Under the pieces are notes generated by a model. That model ran no database searches, was not told the origin of the DNA, and saw only the letters and a list, made by a program, of their open reading frames with translations. DNA of 58,809 nucleotides, the filler included, from Basidiobolus ranarum (taxonomy: Eukaryota), in assembly GCA_040143965.1 (NCBI GenBank). It is 5 parts of 5 records of this genome, joined end to end, with 100 filler letters (N's around TTAATTAATTAA, not from the genome) between each part and the next. Parts side by side here need not be neighbours in the genome. Positions count along the whole stretch, not along the records: positions 11,810 to 23,497 come from JASJQH010000594.1; 4 more parts are not named here. One strand, 5' to 3'. Of this stretch, positions 1 to 58,809 are shown in pieces; position 1 is the stretch's first letter; each line of letters begins with the position of its first letter. Made by a program: the position numbers and the translations under genes.

Positions 1-173
1 TGCTCGGAATTCTCGGAATCCGCTAATTTCTTAAGCAGCGCGGAGGCTCTTTCCTTGTCGACAGAATGGGCTTGGGCCACACATGCTTCGTTGTCTTCGC
101 ATGGTGTTTCACTCTTATAATGACTGTTGGCTCCAGCTTGGAGTTCAGCAACTTCGTGATTCAAATGTATCAT
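1..173 (-). CDS. 5' part of an unknown protein-coding gene running off the window start
   Basis: Open frame from ATG at 173 (MIHLNHEVAELQAGANSHYKSETPCEDNEACVAQAHSVDKERASALLKKLADSENSE...). TATA-like CTATAAATATAG lies about 95 bp upstream on the minus strand. Confidence 0.55.
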   Translation of the reverse strand, partial: MIHLNHEVAELQAGANSHYKSETPCEDNEACVAQAHSVDKERASALLKKLADSENSE

Positions 174-3048
174 AATGTGAAGTGGATAAAGACAAGGATA
201 GGGGAAAAGCGTCGCTCTCGAATTCAGACGAAATTAGAGATAAGTTGTCACGATTCCGGACTGCTATATTTATAGTTTTCTACTATTAAGACATTAATCA
301 TTTTCTTCGATCATAGGTGGTAAAGTTAAGGAACATCGATAAAAAGAAGGGGTAGAAATTACCATTAAGGGTATCACAGCCAATCAAATGCGGTATTAGC
401 GGAAGGTGGATAAAGTATGACTGATTGATTGTAAGATGCACCTGATACCCAGCATGTGGTAATGAGTATTTCACACCAATCCTAATTTAGCAGTCTCTCG
501 CCATTAGATTTTCCAACCTCGAAATCGACCGTACCCTTCTTTTTGCAGCTACGCGGACATCATGGCTCAATGCTGTGACTATCACCAGACGCTAGTACTG
601 CGATTAGATGCGGTGTGACTGGGTTCTGGGTAGACTATGGAGCGTATTCTAAGTCACAACATTATCTGTCATACCATCTATTATTGCTTCCTATTGGCTT
701 TCTCGATCAAGTCATTGGAAGTGTGCGCAAGATATCAAATTAGTAGAGATTCCTAATCTGGAGGGAAGCGTAAGATTATAATTAGTAATGGGTTCATTCT
801 TTTGGCTGCACATTTGATCTATTCGTTCCATTCTTGGAAGTCAAGGAACCCCAAATACCATTCATCAACCGTGATTGATTAGATCGGTGTAGTAATTAAG
901 TGGGATAAATTGAGACCCTCATTTCCGTTCTTGTAGTTTGTGTAACTGCGTTTCTTGCTCAAGTGCAGTGGTAATAATGATGTGGGATTCTGGTTAGGCT
1001 ATCAGACACTAGTCTTGAAGGAATGTAAGCTGAGCGCATGCAATCCATTCTTGTGCTGGTATGCATACTATATCAAGCAAGGAATATTCTTATCCTTGCT
1101 GCCCCACTTCATTCATTAATCTCTGCATCGTGGTTACTAAAGTGTTTGGGGCATCATCGGTAGATTCAAGTCTAAAAATAAACTACGGTATTTGGACTGG
1201 GTAAAATCATTTAGGGGCAACTCAGATTGGTGCAATTCTTCTAGCTAACCAGAAAATCAATCAAGTCATGGCCGTAAGATACGTATCTTAAGCAATGTGC
1301 GAATGGCAATGCTCAGTTTGCCCTTGCGAATCTCAAAGGACTACGAAGAGAACATCCACGTGACAAGAGGACTTCTATCAATCCAATCACATGACACGAT
1401 GAAACTTCGTGCAATTATTCCGCACTAGATAAGTGCGATTAGAAAATGACTCATTTCTTATGATCATTCATAGAACTCCCCCTATTCAAAGAGATTGAAA
1501 TACGGGTGCTTGCAGTTTCTAGATCACCCACTAGGATTGTCGAGCTTTCCCACATAACGATATGCATTCTGTGTTAAGTCCATGCCAGAACCGAATACGT
1601 CACATATTCCTAGTCTTAGCTCCGATCAGACTGTTGCGCAGTCTTACTGCCTATTTTAGAGGAAACAGCGGGTTCAACGAGTCACAATAAGTGATCGGTT
1701 TCCAGATTTTGATTGCGGATCACGAAGCTAATTCTGGTGCTTCAAGCTACTGCGCCAGTGCTACATGCATCCTGGCAACTTGGGCTTGGAAAAATTTGGT
1801 AGCAATATTAAATTCCTGAAGAGTGAAGAGCCTAGGGTTGTATTGGGGAGAGGGCTCACTGCCAAGAGAATTCTTTTGGCCTCGGTTGTTGTTAGCGATT
1901 CATGACTAGATAGACGGTGCGTCAGATAGAAATCCATCCCTAGATTAGATGTTGCCAAAAGCATCACCCACTCATCCGATGTGACGTTAATCAAATATCG
2001 CTTTCATATCTTATTATTTCTATTTTGGTATCTAAATCACTCGGCCCGAGAAGTGATCCAAGTCCAGCAACATAGCCTTGATTTAGCAAATCGTATGAAG
2101 AATGTTCATTTTAATCAATTGTTCTTGGTTGGCCTAAATTTAGATTAAGACCTGCCAAATATTTACACATTAGTGACAGGTTTAATCGCAATCACCAGGA
2201 TCTGATCTTGTTGTATCTGATGTAGCATTCTGAAATGCATGTTTACTGATGTAACTCATTATGTATGGGATATGCAGCAAAGTGTCGTAAATAGACATTC
2301 ATCATTGCATTCCCTTGCGCATGGACTGTTTCAGTTATTACTCCACGAAGGCAAGTGGTGTTGCGTATATGCTGCGATACGCTAAGAGTTTTGCGCACTT
2401 GTAGATGGCAGTGCTTAATGGTGTTCTCCAGCACTTTCATCATCATCAATGCATACGTCACTTTTTATAGGAGCAATTATTCTAGCTTAGTGGAATTGTT
2501 AATAGTAGTTTTTAGACACGGAGTATGAATTTACTGATTGTGTTAATTATGTAAATCTTCTGGAGCGAGTGATGTTTCCTGTGGAAAGATTAAAGTTCAC
2601 TATTCAGATATCTATATTAGTTGCAGATCGTACTTTGAGGAGGATTTGTAGTAGGGGCAGAGGTGTACCTCTCGCAAATAGCTGGAGATAGAATCATGGG
2701 TTTGTCGATTTGTACTTGTAAGCGTCAAGTATCGCCTTCGAGAGAAGGTACCTTTGGTGTTCGTCCTTATTGTAGGGTTGATTATAGGAATGGTGCGAAT
2801 GATGCTTATTGCCCATCCATCCTTCCCTTCAATATGGTTGCTTAAGAGTGTATTATAGTTTCAATTTTTCCATGAACTGCAACAAGATTGTCTCAGATTA
2901 ATCACATTGCCGTTACGACAACAATGCGGTAAGAAGTGATGCTCATATGAATCTCATAATATCAAAGACTAGAATTCCTGTAATAACACTATGCATGTAA
3001 TCTTCCATTTATTGTACCTAGTATGCTTATGTTCAAGATAAGAATGCT

Positions 3049-4010
3049 TTAACTGAATACAGCTTCAAAGATAGCATGGGCTAAATTACGATGAGCGGCA
3101 GTGGTTAAATGGTACTGATCCCAATATACCTTCTTTTCCGGATTCTTGCATATTTTCGGAAGAATGTCACGTAAAATCAAGGATTGAGTACAAGAAGTTG
3201 ACGAGTCTTCATAATCTGAACTAGACAGCTCGTTCTCTAGGAAAGCGTTCATATCAAATATTTGTGCATTTACTTGACCACTGTTGCGAATCAGATTGCT
3301 TAAATGTTGATTATGCCTCACCCGAGTGACAAGGGCAAGGTTTTGGATTGTAACATTCGACTGCATATAGAATGCTTGGTGATCAAATGCACTGTTCGTA
3401 AATAGGAAGTGCACCCCGGCAAATGGAGGCTCGAACAAAACCTTAGAGGTTTCGTAAATATTTGTGGCTACCGATTCTGGTGTGAGGGTGGGACCTCCAA
3501 AATTATAGTCGTTTCCAGAAGCTGTAATTACGTACAGAAACTTCCTGCCATAGAGTTCATTGGAATTATTTGCAAGGAAGTCTCTATGCATCTCAATTTG
3601 ATCAGCTATACTAGGAACTGCGATGTCACTGTCAAAACCACTGTATCCCTGAAGGACGTTGTTGTTTACTTCACTGAGTGTTAGCTTTTCAGGATGCTGG
3701 AAATATATTTAAGCTCTTATTTTTTTGGATTCTTACCTGTTGCTCCGCCATATGCATAGTTAAGCACCTCAGCATCAGTGAGCTCCTGAATGTACTCGGA
3801 CCACAGGGGGCCGTCCGAAAAACGACCATTATAGTAATGAGGAGGAGGATATGTGCCTTTACTGAGTTTATACGTGTTACCAACGTCACTATATGAGTCC
3901 CCAAACAGCACTACTGTATCAAAACGGCCTGATTCTCTCCTGTCAGCATAGTAGGCCGCACAAAGGGCTGAACTAGCTAAAGAGATACCGATAAGTTTGT
4001 AGAGAGTCAT
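3049..4010 (-). CDS. Secreted GDSL/SGNH lipase-esterase (CE16/thermolabile-hemolysin-like), 2 exons (4010-3737, 3668-3049)
   Basis: Signal peptide MTLYKLIGISLASSALCAA; block I FGDSYSD; GRFSDGPLW; NYAYGGAT; block III SGNDY; block V WDQYH. An intron GTAAGA..CTAAC..AAG at 3736-3669 restores the frame. Confidence 0.9.
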
Positions 4011-7000
4011 GATGTGTAGAAGAAGCAGATTCAAAGGGCTATTTATAAGCGTGTAAGTCTACAAGTATGCTCAAGGTTCCCTTCTTTGACTTCATGATCT
4101 TCATATGGTTTATGGAGAATATTTTTTCTTGCAGAGATATTACTATGTCATGTGGCGGAGTAACGTTGATGTTTCGAAAACTCATTAATCTTGGAAATGA
4201 GTACTCATTTGCCAGGCTCCAGGATGGATATCAAGTATCGAAACAAGACGCTCCTTCAGCAGAATTCAACATTTTAAGCAAACACTCTTGACCCTATGGC
4301 TTAAATTTCCATTAGCTTACTCTAGCTTGTCAATCAGGTGCCACAATAAACCATAACAAAGTCCACCAGGTGAAATCAGCCTCTGACAAAATAATTAATC
4401 ACTAACATCTGCTTGAGGTCTTACAGCGAAGACGTGATACAATAGCGTAACAGGTATACATGTCTCAGTTTACTGTACCAGATAATGCCGTGAACAAAGT
4501 ATTGTGGAAAATGCCCTAGTGTTAATGCAGCTCCATCCGGCACTCTCCAATCTAATGCCCTTAGCTGATCAGCTTTACTTAGTCATATGATATAATTTGA
4601 AGTCAAAGACCAGCTGTCGTTGGTCGATGGAGCATGTATAATCTATTGGGACTCCCTGGAGAAACAACCAAAGTGAAAATCATGTTCAAGATTAGGAGGA
4701 AGCCAAGCACCAAGCGACAGAATCAAAGCTTATTGCACTGATGGGGTAAGAGAAATTTGGAATCGAACTCATTTCCCAACAAATTGCATTTGACGTGTCA
4801 AAGTAATTCATCAGTTGGGTATAAACTTTATCGAAAGTCAAGCGGTTTTGCTATATTGAGCCTCAAACCCCAAACTAAAGGCATTTGTGAAATTCATGTA
4901 GAGCTAACCTATCACAATAAAGTTCTGTACTCAGACGGGAAGCACGGTGAAGATCAAACAAAACGGATAACCGCCATGTGTAAAAAGCAGATCCTCACAA
5001 ATCAACAAACAATGAGAAATCTTGTTTGGCACAGGCATTTTACTCGAGCAAGCTTTACTAAAGTTAAAGCAGTGCTACTAAAATCTTCTACAAACCTTTT
5101 ATGCAGAGAAACCAATTAGCATGTTGCAACGTAACGCGAGCTAATCATAGATGGTATGGTAAGCTTCTAGTACATTATCAAGAGAGCCGACTTGTATAAC
5201 TGAGCCAAGTTGAGTGGCGCTAAGAAGACACTAAGCTACAGCCACCAAGTATCAGTGTACTGTAGGCATTTGTCCAAGGAAGCGGGGGAAATAGTAATCA
5301 AGGTGATGACTTATGAGAGTTATGTACCACGAAATGGATATCAAGAAATAGGCTATTTAAGCTATTAAAATTTGCAAGTAAGAATTCAAAAAATTTACAC
5401 AGCTGCCATGCTGAACTTCCAGAAGAGACTGTTCAAAATGCATAATGACCGCAAGAAGCAGAATCCATATTCCTGATCACTTGCCATTCGCAAATAGTAA
5501 AGCGTTTGAATTCATGGCGCCAGATGCAGTGCTTTGTTCCAAGATAGCACTTCTGAGAAACAGCAACTTAATTCCAATGGAACTCCATCATTAATCACCA
5601 GCCGAAAGTTAAAATACCAGTCAAATACAAATCAGATCATAATATTCATATACCTGAAAAATAAACACAAGACTATCAGAAGTTACAGATTTTTACCGTT
5701 GTGATTGGGTGCTGAGTTATGATATAACATCAATGCAATATAATGGCATATCTATTAGAGGTGTTACATACTGCATTAAGAAATCAAGGCAAATTATTGG
5801 TAAAAGGTGTGTAACATACTTACAAAGCGTAGGGTATTTACTGTGAGAATTCAGTAGCTGTTAAAGACATAGCACTACTGTGAGTGTAATTGTTTAATTC
5901 CTGAAGAGTTACATATTTCTGGTAGGAGATATAGGAGCATCAAAGAGCCTGTGCAAGGTCTATGTTAAAAGCTGGATACTTTGGTCTATTTCATTTTAAT
6001 ATTTTAGTCCTGGATGACTAAAATATGTTCTAGCTCATACGTGCTTCATTTTTTTGCAAATGTTTTTTAAATGACATGAGCTCCGTATTTATAGCAAGAT
6101 TCCAGTGTATATTGAGCACAGCTCAAATGTCAGTCTCAGATGTCAAAAAAGTGACTCTATGTTGCCAACTAAAGCTGTTGTTTATATAATCAGTGAGTAT
6201 GCCTTGAGCTTGATATATTGTCGGGAGAGTATTCACGTTGTGATGTAGTTTTCACTTCAGCAACACAAAAAAACATTATTTAGTTAAAGTTTTCTTTATA
6301 TTCAAACCATATTGCAAATTTGCAGTTGTATCTTGCATGCCATCTTATTCACATAACCAAAATTTAAAGTCCACCAACCATTTTAAGAATCTAGTATATT
6401 TATATATAGTATTCATATTTATCAAAATACTTGCTGAAATTATATCATAGTATTAGCGCATGAAATATTATCACCAATTACAGCCCAAATATTCCAGACT
6501 ATATATATGTAAACCAAAAATAGTATTTTCCATATCTATTACCTTATTACTGGTTATCACTTTATTATTACCAAGTATTCAAGCTTGTATATATTACATG
6601 TAATGGTCTTTGTACTCACCTTTAGAAGTATATACAAAGCTTGACATATTTCTAAATGAAGCATCCACAGACCAATTCCAAAATATTCTGAGTCTTGATT
6701 GTTTGGTTAAAGATCACAACATTTTGCAGCTCCAAAGGAACCAGTGCAAGTGGGATATCCAAGTTACAGGAAGTGCTTGCTACTACAAAGAGGAACAAGG
6801 AATCAGGAAAGAAAGATCAAAGAAGAAGTAAAGAAACTAGCTTCTAAGAGTCACTAGCTTCCAACAATTATCTACAAGTGGAATTCTGTCTTTGGCCACT
6901 GAAAGTCAACACAATGTTGTTATCCGCTTCACCCTTACAAAATGAAACAAGGTTCCAAATATTGGGCATGCTGAGGCTCAAATAAATACTGTTTGTTAGC

Positions 7001-10000
7001 AGCAAACAACAAATAATTCTGAATCTATCATAAGTGGATGTAGATCTGCCAATTTTTCAGAATCTTCCTATAATGGATTTTCCCATATTAATAAGTATTA
7101 CATAGCGCTCAGACATAAAAAAAATGATATTGATCAGCTTTCCGTGTAGTAAAGTTGACTCCTGTAATAATTGCTTCCAATAAGTTCCCATACATCTACT
7201 CATTGATGAAAAAAATACATGACAAGATTGAAAGTACTTGTTTCTGGAGATTTCTTCCATTTCTATTATGATCAAAGTGTTTTGCTCCAAATGGGGTCCA
7301 CTAAGCAGTATATTTGTATTGATCAGGCTGGTTACATGCAATGCAAAAAGATAGAATGAGTCCAGATCAGAGCTTTTGGGACCAACTGATAGTGAAATAA
7401 TTGCGGGAGACCCTCATATCCAAGATCATCAACACTCCTATGAAAGACTCTGTCATATATAGGGAGCAAAATATCCTCTATCAACTAATCGGTCCATATT
7501 GAATATTACAACTTATGTGACTTGATATTAGGCAATACGCAGAGGTAGCTCAATGCTGGCTTCCTTATAAAATAATCAAGTAACCTGACCAATTATATAT
7601 TGAAGTTAATTATCTTTACCATATATATTATCCACATCTCTATATATCTACTTGATAAAGCAAAGCAAAGTCGCCAAGGATCACTCAGCCAAATAAAGCT
7701 TGGCCACATATTGCAATATACCATTCATACATAAATTACTACCCAAAAATTGGCAATATCATACTCATAAGTTCAAAATCTTTTAAATTATCCTTAAGAT
7801 TACTCATTTTATTAACTCCAATCTTCTGAGCACAACACAATTGTTGGTTTTCTGTAGTTCCACACAAAAGTACAAATACCTTAGTTTGAGTCAATTAACA
7901 AGTACTTTTTGGACATGATTTGATTAGTGTAAACACACAAACTTTTATGAAACATGAAACAACAATAAGTAAAATCGTAATGTAAGCAGCTTGCGTCCTA
8001 TCTAAAATAGTATTTGGACATGTAGTGCTAAATATAGAATTTTGGTGCAAAAAGCATACAGGCTCCAAACTGGTTCACTAACTTTAATCAATATAAGTTT
8101 ATCTAATATCACCGAAAGTGGTGCGATCACAGCCATAATATCGAAGACCACGATTTGGGTCTACTTCAGCTATATGACAAATATCAAGATAGTACATACA
8201 GGGAATGCCAAGCATCATCTGAAAAATGCATGCAAAGAAAGTGAATCAGTTATAATACATCGTCCATCTGAAGTAACCGCATGAAGCTTGAGTTCGAATT
8301 AACGTTCAACCGAATAAAGAATCTCACAGTTTTTCTATTATCAAGTCGTGTCTCAGCTCATAGGAAGTCCATTCAATATCAATATCATTCGGAACTACCT
8401 GTAGTCTACTTAGATACTAAAATCCACCTTTCCCAAAATACAAATAGATGGGAGGAATCGGATTTACGCGAACGACATCATGCAGATCTCAAGCAATTAT
8501 GATCTAAATGGAACTGAAGCAATAAACTTGCTGATGGAGATATTATGAATGACCCTTCAATCCAAGAGCAAAGAGAGCCTCCTGAACGGGAGAGCTGCGA
8601 TAAACATCTCGATATTCTTCAAGTCAATTCCATTTTAAATCCAACAAGGTCGTAGTAGTGAAAATCGCTCAATCAGCCTTTTGTTCTGACTACTTCTCAG
8701 CAGTTGTGCCTCTGAGTTATCTGCCATCCATATACGGTGAGTTTTTATTTGGTCCACATTTACGGAGTCATAGCATGATACTAAGTAGCCAAGATCTATA
8801 TTCAAATATATATTCACTGCCATTCTAGTGTATGTTGTGAAGTTGCGAAATGAAAATAAACAATCTACTGCTTTATAATGAAAATATAGGCATCTATGCT
8901 GCGTATTTGTATACAGTTAGGCAACATAATAATTGGTCCGAATGAATGATTTTTACCAAGTGTTATCTACTAAGTATCATTGAATGACTTTACAATATCA
9001 ACGGGTTCAGAGCAACTTTCAAAAGCTCTATTAGGTAGACATCCACTCTACTTTAGCCTAAACATCTCCTTGATGTTGAAATACTAATACATTCAATTGT
9101 CATACGTTGAAAATAAACTATTTTACTGTTTATTCACCATTTGTGGCAAAATACGTGGTTTGTATGCATCAAATGCTATTTGTTACAGAATACCTGAAAG
9201 TACTAATATTAGTTTCGCTTTCATACTTAACTTGAATAATATTACTAACGCATCACTCCATCCACAGAAATTTTCCAAAATGCCGATGAGGCCTCTGCTA
9301 TGGCGTCAATTCGGCATATCCATATTCACAACCATTATACATGGGGTTTTTCGAGATTTACTACCCTACTTAACTACCTCCCATAACAAAGTAGCCTTGC
9401 CTTAACTATCCTTACTTCTTACTTTCCCGAGAGCTTTTTAACCTTTGCTTAAAAAGTTGCTTATCTTCTAACCCTTAAACTTTTCTTCCCTGAAAACTAC
9501 CCCTTTTGTTTCTCACTTATGTTTTAATATATGTTTTAAAGCCTGGTTTGAATTTTTGGTAATCTTGAATACCTGGTATCCCACCCATATTATTCCCTTT
9601 TATATTTCTCACACATATTCTCACAACAGCAACCGGCGAAAAAGTTGGTGCTGATAGAGTTATAAGTAGTACAAACAGGCGGACCAGTAGTAAAAGTACC
9701 CCCATTAAGGGTGCTACAATATATTTGGTCATTTGATCATCATCAGCTCTATAGCAGCTTTCGCAGTTTAGCTTTATAGCACTAACTAAAGTCGCTGACA
9801 GCATCACTGATAGGATAAAATAACTTTCATAGTAAAATGCCACTAATTGAGAAATTTAACCCACTGTAGATACCTCATATGTTCGGCTGTTTCATCTTTT
9901 AAAAAACTAGGTTTGCCTAACTGTTTTGCTTTCAATATAGCCACTTACTGTGTGTTGGCCGCTGGTAAATGATATATTATTGTACTTGGTGTATCTTCGT

Positions 10001-11632
10001 TGTTTTTACTACGGTAACTCAGTATTTCCAGCTGCAACCAATAGCTTTAATAGCACCATGATAGCTAATGAAGAGATTCATAATACTAACAATGTTTTCT
10101 TCAGTTACTGGAAAGTTATCTACTACTGAGAAAGTGGATGCAGCCTACTGGAAACGCGATATAGTTTTCCCAGCTTTATCTTTTAATGTAATACAATCGA
10201 TGCTAGAACATACTAGCGAGTATGGAAGTCGTAGTTAAAATTGACTCGCATTCAATATTTTGTAGCTCCATTAATAAGATCCTGTTAAACCTCAGCCAGA
10301 AAAATCCCACTATCAAGTATCTCCTTCAAGTCGTAGCGAACATGCATTAAGAACGATTTTCGATGCGGCTGGAAAGTTCTTAACTTATGAGTTTTTTTAT
10401 AGATTTAGCAATGTCCAATTCTTTGGAAGTGTTAGATGCCTCCTCTGCTAATATTTCAAGCAAGACGGGCCACTACCTTACTGATCTACTAATCTATACT
10501 TGGAATCATTCGAAATTTTACAAGTCAGAGTATCAGATTTAAGGCGATGAGATTTTAACTCTAATAAAGGTTCGGTTCAATGAGTCCAGCCATCTTATTG
10601 TATAGATAATATATACAATATTCTGCTTGTAGTAATTGCATAGTTATATTGGAATGGATCTACAAATCCAGAAGCCCTGTCTTGCAGGGGAATCATCAGC
10701 AACCCTAGTACTCCCATAACCTTAACAACTCCATACCCGATTAATGAATCATTAACAGGTTGGCAGAATGCCAGGAGGTTGGATATTGTTTCAGTGCAAG
10801 AGGAGATAACAATTCAACAAGTATCTACTGAAGCCATGTTTCAATTTGACCGAGATTAAGCATCCTATGCACTAAACTTGCCTCTTTCAATATTTCCAAT
10901 GTTTGACCATAGCTTGTCATACCTCAACTATGTATCACTGGGACTAGTTATTGCCAACCTTGTCCGTTAAAATCGCCCGACTTGTCAATCTCAATGGTAC
11001 ACTCCGCCTAGTACTACGAAAGATATATTTCTATCATCTATCAATGCAAGTGAAACTGTGAGCTGAAGCTTCAGCGATGATGTCATTAATTCGTAGCCTA
11101 TATATATGTATCTATATCCCAGGTACAGGAAAATTCATGAGGCAAAAGGAAAATCACAGAATCGGTTTATCCATAGTAGATAAATCAAGCCAATGATTTG
11201 ATAACAATTAACAGAATAATCAATTCTAAAATATAAAAAACTATTTCTCAATGCTGCTCCCTTTCAATCTACCTTCCACCAAGGAAATGGATCATCCTGT
11301 ACCACGACGATCTTTTCCTTTTTACTTCCAACGAAAAGAAGCTTAAAGCTCCAAGTAAGACGAGCATAAAGTGACCGTTATAATGCTGGTGTGGGTAAAT
11401 TTACAAACCAATGGTAAAGATGAATTTGAGTACAGAGACGCCATACAAATTGTGAAATACTGGACTTGTTGATTTTATGGCTATGCACGTGTACAAGTCT
11501 CCTTATTCTCATTCCCACGAGCTATATTACCTATTCACAAGACCTCGGGTACATGCTATCTGAAAGCGCTTCTGAATCATATATAAGCAGCTGCATCACT
11601 AGTATTTACCTCATTCGCATTTATCTACAAGT

Positions 11633-11709
11633 ATGGTCAGTTTCCGCATATTCGCTCTTGGTACCCTGGCTGCAGCTGTATTATCAACTTCGCTTGCTGA
11701 GGCGCAAAA
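11633..11709 (+). CDS. N-terminus of a secreted protein, truncated by the contig end
   Basis: MVSFRIFALGTLAAAVLSTSLAEAQ resembles a signal peptide; TATATAA at about 11580. Confidence 0.6.
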
Positions 11710-11809
11710 NNNNNNNNNNNNNNNNNNNNNNNNNNNNNNNNNNNNNNNNNNNNTTAATTAATTAANNNNNNNNNNNNNNNNNNNNNNNNNNNNNNNNNNN
11801 NNNNNNNNN
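11710..11809. other. Artificial contig linker (N44-TTAATTAATTAA-N44)
   Basis: 100-nt spacer with stop codons in all six frames. Confidence 0.98.
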
Positions 11810-11918
11810 TTGACAAAACTATAAATGTCAACTTTCTACTCAATAAATCAACAAGTGAAAACCACTAATTCCTCTAATTCTCCAAACCACTTCCAACAGG
11901 CTCCCAAATACTTTAACA
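11810..11918 (+). repeat. 3' fragment of copia-family LTR, cut by the contig start
   Basis: Near-identical to 25495-25603; ends CTTTAACA. Confidence 0.9.
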
Positions 11919-12269
11919 GGAGCACTATTATCAGGAACAGCTCTTTTGTGGTTTGCTCCTTTGATGGAAAGTCAATCTCCACTTCTAGAACATACAACTT
12001 GACATTCAGTCTGGTGTTGACTCTGAAGATATCTGGGAAGAACTTAATACAGAGTGGCAGAATATGGCAGGGTATCCACCAGATAGCTGGAAGAATGTTG
12101 ATTCAGCATCATTAATACAATGGTGGGCTTTGATGGAGATACTGATACAAACTTGTGTTGGATATGAGCTAAACCTTGGGTATGAAGAACTCTATAAAAA
12201 TATTCAGGAGAATACATCAAAGAAACTAGGGATTTTGAAGGTGACAAATTAATGTTCAAGTGGTAAATG

Positions 12270-13405
12270 TATAAAATTTAAGTTATGTTTTTGCACATTT
12301 GCTGATCCATCATTTTCTGAGATTGTGGCCAATGATGTCCAACTATTTTGTAAGATCTTGAAGTTTCACTCTTGAAACCAAAAAATTGATTAAAATCAAA
12401 TCTAACTTGATAATTCAATGACAGTAAATTTATGGTCAATCCAAAATGGATTAAAATTGCAATGGTTTTCTTAGAATAACAATCCTCAAATTCCTGTTAG
12501 GGATGATGGTGAACTGACACACTATCTTGGAATCCAAAATAAGATAGATAAAGCTACCAAGACAATAACTTTAAACCAGTCTATGTATATCCTAGATATG
12601 CCAAAGAAGTTTAAAATGAAAGAATATAGTCCAAAGTCTACCCCAATGGAGACAAATCTAAACTTGACCAAAAATGGCTAAAATCAGATGGTCTTGGATT
12701 CAAATGGAAGCCAGAAATTTCCTTAGCAGCCTATGATTGGTAGTTGGATTTATATCATGGTTGGAACATGGCCAGTTATTGCATATTCTGTGGGAGTTAT
12801 GAGCCAATATCTTCAAAATTATGGATCTGATCAAGTCATAGCAGTTAAGCAGATTATCAGATATTTGAAAGATACTATGGATCTCTGCTTATAGTACACA
12901 TATTCTGGATCTAACTTTGATCTGATGAATATACAGATGCAAATTGGGGAAGAGATATTGAAGAGAGGAGATCTCAATACAATACTTATTTCTTAGCTGT
13001 AATGCAGCTATTTCTTGGAATTCAAAGATACAACCTACCATATCACTTTCAACAACAGAAGCAGAATCCCTGGCAGTCTGTGAAGCAATAAAAGAAGCAA
13101 TACAGTTAAGAAAACTCTCAACAGATTTAGGTTGTTCTCAAAATTCACCAACTACATTATTTCAGGATGATCAAAGTTGTATCAAATTAGCTAAGAAACC
13201 CATATTTCATAATAGAAAAAAACAAATAGATGTTAGACATCACTTCATTAGAGAGACTATAGTAAATAAGCTTATTGACTTAACCTAGTATTCTGCTGAA
13301 GACATAATTGCTGATATATAACCTCAGATAATTAGCTAGACAGAAATTTGAGATATTTAGACCTTTCTTAAGATTAGTTTATATGACTATTTAGTTGAAG
13401 GAGAG
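12270..13405 (+). mobile_element. Degenerate Ty1/copia reverse transcriptase-RNase H remnant with PPT
   Basis: Frameshifted motifs TITLNQSMYILD, STPME, MIGSWIYIMVGTWPVIAYSVGVMSQY, TDANWG, AISWNSKIQPTISLSTTEAE, QDDQSCIKLA, IDVRHHFIRE. Purine tract GAAGGAGAG sits directly before the LTR. Confidence 0.92.
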
Positions 13406-13746
13406 TGTTGAAATTAGCTTTGCTTAAACACCTATATAGTCATATATAACTTAGTATTAGCAATCCTACATTTCATCAAAATAATATCCATTATTATCAA
13501 TTGGAATTTACTTAGAATATTTTTACTAACTTAGAAGTTCTCAGATACATAGATTTTTCAAACTGGTGCTAGAAAACCCAAGCATTGCACACATGTTTTT
13601 GGGACCTTCCTTAACAAATTCTACACATTAGTTTACTTACATCATGATAAAAGTATAAATGTCAACTTTCTACTCAATAAATCAACAAGTGAAATTCACC
13701 AATTTCTGTGATTCTCCACATCACTTCTAACATGCTCCCAAAAACA
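13406..13746 (+). repeat. 3' LTR of copia remnant (~345 bp)
   Basis: Starts TGTTGAAATTAGC after the PPT; aligns with the other LTR copies. Confidence 0.9.
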
Positions 13747-13754
13747 TGAGCACA

Positions 13755-13971
13755 GAATGTGTCAAGGAAGGTCCCAGGAATATGTGTGCAAAGTTTGGGG
13801 CTTCCAGCACAAGTTTGAAAAATTCATATATTGGAAAACTTACATGTTGATAAACAAATTGTAAGAAAGTTCCTATTGATAATCAAAGGTAATATCTTAG
13901 TGACATGTAAGATAACTAAACACTAAGCTAAATATGACTAAATAGGTGTTTAGACAATGCTGATTTCAACA
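13755..13971 (-). repeat. Partial LTR of the same family, inverted
   Basis: Reverse complement of the LTR 5' two-thirds; ends GATTTCAACA. Confidence 0.85.
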
Positions 13972-14904
13972 AAGGGCACCATGATGGTGAAGATGGCATA
14001 TTTAGCTGTGCACATGGACTATCATGAGAGCTAGGTTATGTAAAGAAAGCACTTATATATGTTTTATTGTGTAGGTAGCAACTAAAACTGTAATATCTTA
14101 AGGGTCTTGTCAGGTGTCTCAAGGATGCAATAATCGTAGTTGAATAGCTCTGGAATGAACTGTTTTACAGGTCTATCTCTTGCCTCTTGGGTCTGTATGA
14201 GAAAGAAATTGTGGGAGGATCATGACATAATGGGATAGACTTTATATGTTGGAGGCAACTTATGAGAATGTTTTTTGGTAACTTTATTCTTAAGAGAATA
14301 TGGTGACTAAGATAGTAGAGAAGTATATCAAATGTTTGAGATATTTGGGAGTCTTTGTGACAGGATGTAATAGATAAGTGGGTGTAATAAGACATAGTTG
14401 TTATATAGATATAGAGATATTTGTATTTAGAATATAGGAGCTATTGATACATTGCTTTCTATTTCAGATATATGTATTATAACTCAAGTTAACTATGATG
14501 TTGAATAAAGATTAATTAAGCCTCTTGAAAAATCTAAGGACTGGTGAAGCATGAGGCAATGTCCAGCTTTCTGTTGAATAATATAGTGGACCATGGCAAA
14601 ATAATATTTTGACTTTGGTGTCCATTGAGAATGATAAGATAAAATGAGTGGACTTGTTCCATTGTGCCAGGATTTATTGGACCTTGGCTCAATATATTAG
14701 AGAAATTGTGATTGAAATTGATCATGCCGGAGGGTGCTGGATAGTGCCTAACTATGCTGCATATATTTTAGAATACTTTATCCAATACAATATTTACAGC
14801 ACAATCTGGCACTATCACAGGGAACAAGTCCAGTATATCCAATCAAAAATAACTGAAAACTTGGCCAGCAGGTTCTTGAACAAGGATGTACTAGTAATGA
14901 GCCG

Positions 14905-15063
14905 GTGAAACCAATAGGTGAGTGGGTATTAGCAAAAGGTTACCCGTTCAACTTGAACTCTACCGTAACAGCAGGTATTGTCAGTACAAAGGTATCAAAC
15001 GGTCAAGATGGAAGTATGCAATTTTTCATCCTGATATATGCTGCTTTCAACCAGGATAACGGC
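14905..15063 (+). pseudogene. degP: Relic of bacterial DegP/HtrA serine protease (Bacteroidetes-like)
   Basis: [26 protein letters not shown]...FILIYAAFNQDNG matches the HtrA consensus [26 protein letters not shown]...FIQTDAAINxGNSGG. The catalytic Ser motif is destroyed and both ends of the gene are missing. Confidence 0.88.
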
Positions 15064-15098
15064 AAAAGTAAGATTATTCATAGCAAAATAATTTGTTA

Positions 15099-15106
15099 TA
15101 ACTTTG
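15099..15106 (+). promoter_or_regulatory. Bacteroidetes -7 promoter element (TAnnTTTG) upstream of the sigma pseudogene
   Basis: TAACTTTG(CC) about 24 bp before the sigma ATG. No clean -33 TTTG is present. Confidence 0.55.
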
Positions 15107-15129
15107 CCGCCCAAGTCTGTTTTAGAAGA

Positions 15130-15766
15130 ATGAGACAACTAAAAATTACCAAAAGCAGCACTAGCAGAGTGAGCGCTTCTCATGACAAGTATTGCAGGAA
15201 ATCTAGGGTTAGCGCATGCGCGAGGGTGACCGTATTGTGCTTGAAAAGCTAAAGTATGCCAAGTCACGTTTCGTTGTATACCTAGTCAAACAGTATCAAA
15301 ACAAAGGTTTGATTTTGCCCGACTTGATTAGGGCTCTCGAAAAGTTCGCTGAAACATGTAATTCTAAGTTTGTCAGTTACGCGGTATGGGGGATACGTTA
15401 ATTCATTCTGTAAGCTTTGACAGAGCAGTCGCATAACGTGTGACTTCCATTGAGCCAGGAAGAACTTGCCGATGAACTGAAAATCCCTGATATGCTTAAG
15501 GTATCCAAGCGCCATATTTCGGTGGCACATCTTTCGTAGAAAGAGAAGACAACAACTTGCTCGCATCGCTGGTCGATGTCGATTCTCCGACAGACTACTC
15601 TTTAGCGAACGAGAGAAATTGAAAGAGCTCTTGCTACATTACCCGATAGGGAAAAAGTGAGTATACTGATTTTTTTCAATATCAGACAACAAGAAATGAC
15701 ATTAGAAGAAATCAGAGATAAATTCGGTTTAAACAAAGTAAATTACGCAAATCTTATTTGGGATAA
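15130..15766 (+). pseudogene. rpoD: Bacteroidetes-type primary sigma-70 factor (short RpoD/SigA) pseudogene
   Basis: Collinear pieces MRQLKITKS..SASHDKY, EGDRIVLEKL, RFVVYLVKQYQNKGLILPDLI, KFVSYAVWGIR*, EELADELKIP, RHISV, FVEREDNNLL, REIERALATLPDREK, QEMTLEEIRDKFGL, KSYLG*. It carries several stops, frameshifts and deletions. Confidence 0.95.
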
Positions 15767-16222
15767 AAGAAAAATCGGTTTCTGATAAATGGAAGGAATT
15801 AAAAATCGGGGGGGGGGTTGTTATGGATATTTTTTGGCACTTGCTTTCATGATTTGTCTGGAACTTACCCTCCAAGACTATGAAAAAGCAATTTTGGTGT
15901 GGCTGGTTCCTGTAATGATTATTTGATTCGGCTATATGGTATTAGAGAACTCCTCCTAAAACTTGTTCCTCGCTTTCCTTTTATAGTTGTTTCCATTGGT
16001 ACTTATTTCCATTTATATTTTACTAATAAGGTAATTCCCTACAAATATGCCAGTCTTTCCAAACTTTGCTCGTAAATCCTATTTTTAACCTTTATACGGA
16101 TTTTCGCAGCTATAAAAAAGGGAATGTGCTTCACTTTCTATTAAAATAAACCCCTTAACATTAATTTCTACTAGAAACCATCAGAAACTATTGGTTTCTT
16201 TGCTTCGTAAAACCCAAGAAAT

Positions 16223-17881
16223 ATGAGATATGTAATTGTTGGTGGTGTGGCCGGTGGAGCCACAGCAGCCGCTCGATTGAGAAGAGCTTATGAGATGGCT
16301 GAGATCATTTTATTGGAGAAGGGTCCCCATATCTCCTATGCCAACTGTGGTTTACCTTATTATATAGGCGGTGCCATTGCCGAACGTAAAAAGCTGTTAG
16401 TGCAGACACCGGAAACATTCGGTAAGCGTTTCCGTATTGACGTACGGATAAAGAATGAAGTAATCGCCATTTATCCGGAGAATAAATACCTGACCATCCG
16501 TAAGGCAAGTGGAGAAGAATATAAAGAAAGCTATGACAAGCTTCTGTTGTCCCCAGGAGCCAATCCCGTGAAACCACCATTGGAGGGTATTAATTCCGAA
16601 GGCATCTTTACGCTGCGCAATGTGGAAGATACCGACCATATCAAAGATTATATCACTGAGAAGAAAGTGAAGCGTGTCGTCGTCGTAGGTGCCGGTTTTA
16701 TCGGACTGGAAATGGCGGAGAACCTGCATCAGGCCGGTGTAGCTGTTTCCATAGTCGAGATGGGCAACCAAGTTATGGCTCCTATCGACTTCTCTATGGC
16801 TGCATACCTTCATCAACACTTAACGCAAAAAGGCGTATCTCTTAATCTCGAAGAAGGCGTTACCCACTTTCGGCGCACAGACAGCGGTATCACTGTTTTC
16901 CTAAAAAGTGGCAAGACTATTCCTACCGATATGGTCTTACTCTCTATCGGTGTGCGTCCAGCCACGGCATTGGCGCAACAAGCAGGCTTGAGGTTGGGAG
17001 AGATGGGTGGCATCTGGGTGGATAAACACTTGGAAACCTCCAAAAAGGATATCTATGCAGTAGGTGATGCCATTGAATATCCTCATCCGTTGACTGGGAA
17101 ACCGTGGCTAAACTATCTTGCCAATCCGGCTAATCGCCAAGGTCGTATCGTAGCCGATAACATGGTGTTTGGCAATACCGTATCTTATGAAGGAGCTATC
17201 GGTACTTCTATTGCTAAAGTATTCGACATGACTGTAGCCTCTACGGGACTTGCAGCCAAGCACTTAAAGCAATGGGGCATAAAATATCAGAGTTCGGTAA
17301 CTCACTCCTCTTCCCATGCCGGGTATTATCCGGATGCTTTGCCTTTGACGCTGAAACTGACTTTTCACCCGGAGAACGGTAAGCTTTATGGCGCGCAATG
17401 TGTGGGTTACAAAGGTGTGGACAAACGTATTGACCAGATAGCCGGACTCATTAAACGTGGTGGGACCGTACATGACCTGATGGAAACAGAGCACGCCTAT
17501 GCACCTCCTTTCTCATCTGCCAAAGATCCTATAGCCATTGGCGGATATGTGGCTTCAAATATTATCAGCGGCGCCATGCCAGCGATTTCTTGGCGCGAAC
17601 TCGTTAAAGAGAAGGAACAGGTGATGATGATCGATACCCGTACTGCCGAGGAATATTCGATCGGTTCCATTCCGGGTGCCATTAATATTCCCTTGAATGA
17701 AATGCGCGAACATCTTACTGAAATCCCAACGGATAAGCCGGTTATCCTATTCTGTGCCATAGGACTACGCGGCTATCTGGCTCAGCGCATCCTGATGGGA
17801 CGTGGTTATCGTAATGTACGTAATCTGATAGGCGGTTACAAGACCTATTCTATCAGTAATGCTCCAGTTCTCAAGACCTAA
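16223..17881 (+). CDS. cdr: CoA-disulfide reductase-rhodanese fusion (CoADR-RHD / Npsr-like persulfide reductase), bacterial origin, intronless
   Basis: 552 aa; FAD motif GGVAGG; redox Cys in SYANCGLPY; NADH motif GAGFIG..VE; IYAVGD; HAGYYP; YAPPFSSAKDP; C-terminal rhodanese with active-site FCAIGLRG. Visibly higher GC than the flanks. Confidence 0.96.
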   Translation: MRYVIVGGVAGGATAAARLRRAYEMAEIILLEKGPHISYANCGLPYYIGGAIAERKKLLVQTPETFGKRFRIDVRIKNEVIAIYPENKYLTIRKASGEEYKESYDKLLLSPGANPVKPPLEGINSEGIFTLRNVEDTDHIKDYITEKKVKRVVVVGAGFIGLEMAENLHQAGVAVSIVEMGNQVMAPIDFSMAAYLHQHLTQKGVSLNLEEGVTHFRRTDSGITVFLKSGKTIPTDMVLLSIGVRPATALAQQAGLRLGEMGGIWVDKHLETSKKDIYAVGDAIEYPHPLTGKPWLNYLANPANRQGRIVADNMVFGNTVSYEGAIGTSIAKVFDMTVASTGLAAKHLKQWGIKYQSSVTHSSSHAGYYPDALPLTLKLTFHPENGKLYGAQCVGYKGVDKRIDQIAGLIKRGGTVHDLMETEHAYAPPFSSAKDPIAIGGYVASNIISGAMPAISWRELVKEKEQVMMIDTRTAEEYSIGSIPGAINIPLNEMREHLTEIPTDKPVILFCAIGLRGYLAQRILMGRGYRNVRNLIGGYKTYSISNAPVLKT

Positions 17882-18319
17882 ACTGAGATTGTTTCACCAG
17901 CATCCGCGCCTTGAAATTCTCCTGTAAAACAGCTAGTAGACACGAAGTTCTCCTGTATTCAAAACATTCAATCATCCTGCAATACAAATTACGAAACATG
18001 TAATTGTTGTTTAACACTGACAAAAAACATGAGGTTTCTATTAGATATATCACCATAGTAAATAAATTTTATTGGTAGTAATATGCTCACATGGATTGTG
18101 CTAACCACAAGTCGGTATTACTACCATAAACGTAATTCACCCAGCATAAGCATCTAATTTCCCAATTTTTCCAATCCGGGACAATAGCTGAAGATGTCCC
18201 TACCTGATGTAATCATCATTGTAAATTTCCATGGACATGCAATTCATTCCACCAACCTCAGCTACCAGTGATGAACTTAGTTAGAAGTATGATATTTGCT
18301 TCAATTACAATAAGAACAG

Positions 18320-18494
18320 AAACATGTGCTAGAAGCCCCAAACTTTGAACACATATTTCTAGGACCTTGCTTAACACATTCTACATATTATTTTTTTTGC
18401 ATCTTGACAAAATTATAAATGTCTACTTTCTACTCAATAAACCACTAAGGGAAAACCACCATTTTCTCTGGTTCCCCAAACCACTTCCAACAGG
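18320..18494 (+). repeat. Partial LTR of the copia family
   Basis: GTGCTAGAAGCCCCAAACTTTG...CCAAACCACTTCCAACAGG aligns to the LTR 3' half. Confidence 0.85.
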
Positions 18495-19995
18495 AGATCC
18501 TTTCAATTATCCAACATGGTATCAGCCATGATTGCCACTGAAGAAGACGCCCAATTTCTGGACTGAAAATATCTGGACAATTTAACAAGTGTTACTGCTG
18601 CGTTAATTACTACAAATAGTTGGACTATGTCTTACCAGTTAAACTATCTCAAGTTGAATCAATGCTACAATATGTCGCTTGTGCCAAATAATGAGCATGG
18701 AATGTTCTTTTTCAACAAGATTGGTGTTAATAACTATAGGCACTGTTTTTACAGTGTGTTCAATTATCTTGAAGACCGTGTATGCGTGGCCCAGCATCAG
18801 GGATGGAGTAATAGTGTGAACACTCTACTCCCAGCCACGAACAACATGATAAACAGCGGTATTTTCAGTACTGTAGGCTTTGAAGCCAGCGGGAGGATAT
18901 GCTACACCATACTGCAATATGATTAACCCTCCAAACTCGGAAATCAAAAGACATCAGTGTTCTCGATAAATATTGTTAACAGCAATTTCGATAAAGCTCT
19001 ATATAGATCTCTTTATCTATATTCAACAGTTCAAAATAGGTTTGTTCTAGAGATTGTCTACTGTTAGTATGGTATACAGCTCTGTACAGATGGTAAACAT
19101 TGAAATTCCACAAAGCAAATTCACTATCTCTGGACCCTTACCTAGGACTTGGGTTGATCCAAAGCTCCGGTGAAATAGTAATATTGACTACATAACAAGG
19201 TATGTAAAGCTAACGTATTACTTTCAAAATGATAAACCATAGACATCGTACTTTGTGCATGTATCTTAGGCTTAGGGTTAGCTAAAGAAATAAAATAGCT
19301 CTTATCAGTTGATTAATTGAATTGATTGTAAGTGTGATCATTTTTAATCAGATTAATTGAATGCAAATCTCAAGATCAGCCATGAACCGTACTACTTAAT
19401 CTATCTCCATCAACCAACACATCTCCTTAACCAACCACCTTAAAGATCGTTTAAATGGTATTCAGATTGATTGCATGAGAATCAAAGACAAGCCACTAAA
19501 CAAATCCTTTTCCATTAACCAAATCTATCTATATTAACCAACCAATTTAACGATCAGAGTGTCCATAAAAGGGATATTTAGTAGTGTATTTATATTTACT
19601 GGTGATATGCTGAAATAGGTAAGTATATCAATTCCGTATATTAACTCCTTCACCAACATAAGGGCAAGTGCTTAGTAATTGAAAAAGTAACGATGCTTAC
19701 TGAGAAAGAGAATGTTTATTTTAGAAATGTGGCAGCCAAATCAGTTGAACTGGATATTGCCAAATAAATTGAATTGATTAGTGAATTGACTTACTAAGCT
19801 GTGGCATTACTAATATTGTTGTAATGGCGTTATAGTTGAAATATAAATGATACTGTATTCACCATGACTATTCAAGAAGGTGACCAGATTCGAAAACTGA
19901 AGTATCTTGATGAATTGGGTACTTAGATAAATTTACCCACTAATCCATTAATAACCATACTCGAAATCAACCTGTTTAGAAAATCTGTGAATGAA

Positions 19996-20081
19996 GCCCG
20001 AACTCACCTGGGGAGTGTAAACCATATGGAAGAGCTTGGGCCCGAACTCACCTGGGGAGTGTTAACCATGTAGATGAGTTT
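19996..20081. repeat. Two-copy tandem repeat, 44-bp period
   Basis: GCCCGAACTCACCTGGGGAGTGT at 19996 and 20040. Confidence 0.9.
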
Positions 20082-20345
20082 AACACATAAAGTTGCTATC
20101 TATTTCCCTTTTTGCTTGTTTCTGAATAAAATGGTGAAAGTATATTTCATGGTAAAATCGAAGTGCTGTCTGGCTCTGATAGTAATCGTTGCAATTCCAT
20201 TTTTACAATCACGTGACAATTTTACGAATGGCTGACAGAACTAGTTATTATTAAATAGAAGTAATGCAAGTTATGTAATAGAAGAGATAAAAGAGGTAGT
20301 GGTAGTGGTTTAATAAAGAGTTTATTGACTTTAAATATTTCACTT

Positions 20346-21815
20346 TTAGGCTAAATTTAAACCCTTGGCAACTCGTGCACCAAGGTCAGCATCAGCCTTA
20401 CGGAAAATCTCTAGCTGGCGTTTTTGAAGGACTACATTGGCACCGCTCAAATGGTCAACAAGATTGTCCACCATGCGGGTCTTGGCATCCTCTGATTGAA
20501 TTTGATACAAGTTACCTGCTTGGACGTAGTCATCATCTTCTACGGGTACTACATATCTATCTACAGCGCCGTGAACCTGTTCCATACTCTTGGTTTGAGG
20601 GTAGGATTGACCATGGATGTGAAGTTGCTTGAAAGTTCCCTCAAACATGCTATTAGGCTCATAGTTTGGTGCTCCAGCAAAGTTGCCATTGACAGTCATG
20701 AATCCATCACGTTGATGATGGAAAACTGGGCACTGTGGTCGATTGATGGGAATTTGACTGAAATTGGGACCTAAACGGTAGCGATGGGCGTCAGGATAGG
20801 CGAAAATTCTTCCTTGCAACATCTTGTCAACAGAAGGTTCAATACCGGGAACCATACTGGAGGGTGAGAACGCTACTTGCTCAGTCTCGGCAAAGTAATC
20901 TTCGGGATTTCTATTCAATACCATCTTACCAACCTCTTGAAGGGGGAAGTCCTTATGAGACCACACCTTGGTAATATCGAAAGGATCGAAGCGATAGCTA
21001 GCAGCTTGCTCAGGCTCCATAACTTGAATATGTACTGTCCATGATGGATAATCACCCTTCTCAATGGCATTATACAAATCTTCGGTACCATAGTCTGGGT
21101 TCTCACCAGCCATCTTGGTAGCCTCTTCACGTGTGAAGTTCTGGATACCTTGATCTGTCTTAAAGTGCCATTTGACAAATTTGAAGTTGCCATCTTTATC
21201 AACCAACTTCAGAGTATGGCCGTAGTAACCATTCATGTGGCGGAAGCCTTTAGGAGTGCCACGGTCGGAAAATAAGACTAGCACTTGGTGAATTGTTTCA
21301 GGTGACAGACTCAAGAAATCCCAGAAAGCATCAGGATCTTTGAGATGGGTTTTGGGATTACGCTTCTGAGTATGAATGAAATCAGGAAATTTGATGGGAT
21401 CACGAATGAAAAAGATTGGTGTGTTGTTGCCAACCATATCCCAATTTCCTTCTTCGGTATAGAACTTAACTGCGAAACCGCGAGGATCACGAGCCAAATC
21501 AGCTGATCCACTCTCTCCTCCAACAGTGGAGAAGCGGGTAAAAATTGGTGTACGCTTACCTACTTCAGAGAGAAATTTGGCCTTGGTGAGATGAGAGATA
21601 TCCTTAGTTACTTCAAAGTAACCATGGGCTCCAGCTCCTTTGGCATGAACAACACGTTCTGGGATACGCTCGCGATTGAAGTGAGCAAGCTTCTCAACAT
21701 AATGGAAATCTTGAAGTACGATCGGTCCCTTGCGGCCTGCAGTCATACTGTTCTGGTTGTCTTCAACGGGATCACCGTTAGTAGTGGTCATCGTTGGTGG
21801 TGGGTTGAAGGTCAT
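20346..21815 (-). CDS. Monofunctional small-subunit heme catalase, intronless, ~489 aa
   Basis: [51 protein letters not shown], heme ligand [12 protein letters not shown]. Start placed at ATG 21815 (MTFNPPP). No obvious PTS1. Confidence 0.97.
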
Positions 21816-23117
21816 GTTGATAGTGAGAACAGGAAGTGATATGTAACACAGTCGTGTAATTATCTGGGGTTTAGCTTTATAGGAATTGGAAGCAGGAAGT
21901 ATATATATTAAGATACAATGACAATAATACAATCGATTATTTTTCGGATTGCTGCTTAATCCGATGATTCTATTGAAATCCCTAATTCAATATAAAAACC
22001 TTGTTTAACCAGTAAATCGCAGTTGTTATCAGTGGCTCTTCTAGACACACTTGTCTATGACGCTGTTCCTGGTATCCGTTATTCAAGAATTGTAATGGAA
22101 CTGACTGATTGGTTACTAAGACTACTTGACCCATGACATGATCTAGTTGAGTCGAAATGGAATGTCCTTTTGGGTAAATACCAGACATTCCCTCTGATTA
22201 GTAGTAGGGATTTGAAGGACCAATTGAAGAACAATCAATAGAGCATTATTGTAGTATACCACCATATTGCGGCTTATATGTTTATTGCTGAATATGCAAA
22301 TCTATCTCTTCTTGGGCTAAAGTCAATTCCAGTCCAGACAAAGTGTTAGGCTCAATAAATAATCCCCAAACAGAAATGATAAAATTTCCATTTTCAGCCC
22401 ATCAATCTGTAATTAATTGGTGTATTCCTTCCATTCGTAACCTTTCATTCACTACCTTCTATTCGCTATCATTCATTCGCTACCTTCCATTCGCTATTGT
22501 GCTTAGAAAGCAAATAGACGAAAAGGGGTTTGTTCTGCTATTCAAATGTCACGCAACCACAAATTCCATCTAGGCATGCCATCGAAATCATCTTTTGACT
22601 ATTTAGGACACTTGATAGAAAATCATATTGCTTTTCTCACTTGCCTTGTCATCGGGATGGTGCAGGAGTGCTTCGCTGGATTTTTAGATGAAAATCCTGC
22701 TTGCATAATAGAAGAGAGCGGCTTCTAACCCTAAGCAGTGCGATATAACCTAGTTCAGTTTGGTGTTAGTGTTTCTATATCATCATTGTTTTGAGTATTT
22801 TCCGCTCTCTTCCAAAATGTCAATTTGTTTGCATTGAAACTTTTGGCGAGGTTTCACTTGCATTCTGATAACTATTTCCAGAAGTGTGCAATTATTTGTA
22901 TTATTGTTGTGTGTTTGTATTATCGGTGTGAATTTCCAGTGACAGTCCGTTTGTAGTGGTAGATTTTACTAAATTAGCTGTACGCTAGTGAGTTTTGGGA
23001 AACTCCCTTTTCATGTTGAATGTTATTTTAATCATTCATACCGCATTTGATCAATGCTTGTCCTGACACCAAACATTTGTCCCGTTTGATTTGCTACCTA
23101 ATCTCCCAGTCTTGTCG

Positions 23118-23262
23118 ACTTAGGGGGATGAAAAGCACCAAGTGGTGTGGACTCTATTTAGCTTATATGTTAATCCAAACAAAGTGACACTTAGGAGGGG
23201 ATGAAAAGCACCATATGGTGTGGACTTTATTTAGCTTAAATCCTAATCTAAACAAAGTGACA
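23118..23262. repeat. Two-copy ~72-bp tandem repeat
   Basis: GGGGATGAAAAGCACCA..TGGTGTGGACT.TATTTAGCTTA...AAACAAAGTGACA occurs twice; a related deleted copy lies at 24240-24299. Confidence 0.88.
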
Positions 23263-23497
23263 ATCAAGACATCAATCTTTTAAGATATTGTGACAATACT
23301 GGATCAAATCCATGCTTTACTTGATGACCAATGTAATCAAGTTCAGAGGATGTAAATATAGTGTTAAGGGGCAGAGGTGGTAAGCAGAAAGGAAGGTACT
23401 CAGTACAAACTAGATGGACAATAGGACAAAAACCTGGAATAATGGGAATCAAGAAAGGTGTCTTAGAGGCAAGGTATTGCTTCCAAAGGTCTAGCTG

Positions 23498-23597
23498 NNN
23501 NNNNNNNNNNNNNNNNNNNNNNNNNNNNNNNNNNNNNNNNNTTAATTAATTAANNNNNNNNNNNNNNNNNNNNNNNNNNNNNNNNNNNNNNNNNNNN
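23498..23597. other. Artificial contig linker
   Basis: N/TTAATTAATTAA spacer. Confidence 0.98.
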
Positions 23598-23738
23598 TTC
23601 CTCTTCACCCCAATCGTACATCTTTCTTAGAAAAAACTGATCCAATTGCCATAGATATATATACATATAAAAATGGGCTGCAAATGAGGTGCTCTTGTGG
23701 TTTGCAAGTCTAGGTCACTCGGCAAAATCTAAATGTGT

Positions 23739-23791
23739 AAGGTGTATGGAAGGTGTATGGTGTATGGTGTATGGAAGGTGTATGGTGTATG
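23739..23791 (+). repeat. GGTGTAT / GGTGTATGGAA microsatellite
   Basis: Six GGTGTATG cores. Confidence 0.85.
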
Positions 23792-24305
23792 ACGACACAT
23801 TCTCACATTTTGTATCAAAAATCACCTCCATATAAGCCTGAGACTGGGTTTATTACGCGGCAATGATACAAGGTAATATCAAAATACTGACCAATTACAA
23901 GTAAAACTCTAGTATTTGTACATTTGGGATAATTATAGTGTTGAATTGGGTTAATGAAGGTTATAGCAAGATGTGTGTCAATTATGGGGGCTTTTAGAAG
24001 ATTTTTTAATGCACTTGAGAAAACACATCATCAAAATATGAATTTGCAATATATCCAACAAAAATAATGGCTTAAAAATCAACCAAGTGGAGAATCAATA
24101 TGCATGAATAACTTGGTACAATATTAAGAGTTAAGATCGCAGTACACGAGCTGATTATATAAAGTAGAGCAAGATAGTGGATAAGTAGACCTGAGCACGC
24201 TATATCACTTGAGCACATTACATCAAATCACTGATTGACGGGGATCAAAAGCACCTTATTTAGCTTAATTACTAATTTAAACAGAGTGACAGTTAGGACA
24301 ACAAC

Positions 24306-24644
24306 TGTTAGAGTATTTGTGGACCCTGTTGGGAGTGGTTTGGAGAAATAGAGAAATGGGTAGTTTTACATACTAATTTATTGAGTAAAAAGTTGACATT
24401 TATAGTTTTATTGAGTTATACAGAAACTAACATGTATAATGTGTTAAGTAAGTTCCCAGGAATATGTGGTTAAACTTTGGGGCTCCTTTGCAATATCTAT
24501 ATATCTGAGAACTTCTAAGTTGTTAAAAGTATCCTATACAAGTTCCAATATTGAATAAAGAGTAATATCTTGGTTCAATAAAGGACAAATGAATACTAAG
24601 CAATATATGACCATATAGATGTTTAGGCAACTCTAATCTCAACA
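24306..24644 (-). repeat. 3' LTR of a second copia remnant
   Basis: TGTTA...CAACA termini on the plus strand; the PPT (AGGGGGAG on the minus strand) is adjacent at 24645-24652. Confidence 0.88.
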
Positions 24645-25255
24645 CTCCCCCTAAAATAAATAGTCATATAAGCTCATTTTCAGAAAGGTCTAAATTTCTT
24701 AAATTTCCACCTAGCTAATGGTTTGGTTAATATATCAGCAATCATATTTTCTGTGGAGCAATATGTTGAGTCACAAAGCTGATACTTTATAGTCTCTCTA
24801 AAAACATGATGTCCAATATATTTATTTTTGCTTGTAGTAAGAAACATGGGATTTCCAGTTAATCTGATACAACTTTGATTTTCTTGAGATATTGTAATTA
24901 GTGAATTTTGAGAATAGCCTATATCTGTTAAGAGTTTTGTTAACAATATTGCTTCTTTTGTTACTTCACATGCAGTCATATACTCTGCTAGTGCTGTCAA
25001 AAGTGCTACAGTTGATTATTTCTTCGAATTCCATGTAATAGCTCCATAACAGCATAGAAACATATATCCTGTTATAGATCTCCTGTCTTCAATATCACTT
25101 CCCCAATTTCCATCTGAATATCCCATCAGATCAAAGTTTGATCCAGAATTTGGTATTTTAAGCACATATCCACAGTATCTTTCAAATATCTGAAAGTCTG
25201 CTTAATTGCTATGCTTTGATAAGATTCATAATTTTGAAGATTTTGATATGTAACT
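24645..25255 (-). mobile_element. Degenerate Ty1/copia RT-RNase H remnant
   Basis: AEYMTACE, QENQSCIRL, HHVFRE, YCSTENMIADILTKPL; homologous to about 12795-13405. Confidence 0.92.
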
Positions 25256-25603
25256 TGTTGAAATCTGAATTGCCTAAGCACCTATATAGTCATATGTAGC
25301 TTAGTACTTAGTTATCTTATATTTCACTAAGATATTATCCAGTATTCTCAATTGGAATTTACTTAGAATATTGACACTAACTTAGAAGTTCTCAGATATA
25401 TAGATTTTTCAAACTTGTGCTAGAAGTCCCAAACTTTGCACACATGCTTCTGGGACTTTCCTTAGCACATTCTACATGTTGGTTTGTCTATATCTTGACA
25501 AAACTATAAATGTCAACTTTCTACTCAATAAATCAACAAGTGAAAACCACCAATTTCTCTAATTCTCCAAACCACTTCCAACAGGCTCCCAAGTACTTTA
25601 ACA
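25256..25603 (+). repeat. Full-length LTR (348 bp) truncating the opposite-strand copia remnant
   Basis: TGTTGAAAT...CTTTAACA; no clear target-site duplication. Confidence 0.9.
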
Positions 25604-25614
25604 CAGCCAACATG

Positions 25615-25793
25615 TAGAGTACAAAGTTTGGAATCTCTTGGACAAGTTGGAGAAATTCATATAATCCTCAAGCTTCCATGTTGGTCTCAATATTGAGTGT
25701 AACTTCCTGATAAAGATATTAGATAATAACATAGTGAAATTTAGTGAGCTAACTATATGAATATATAGATAATTATACTATGACATTTTCAAC
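25615..25793 (-). repeat. Strongly diverged partial LTR, inverted
   Basis: CAAAGTTTGG..ACAAGTTGGAGAAAT..GATAATA..TAGTGAAAT..TTTCAACA is collinear with the LTR reverse complement. Confidence 0.65.
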
Positions 25794-26960
25794 ATATATT
25801 CATAATGTTAGGAGAAGAAATGTTTATGATCTCATCAAAGCTCCCTTAGTCACTAAGCAACATAACCTTAATTTTTGCTTCATTCTATCTAAATACATAG
25901 ATACAGTTACTTTCAATTCGACACAGATCTATACACAACGAGTACAGCACAATAGTGGCTATTGATAATACTTTAATGACCAAGTCACATTACTTATTGC
26001 ATTAGTGCCTAGTATCAGTTATCAGGATCTAAGTCGAAATCAGAAAGCTTGTTATGCCAGTAAGTTGGTGACATGCCTAGTGTGCTAATAACTTTAACCA
26101 TACACTAAACCTCTATCATTGTTTCTTAGTTCAATTTATGTTGCTCGTTGAGGTGGTTTATATCACTCTTACTGTGGGAGAAAATACCTGTTGTAGATAG
26201 GCTGGTAAACATAATGAACTTACAAGACTTTTTCTTGCCAACTCACGGAATTATGCAAGCCATTAGCAATGCACTATGAATATAGTCAAATCGGAACTCA
26301 AATCTAGCAATAATAGTCGAGAAGCTCATAACTAATGAAAATGGCAGTAAAAATTGATTCACGTGAAATTCTGACTGCTAACATCTATATTATCAATCAC
26401 TTATACTACAATGGGGAGTTTGCTTCTACTTATTATCATTCAAAATCTTCATTGGTCGATAAAATATATTCGGCAATTTAGATCACCTTTACCTTCATGA
26501 AATTGCATGCAGCCGATTGGTTCTATAAAGTTGCATCTTTGTCGGTCATGCCTAGACTAAATAGTTAATGCCAGTTGCAAGGCAGAAAGATATGTTGTTC
26601 AAATTCAGCTAATATTACTGTGGAAGATGTGGCTTCTATATCTGAAAGGCAAATAGTTTCCGGAATAGCCGGTTGAAAAGTAAAAGAATTTCTATTGGCA
26701 GAACACAGCATTACAGAATAGACCCAATTTGGAGCGATATTAATGTAGCTAAAGTCAAAAACTTTATACCTTAGATGTGCCAAGAGTGCCATGGTGTAAA
26801 TAGCAGAAATTATATGAGACCAACCTAGGCTAATCTTGACTAATTAGACAGCAATAAGAAGCATAATCATGGCCAATTGCTGCCTATTGTACATAAAAGC
26901 GAATTCAATATAAAGTATCAATCTGTCACCCTTTGAGATTTTCTACAAACAACTTTTCCG

Positions 26961-28085
26961 ATGCATTTCAAACACCTTACTCCTCTCCGGATTACCCGGA
27001 AGTTGCCACGAGTGGCCATTCTATCAGTTATAATCCTATTATTTCTCTTCACCCTTTATAGTTTAGTTTTCGGTAACATTTCTACACTTTGGCGTGATTT
27101 TGGCTATGTAGCTAGACCTTTGTGGGATACCCCGCCACCTAGCTTTCAAGTCAACTCTGTCTATCGCAGCGTGGAAGGTATGAGTGATCAGCAGTGGTGT
27201 GCCTTACACGGGTGGACTGCTAATGAGGATAACTCAGCATATAATAATACGCGGGTAGTCGATGCAGTCATCTTCAGTATTGAGCTAGATTTGCTAGAAA
27301 TTCGAATCCATGAGTTGTGGGATCAAGTGGATATGTTTATTATTGCCGAATCAGATCGCACGTTTACTGGAAAACCTAAGGAACTGACTTTTCAGAAGAA
27401 CCGAGATCGATTTAAGTTTGCTGAAAGTAAGATCCGGTATATTTTCCATGCTGGTCGTGATCTAAAGCCAAATGAATCTCCGTTTGAGCAAGAATCAGAA
27501 TTACGTCAATCAATTACGGACTACCTGGAGGAAGAAAAGGTTGCTGCTGGAGATCTAATCATCATGAGTGATGTGGACGAAATACCCAGACGAGATACAA
27601 TTCAATTACTACGAACTTGCCATGGATGGGGAGATATAATTCATCTAGAAATGCGTGAATTTGTATACTCATTCGAATATTATTCCAGCATGGACTCTTG
27701 GCGAGCAAGTGTCCAATCGTATAAGCCAGGCTCTACTCAGTATACCCATGATCGTCAAACTGATAAGATACTTGCTGATGCAGGCTGGCATTGCACCTTT
27801 TGTTTTCCGAAAATTGAGGATTTCCAGTTCAAGATGTTGGCTTATTCTCATGCTGATCGTGTTACAAATATGCATTTGATGGATAAAGAGGTGATACGTC
27901 AGAAAATATGTTCTGGAGAGAATGTCTTTAATCTTCTTCCTGAAGTCTTTACTTTCAAGGACTTGCTTCTACGATGGGGGTCCATGGATGCTACATCTTC
28001 CTTCATTGACGTACCTAGACATCTGCTACTAAATGCCAACCGCCTAAAATATCTTTTACCTGGAGGATGTGCTCGACTAGAATGA
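26961..28085 (+). CDS. GT17 beta-1,4-mannosyl-glycoprotein 4-beta-N-acetylglucosaminyltransferase-like protein
   Basis: Type II membrane anchor; ELDLLEIRIHEL; ESDRTFTGKPK; DxD motif MSDVDEIP; GWHCTFCF; YSHADR. Confidence 0.93.
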   Translation: MHFKHLTPLRITRKLPRVAILSVIILLFLFTLYSLVFGNISTLWRDFGYVARPLWDTPPPSFQVNSVYRSVEGMSDQQWCALHGWTANEDNSAYNNTRVVDAVIFSIELDLLEIRIHELWDQVDMFIIAESDRTFTGKPKELTFQKNRDRFKFAESKIRYIFHAGRDLKPNESPFEQESELRQSITDYLEEEKVAAGDLIIMSDVDEIPRRDTIQLLRTCHGWGDIIHLEMREFVYSFEYYSSMDSWRASVQSYKPGSTQYTHDRQTDKILADAGWHCTFCFPKIEDFQFKMLAYSHADRVTNMHLMDKEVIRQKICSGENVFNLLPEVFTFKDLLLRWGSMDATSSFIDVPRHLLLNANRLKYLLPGGCARLE

Positions 28086-29580
28086 GTTAGACAACTCTCT
28101 CCTGGTCAATTAAGTGTTTGCATATGTATGGCTGGAGTCTGACTCCTTGAGTGTGAATTGTAATTTCCAGATATAATCATTCCAAGTGTATGATATATAT
28201 ATAATATTGAACTGGTCCCGACTGACTGACTCTCACATGTAATGGAGTGAGCGCAGATATTTAAGTGAATTGTAGTAGACAACTATTAGAGAAGTAATAT
28301 GTTTCCTTTACATAATATAATAATAATTCATATCATTAAATCGAGTCTTGCAAAAAAGCGTTGTCTTTCCGGTCTCATTTAGAGGTTAGAGAATGTGAGT
28401 TTCATAGTGATTTGTTATCACAGACATAACAATCTCAAGCACGATGTTGTAACTATATTTTGGTTGTTGCTAAAGGAAATCTCCATTCGGATTAATTCAC
28501 TAATTTTCAGTTCTTTTACCCCTTACCCCCATTTTGCTGCTTCTCATAAAGTGACATTGAATCAACCCCTTGGTTTTCTCGCGTGACCCATAAGTAGCTA
28601 TATATCTCTATCTAAATGGAATAATTCGGCAATGATGAAATCCCTTTCTATTTGTTTGGTCGGGCCTGAAATACCGATCCAAGTATATAGTGGAGGTTAC
28701 ATTGTTTGGCTGGCAATCGATCCGATTCGGTGTTCGAGGATTTACTATATTTGGTTTGCCTCTCTTATCAAGAAAGGAAATATGATTGTCCTAATCCTGG
28801 TTTATTGCTTCTTTGCTCCCCATGCGTTATTCCCAATAACCTCTCGTAAGCGAAGTGTTTATTTAATCATTATTCCAAGTAGCCAATTTAGAGTATCATT
28901 TTAAGAAAATCGTAGGAAACTACTTGGTAATTCCAGGACAAACTTTGCAATAAAAATACGTATTATATCAGTATGGTTGACATGTAAAGAAACATATTGT
29001 GGAGCAGTCATGTGAATAGGACACAGACTTGCAATGATACGTAAAAGAGAACTTTTAAAGTGAGATGCTCAAGAACTAGGCCCTGCCCCGCATGATAAAC
29101 TGTCTGTGTCCAAATACACTTTTCCAATTTGAAACTTTCATGTTACGAAATTGGATTAATGAACACAAAGTGATGGCCATTTCTGTGACCAAGCTTGGCG
29201 TCAGCGTCGTAAACCGAAGGTCGCCAGTTCAATCTCCGCAGTATTTTATTATTTTAAGGAATGATGCAAATACGAAGAACATTCTTAGTTATTTCAGTCT
29301 ATGACCCATTCATAGTGCCTAGACATTGAATTAGTTCCTGAAAGATTTGCTAAAAGCTTTCCTTTTATTAATGTTTTAGGCGATTTAGAGTAAATCAGTA
29401 CTAATAGATTAAAGAGAAAACGATTTATCACGTTTATACCATTTGGAAAATTCAATTCAGAATTAATAAACTCATTTTTATCAAAGAGAAGGACTTGCTT
29501 TGACATGAATAATTGTAAGTATAGTTAATTTATTTTGAGGTAGTAGGCATGGTAACTGGTAAATTACAAACATTGATATA

Positions 29581-30992
29581 CACTATCGCTCAATATTGAT
29601 TCATATTTGCATGCATTTTTTCAAATGACAATATCTCGTCATTTACTTCATACTTTAATGTGATATTTGTCACCCTGCTTAAGCAGAGTCCAATTAACAG
29701 TTCATTATGTTATGAAGGTGATTCCAGCCGCTTTGATGATATTATATACACGAGCGCAACTTGTTTTTTACACTAGAATTTTGTATTTTCAGCTGTATTT
29801 CTAAGTTCTACATTATATAAAAGCCAAAACTTTAACATTATGGCTTTACTGATGGTCAATACATGTTACATATAAACCTTGCTGGTTAGCATCAAGTAAA
29901 TCTTTCACCATCATTAAATGCTCTATAACAGTTTATCAAAGTAACAAAAGCTCACCATGTTAAGATTTTCCTTATTGACAACTTTTTTAACTTTGTATAT
30001 AGAAGGAAAATGCTGCTTTTTAGCCACCAATGCAGTAAAACAGACTCTTGAAGCAATATTTTTCCTAAATATCTTCATGATTTGCTATATGTTTGTGAAA
30101 AAGAATACCTGGATCAGAAATAGAACTTGAAGGCAATCTCACAGTAACAAGTCTAGGATGATTAAGACCTAGGAATATGAGTCTGACTTGTACGGGAATA
30201 AAAAATATTATGCATAGCTTAATAATCAAATAATCAAGAGTGTGGTAATGACGATTTAAAAATTAGCTATATATTGAAGTGCACCCCTCATTAACCTGAT
30301 CTAGTACATTAAATATAGTCTACCAAGCTGTCAAAGATATATCATTGAATAGAGCTCCTTCTGGTGCATATATTTGCAGCTATAAGGAATACAGAACATG
30401 GCCCCTTCAAGTTCTTTTTCTGATCCAGTGATTGTTTTTCACCAACATTTAGGAAATAATGAAGATGCCATGAGAAAATATTGCTTCAAGATTCACTTTT
30501 GACGCGTTGATGACTGAAGAGCAGCACTTTCCCAACATAAATGAAGTCAGAATAGTTGTCATTGTGTAAAATTTCAATATATTGAACCTCTGCCATCTTG
30601 GTACACTTTTGTTTTGTACCTATTGATTGTGAAAGGTTTACTTGGTGCTGGCCAGCAAGGATTATAAGGGACATGTACTGACCATGAGTAAAGCCATAAT
30701 GTTAAAATTTCTGCTTTTATATATATAATGTAGAACTTAGAAATATAGCTGAAAATACAAAATTTTAGCGTAAAAAACATGTTGCGTTCAAAACTAATTC
30801 ACTCACTGCTCTGAATAAAAGTATATATATTATTATCAAAATGCTGGAATCACCTTCATAACATAAAGAACTGTTATTTGGACTCTGCTTAAGCAGTGTG
30901 ACAAATATCGCATTAAAGTATGAAGCAAATGACGAGATATTGTCATTTGAATTAATGCATGCAAAAAAATGAATCAATATTGAGCGATAGTG
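29581..30992. mobile_element. Non-autonomous foldback DNA element with ~550-590-bp inverted arms, CACTA..TAGTG ends, flanked by TA
   Basis: 29581-30133 is the reverse complement of 30405-30992; TA|CACTATCGCTCAATATTGATTCAT...ATGAATCAATATTGAGCGATAGTG|TA. Confidence 0.85.
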
Positions 30993-31081
30993 TATCAAGA
31001 GGAATAATCTAGAAATTAAGACTCAGCTATTCTGCATAGTATAATTCAAATCCTGAGTACATCTCGAAATATCAGCTAGTA

Positions 31082-32272
31082 TCAGAGTATAGTATCCATA
31101 TCTCCAAGTACTATAGAAAACCATTCATTTTGCAGCAAGCTCTTGTAGCCACATTTGTGCATCACCTGTACTGTAGTCTCATTCCAGATCTCAGTGTCCG
31201 CATGTATATATACTATTTCCCCCTCCTTGTATGGTAAATAATTTCGATGATATTCCAAATGCTTTAACGCTAGTTCATACAAAACTTTACGTCCTAAAGA
31301 GCGTTTACGATATTGACCAAGAGTGTGCAAACATCCCACTGCCATGTCGCCATGTGTCACTCCCCAGGACACCAGAGAGCCATCATGTTTAGAGCGTAAA
31401 CAGTGAGAAACTTTGATACAATCATCAATGTACGTGCGTGGATACTTAATCTTGTTATTCTCCAGGATCTGATAAAGACAATATTAGAAAATAATCGAAT
31501 ATAAAGAAATTGTAAAAACAATGTACATAATCAAGATCGATTTCAGAGAGGCTGTCATCAATCAACTCCTCACCAATACGTGGCAAATGAAAGTTCATTT
31601 TTTCCAAAGTGCTCTCACCTTCCAACGATAAGTCAGTTGAAGCTAAAGTCAATTTAATAGCTGGAATTCGATAACCCAATTTTCCACGGGAAGTGAAGCA
31701 TCCGCTCCATATACGATTTAAACTGGAAAGATGAACTTTAATGAAATAGATCAGTATTAGTATGTGCATACGTTGCCACCGCCCTATTTCTCCATACCTG
31801 TCTGCTGGAAATCAATACAATTATCAAGGATGGATGTTAGCACACAAATACTCTTTTCATACAAAGCCTGCATATCTTCTCTTTCAAATACTATTCTTCC
31901 CTCTGAGTCAATCTCATACTTTTCAAGAGCTAGTACACTCTCCGAGGATACAAACACCCTCAGACTTGTGCCATAACTATGCAAAAGCGCCTCAATTTGA
32001 TGCGAATCGTCCTGAACTTCGGGGTTGATAAGTGAAATGGCATTAGTGAATAGTACGGGAAACGAGTCAGTAGAAATTCTTCCGTCTTCTTCAGTGCTAT
32101 TAGGATAATGAGTAGGGGTAGCGAACGGACGTGTCAGAATCCCTAGAAGAGAGGAGCTAGCAGGTAGATTAGAAATAAGCCATCTGAAAACTCGAATTTC
32201 AGTTTCTTTATCGAAGAAAGGGTACTGAATCTGGTAAAGAAAGGGGTTAACTGCAGTGATGGTAATTGTCAT
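31082..32272 (-). CDS. FR47-like GNAT acyltransferase, 3 exons (32272-31798, 31735-31527, 31468-31082)
   Basis: GT-AG introns join three ORFs in frame. C-terminal LVSWGVTHGDMAVGCLHTLGQYRKRSLGR (motif A) and N...HKCGY (motif B). Confidence 0.8.
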
Positions 32273-33277
32273 TTAGCTAGAGGGTATCTATCCGTGTCAA
32301 ATATATATAGATGCTCAACATATGACTAGTTATTACATAGAGCTGAGTTACTCTTTGATATTGGATATTGATGGTGAGTCTTTATTTGTCATAGGTTTTC
32401 CGATCGAATGATAATCAAGTCTAGGATAAATTGCATATGAATTGTAAGTTGTTTTATAATAATGTTGGCAGTGTGATTAGGGATATGTAGTGCAACTCCA
32501 CATGATATTCTATATCATCCAAATATTAAGGAATATCATATTGTAGATTTTGATATTTTTACTACTCCCTAGATATATACCTTAGACTATATACACTTTG
32601 GATTTACTCACATTCCAGTATGAAAACATTATCTCCCTCAGTCATCTCAACCTATCACAATTATTCCATCTATTCAAAGAGTAGTCTATCTTCAGAATAT
32701 GTATACAAGAATGTTTGGCAGAGCTAAGCAATAAGATAGCCTCAAAGAAGTCAAAAGATTATTACCTCATAAAGTGCAATGTATCATAATTTAGTTTAAT
32801 CATTATCCCTGTTCCATGATGCAATCAAACTACCTTTTGGGTCTGACATAGGTACTAGGTGTGACTACTCAATTGTCAGTCATCACTTAATATTCAGTCT
32901 TTGATTAGTGTCAATTAAGCTATTGGAAAACATAAGACTATTGGCTTATTAACCGTAAGTAGTACCTTTATTGCTTAATTTGATGGAGATAAAATGTGTA
33001 TATTCACCTATTCATGAAACTCCTACTCAGGGCTATACACATTTGCTATCATTAAACAATCTCACTTATCATGGATTCATACCTTCTCATGGTGGAATAA
33101 AGGTTACAAATACCAGAATATCAAAGGTACTGAGATAGTTCATCAGCATATAAATAATTCCATTAGCAATACTATGGTAGCAGGAAAAGCTCAAGGTGCT
33201 ATTGAGAATAATTATCATAATAGTGAGACTGAGGATGTATGGTTTCTTCAATATAAACCTGGGAGAGAGGGAGTTTC

Positions 33278-33624
33278 AATTGAAATTAGCATTGCCTAAA
33301 CACCTATATAGTCATATATAGCTTGGTAGTTATTTATCTTATATTGAACTAAGATATTATCCATTATTCTCAATTGGATTTTACATGAGATATTTTTACC
33401 AACTCAGAAGTTCTCAGATACATCAATTTTCAAACTTGTGGTAGAAGCCCGAAACCTTGCACATATGTTCCTGGGACCTTCTTTAACACACTCTCTACAT
33501 TAGTTTGCTTGCATCTTGACAAAACTATAAATGCCAACTTTCTACTCAATCAATCAAAAAGTGAAATCATCATTTCTTCTAGTTCTCCAAACCACTTTTA
33601 ACAAACTCCCAAGATACTTTATCA
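33278..33624 (+). repeat. Solo LTR of the copia family
   Basis: TTGAAATTAGCATTGCCTAAACACC...ATACTTTATCA. Confidence 0.88.
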
Positions 33625-35212
33625 TTATCATCTATTATTAGCATATCTTCTTTATTATGTCCTCTTACATGTCTAGGCTTAGATAAAATAAGTGTTTTTA
33701 ATTAGGTCATAAATAGAGTATAACAGGTGTCTACTTTAGAATATTGCATTAAATACTAAGTAGTATGACACATATTATATTGCGTAGTATACTGTCTATG
33801 AATATAGATTAAAGATCTATGCTGATATTGCTGCTATTACATATTAACTGCTATCACCAGAAGTGCTCAACAATTATTATCAAGTTAGGTAGTATATGTA
33901 TGTAGAGAAAATTGTTAAATCATGAATCTTAGAGAGCCTCGCTAACTCAAGCATTATGGGGTTTGAAAGATGAGTTCGCGATAGGACTTGGTTTGGTTAA
34001 CAAGCATGTTTTCAATTTGTATTCTTCAAAATGTCTTTCGACTCAGTTGAAAATAGAAATATTGAGCATCTGAGCAACTGGGTTGTTCAGACTTTGGATA
34101 TATAAATACCACCACAAAAAAAGTAAGACTAAGTTGGTTCTAAACACCATGAATTTCACCCGGCTATGAAGAAACTCACACATACTAACGCTAATTAAAG
34201 GTCACGATGCAGTTAATCATTGCATCAGCAAAGCAATGAAAAACAAAAACTCAATAATCCAGAGTTTCGATAAGTATGAACTTTTATTTACCCACATACA
34301 TCTTCAAATCAACCCAAAAACCAGCAATTGATCGCAAACACTTACAACATAGACCACTTTAAACCAGGGATGCTCCACCTGTTACATTGGTATGCCTCAT
34401 TAACTCTTATAAAAATTCAATATAAAAAAGTGTGTATAACCTTCACCATTGATGTTACGTGGAAAAACACTATGCCAACACATATATTGAATTGTCAACA
34501 TATTGGTCATCTGACTCATGCTCCCAACTAGTTTTTGTAATTACAGTTATTTGAGGTCTCCACTGTTGCCGGCCTTCTTGTAAATTGTGACGAAAACTTT
34601 TACTATTGTATCGAGCAATCTTGACCATTGATCCAACTATAGCGAATAATTTATATCAGTGGCTGTAGAGTACTCTCTAACGATATTGAATACTTGGAGT
34701 GTTAAATTTGGAATAATTGCGATGTGCTTCTTGTATCCACCAAGTTATTGCAGTTTATGGCATTCATGAAGCCGAAAATGAAGTAAGATCTTCATAGTAT
34801 TATTATTGCGTAAGTACTATTAAAAACCATTGGAATGATTTAACAAATCTCTGATTTATAATGTGCTCACTGGCAGTAAAATCATCCTTATTTGGATTAG
34901 TGGATGTGAAATGAAGTCTGCGGAGTTACATGAAATGGGAATTACACTCATCCTCACTAAAAGCACTTTAGAATCATTTGAATGTGTTACCAAGTACAAC
35001 CTTCACTTCGAACTTTTGTGGAAATTATTCCGGATTGATGACAAGAAGAACAGGTACATTCGCTATTAATTTGCCCTCATTGACTTATTACCAGAGAGTT
35101 CCCTGAGGTAAAGTGTTCGGTGGCATCGTGACACATGAGATGAAAATGGTTATAAAAATGGAGTTAGGTCTCTTTAAATACACAGGAAGTCCGTGAGTAC
35201 AACACTAGTAAC

Positions 35213-35275
35213 ATGAAGATCACTCTCCTGGTTCTCTCAGCCATTTCAGTAGCTATTTCCATGGCTCCGTCGGCC
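35213..35275 (+). CDS. Probable N-terminus of a secreted protein, truncated by the contig end
   Basis: MKITLLVLSAISVAISMAPSA resembles a signal peptide; TTTAAATA lies about 40 bp upstream. Confidence 0.5.
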
Positions 35276-35375
35276 NNNNNNNNNNNNNNNNNNNNNNNNN
35301 NNNNNNNNNNNNNNNNNNNTTAATTAATTAANNNNNNNNNNNNNNNNNNNNNNNNNNNNNNNNNNNNNNNNNNNN
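35276..35375. other. Artificial contig linker
   Basis: N/TTAATTAATTAA spacer. Confidence 0.98.
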
Positions 35376-36303
35376 TTATTTACTTGTAAGGAAAATAATT
35401 GCACAAGTTCTATATTACTTTATTTACGGCCAGTATATTTACCCGAAAATGAATCTCGGGTGAGTTCTGATGAAGACTACTCTCCACTCTAACAGCTACC
35501 TATTCACCTCCCCTCCCCCTCTCCTTCATCCCAACTTATCTTCTTCATAGACTCGTTAGATATAATGAAAAACCTGTTAATGATCGCCTATTTGTGTGCC
35601 ATGAGTTATTTATAACTTTAGTTCGCCAGTCATCGATTGACTTGAACTTGGCATAGATTTTCAGCTACTGACAATTCTCTTATACCATCTGTGCCTATGG
35701 TGTTGGCATTAAACGTCATCCAGTACGGCCCAAATTCAAATCTAACTCTTCGCTACGTTGACAATAATTCATCGCACAAATGGATCTCCAGAAGCGAAAT
35801 TCACCCTGACAGTATTTCAGGAGACAAAGAAGCTTAAACTCCTTTGAGATTTACATCTTCTGAGCGGGGGAGAGGATTTTCTTGGGCAAATCTCATGACA
35901 TCATTGGGGATTCATTAATTTGGAAGCTATTGAAAGCTATCGTTCATCTCCCTAGCAAATATGGGAAATAGCACCAAGAAGATTACTTACCAAATGGATG
36001 TTGAGCATGTGTAACAGTAACTACGATGTTCAGTGTAAATTACAATTTCACAAAGTTCTGTTTAGAGGAAGGAGAAAATCATGGTTCCCATACCGCTGTG
36101 TTACGTATAACCAACGTTGAGATGTTATCGAAATTTCAGGCAATTCTCCCCTCCGTAAATGATCCTTGAGACTTATAAAAGCGCCAGCCTTCTCCACTCT
36201 AAACTTCATCCATTATTCATTCCTCTTCGAGTCTTTGTAAGATCTTCGAATCCCTCTTGACACATTCAAGTACAACTCCAATTTCAATCCTCACCACTTA
36301 AAG

Positions 36304-37464
36304 ATGAAGTATCAAATTACTGCTTTGTTGGCTTTCGCCTTTGCCACTCAAGTTGTTGCCCAAGAACCCTTGGCTACTATCAACCCGGCCTGGACTAAGC
36401 AATATGATCTCAGTAAGGTTCCCAAAGGTTCTCTTAAGCAGCCTGGAGCTGGTACCTGCGAGAAAACCGATTGTGGACCTGGTGAGTGTGAGAAATGCTG
36501 GGAAAGTTGTGGCAATTGCCCAAAGCCTGAGGATGTTTATGGGTGTAAAGCTGGTCAATGGGCTTTGACTTTCGATGATGGCCCATCTGAACATACTACC
36601 GAACTCTTGGATATCCTTAAGGCTGCTAATGTCAAGGCTACCTTTTTGATGACTGGATTAAACGTAGTCAAGTTCCCAGAAGTCGTGAAGCGTGCTTACA
36701 ATGAAGGACATCAGATTTCTCAACATACTTGGTCTCATCCCCATTTGATGTCACTCTCTAATGCACAAATCATTGCCGAGGTACGTGCTACTGAAGATGC
36801 TATCTTCAATGTAACTGGTGTCAAGCCTGCCTTTATTCGCCCACCTTACGGTGAGGCTGATGACCGTGTCAAGGGAGTTCTTACCGCCATGGGTTATCAT
36901 AATCTTCTCTGGAATATGGATACCCTTGATTGGGATATTGTAGCCAAGAAAGAAGATCCTAGTCTAATTCTCAAATCTTTCCAAAATGCTCTCGCCAAAG
37001 GTACTGATTTGAATGCTCATGATGATAAGGGGTACATTTCCCTTCAACATGATCTCTATGTTGAAACTGTCAAGAAGGTTCCAGAAATTGAGAAACTTTT
37101 GGCTCAACATGATTTCCACTTCGTATTAACTCATGAATGTATTGACGCATTCCCCTACAAAGATAACGCTACTATTCCATCTGCCAACTCTACTGCTTCC
37201 TCTGCTTTGGCTAGTGCTACTGCCACTGCTACTGCTTCTATCAGCTCAGCTATCTCTTCAGCTATCTCCTCAACTGGGGCTACCAGCACTAAGGCTGCTT
37301 CATCGGTGAAGGTATCTGTTACCCCTGCTAGTTCGGCTGCTGCCACTTCATCTGATAGTGATTTGAAAGCAGGTACTAGCAACCTCAAATCTGGTAGTAA
37401 CATTATCCAGATGAGCGAGTTAGTCCTTGGATTCAGCATGGTTATTGGAAGTTTGTTTATGTAA
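36304..37464 (+). CDS. CE4 chitin/polysaccharide deacetylase, secreted and probably GPI-anchored
   Basis: Signal peptide; Cys-rich N-region; TFDDGP, HTWSHP, RPPYG, DTLDW, LQHD; Ser/Ala/Thr stalk; hydrophobic C-terminal tail. TATAAAA at about 36174. Confidence 0.95.
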   Translation: MKYQITALLAFAFATQVVAQEPLATINPAWTKQYDLSKVPKGSLKQPGAGTCEKTDCGPGECEKCWESCGNCPKPEDVYGCKAGQWALTFDDGPSEHTTELLDILKAANVKATFLMTGLNVVKFPEVVKRAYNEGHQISQHTWSHPHLMSLSNAQIIAEVRATEDAIFNVTGVKPAFIRPPYGEADDRVKGVLTAMGYHNLLWNMDTLDWDIVAKKEDPSLILKSFQNALAKGTDLNAHDDKGYISLQHDLYVETVKKVPEIEKLLAQHDFHFVLTHECIDAFPYKDNATIPSANSTASSALASATATATASISSAISSAISSTGATSTKAASSVKVSVTPASSAAATSSDSDLKAGTSNLKSGSNIIQMSELVLGFSMVIGSLFM

Positions 37465-38619
37465 GGATCCATCATTAATATTATCTTCATCATTAATAAG
37501 TAATAGGAATTTTCGGGATGATATATGTTAAGCTATATACAAGTTATTTCCATCATTGGATAAATATATTTATTCCTCCAATAAATATCATCATTTAGCA
37601 AGAATATTTTTATGGATATTAATTTCATACTAATGATATCGTATTACGAGTATGGACTGGGTTAGCGTTTCTTTGTAAGTTCTACTGGCTGCAAGTCAAC
37701 TTTATGAGGATTTATTGCATTTCTCGGGCCAGTCGTGTGAACTTATGGGTATCCAGAGAGGAAGTGGGAGAAGGACCTGATGAACAAGTCAATAATACAT
37801 ATTTCCAGTACAAAGTGTGACAAGTTCCCATGATGCACTGAATTGTACAATTTAGTGAGATATATAGACACTGGTGAATAGTGAAATTGAGCATGTCAGG
37901 ATTGGATCAATGATCTAAACGCTATCTCAGCCATACTTTTACAAATTCGTCATACCTTGTCTATTATCTATATACACTGTGACATCCAACTCACCGGGAC
38001 TGAAAGATAAACTTGGTCATGCAGGAGTTAAGAGATGTGATTGAATTGAACTGGATTGGATTGGTCGTTGGTTTATTTAAACCTAGTATCCATTGGTCCA
38101 TCAAAACTGTACACTTTTTAGTAGGACAGAGAATTCATGGGAATCACTTAAATAGTGATGATTTAGTAAACATGACATTCTTTCAGATCACCATAAAATC
38201 CAAAGAATGAATTTAGGGGGAAATGAATCCATCCTTTTCTCCGATATCCTACAGACAAATCTAACTGCACAGTCGAATTCTTTAGTTGATTTTAGGGGAG
38301 AGTTGATTCATATTAAACATGTTCAAATATCAAAATTCACATTTAATTTTTTCTTTGTTCGACCAATTATATCCCTGAAGTGAGTCGAATTTCGTTAAAT
38401 AGTTAAGTCATTTGGTGATGGGAATTATCCTAGCCAATAAGGGATGAGAGGTCCGTGAAGGTGAAGTCAACCCATACATCATACCAAAAGTTGCCATAAT
38501 ATCCCATAAGAACCTTAGAATTTACAACCAGCTGGGGGGGGGGGGGGGGTAAGTCACATGATCACTCAGTTATGTTCCATTTTCAGGGTTTCAATGGGGT
38601 GCCCGGATAAAGCATTTGT

Positions 38620-39555
38620 TTAGCTAAGCATGAGCAACTCCAATGCCGTGGTTCGAGGACTTTTGATCTCAGCGATAATGTTTAAATTAGGTAAACACCT
38701 TCTCAATTCCAATATCATTTCTTTAGATAGATTCCTACATCCAGCCAAGTTCAAGTGAGTTAAATTAGTTAGTAGCTTTAATGATCGGAAGATGTTGTCA
38801 GTTAGCTTCTCACAAAAACTTAAATCTAGCCATTCCAAACTTTTCGCCTTTTCTAAGAGGATTAAAATAGGACACTCCGTAATCAACCAACAATGTGAAA
38901 GATTCACTTTCTTCAACTTCTTCGAATGTAAGAATAACTCCATCAAGGGTAGATCGGTAACGGTGGAGATACTCAAATGTAATACTTCCAACGAATCTGC
39001 TACTCTGATCAGCCCAAGAATAGACAAGTCAGTGATACGTGACGCGTTCGTTAACTCCACATGCCGAAGTGAAGGGGATGCGTAAAGTAATTGTAATACT
39101 GAGAAATCGGTGACTTGTCCACATTGACGAAGCATTAATGTAGTCAATTTGGTGGAGCTCTTCGATAATTGCACTATGGACTGGTCGGAGAGATTCTTGG
39201 GAATCTCGAAGATCAATGTGGTGATGTTCGGGCACAAGAGAGACAATTGTCCGATCAGTTCATCGCTAACTACGTAATACAACTCAGAAAAATCCAGATA
39301 TTGAACATAGTTTTGCAGGTTCGGCTGAAATGTTGAGGTTTCGGAGAATGTGGATAGGTGTAGGGTATCCACTAACTTGTGCCATGAAGCAACGTACTGT
39401 GACCATGGAGCATAATAGAGACGAGGGGTTCCACAGAAATTCCAACGACGATTGATTAGTGTACAATGATAAAGATCCAAGCGATTTAGAAATGTACAAG
39501 TATGGGCTACTAATTCATATGGGAGACAACTGATATCAAGCATCGTTTCTGACAT
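38620..39555 (-). CDS. F-box/LRR (FBXL-type) protein
   Basis: N-terminal F-box ISCLPYELV..L...DL..C.LINRRW followed by Cys-containing LRRs (L.L..C..ITD). Confidence 0.9.
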   Translation of the reverse strand: MSETMLDISCLPYELVAHTCTFLNRLDLYHCTLINRRWNFCGTPRLYYAPWSQYVASWHKLVDTLHLSTFSETSTFQPNLQNYVQYLDFSELYYVVSDELIGQLSLLCPNITTLIFEIPKNLSDQSIVQLSKSSTKLTTLMLRQCGQVTDFSVLQLLYASPSLRHVELTNASRITDLSILGLIRVADSLEVLHLSISTVTDLPLMELFLHSKKLKKVNLSHCWLITECPILILLEKAKSLEWLDLSFCEKLTDNIFRSLKLLTNLTHLNLAGCRNLSKEMILELRRCLPNLNIIAEIKSPRTTALELLMLS

Positions 39556-41022
39556 CTTTTAGTGCTACCTTATTGTTTAAAATACGTATGCTAAGATAAT
39601 ATGTCCGTTAGTATCTATTTCAGCTAGGTATTTAGTTCGGCAAGGGTTAGTGCTTAAATATATCGTAGCGTTATTCAGGGCCACAAACGATGGAATCAAA
39701 GCCCAACAAGTGTCTAAAGCAATCACTAAGAAAAGAAAGTACCTCCAGTGAAGAGAATGGAAATTGCTTATATCTCTAAGAAACAGTCAGTTCAAGTGAA
39801 AGGTTGAGAGAGTGTTTGAAAAGCGAATGCATGAAACAGAGGAGAAAAAAGCAGACAAAAAACGGAATATTTTGTTTTGACTGGTTGAATGACGGTAAAA
39901 ACGGTCACTTCCATAAAGCTAGTCATGTCCCGAAATACTCCTTGCAAAGGGCTTTGATTGGCCGACAGGAACCCAAAATCGGACCATGACTGAGTTGAAA
40001 CTAGATCAGGTTCTGTTGGCGTGCGATTGGTACCATTCGTGTTTCTAGTTGATTGTATCGTCAAATATGATCAAGACACTGATGTTTATCGATCAAAAAT
40101 CTTGGATTTTGCTGTAGACTTCGTTACCTCTAACACATGACGAGCTCGGGAAGGCTTTGGATGAAACGTTTGGATTAATTTAAGATGATTCAGATGCCTT
40201 AGGTGATTGGCTGGTATCCTGCCAAATATTATTCCACCACAAACGATACAAAGCATGCAAGATAACATCACCTCATTAGCTCCGCCTAATTGCAATGACT
40301 AACTGGAGTGGCATGTATTTCGAAATAGCGCAATGGTAAGCGGAATCCTCTTCGATTGCACATCGAAGATCAGTAACTATAACATGGAAACGTCATATAA
40401 TGCAACGTGTAAGCATGTATGCTAGGATTCAGCGATGCCCGAAAACGGAAGATTGAGGTCGATGTGCTCCAGTATGAGAGATGGAATGTGTTTCTACCAT
40501 GTTTCGGAAGACCCTGGTTAGTATGCGGATCTTAAAACCCATCCAACCCAAAGTACGTTCAAGTTTCCTTTTCTCCACAGTCAACGTACCTTTGTAGCAT
40601 GCAGGTACAAGTAGCGGAGATGGATCCATACTAGTGCTACCGCTGACACCACGTAGTGTAAGAGTCATTACATTATGATCAAGTCCACGCATAATTGAGT
40701 AGTTGAGAGCATCAAGCTCACACCCCGAGGACTTCGACAAGTGACATGAATACCTAGAAATTGATACGGACAATAGAATCATCAGCTTATTGTTCAATTT
40801 TGTAGCTTTCTGGAGCCCAGGTTATCTTTTGTGATTTTGCATTAATTAGGATTGGCTGGACGGAAGTTGAAATGTATATATGTATATATATATAGGTTTA
40901 TGTAAATCAATCACTGAGATGAATGAGGATTATGCGTACATTTCATGCCAAAAAACACAAGCCTTGATGACGATTGTGTGATGGAAGCTTTTCATAGGTT
41001 CCAAACGAAGATCAATAAACAC

Positions 41023-42030
41023 CTACAGCAATCTGATGATCTCTTTGTCCTCCGAATTGCTGGAACATCTACCTTGGGAGCTGTTTTCTCCTACAGTCTG
41101 GTTTTTTTGAGGATTGATAATTACGGTCTTGATCACCCATCTTCTTAATGATCCACTAGCCAGAGTCGATGAGCCGCTCTCCGCTTCATATCTATCTGTC
41201 CAATCCTTTCTTATTGCTTGAAAGCACACATATAGAGTTGGGTCAAAAATAAATGGGAGTCCATTAAATAAGCCAAGTAAAGCTTTGGTGTAATCAAAAA
41301 CTAGTGCCCATTGTTGTGCATCTTGCAAACTTTTGAAGATCCGCATCAGCAAAAATGTGGTCAACGGAATGCCAACTACAATCAACGAAACTGGATAAAG
41401 GAGTATTCGTATCACGGCTCGCTGAACGGTTTTACTACTAAAAGAACCGGAGGTAGTTGAAGCCTTTGCCCCACTGCTTAGAGCAACCTGTTTTCTGACT
41501 TTGGTCAACTTCCATCCTAGTATAGAAGAGACTACAATGGAATAGAGAATAGTTAACGGACACAATGCTACAATGCCAATGGTCAAAAAGTCTAAGGGGT
41601 AGTAATCAACATTATTGATATAGAACGGTAAGTAAACCCAAGCTAGTAGTAAAAAGGTAAAGGAAATTATTGCTGGGACTACAATATAAATCCATTCAAG
41701 GCGAGATACTGAACGGCGATTATGTATTAAGACTATTTGCAGATTTAAAGTTATCATTAACGTATACAAGAAACTTAACAAGAGAAAGGATAAATTTAAA
41801 CTAGTAGCAATAGCATACGATTTTCGATTGTTACTTAGATACGCGCTAATGTCTGACAGATGTGCTAATAAGTCTGCAAGAGCCACTAGTGCTGTTAACC
41901 GAAAGGATACTCGGTCGGCTAGGCTTCGACGATAGACATAAACACCCACAATACAGACCAGCACTGTTAACGAAGCGAAGGCTGAAAGGGCGCAGAGGGT
42001 TATAGGAACCTTGTTTGTTGCACTCAGCAT
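41023..42030 (-). CDS. Putative 7-TM G-protein-coupled receptor (Git3/cAMP-receptor-like)
   Basis: Seven hydrophobic segments; RVSFRL..L.LADLL; RILLYPV; GLFNGL.FIFDP. Confidence 0.75.
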   Translation of the reverse strand: MLSATNKVPITLCALSAFASLTVLVCIVGVYVYRRSLADRVSFRLTALVALADLLAHLSDISAYLSNNRKSYAIATSLNLSFLLLSFLYTLMITLNLQIVLIHNRRSVSRLEWIYIVVPAIISFTFLLLAWVYLPFYINNVDYYPLDFLTIGIVALCPLTILYSIVVSSILGWKLTKVRKQVALSSGAKASTTSGSFSSKTVQRAVIRILLYPVSLIVVGIPLTTFLLMRIFKSLQDAQQWALVFDYTKALLGLFNGLPFIFDPTLYVCFQAIRKDWTDRYEAESGSSTLASGSLRRWVIKTVIINPQKNQTVGENSSQGRCSSNSEDKEIIRLL

Positions 42031-43969
42031 TGGAAGATGACCAGTGTTTGGATGCTCTGAGAGGGGGAAAAGTATGCTTCATAATGTGATATTGCAAAGC
42101 TTTATACTCTCCAAACATCAGAGAGTTCTGCTGATATCCATTTTAACCCCTTCTCCCCTTGACTTAAACAAAAAGCAAGTAATTACGAGTTTATGTAAAA
42201 TGTTCAGTGGGTCTAGACATACTATTGACTGATTTTCGCCATAATGCTTTCATCAAGCTGAGCCGAAGTATATACATGATAAGCTTACTCCTAATATACT
42301 GGGCTGAGACTCAACTGGTTAGGATCTGGTCATCAGAAGTCACTTTCATTTTTTATGGTCCACTCTACCACAACTTCCAGGATTCTCTTGAATAGCCTAT
42401 TGTCGAAACCCGTTACATAGCTATTATCACTTGAAGGATCAGTGCTGATGGCTTAGAGTTAGCTCAATATTTATCCCAGTACATCTAATAATCCTGACAA
42501 AGTTCTTTGTCACCAAAAGCGTCAAACACGAATGGATTCAGTACTTGTGTGACACCAACAGTAAGCGGCTACATTCTCTTTTTCACTTCCGCCTTTATAT
42601 TATGGGCGTAGGTAGTAGCCAAGTCTCATGAGTATCAACCTATCATCAATTAATGTATACACTCTGCCCCTAAATCTCACTCTAATATAGTAACATTGAA
42701 TCTACCGAATCATGTTCAAATCGCAAGCGAAACGAGTGTTCAATCCATTATTCGCACTAGTTATTCCAGATGCTTCCAAATATCGATTAAAGCAATTCCT
42801 GGGAACCGGTACAATCAATACAATTGATAAGTGAATACGTTTCCGATGTATTGCGCCTATTCATATCAACTACTTTGTATTGTCATTGTGAAATCACTTG
42901 ACAACCAGTATATCTTATTGGGATCCCCACATAGTCCAGCAACTTAACTTTGATATAAGTATTCGATATATCATAATCTATGCATACCATGGTAAACCTA
43001 ACTGGCTGCTACATGGCTGATTTCTTTTGTCGCAAGATTATGATTCCTTTGTTTAGACGCTAAAGTGTGTGTCAAGTACTGATCAACAAGTGTGGGCTTG
43101 GAGAAACAAGCTAACCTATTCTACCATACATAAAGCAACCATATATTATTGAGTTTCGGCAATATCTATTATGGTATATTCTGATCCTGCTATTTTCTAC
43201 TCAATTATTGCTATAGTATGTTGAAAACCTTATCTGAGCCCTGATACATGTAGTATGCTATGTGACACATGCTTTAAAGTCCAAAGTTGAATACAATTAG
43301 TATATATATCAGCTATATCAGAATTAGTCAAATATGATCTAATCTGAAGTAATTTCCAGAGTGATGTATATGTATTCAATGATATACTGCCTTGCACTGG
43401 TATTTTGTTTGCTGAATGATGCCGCGGAGAATAGCTAAATGCCATATGCTATGATGTTCTTAGGACCATACCATATGTTAATACAGCCAACAACTCTGAA
43501 TTAGAGTGAGAATCACAAATAGGAATGTTAAACTGGTAATATCTCAAAATGAACAGCAATGTAATCAGTATCTGTTATCATGTTATTTCTAGGTACATCA
43601 ATAGTTATTTAACTCTCAATTTTTAGAACTGATGTAAAAATAAAATAGCGTATTCATATGGTCATGTGGAACAATGGAGTTATGCTGAAAAGTTGTTCTG
43701 ATAAGAAGCTATACTCTCAATAGGTGTACTAAGCATATACATGGTATTACACTGGGGATAGCGGAATGAATCAAATGCACTATCTCATACTGGAGTTTGG
43801 CTTGGCCAATCCAAAGAGCCAGTATATGTTTCAAAATGCATATTTCAAGTTTGAGTGAGCCAAAGCATTTACAGAATGACAACTAGTTGGATTATGATGA
43901 ACAAGAGAGCTTAATATGTGGTGTATAAATAAACAGTCTGCTACTGTGGTTCCTTATAGAGGGTAACAC

Positions 43970-44318
43970 TGTTAAAGTTCTTTGGGAGCCTGTCGGAAGT
44001 GGTTTGGAGAACTGGAGAAATTCTTGACTTTCACTTAATGATTTATTGAGTTGAAAATTGATATTTATAGTTTTGCCAAGAGAAAGGCAAACAATCGTAT
44101 AAGATGTGTTACAAAAGGTCCCAGGAGCATGTGTGCAAAGTATGGGACTTCTAGCACAGATTTGGAAAATCTATACATCTGAGAGCTTCTAAGTTGGTAT
44201 CAATATTCCAAGTAAATGCCAATTGAGAATAGTTCGTGATATCTAGGTTTGATATGGAATAACTAAATACTAAGCTATATATGACTATATATGTGTTTAG
44301 GCAATGCTAATTTCAACA
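43970..44318 (-). repeat. Solo LTR of the copia family (349 bp)
   Basis: TGTTAAAG...GCTAATTTCAACA is the full reverse complement of the LTR. Confidence 0.9.
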
Positions 44319-47048
44319 TATACAAACCCAATTACTACATAGATTAGACAGAAATTTATTATTCTCATAGCAATTAACTGTAGAATGTGTACCATCACAT
44401 GATTGTGCCAGGTTTCCTAACTAAAAATTTGTGGAGATAAAAATATAGCTCATGTCCACTTTGCATTAGATAATACAGGAGGATTAAATTATATCTGATA
44501 ACCCAATTTACAATAAACTATGCTAATTAGCAGTGAATCCAGTTTACAAATTGAAGTTGGCTACAGCAACCAGCTCAACAAATGCCCACCCTAAATATTC
44601 ATATATACGACTAATCTTCATTTGCAGTGCAATATTTGCCATCATAAATTACTTTCATTGTACTTATTCAGTGAAATTTCATGCAATGGATCCAACATTT
44701 CTATGCTCGGTAGGTGACTGAGTCAAGGAAAATTATGGTGAATTTGACTTCATAATGATGGGGTCTCCACATCGAAAGCAGTCTAACAAGTGGGATTATC
44801 AGCCTTCCTATCGCAGTAGATCTATCACTTGTTACATGCGAAATGAGCAAATGGTAAATCTACACGATTCAGAAGCATATAGCAAAAATTCCTCACATAT
44901 CTCAACACTATGAGGATCATTGAATTGCCCATATACTCAAATATGCCATCAATATTGGCACTCATCCTGAAATAGGCTCTCCATTTCTAACTGCTACCAA
45001 GGAAGATTCATTGCGCATTTATCTCCAATCTATTACACGTGACGAAGCATGCAGGTGTCCCATGACTCCCGGAAAAATCCACTTTTGGATAATGCTACAG
45101 ATAAACCAAGTTGATTATGCAAGAAGCAAGGATTCGAACACGTTACATTCACGAATCCGATTTACCACTCAAACATAAACTTAAGTTTGAATAAGAATAT
45201 TGAATTCCATATATGGGCCTAACTCATTCCACTCTAAACCCATTAAACCCCTGGATAGTTTATTATTAACAAGGATTAGGCGCTTGATTCGATTCATTCT
45301 ATTTACCTCATTAATTAAGTCCAGAATCGGTGTAGTGACCCAAGGTGATTCACTTCGAAATAGATGATCAGGATTTGTTGTAGAGTACACTTCTATATAT
45401 ATTCCATATATGGAATTCTTGAGATGGTTAGCGTTGGCCAGTCAAAGTGGTTGCACCAGATGAACTACGATTTCGACATGGTATTGGTCAGTAGGTAGAA
45501 AATTCACCATGAGGTCAGCTCCTTATATAATGCATCATAGCAAATATCTTAATGGCAAACACTCCGCCAGCCAATGATGCATGAAGACCAATGTCATACA
45601 GTTGTCATACCGTGGAATATTAATAGTTGCGCTTATGTAACAAGCAAACAAGGCCCTAAGCGATATAGAATTTTGGGCCGGAATCATTGGCTACCAATGA
45701 ACCGCCTGTAGTTTCATTCGTTTGCTAATAGGAAAGGACTATTTCACTAACTGAGCTAGCTAAATCCCTCAACTTACAATATTTTACCTGATTACCCTGT
45801 CCCCCAACAGATGTGAGGAATATAGCAAATGGTGTAATTTAGTGATGTCTGAGACAACCTGCTCCTTGAGCACCTAATTGTATTTAAGCATGTAATAATG
45901 ACTTGGTTAGTTTGTTACTATTTTGGTAATATACAAGTCCATTCCACTTCAATTGAAATATAGATTCGCTGCACTTCTGAGCATTGGTGCAATGCAGCAG
46001 GTCTCAGATCCTCCAGCCTATCCTAGGTTTTGAATTGACGCGGTATAAATGGGGATTCATGATTGTCGATGTGGCGCTTATTTTATGGTAGTGGGCCATG
46101 ATTGCCAGGCCTAATAGTGCATAGTGTGTGCAATCCCATCCGAAACCCACAAAGCTGACTTACAACCTAGCTTGGTGCAAGTATCCAGTAACGCCGTATT
46201 CATTGTTCAACTAATTCTTAGATCTCTCTGCCAGTTTAGGATCGTACAAGGAATCAGTATAGCATATAGACAAACCTAATACGTAGTATGAAAGCGCTCC
46301 ATCTAGATTTGCAGCAATACACATGGGTTTGCCATACTTAAATAGTAGTTGGGAGACGGACGGCTATTGGGCCATGTAGACAGTGGAGCTTATCCCATGC
46401 AAATATTTCCAAATTAAGTACCCATGTTAGGTCGACGAAACGTTGAACGCTAATTTGATGGGGTTCTAAGTCTTCAGCTCCACTGGACTAGAGGATTCAG
46501 ACAGGTATTCCCTGAGGTTTCAAGATTGTGAATGAACTGGTAGTCTCAACTCTATTTCTCGGAGAACCCATACACATGATCAACCGCAGTGATAGAGCTC
46601 AAGTGGTGAATATACTCTGAGGCAACCTCATTCAACCTATTCTTGTGATAGAAGTGCTAGCCGCAGTTGGTCACATCAGGGGTGACTTGGAATATCAGGC
46701 AGCTCAGAAACCGGAGATGGACATGCTTTAGTATTAATGGAGTCATATCGGTGGGCTAGTTAATCTCAGTTATTGATGACTGCAGGATCCACAAAGCCTC
46801 GGATATCGATATCTGTGTGGATTCGAAGTAAGACTCATTTCCCTGTTGTGCGATGAGATTAGTCTAATATGGCCAAAGGTAAATTAACTCTCTCAAAGTG
46901 CATGAAGGCCGACTCTGAACCACGGCTTCCCTTATGGTTACATCGAATATTTCCTAGCTAAAATCAGGTGACTGGCCTCTACTGTGAAGAGCTTAGGGAT
47001 GCTATATATTCGTTGGTGAACATAATCGCCGTTTCCTTGGTATGAGCA

Positions 47049-47148
47049 NNNNNNNNNNNNNNNNNNNNNNNNNNNNNNNNNNNNNNNNNNNNTTAATTAA
47101 TTAANNNNNNNNNNNNNNNNNNNNNNNNNNNNNNNNNNNNNNNNNNNN
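47049..47148. other. Artificial contig linker
   Basis: N/TTAATTAATTAA spacer. Confidence 0.98.
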
Positions 47149-47553
47149 TCAGCTAAGAGAGTAGTCAAAAGGTAGACTCCCGCTAGTGGCATCGCAATAT
47201 CATCAGCGCGTGATATGTATATTATTTGTAATTGCAGTCTTAGGTTATAACTAAGACGTGAGGTTTCAACAATGTTGGTGGCCAACTATTTATTAGCTTC
47301 AAAATGATATGGGAGGAGATAAATCCAGTGGTATTCACTTTTTTTCATGTTCGCAGAACTGCTCTAGTATTATCTTTGCTCACAAGTTATGCAAAATATC
47401 AAACTCACTAGATTTTCGCAAAATATGCACATATTCTTGATTAAAATTAAAAACCATACAGTTATTTTTCTGATTTTCTTCAATGTGATCATTTATCATT
47501 TAACCGAGTATAGGTGAGAAACAAATCCACTTTCTCGAAGCCTTCTCGTAAAG

Positions 47554-48901
47554 ATGCAGCAATCCCCTGAATTCGAGTTATATGAACCTCCCACTGACGG
47601 GATATCTTCTGTAAAATTTAGCCCAACCTCGTCTCAATTTCTTTTTGTTACTTCTTGGGACAAGGTATTATCTGATTTCCTTTGTATAACTAATTGCTAA
47701 GATTGGATTGTCTGAGTTATATATTTACGTATTTCCTGGGACTGATCAAACATAGAGCGTTAGACTATACGATGTATACAGCAATCAACTTCGTTCAAAA
47801 TTCGAGCACAAAGCTGCCGTGTTAGACGGTTGTATTTCAGATAGTTTTCAAGGGTTCAGTGGAGGTTTAGATAAACGAGTTAAAATGTAAGGGGCTACTT
47901 TTCTATCATATATGTCTGACCATCAATATTTATCAAGTCTTACCTTTTTTTAGGTTTGATTTTACTACCTCAAAAGAGACTATACTTGGTACACATGAAG
48001 ACGCAGTCAAATGCACTGAATATACTGCAGAGACTAGTAGGTTTTCTTTTCGTGTTTTTGATGGAATTATCAAACTCAAAATTGAAGCTATTTTATTCAG
48101 ATATGCTCATTACCGGTAGTTGGGATAAAAGTGTTTGTCTTTGGGATCCTAGAATTCAGGAGGCGTTGGTTGGACGATACATGCAACCATCTAAAGTGTA
48201 CTCTCTTGATGTAACTCAAAACAAACTAGTCGTTGCCATGGCTGATCGTCATGTATATATTTATGACATTCGTAACATGAAAGAAACTATGCAAACTCGG
48301 GAAAGTTCTCTAAAATATATGACTCGTACTGTACGTTGTATGCCTAACGGTGAAGGTTAGTAATTTGGTTAAAATTTGAGTATAAATCGAAACCCACTTA
48401 CCAGGTTTAATTTAGGTTACGCCACTGGTTCAATTGAGGGACGTGTAGCAGTGGAGTTCTTTGATCCATCACCTGAATCGCAAACACGCAAGTATGCGTT
48501 CAAATGTCATCGTCAAGTTATTGAGGGAATAGATTATGTCTACCCGGTGAATGCACTTGCCTTCAATCCTGTGTACGTATATATTGAATCTTGTCAACAT
48601 GTCTTTACTGATGCTAACCTTTTTCCTAAATGATAGTCATGGTACATTTGCCTCCGGAGGTGGTGATGGGGTGATCAACATTTGGGATGGGTTCAACAAA
48701 AAGAGACTTCGCCAATTCCCTAAATATCCCACTTCGATTTCGTCATTAGCGTTCAGTTGTGATGGTACCATGTTAGCAGTCGCCTCCTCTTACACTTACG
48801 AAGAGGGTGAAAAAGACCATGCACCGGATTCCATTTATATAAGAACTATCGCCGATTCCGAGGTCAAACCCAAAACACTTCCTACATCGAGCACTCTATA
48901 G
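47554..48901 (+). CDS. BUB3: Mitotic checkpoint WD40 protein Bub3, multi-exon
   Basis: [63 protein letters not shown]; five GT-AG introns. Confidence 0.93.
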
Positions 48902-49226
48902 ATATGATCATCTCGTACTTCAAATCTTTCCATCTTAACTACTCTCGGTCGTCCCCATGTGAATATTCGATCCTTTTAATATGTTGTGATAGTAATTCCA
49001 AGTGAATCAATGAAGTACACTTATTTTATGAAAACTTGATGTAGAAGAAAACTCCATGTTCATATATTCAAATGTTAACCAAATCTGCGAGTAAAGAACA
49101 TATAAAATTCCACTAAAACAAGGTTAACCTTTACATAAGGGGGTACTCAGTTGCCATCATTTAATGATTGAACATTTACGAAGAAGTTATTTTCATTCGC
49201 AGTGTCCATCTTCAAATGCTTAACAA

Positions 49227-49648
49227 CTACTCGTTCAACGGGACCAAGATCAATGGCATGATTTTCACATCTTCCCAGACTCTACCAACTAGATATGGGT
49301 CCTTGCTGATCAGGTCTTTGACCTCCTGAATGCTCTCAGCTTCATAAATATGACATGAACCGAGCATTTTTCCATAATCACTATCGTCAGATTTGAGTGC
49401 TCCAGCTGCCAACATGAGCTTATCTTTATAAAGTTCTCGGCATCGGGTAAGATGACTGTCTCGTGTAGCTAATCGACGAGAAATGGCTTCCTCGTCAATG
49501 AAATCTTTAGCTATTACTAAATATTGCTTACTTGCTGATAAAATTTTGCCAGTTATTATATAGCCTACGAGGGTCTAGTAGTATTTAACGAACCTCTGAA
49601 ATAGGAAGAGAAGTAACGGACTACATGTTTGTAAGTGAAAGTTCCCAT
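49227..49648 (-). CDS. YCII-related dimeric alpha-beta barrel protein, probably 2 exons
   Basis: QYLVIAKD....SRRLATRDSHL...AAGAL...KMLGS....EAES......ISKDPY..GRVW. The start and a ~59-nt intron (GTTCGT..CAG) are inferred. Confidence 0.8.
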
Positions 49649-50267
49649 GTTTAGAACAAAGTGGACGGTTTAAGAAAGAAAAAGTAAGAGCTTTAGTAAG
49701 CTTAGGCATAAAGAAGTTTTTCGAATAGCTTTTAGTTTACTCTATAAAATAATTCTAACAACTAAACAAAAAAAGAGTAACTTTTGTACCTGAGGCTTGG
49801 CTTCGACGACTTGTACTTTTACAAACACTCAATACAGACATGGAAGTATTTAAACTATAAACGGTAATAAAACACCAACTACTTTCAGGTGAGGTTTAGA
49901 AAATCGAGTAAGCAAGTTGGTTTTTAGTAGGCTTTACATTCATCATACAACTCTCAAGGATTGTAAAGGAGATTCAACTGATGTTCGACCAATGTTATCA
50001 GAAACCGATAATCTCTGATTACATAATATTTGACTGGTTTTGATTACAGGATAGAATACACTTGATCACTTTCTACCCTACATGATTCTACAATATATCA
50101 TCCTCGTCAATATTTTGCACCTTATTGTTGTTTTGAATTGATTTCTCGACCATTGATTGGATAGTGGGCTTTAATAATAGTAAACCACCTTGAGTGACTA
50201 GCTAGTTATTTAATATATTCAGTATTATTCATTTGTTTAGTCTCGAAATATCTGTTACGAGGATACA

Positions 50268-51986
50268 ATGGTAAATATAGAGTGGACTTCAGAAGATGTT
50301 GAACAGGCCCGGAGAAGTATTCTAGGTCGAATCACCGAAAGAATACCTCCCAAAGAATTGGTCGGCCTTGAAGAACAAGAAGCGTGAGTTCTATTATTTT
50401 ATGTAGAATATTTTTATTGCTTTCTCATTGAAATAAATTTAGAAAGATTCATGATCTATTAGAACGAACTGTTTCACGAGGAGAAAGTAACTCGGTACTT
50501 TTAATTGGACAACGAGGAAGTGGCAAGAGTATGGTATGTTCGAGAAAATAATGTTTGAGTAGGAAGTTGACTGAAATTTTTTGTGTAGCTTGTAAACCGA
50601 GTCCTTAAAAGTCTAACTCAAAAGTATCATGTCGATCACAAAAGAGATTTCTACCAGGTTCATTTAAACGGACTTGTGCAGACTGACGATAGGATTGCTT
50701 TAAAAGAGATAATACGCCAGTTGTCATTGGAGCAAGAATTTGATTCAACTTCGGTAAGAGAATTAAGCACACAATTTGAATATTGAAAGGGATTGTTCAT
50801 AACGGTTTATTCTTGGTATCAGAGCTCTTCGTTTGCAGAAACTTTAACGTTCCTGCTAAATCTCCTAAAGCAAGGCTCCAAAGACAATGTTTCGATTGTT
50901 TTCATACTTGATGAATTTGATTTGTTTGCACAGCATCCTAAACAAACGTTACTATATAACTTATTCGATGTTGCTCAAAGCAGTCAAAATCCGGTTGCTG
51001 TGGTCGGGCTTACTTGTCGTTTGGTGAATAGATTGTTTTTATTCAACTACATAACCTCACTTACTAATAGTGTCAATCATTAGGATTCACTCGAACTATT
51101 GGAAAAGAGAGTAAAATCACGATTCTCACATCGACAAGTGCTCCTTTTCCCACCGGAGACGTTTCGAGAGTTTTTGATCATAACCCGTAATGCACTAGAA
51201 CTGGGCGAAGAAGTGACTAATGCAGTTTATCGAGAAAACTTCAACGAATCCTTGGATGTATGATTCTTTGAGTTGAAGGAAGATCTTGTTTCTATTACTA
51301 ACAGACAACTATATCCAGGACGTTTTAAATGATCCTAACGTTAGTAAATCATTTCGACGAATTTTTGATTTAACCAAAGATATTCGAGCAGTCTTTAGGA
51401 TTTGTGTAAGTTATAGACTACGACTCTCTACTTGGCCATCCTCAGTGATTTACCTAACAATTCATTAGATTGGTGCTGTGAGTTCACTTTCTTCCAGTCA
51501 ACCATTCCTTAGTTTAGAGGATTTGTATGATGCTTCACTTCAGCAGCGTGCAGACTCCAAAACCGAGCTTTTAAAAGGTATGTTAGTAACAACAGTACAC
51601 GGTTTAGGGCATTAACTCAGTCTATGTTGTCAGGTCTCTCTCTTCTTGAGCTTTGTCTGATTATAGCTATGAAACAACTCCTGGAGCTAGAGTTGTATAC
51701 GTTCAATTTCGAAATGGCTTACAATGAATACAAAGAATTCATGAACCTAGCTTTAGCTCAAGGTGGCGGTGGCATGAAGCTGTACAAGAAAGCAGTAGCA
51801 ATGAAGGCCTTCGAGAACTTGATTTCAGTTGAGTTGGTTCAACCAGTCGAGAACTATGGCAAATCTCCCAAGGAATATCGCATGATGAAAGTCATGTTAG
51901 AACCTCTTCAAATTGCAGATGCCGTTCTCAAGTATCGAGACTGCCCAACATTGGTAAGAAAGTGGGGCACGAAATGGTTAGAGTAA
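50268..51986 (+). CDS. ORC4: Origin recognition complex subunit 4, multi-exon
   Basis: [17 protein letters not shown] (Walker A), FILDEFDLF (Walker B), [34 protein letters not shown]. The exact first exon is uncertain. Confidence 0.93.
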
Positions 51987-53158
51987 TATACATTGGAATT
52001 TGTATCATATATTTGTGTAATAAAATTATGACTTCGCCTATCCTGTTACACTAATGTAAACTTGAATTCATCCGAGAATTTCAGGTTAATAGCAGTAACA
52101 ACAAGTGTATCATCGTAGAAGAGCTTCAAAGGCTGACCTTACGTGATCTATATCCATAAATGAGGAATCCATGTAGAATGTCGACGCTGATATACATATA
52201 TATATAGGGGCAGGTATTTGAAGTGGTATCGGATTGATAAGCATTCAATCATCATTCAATCGACCGTGGGATGCGACTTCGACATATTAATAGCAGTACT
52301 CCTAGCTTTCAAGTGCATTGTAGTTACAAATTCATCTTCAACGAATGGTGTGAATGTGTGAATGCTGGCATGAATCAGATAATTATTACTCATGATTTAT
52401 CTGATTAATGTACTGAATCTATCTGCTATTATTAATAGTAGTTTATCAGATTGTGTCAAGAAACACCCATCCATGTTAAGAGCTTGTTTCACGATTAGAT
52501 CAGTTGACTTCATTAGACTTTATTGCCTTTTCCTACCTTTTTACTTATTTTCCCTCATCCCAATTCCCCAGAAACCCAGCTTCTTGGCCAATCAGTGCTC
52601 TTAAATTGAAAACCCCCAATGCTTTTGTCCATAAGATCTTATACTAGGAGTATCATTTTTATATTGCTAAATTAGGGATGCGTACAAATTTTTCATCGTT
52701 CCTCTAGTATAGATAGGAAAAATTCTTAAAATGGAAAGACAATGAGAAGTGATGTATATCAGTAAGCATAACTTGGGAAATATAGATTACTTTAATAATG
52801 ATGAACATCGAGTAAATTTATCTGATAGTAATAGTAGCCGAAGCTCTAACTCTTTACTGTTTCCTATATCGTTGGCTAATAGGCGACTTCGCAGGTTGTC
52901 TTGTGCTTCAATTAGCTTTACATTCTCTTGTTCTATTTATCTTTATTAACGAATGTTTCTACTTAGTTATTAGTATTCTATATTTGCTAAAACCTTGTCA
53001 TATTTTTACCACTAATTGTGCCTTGGAACACATTTATCAACAAATTCGTTTCTCTTTCAAACTGAAAATTGCCTTCCCGAAAAAAGAACTGCATTCCTTG
53101 TATACAAGTATATTTACATTTTCTTACCTCAATTCCACCCGAGATAATCCTCCCTACG

Positions 53159-55048
53159 ATGCAACTGAAGCTTGTAGAGCAGATGAGCCCTTCGACTGAT
53201 TGGAAGCCAGTCAAGACGGACAGCGCCAAGATTTCTGTCAAGGATTTCCAAAAGACCTTTCCCTCGCATGCTCAGAGTGATCATTCTTTACAAGCTCTTA
53301 ATTGTTCTTGGAACAGCCAAAGTGCCGATCTCCCCGATATTGAAGCTTGTAATGTTGTTTGGGATTCTAAACAGCAGCACTCGACGCAGCTAGTAAACAC
53401 TTGTCAAGGTGTTATTCATGCCGAATCCACACAAAATACTCCATTGTTCGTTTGTGGTGATAACACAAATCAAGGCAAAACAGCCTCAGCCCAAATGCCC
53501 AGTCAGTACACCAAAACATCCATTTGTTTGCGAAGAAGACGACTATCGAACTGCTCCATGGAGCGTCATGTCCGTGATCGTTTTTTAGCTGAAATTATGT
53601 CTCGAACATCGACACCAGTACATGATTGTGATTATTGGATAGATCGTAGTGCGTCGTATTTTAATCTTGCCGAAGTAGATTTGTCTCGTAATCGACTGAC
53701 ACAGCTTCCTAGTTGTATCGTTAGTATAGCAAATCGAGTGAAGATATTAAATCTAAGTCATAACAGGTTTACCGAGTTTCCTGAGGAGTTGAATCTTTTC
53801 ACGAGCTTGGAGGTCTTAGATCTATCACATAACACGATTACCGGTGGACTGCCTAAAGGACTCCCAAAGGCTCTCACTAGACTTAAAGTTCTCCGCTTGC
53901 ACGGTAATCAGATTACCGAACTTCCTGAAACCTTAGGAGAGATCACCCAATTGGAAACTCTTATACTTGGTTCAATTTTCGGAGGGAATCAGTTGCAATC
54001 GTTTCCTGAAAAATGCATATCTAGACTTGTAAAGCTTAAAGAACTTGATTTGACTCAAAATCTACTGGTTAGTTTGCCTTCAGATATAGGGCATTTCGAG
54101 TCAGCATTGGAGAGGCTGGCTGTCAGTGGAAATCGCCTTCTTTCACTTCCATGCTCTATTGGTTTATGTCGGTTACTTCGTTCACTCGATCTTTCACGTA
54201 ATTCACTTCTAGATTTACCAATTGAAATCACTGATCTCAACGGTTTAGAGACTTTGGATTTGACTGAGAATAAGCTTTGTGTAATCCCAGGGGACATCGC
54301 CTTGTTCATGAGTAAAACGACTGTTTTACTTAGTGGCAATCCATTTACCTTAGGTGCACGTAGACATGAACCACTTCATGCAGACAACGACTCTAGCAAC
54401 CGAGCCAACACCTCACTGATACAGCAACTTCAATCGACCTCCGAACAAAATTCCACATCTCATTTTACTCAATCTAATTCTATTTCATCATCACACCTTG
54501 ACCAAACCTCCAATAATTACACCACACTTGCATCAGATCTTTCTATAGCGCACTCTACTTCATCACTCTCTAAATCCCTTGCTAGCACACCCAATCGATC
54601 ACTCCTGCCCTCGCTTCGTGAGTTTGCCGCACGTAAAATACTCAAATATGCTATTCCCATTCCTCGATATCGCCTTCCTACCACCTTATTAAGATACCTT
54701 GAACGTGGTGCGCGACCATGCTGTCATTGCTTGAACCCGTACGTTCGCGAATGGATCAGTTGCGTAGAAGTTAAGAATTATTTAGGACATCCGAAGGTAC
54801 CCCGAAGCGTTCGCTTTTGCTCAGCCACTTGTATGGTACAAACGAATACCCCGAGTGATTCAAGAGTAGAAAATCCACATGAATACAATGTAACACAAAG
54901 TCCAAATCAACGAGCTAAAGCCTCAGTTAAACCATTTTCATCGCTACTTACTCAAAGATCCAACCAACCGCCTATCAAATCCAAAAAACCCTCTTCTATG
55001 TTGAATAGCAAACGAAATCTCGATCGACCCATCACTACAGATTGGTAA
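53159..55048 (+). CDS. Leucine-rich-repeat protein with LRRC58-like BC-box/Cys-rich C-terminus
   Basis: About 10 LxxLxLxxN repeats, then LPSLREFAAR...YL..ARPCCHC...FCSATC. The first ATG is used as the start. Confidence 0.8.
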   Translation: MQLKLVEQMSPSTDWKPVKTDSAKISVKDFQKTFPSHAQSDHSLQALNCSWNSQSADLPDIEACNVVWDSKQQHSTQLVNTCQGVIHAESTQNTPLFVCGDNTNQGKTASAQMPSQYTKTSICLRRRRLSNCSMERHVRDRFLAEIMSRTSTPVHDCDYWIDRSASYFNLAEVDLSRNRLTQLPSCIVSIANRVKILNLSHNRFTEFPEELNLFTSLEVLDLSHNTITGGLPKGLPKALTRLKVLRLHGNQITELPETLGEITQLETLILGSIFGGNQLQSFPEKCISRLVKLKELDLTQNLLVSLPSDIGHFESALERLAVSGNRLLSLPCSIGLCRLLRSLDLSRNSLLDLPIEITDLNGLETLDLTENKLCVIPGDIALFMSKTTVLLSGNPFTLGARRHEPLHADNDSSNRANTSLIQQLQSTSEQNSTSHFTQSNSISSSHLDQTSNNYTTLASDLSIAHSTSSLSKSLASTPNRSLLPSLREFAARKILKYAIPIPRYRLPTTLLRYLERGARPCCHCLNPYVREWISCVEVKNYLGHPKVPRSVRFCSATCMVQTNTPSDSRVENPHEYNVTQSPNQRAKASVKPFSSLLTQRSNQPPIKSKKPSSMLNSKRNLDRPITTDW

Positions 55049-55507
55049 AGGGCGGTAATGAGGAATCATCCACATGTATATTTATATTTGAACATCGTTT
55101 ACATAAAGAAAAGTGCTTGCACATGTGCTTATTCAACTCAAACTCAGTCGTATTTCTCAGTATTTTACCGACCAAGTTGATCATCTATAACACTGTTTAT
55201 TTTGGGGAGAGCCGTACAGGAAATATATAGAGCAGTTGAGTTCGGTTTCAGTTATGATTGGTAAGGAGAGGGAAATGGTGGTAAAGGGGCACATTATAAA
55301 GAGGATTCATTAACATTCGACAGATAACATGTCGCAAATATCAAAGAAAACTAATGCTTATTTGACACAGATGAGGAGGGGTTGCATTGAGTTGGATTGG
55401 ATTGATGAGTTGTTACAAGATAAAGGAGATATGTTACCAATGGGTAAAGTGCAAATATTGAAGATTTATGCAAATTGGATATCTAACAAATGGTTGGATA
55501 CACGTAG

Positions 55508-56468
55508 TTAATCAGTTTTACTATCATTAGAGATCTCTTTAAGAGCCTCCAACATCAAACCATGAGTATAATCAACCAATTCACCCACATTCTCAGGTGA
55601 ATATTTTTCAGTAGAGATAGGTGGAAGTACTATATGAATATTGAATTATCTTGAATATGTGTAATACAATGATATACAATTATGATGAATCATACCTTTG
55701 ATCTTGACTACACCTCCGGGCCATTGCTTAGTACGACTGTTATAAATGTGATTATAATTAGCGACAACAATGGGAATGATAGGATAGTCGGCCTGTAAAG
55801 CTAGATGGAATGCTCCCTTCTTGAAAGGTAAAAGATCCGGTTTACTGAAATGACTACGAGTGCCTTCTGGGTAAATCCATAGACTAAGCTTATTCTCTTT
55901 GATAAACTCGACCGCATTCTTGGTAGTACGTAAGGCACTTTCGTGGTTCTTACGGTCAATAAAAACTGCTGCTGCAAGTCTCACTATTAAAAGAAACCAA
56001 CGTTTAGAAAAGATATTGGTTAAAAGAGAGGAGAAGCAAGTACTTACTGAAATTTCCAAGGAAAGGGACGTATTTAAGAGATTGTTTAGACATAACTACA
56101 CAATCTTTTGGGAAAATGCGACCCATGATCAAAACATCAAGAGAGGTTTGATGGTTACATAACACAATAGCAGGTCCTTTTTTCAAATTCTCATCTCCTT
56201 CTATTTCAAACGTAACTCCGACAAATGGAGATGCGCAGTAAGCATAACCTCTGGCTACAAGCCAATTGGTCATAGCACGTCTTCCAGCGGCGGCACAAAA
56301 GACTGCGACAATGCAACCATAAATGGAGAGAAGAAGCATCCACCCGATAGCGATTACGGCTTTAACATGGAAATTAAATACACGATAGATGATGAAAAAA
56401 ATAAGTAGTGCGATTCCCAACTGAAGGTAAAGGTTAAACTGAGAAATATCTAGAGTGGTTTCACTCAT
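55508..56468 (-). CDS. SLC1: 1-acyl-sn-glycerol-3-phosphate acyltransferase, 3 exons
   Basis: NHQTSLD, FIDR, YPEGTRS, PFKKGAFHLA; two GT-AG introns; stop after DSKTD. Confidence 0.92.
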
Positions 56469-57457
56469 CTTGAAAGGGATGTCAGAATCAAGTTAAACGG
56501 TTGGAGGAATAGGACGCAGGGAAATACGGCACTTTTGTATTGAATTATTCCAAAGAAACCCGGTTTCGATAGGATTAATAAATTAACCTCTAAAGTGCAC
56601 TCAACCCGCCTGGAAAATATCGGGAAAAAGAATGAAATATAAGATTCCAAAAGAAGTATATTCTTATCCAATGAAGTCACTACGGCTGGGTTTATCGTCG
56701 GGTTTATCGTAGTAGGAAGATTGTACAAACTCGGGCAAAAGATGATGATTTGTAGCGATAATTATATATATCCGAATGACAAATGAATATTGAACATGTA
56801 CCACTAGTAAGATTAGACAAGACTATCCTTCACATGCCTACGGTCCCCATCCATTGTTCACCATACTTTCGTTTCCCAAATAAAAGCTCGGTTCATACTA
56901 AAGCAAGTCACTCAGCAAGCTATTTACCTGTTAAGATCTAAGAGTGGCTTGAATCAGCACGCCACCAATTTAAATAAACGTTGGAAAGTTCACCCTCCGG
57001 TTCTGTGATCATTGGCATCTGCATTATTCTTTGCGACAATCACAAGCAGTCCAAGGTAATACATGGCTACTATATCTGTTCAATCGGTATCGCTTCCGAG
57101 AGTCTCAGAACAACTAACCCTAACACTCTTGCTACGATTTAAGCTACCTTCCGAGCCAACCCTAACTCAATATGTATTACTAGTAATAGTAATCATGTCT
57201 CAACAAGTGCTTTAAGAACCTTTGGGTGAGCGCATGATGCTAGACATTCGAATAGCCTCGAGTATGGTTGTGTCAATTGTCTCGATTTATAACTCATGAT
57301 GTGAATTTGATAAACGTATGTTCGATTCTTTTGGTAGAAAAAGGTGTCAATATCCTAAAATGGTTGAAGATTGGGGAAGTTTATCCAGAGTTGAGATGAA
57401 TCAATTATATATATGCGGATGGCATAGATATCAAACTGTCTATTTTGAATTTCGAAG

Positions 57458-58482
57458 ATGCTTAGACACTTGGCTACTAGAGCTGTTAACAAACAACTGC
57501 GGGGTACTTACACCACTGTGCGTCAGAGGACCACTTTGAATAACATATCGCCATTAGTTATACCCTTTTTCCATAAACCTTCTTCAACTTTCACTTACAT
57601 TATTATTGACGAAAAAACATCCGAAAGTGCTATATTGGATCCTTGCGTTGACTACGATACAGTCTCAGGGCGTATATCTACCGGTTCACTTGAAGAAATT
57701 GTTGATTTCGTTAAATCCGAGGGGTTAAAGGTAAAATGGTTACTTGATACCCACGTTCATGCCGATCACCTTTCTGGTAAGCATTTAGACTTCCTCTCAT
57801 ACTTCAAGAATCCACGCAGATTTACGAATATTATTAACCAGGCTTGGAGCACTTGAAGCAAAAACTTCCAAACTCCCAAACTGCCATCGGAGAGCACGTT
57901 AAAGTAGTTCAAAAGCGAGTAAACAAATTTTTCAATCCAATACGTTTAGATCACGACGGATCTCAATTCGATTGTCTTTTATCCGATGACCAAGAGATTA
58001 AAATAGGTGACCAAGTAATCAAGGCAATTCATACGCCTGGTCATACACCAGATTCAACCTCCTTTTTAGTCAATAACTGTCTTTTTGTCGGTGATACTAT
58101 ATTTATGCCTGATGTTGGCACAGCTCGCTGCGATTTCCCGGGTGGCTCTGCGGAACAACTTTACGATACAATTATGAGCAAATTTTACACATTAGAGCCC
58201 AACACCAATATCTTCATGTGTCATGATTATCCACCAGAGCAACGTGTTAACAGTCCACCCCAATATTTGACTACTATTGGTGAAGAAATGAAGAAGAATA
58301 TACATATCAAAGAGAATACAACAAAAGAGGAGTTCGTTAATTTCCGAAATAAACGTGACGACGCTTTGGACCTCCCTAAACTTTTGCTTCCCAGTTTGCA
58401 AATCAATGCAATTGCTGGTAAACTCCCCGAACCTGAGTCTGATGGCAAGAGTTACATCAAATTTCCCATTAACTTTTTTTAA
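57458..58482 (+). CDS. Persulfide (sulfur) dioxygenase, MBL-fold, likely mitochondrial; intron 57777-57841
   Basis: THVHADH, HTPGHT, FVGDTIFMPDVGTARCDFPGG, CHDY; Arg-rich acid-free N-terminus MLRHLATRAVNKQLR. Confidence 0.9.
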
Positions 58483-58747
58483 TCGATACTTCACTGCTCT
58501 GTTCTTTCAAAATCATCCACGTATATAAATTAATCAGATTATCAATATGAAAAATCAAATATCCTCTCGGTTTAATACTGACTGTTCCGCTAATAAATTA
58601 TATAATAGAATAGTAGTTCTGAATGCAACTTGGGTGATGCTCTTCACGTAAGAGTGAATTAAATAGAGAGTAACTTAAACACTAAGCGAGACAACGGATG
58701 CTGATGTATATGGAGTAATCATCTAATGGAAACTAAATAAATCACTA

Positions 58748-58809
58748 AGACAAAAGAGTGAATCGAATAGAGAGTAGTCTGAATAGACAAAAGAGTGAAT
58801 CGAATAGAG
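58748..58809. repeat. Tandem repeat, 37-bp period, at the contig end
   Basis: AGACAAAAGAGTGAATCGAATAGAG at 58748 and 58785. Confidence 0.85.

What the first reader, a model, noticed from the sequence alone, without database searches (positions are those of the whole stretch)
14905..17960. Multi-gene Bacteroidaceae-like chromosomal fragment embedded in a fungal contig: neighbours decayed, one gene retained
Seen: three co-oriented bacterial genes lie in about 3 kb (degP relic, sigma-70 pseudogene, intact cdr-rhodanese). There is no gap between them and the host copia LTRs on either side (13406-13971, 18320-18494), and the same LTR family occurs on other contigs carrying clearly eukaryotic genes. 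Known: the short MRQLKITK...KSYLG sigma is the Bacteroidetes housekeeping sigma, which a living bacterium could not carry in this ruined state, so contamination is unlikely. Inference: DNA-level transfer from a gut anaerobe followed by selection on cdr alone. From memory the protein most resembles Phocaeicola/Bacteroides homologs. This would fit a gut- or dung-associated fungus.
Basis: partly seen in the sequence, partly recalled or inferred. Interest (0 to 1): 0.92.

Follow-up and report, generated by a model that had tools for sequence, protein, structure and literature searches.

The report
Bacteroides DNA fossil in Basidiobolus genome
A gut-dwelling fungus (Basidiobolus) carries a piece of Bacteroides chromosome in which the neighbouring bacterial genes have rotted away while one thiol/sulfur-reducing enzyme gene has been kept open, a clear but not unprecedented case of bacterium-to-fungus gene transfer.

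Summary
The window is five ~11.7-kb contigs joined by N linkers, and the finding lies on piece 11810-23497. Window 14914-17908 is collinear with a Bacteroides chromosomal segment (degP, rpoD, small ORF, C11 peptidase, four-domain oxidoreductase of the BmoR operon). Only 65 codons of degP remain. rpoD is a ruin, with 21% of Bacteroides-invariant bases changed, 10 indels and 7 in-register stops. The two middle genes are deleted. The oxidoreductase survives as a 552-codon open frame with no indels and a codon-position pattern typical of purifying selection.

It is not fully intact. It keeps the CoA-disulfide-reductase-like and rhodanese domains, with both catalytic cysteines, but has lost the TusA and DsrE domains of the ~820-aa donor protein.

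Fungal repeats flank the fragment, and a fungal catalase A gene lies 2.5 kb away on the same contig. The organism is Basidiobolus ranarum or close kin.

The ORF forms one clade (100/99) with longer copies from B. ranarum (667 aa) and B. meristosporus (4 copies), nested inside Bacteroides. This fits an old transfer followed by duplication, so it is not "one gene retained".

Gut-bacterial transfer into Basidiobolus is already published, so this is a new, well-documented member of a known kind. Read-level proof of the junctions could not be obtained.

The parts
11810..23497 (.). The 11,688-bp contig that carries the finding. The window is five contigs joined by N44-TTAATTAATTAA-N44 linkers.
   Evidence: N runs at 11710-11809 and 23498-23597. 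The database record of the ORF's protein (P0002) gives a contig length of 11,688.
12475..13288 (+). Degenerate copia-like pol remnant (fungal retroelement relic).
   Evidence: Weak RVT_2 match at 12475-12681 (E 9e-4, below cut-off). Region 12805-13745 is 76% identical to 24313-25245 on another contig, inverted.
13406..13972 (.). LTR-like repeat: a ~350-bp unit (13406-13755) followed by an inverted partial copy (13754-13972).
   Evidence: 84% identical to 25256-25606, 81% to 33280-33612 and 77% to 43981-44318. Internal inverted arms at 13457-13622 and 13754-13919.
13973..14913 (.). Unassigned AT-rich DNA between the repeat and the bacterial fragment (left junction at about 14914).
   Evidence: No significant match to the Bacteroides loci, to the other four contigs or to Pfam for 2 ORFs tried.
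14914..15063 (+). degP/HtrA relic: about 65 codons from the middle of the protease domain. The 5' 190 codons are absent and the 3' half is deleted.
   Evidence: tblastn of L001 DegP residues 191-255 (of 511), 52% identity. blastn 14915-14990 matches L001 2008-2083 at 85.5%. The next homology jumps to L001 3093, so 73 bp stand where the donor has 1009 bp.
15064..15809 (+). Primary sigma factor (rpoD, 286-aa Bacteroides type) pseudogene with its flanking bacterial intergenic DNA. ATG at 15130, original TAA at 15764-15766.
   Evidence: 75-77% nt identity to Bacteroides rpoD, which are 91-96% identical to each other. 125 of 595 invariant sites are changed. There are 9 deletions, 1 insertion and 7 in-register stops.
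15810..16136 (+). Spacer left by deletion of about 1.5 kb (small ORF plus C11 clostripain-like peptidase of the donor). Faint relics survive at both ends, and a G10 run lies at 15808-15817.
   Evidence: 15827-15918 matches L004 4252-4355 (65%, E 6e-6). 16040-16221 and 16055-16112 match the end of the peptidase gene and the intergenic region in L002 and L001. Donor gene identities come from Pfam.
16137..16222 (+). Bacterial 5' intergenic/promoter region of the oxidoreductase, still alignable.
   Evidence: blastn alignment to L001 starts at 16137 (L001 5900), 86 bp before the ATG.
16223..17881 (+). Open 552-codon gene: FAD/NAD(P)H disulfide reductase (CoADR-like) fused to a rhodanese domain. It is the truncated descendant of the Bacteroides BF638R_0572-type four-domain oxidoreductase.
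   Evidence: Pfam domains. 85-87% aa and 77-80% nt identity to Bacteroides with no gaps. PDB 3ICR at E 3e-174 over residues 2-543. Cys42 and Cys511 motifs are kept.
17882..17908 (+). Nine codons past the stop that still resemble the rhodanese-TusA linker of the fungal and Bacteroides homologues. All homology ends here (right junction).
   Evidence: tblastn of B. meristosporus P0003 runs through the stop to residue 562 at 17908. Read-through alignment: 5 of 9 identical residues. No TusA or DsrE relic was found downstream.
17909..18319 (.). Unassigned DNA between the bacterial fragment and the next repeat.
   Evidence: No significant hits.
18320..18494 (+). Partial copy (175 bp) of the same LTR-like repeat, in direct orientation to 13560-13734.
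   Evidence: 80% identical to 13560-13734 and 85% to 25411-25585.
20346..21815 (-). Fungal catalase A gene (489 aa, no intron), the vertical anchor of the contig.
   Evidence: Pfam Catalase E 1e-200. 98% identity to a partial B. ranarum catalase A, 78% to B. meristosporus and 62-69% to other early-diverging fungi. Start coordinate.

Best explanation
An ancestor of today's Basidiobolus lineages took up a piece of naked Bacteroides chromosome of at least about 6 kb and integrated it into repeat-rich nuclear DNA. The piece ran from within degP, through rpoD, a small ORF and a C11 peptidase gene, into the four-domain oxidoreductase of the BmoR operon.

Genes useless to a fungus decayed neutrally. 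degP was cut to 65 codons, rpoD is riddled with stops and deletions, and the two middle genes were deleted. The oxidoreductase was kept under purifying selection and was later duplicated.

All fungal copies lack the DsrE domain and the MarR repressor gene. The copy in this window has also lost TusA. What remains is a two-domain enzyme (FAD/NAD(P)H reductase with one redox cysteine, plus a rhodanese with its persulfide-carrying cysteine). This has the same architecture as characterised CoADR-RHD, NADH-persulfide-reductase and CoA-persulfide-reductase enzymes.

Inferred function: NAD(P)H-driven reduction of CoA persulfide, CoA disulfide or other sulfane sulfur. This would maintain thiol balance in the sulfide-rich, redox-fluctuating gut.

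What is shown: origin, synteny, decay of the neighbours, constraint on the ORF, and a common origin with the other Basidiobolus copies.

What is inferred: expression, substrate, adaptive value, and a single transfer event.
For: Synteny at DNA level with Bacteroides loci:
- 6 of 6 Bacteroides genome loci share the gene order.
- 44 of 47 (sigma) and 43 of 46 (degP) metagenome loci with enough upstream DNA also share it.
- Relics of the deleted middle genes survive.

Phylogeny: the window ORF, B. ranarum P0243 and three B. meristosporus copies form one clade (100/99), nested in Bacteroides.

Same-fragment selection contrast:
- Sigma: 125 of 595 Bacteroides-invariant sites changed, evenly over codon positions (19.5%, 21.1%, 22.9%), plus 10 indels.
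- ORF: 56 of 1059 changed (5.4%, 2.4%, 19% by codon position) and 0 indels in 1647 bp. Poisson P is about 5e-9 at the sigma indel rate.
- Only 12 of 371 Bacteroides-invariant residues are changed.
- Pairwise dN/dS is 0.04-0.06.

Decay is AT-biased: GC>AT 0.234 versus AT>GC 0.109 per site. This fits residence in an AT-rich fungal genome.

Fungal context: catalase A is on the same contig, and the repeat family is shared with two other contigs.

Enzyme: the ORF aligns full-length to solved CoADR-RHD (3ICR, E 3e-174), Npsr (3NTA) and CoA-persulfide reductase (8A56), with both cysteines in place.

Donor gene biology: BF638R_0572 is repressed by BmoR, and its loss raises diamide sensitivity (PMC6158253, abstract and passages). 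A MarR gene follows the donor gene in L001.

Transfer from gut bacteria, including Bacteroidetes, into Basidiobolus is published (PMC7466969, passages).
Against:
- About 940 bp and 410 bp of unassigned DNA separate the fragment from recognisable fungal repeats.
- Expression is untested.
- The copy is truncated and has about twice as many lineage-specific replacements as the long B. ranarum copy (26-31 versus 14-16, p 0.01-0.09 over six outgroups). Constraint may now be relaxed.
- TIGR03385 (the CoA-disulfide reductase equivalog) scores 486, below its 578.8 cut-off, so the substrate is not settled.
- A single transfer is inferred from monophyly and the shared lack of DsrE only. The DNA of the other fungal loci was not available.
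- GC3 of the ORF (0.46) lies within the Bacteroides range (0.31-0.58), so it shows no clear amelioration.
Confidence: 0.78

Rival explanations
1. The window copy is a redundant paralogue on its way to becoming a pseudogene. The function is carried by the longer CoADR-Rhd-TusA copy or copies in the same genus, probably in the same genome. On this view the open frame only reflects past selection.
For: A 667-aa B. ranarum copy (P0243, 90.4% identical) and four B. meristosporus copies exist. The window copy ends at a stop in the rhodanese-TusA linker, with linker homology continuing past it. It has the longest branch in the fungal clade (0.10 versus 0.046 and 0.065) and roughly twice as many private replacements as P0243. 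There are no expression data.
Against: There are no frameshifts or internal stops in 1656 bp, although the neighbouring relic has 10 indels in under 0.9 kb. Changes at invariant first and second codon positions are 4-9 times rarer than at third positions. Private changes at Bacteroides-invariant residues number 7, versus 5 and 6 in the other fungal copies. Both catalytic cysteines are kept. Two-domain enzymes of this length are active in bacteria and archaea (PDB names; PMC7969121 abstract).
Confidence: 0.15
2. There were several independent transfers. Different Basidiobolus lineages or loci each acquired the gene from one unsampled Bacteroides lineage (for example a herptile-gut species). On this view the fungal 'clade' only mirrors the donor.
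For: The fungal stem (0.058) is no longer than many Bacteroides branches, and the relationships inside the fungal clade are an unresolved trichotomy. No sampled bacterium is closer than 88% aa or 80.1% nt, so the donor lineage is unsampled.
Against: All 5 full-length-comparable fungal copies lack DsrE and end within about 20 residues after TusA or earlier, whereas the 28 Bacteroides rows used in the alignment keep it where complete. One origin is the most parsimonious reading (label changes = 1, 100% of bootstrap trees). Two residues invariant in Bacteroides are changed in all three fungal lineages.
Confidence: 0.08
3. Assembly artefact: contaminating Bacteroides DNA was joined to fungal sequence in a short, repeat-rich contig.
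For: The contig is only 11.7 kb and rich in repeats. The junction-flanking segments are unassigned. No reads could be examined. A later reanalysis removed many Basidiobolus proteins as contamination and strongly supported only 7 of 811 reported xenologues (preprint 10.1101/2021.12.02.471044, passages).
Against: A living Bacteroides could not carry its primary sigma factor with 7 stops and 10 indels, nor lose 1.5 kb and 0.9 kb from this conserved block. The fragment is about 20% diverged at neutral sites from every one of 86 Bacteroides loci compared. Its closest relatives are genes in two other, independently assembled Basidiobolus genomes, on contigs up to 195 kb.
Confidence: 0.03

Closest known systems
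Bacterium-to-Basidiobolus horizontal gene transfer (Tabima et al. 2020, PMC7466969; passages read)
   Same: Same recipient genus and same donor ecology (gut Proteobacteria, Firmicutes, Bacteroidetes). The gene is intronless and sits on a scaffold with fungal genes. 'Oxidation-reduction process' is the top GO class among their candidates.
   Different: That study scored single gene models (806 in B. meristosporus CBS 931.73) and emphasised secondary metabolism. Here the decayed co-transferred neighbours preserve the donor's gene order and provide an internal neutral control. Their candidate tables (S4, S5) are supplements I could not open, so I cannot say whether this family is listed.
Bacteroides fragilis BF638R_0572, the pyridine nucleotide-disulfide oxidoreductase of the BmoR operon (Teixeira et al. 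2018, PMC6158253; abstract and passages read)
   Same: The window ORF is a descendant of this gene family. It is 85-87% identical over the CoADR-like and rhodanese domains, nests in the Bacteroides clade, and keeps part of the upstream intergenic region.
   Different: The bacterial protein has four domains (CoADR, rhodanese, TusA, DsrE; about 820 aa) and is followed and repressed by the MarR regulator BmoR. The window copy has two domains and no MarR gene, and it sits in a eukaryotic nucleus.
CoADR-RHD, NADH-dependent persulfide reductase (Npsr) and CoA-persulfide reductase: PDB 3ICR, 3NTA, 6PFZ, 8A56 (names as deposited; PMC7969121 abstract)
   Same: Same two-domain architecture and length. 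Alignment is full-length (E 3e-174 to 1e-109). The reductase cysteine and the rhodanese cysteine are conserved.
   Different: Those are bacterial or archaeal enzymes with assayed activities. The fungal protein is unassayed and arose by truncation of a four-domain form rather than as a native two-domain gene.
Eukaryotic acquisition of a bacterial operon (Wickerhamiella/Starmerella yeasts; bioRxiv 10.1101/399394, title and abstract start seen in listing)
   Same: A multi-gene bacterial chromosomal segment was transferred into a fungus with the donor gene order recognisable.
   Different: There the whole siderophore operon stayed functional. Here four of five genes decayed and only one was domesticated, and the co-transferred genes are functionally unrelated.

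Membership tests
CoADR-RHD / persulfide-reductase subgroup of class I pyridine nucleotide-disulfide oxidoreductases | N-terminal FAD-binding Rossmann fold and a second NAD(P)H-binding Rossmann fold | tested here: met
   Pyr_redox_2 E 1.9e-63 (residues 2-285) and Pyr_redox E 2.9e-16 (residues 151-223)
CoADR-RHD / persulfide-reductase subgroup of class I pyridine nucleotide-disulfide oxidoreductases | Single redox-active cysteine in the conserved S-x-A-N-C-G-L-P-Y stretch | tested here: met
   ISYANCGLPYY with Cys42, aligned to the same stretch of 3ICR and 3NTA. That this Cys is the catalytic one is from recalled literature.
CoADR-RHD / persulfide-reductase subgroup of class I pyridine nucleotide-disulfide oxidoreductases | Dimerisation domain | tested here: met
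   Pyr_redox_dim E 4.5e-15, residues 331-432
CoADR-RHD / persulfide-reductase subgroup of class I pyridine nucleotide-disulfide oxidoreductases | C-terminal rhodanese domain with active-site cysteine loop (C-x-x-G-x-R) | tested here: met
   Rhodanese E 1.8e-18, residues 463-542. FCAIGLRG (Cys511) aligns with the loop of 3ICR and 3NTA.
CoADR-RHD / persulfide-reductase subgroup of class I pyridine nucleotide-disulfide oxidoreductases | NAD(P)H-dependent reduction of CoA persulfide, polysulfide or CoA disulfide | not testable with these tools
   Needs an enzyme assay
Canonical CoA-disulfide reductase (NCBIfam equivalogs TIGR03385, NF010037, NF007123) | Score at or above the curated equivalog cut-off | tested here: not met
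   486 versus 578.8, 361 versus 394, and 360 versus 458 bits. It works like a CoADR but is not filed as the equivalog.
Bacteroides BF638R_0572-type four-domain oxidoreductase (BmoR operon) | CoADR + rhodanese + TusA + DsrE in one polypeptide | tested here: not met
   Only the first two domains are present. L001's 820-aa protein has all four. No TusA or DsrE relic was found in the window.
Bacteroides BF638R_0572-type four-domain oxidoreductase (BmoR operon) | MarR-type regulator gene immediately downstream | tested here: not met
   The MarR ORF follows the gene in L001 and is found in L001-L006. tblastn against the window gives only a chance hit (E 0.97).
Bacteroides BF638R_0572-type four-domain oxidoreductase (BmoR operon) | Descent from the Bacteroides clade of this family | tested here: met
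   Nested within Bacteroides s.s. with starred support on the enclosing branches
Horizontally transferred gene in Basidiobolus (criteria of Tabima et al. 2020) | Bacterial phylogenetic placement, and fungal genes on the same scaffold | tested here: met
   Trees. Catalase A is on the same contig, and fungal repeats lie on both sides.
Horizontally transferred gene in Basidiobolus (criteria of Tabima et al. 2020) | Read coverage continuous with the harbouring scaffold | not testable with these tools
Primary sigma factor RpoD (286-aa Bacteroides type) | Uninterrupted reading frame with regions 1.2, 2, 3 and 4 | tested here: not met
   7 in-register stops and 9 deletions totalling 178 bp. Only 139 of 222 fully present codons keep the residue. 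It is a pseudogene.
Ty1/copia LTR retrotransposon (flanking repeats) | RVT_2 reverse transcriptase plus paired LTRs | tested here: inconclusive
   One RVT_2 fragment at E 9e-4, 19.3 bits versus a cut-off of 31.6. A repeat family of about 350 bp lies downstream of it and on two other contigs. No intact element was found.

The most novel reading that the evidence does not exclude
This locus is the original landing site of a Bacteroides chromosomal fragment of at least about 6 kb that entered the Basidiobolus lineage before its major clades split. The ruined rpoD beside the gene serves as a built-in neutral clock, at about 0.25 substitutions per site since entry. The oxidoreductase was then domesticated and stepwise pared from four domains (donor) to three (long fungal copies) to two (this copy). 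This gave a gut fungus a bacterial-type CoA-persulfide/thiol reductase, freed from its MarR repressor, as an adaptation to sulfide and redox stress in the vertebrate gut.
Probability: 0.3. Interest if true: 0.6.

Novelty: new member of a known kind. Interest (0 to 1): 0.45.

Why it matters
Claims of bacterium-to-fungus transfer are often doubted as contamination. A later reanalysis strongly supported only 7 of 811 Basidiobolus candidates (preprint passages).

This locus carries its own proof. The donor's chromosomal gene order survives, and an essential bacterial gene beside the kept one is dead. The dead neighbours also provide a same-age neutral yardstick against which selection on the kept gene can be measured.

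That makes it a useful reference case for three questions:
- how raw chromosomal DNA from gut bacteria enters a gut fungus;
- what is kept and what decays;
- how a multi-domain bacterial enzyme is trimmed in a eukaryote.

It also nominates a concrete, assayable function, CoA-persulfide/thiol reduction, for adaptation of Basidiobolus to the gut.

Tried and rejected
- Whole-genome access: none is held.
- Plasmid origin: there is only one 78-bp degP-like hit in 72,556 plasmid records, so a mobile-plasmid donor is not supported.
- Search for a closer donor or for fungal copies in metagenomes: 80 loci were kept of 195 relatives. All are bacterial-type at 87-88% aa and 78.8-80.1% nt, and none is closer.
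- TusA/DsrE relic downstream of the stop: nothing significant. A 14-residue resemblance at about 18025-18066 (local score 32) was rejected as chance.
- Synonymous-site dating: dS is saturated in all pairs, Bacteroides against Bacteroides included.
- GC3 and codon amelioration: uninformative, because Bacteroides GC3 spans 0.31-0.58.
- Species-divergence yardstick from ORC4: only the B. ranarum protein was returned and none from B. meristosporus, so the test failed. The 78% catalase match to B. meristosporus is probably a paralogue and was not used for dating.
- Rfam and tRNA scans of the contig: nothing found.
- Earlier notes on this genome: none. A word search added nothing relevant.
- Literature: 0 papers hold both 'Basidiobolus' and 'rhodanese'. 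None of the 12 papers listed mentions Basidiobolus.
- Structure prediction and complex prediction were not run. The full-length match to solved structures made them redundant.

Full report
WHAT THE WINDOW IS. The 58,809-base window is not one molecule. N44-TTAATTAATTAA-N44 linkers divide it into five pieces of about 11.7 kb: 1-11709, 11810-23497, 23598-35275, 35376-47048 and 47149-58809. The finding lies on the second piece, an 11,688-bp contig. The protein database lists the ORF's product (P0002) on a contig of exactly that length. No whole genome is held.

THE OBSERVATION. ORF 16223-17881 (+) encodes 552 residues with Pyr_redox_2, Pyr_redox, Pyr_redox_dim and Rhodanese domains. Upstream on the same strand, NCBIfam recognises a DegP/HtrA fragment (E 3e-10) and sigma-70 fragments (E about 1e-6). 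blastn against Bacteroides loci fetched with the ORF shows one collinear series:
- window 14915-14990 matches L001 2008-2083, inside degP;
- window 15064-15809 matches L001 3093-4069, which is rpoD with its flanks;
- window 16137-17868 matches L001 5900-7646, the promoter and first 549 codons of an 820-codon gene.

tblastn gives the same map and finds nothing else bacterial in the window. The bacterial-derived span is 14914 to about 17908.

THE DONOR LOCUS. In L001 and L003 the gene order is as follows:
- a 369-aa ORF;
- DegP (trypsin plus PDZ domains);
- a 286-aa RpoD beginning MRQLKITK and ending KSYLG;
- a 132-163-aa ORF;
- a C11 clostripain-like peptidase;
- an 818-820-aa protein with CoADR-like, rhodanese, TusA and DsrE domains;
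- a MarR regulator.

This order occurs in 6 of 6 Bacteroides genome loci (L001-L006). It occurs in none of the six more distant loci examined (L007-L011, L032). A metagenome scan returned 80 loci. Of 47 with at least 3 kb upstream, 44 have the sigma gene. Of 46 with at least 4.3 kb upstream, 43 have the degP piece.

I read its abstract and passages (PMC6158253). The four-domain gene is BF638R_0572 of B. fragilis. It is repressed by the MarR protein BmoR encoded just downstream, and its deletion increases diamide sensitivity.

The donor segment is ordinary chromosome, since it includes the housekeeping sigma factor. It is not a plasmid: only one 78-bp hit turned up among 72,556 plasmid records.

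WHAT HAPPENED TO EACH GENE.
- degP: only residues 191-255 of 511 remain (52% identity). The 1009 bp that separate this piece from the rpoD upstream region in L001 are represented by 73 bp.
- rpoD: aligned to five Bacteroides genes that are 91-96% identical to each other, the relic is 75-77% identical. It has 9 deletions (178 bp), 1 insertion and 7 in-register stops.
- The two middle genes: 328 bp stand where the donor has about 1.83 kb. Faint relics of the first ORF's start (E 6e-6) and of the peptidase gene's end remain.
- The oxidoreductase: 549 codons align without a gap (85-87% aa, 77-80% nt). A TAA stop follows three codons later. Nine further codons still resemble the rhodanese-TusA linker of the fungal homologues (5 of 9 identical). 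Beyond about 17908 no TusA, DsrE or MarR sequence is detectable.

So 'intact' must be qualified. The gene is open but has lost the C-terminal third of the donor protein.

SELECTION. The dead neighbour is a same-age neutral control.
- At 595 aligned sites invariant in five Bacteroides rpoD genes, the relic differs at 125 (21%). The changes are spread evenly over codon positions (19.5%, 21.1%, 22.9%).
- At 1059 invariant sites of the oxidoreductase, the window differs at 56 (5.3%). By codon position this is 5.4%, 2.4% and 19%.
- Third positions have therefore drifted about as far as the pseudogene, while first and second positions were held back.
- At the sigma relic's indel density, about 19 indels would be expected in 1647 bp. 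None is seen (Poisson about 5e-9).
- Only 12 of 371 residues invariant in 28 Bacteroides proteins are changed.
- Pairwise dN/dS to Bacteroides is 0.04-0.06, though dS is saturated everywhere.
- Decay of the relic is biased towards AT (0.234 versus 0.109 per site), as expected in this AT-rich genome.

IS IT IN A FUNGUS? On the same contig, 2.5 kb to the right, lies an uninterrupted 489-codon catalase A gene (20346-21815, minus strand). Its best matches are all fungal. They are 98% to a partial B. ranarum protein, 78% to B. meristosporus, and 62-69% to Mucoromycota, Zoopagomycota and relatives.

To the left lie a degenerate copia-like remnant (one sub-threshold RVT_2 hit) and a 350-bp LTR-like repeat. 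A 175-bp partial copy of the same repeat lies to the right. The family recurs on two other pieces of the window. These pieces carry GT17, polysaccharide deacetylase and LRR ORFs. An ORC4 exon on the fifth piece is 98% identical to B. ranarum ORC4. The organism is Basidiobolus ranarum or a close relative, a fungus of amphibian and reptile guts.

Contamination is very unlikely. No living Bacteroides could carry this rpoD, and every one of the 86 Bacteroides loci compared is about 20% diverged. Direct read support for the junctions could not be obtained. About 940 bp and 410 bp next to the junctions remain unassigned.

A GENE FAMILY, NOT A SINGLETON. The 90% cluster of the B. meristosporus hit holds four B. 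meristosporus CBS 931.73 proteins (643, 643, 643 and 537 aa, on four contigs) and one B. ranarum protein of 667 aa.

These copies keep TusA but lack DsrE. The window ORF is 90.4% identical to the B. ranarum copy and 88.2% to the B. meristosporus copies.

In trees of 38 rows, the fungal sequences form one clade with 100/99 support, nested within Bacteroides sensu stricto. Inside the clade the three lineages form an unresolved trichotomy.

The simplest reading is one transfer before these lineages or copies diverged, followed by duplication. Contig lengths suggest that the window comes from the genome that also holds the 667-aa copy. If so, that copy is a paralogue.

The window copy has the longest branch and about twice the private replacements of that copy (26-31 versus 14-16, p 0.01-0.09). 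Some relaxation after truncation is therefore possible.

HOW IT PROBABLY WORKS. The 552-aa protein aligns end to end with several solved enzymes:
- CoADR-RHD of the 3ICR entry (E 3e-174);
- the FAD-dependent oxidoreductase 3NTA;
- the Archaeoglobus NoxA-3 (6PFZ);
- a 'coenzyme A-persulfide reductase' (8A56).

It keeps the reductase cysteine (Cys42, ISYANCGLPYY) and the rhodanese loop cysteine (Cys511, FCAIGLRG). Enzymes of this type are proposed to reduce persulfide or sulfane-sulfur substrates to H2S with NADH (PMC7969121, abstract).

It scores below the curated cut-offs of the canonical CoA-disulfide reductase equivalogs (486 versus 578.8 bits). I therefore file it as CoADR-RHD-like rather than as CoADR proper.

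Inferred role: NAD(P)H-dependent reduction of CoA persulfide, CoA disulfide or polysulfide in the fungal cytosol, now without the BmoR repressor. Expression and substrate are untested.

COMPARISON WITH WHAT IS KNOWN. Tabima et al. 2020 (PMC7466969, passages) reported that 2-5% of Basidiobolus gene models look bacterial. Bacteroidetes were among the main sources and the candidates were mostly intronless. They checked coverage and fungal neighbours. The B. meristosporus and B. ranarum homologues are already deposited as fungal proteins.

No paper in the searchable library holds both 'Basidiobolus' and 'rhodanese'. Tabima's candidate tables are supplements I could not open.

What this locus adds:
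- the preserved multi-gene donor synteny with decayed neighbours;
- a quantitative neutral control;
- the series of domain loss from four to three to two domains.

A multi-gene bacterial segment in a fungus is known from the yeast siderophore operon (10.1101/399394, listing only), but there all the genes stayed functional.

VERDICT. It is a new member of a known kind. Interest is moderate (0.45). It is a textbook-quality example rather than a new phenomenon.

Noticed in passing
window 11710-11809, 23498-23597, 35276-35375, 47049-47148: The window is five separate contigs of about 11.7 kb joined by N44-TTAATTAATTAA-N44 linkers. Distances and 'neighbourhood' across these points are meaningless.
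   Followed up: yes
window 20346-21815 (-): An intronless 489-aa catalase A gene lies 2.5 kb from the transferred reductase. It is 98% identical to a partial B. ranarum catalase on a 1.2-kb contig, but only 78% to the best B. meristosporus catalase. That suggests paralogy or an allelic duplicate in a duplicated genome.
   Followed up: partly
window 13457-13622 / 13754-13919; also 25256-25606, 33280-33612, 43981-44318, 24313-24644, 11810-11934: An LTR-like repeat family of about 350 bp occurs on three of the five contigs. Beside the bacterial fragment, two copies sit head-to-head as a 166-nt inverted pair.
   Followed up: partly
window 29606-30965: Nested inverted repeats on contig 3: 123-nt arms at 94% (29606-29728 / 30843-30965) and 320-nt arms at 76% (29814-30133 / 30404-30723). 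This may be a foldback or TIR element.
   Followed up: no
window 53066-55048 (+), 38620-39558 (-), 57838-58482 (+), 26937-28085 (+), 36241-37464 (+): Long uninterrupted ORFs lie on the other contigs: a 660-aa LRR protein, a 312-aa LRR protein, a metallo-beta-lactamase-fold fragment, a GT17 glycosyltransferase and a polysaccharide deacetylase. Whether any of these is itself of bacterial origin was not tested.
   Followed up: no
proteins P0003, P0241, P0244, P0242 (B. meristosporus CBS 931.73): The transferred gene is present in four copies that are 99.2-99.6% identical, on four contigs. One gene model (P0242, 537 aa) also departs from homology right after the rhodanese domain, near where the window copy ends.
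   Followed up: partly
window 15808-15817: A run of ten G sits exactly where homology to the DNA downstream of Bacteroides rpoD stops and the 1.5-kb deletion begins.
   Followed up: no
window 23124-23292 and 24253-24321: Short direct repeats of about 73 bp lie at the start of contig 3 (86% between adjacent copies).
   Followed up: no
locus L002: A MAG labelled 'uncultured Muribaculaceae' carries a locus that is syntenic with, and phylogenetically inside, the Bacteroides s.s. group. The label may be wrong.
   Followed up: no
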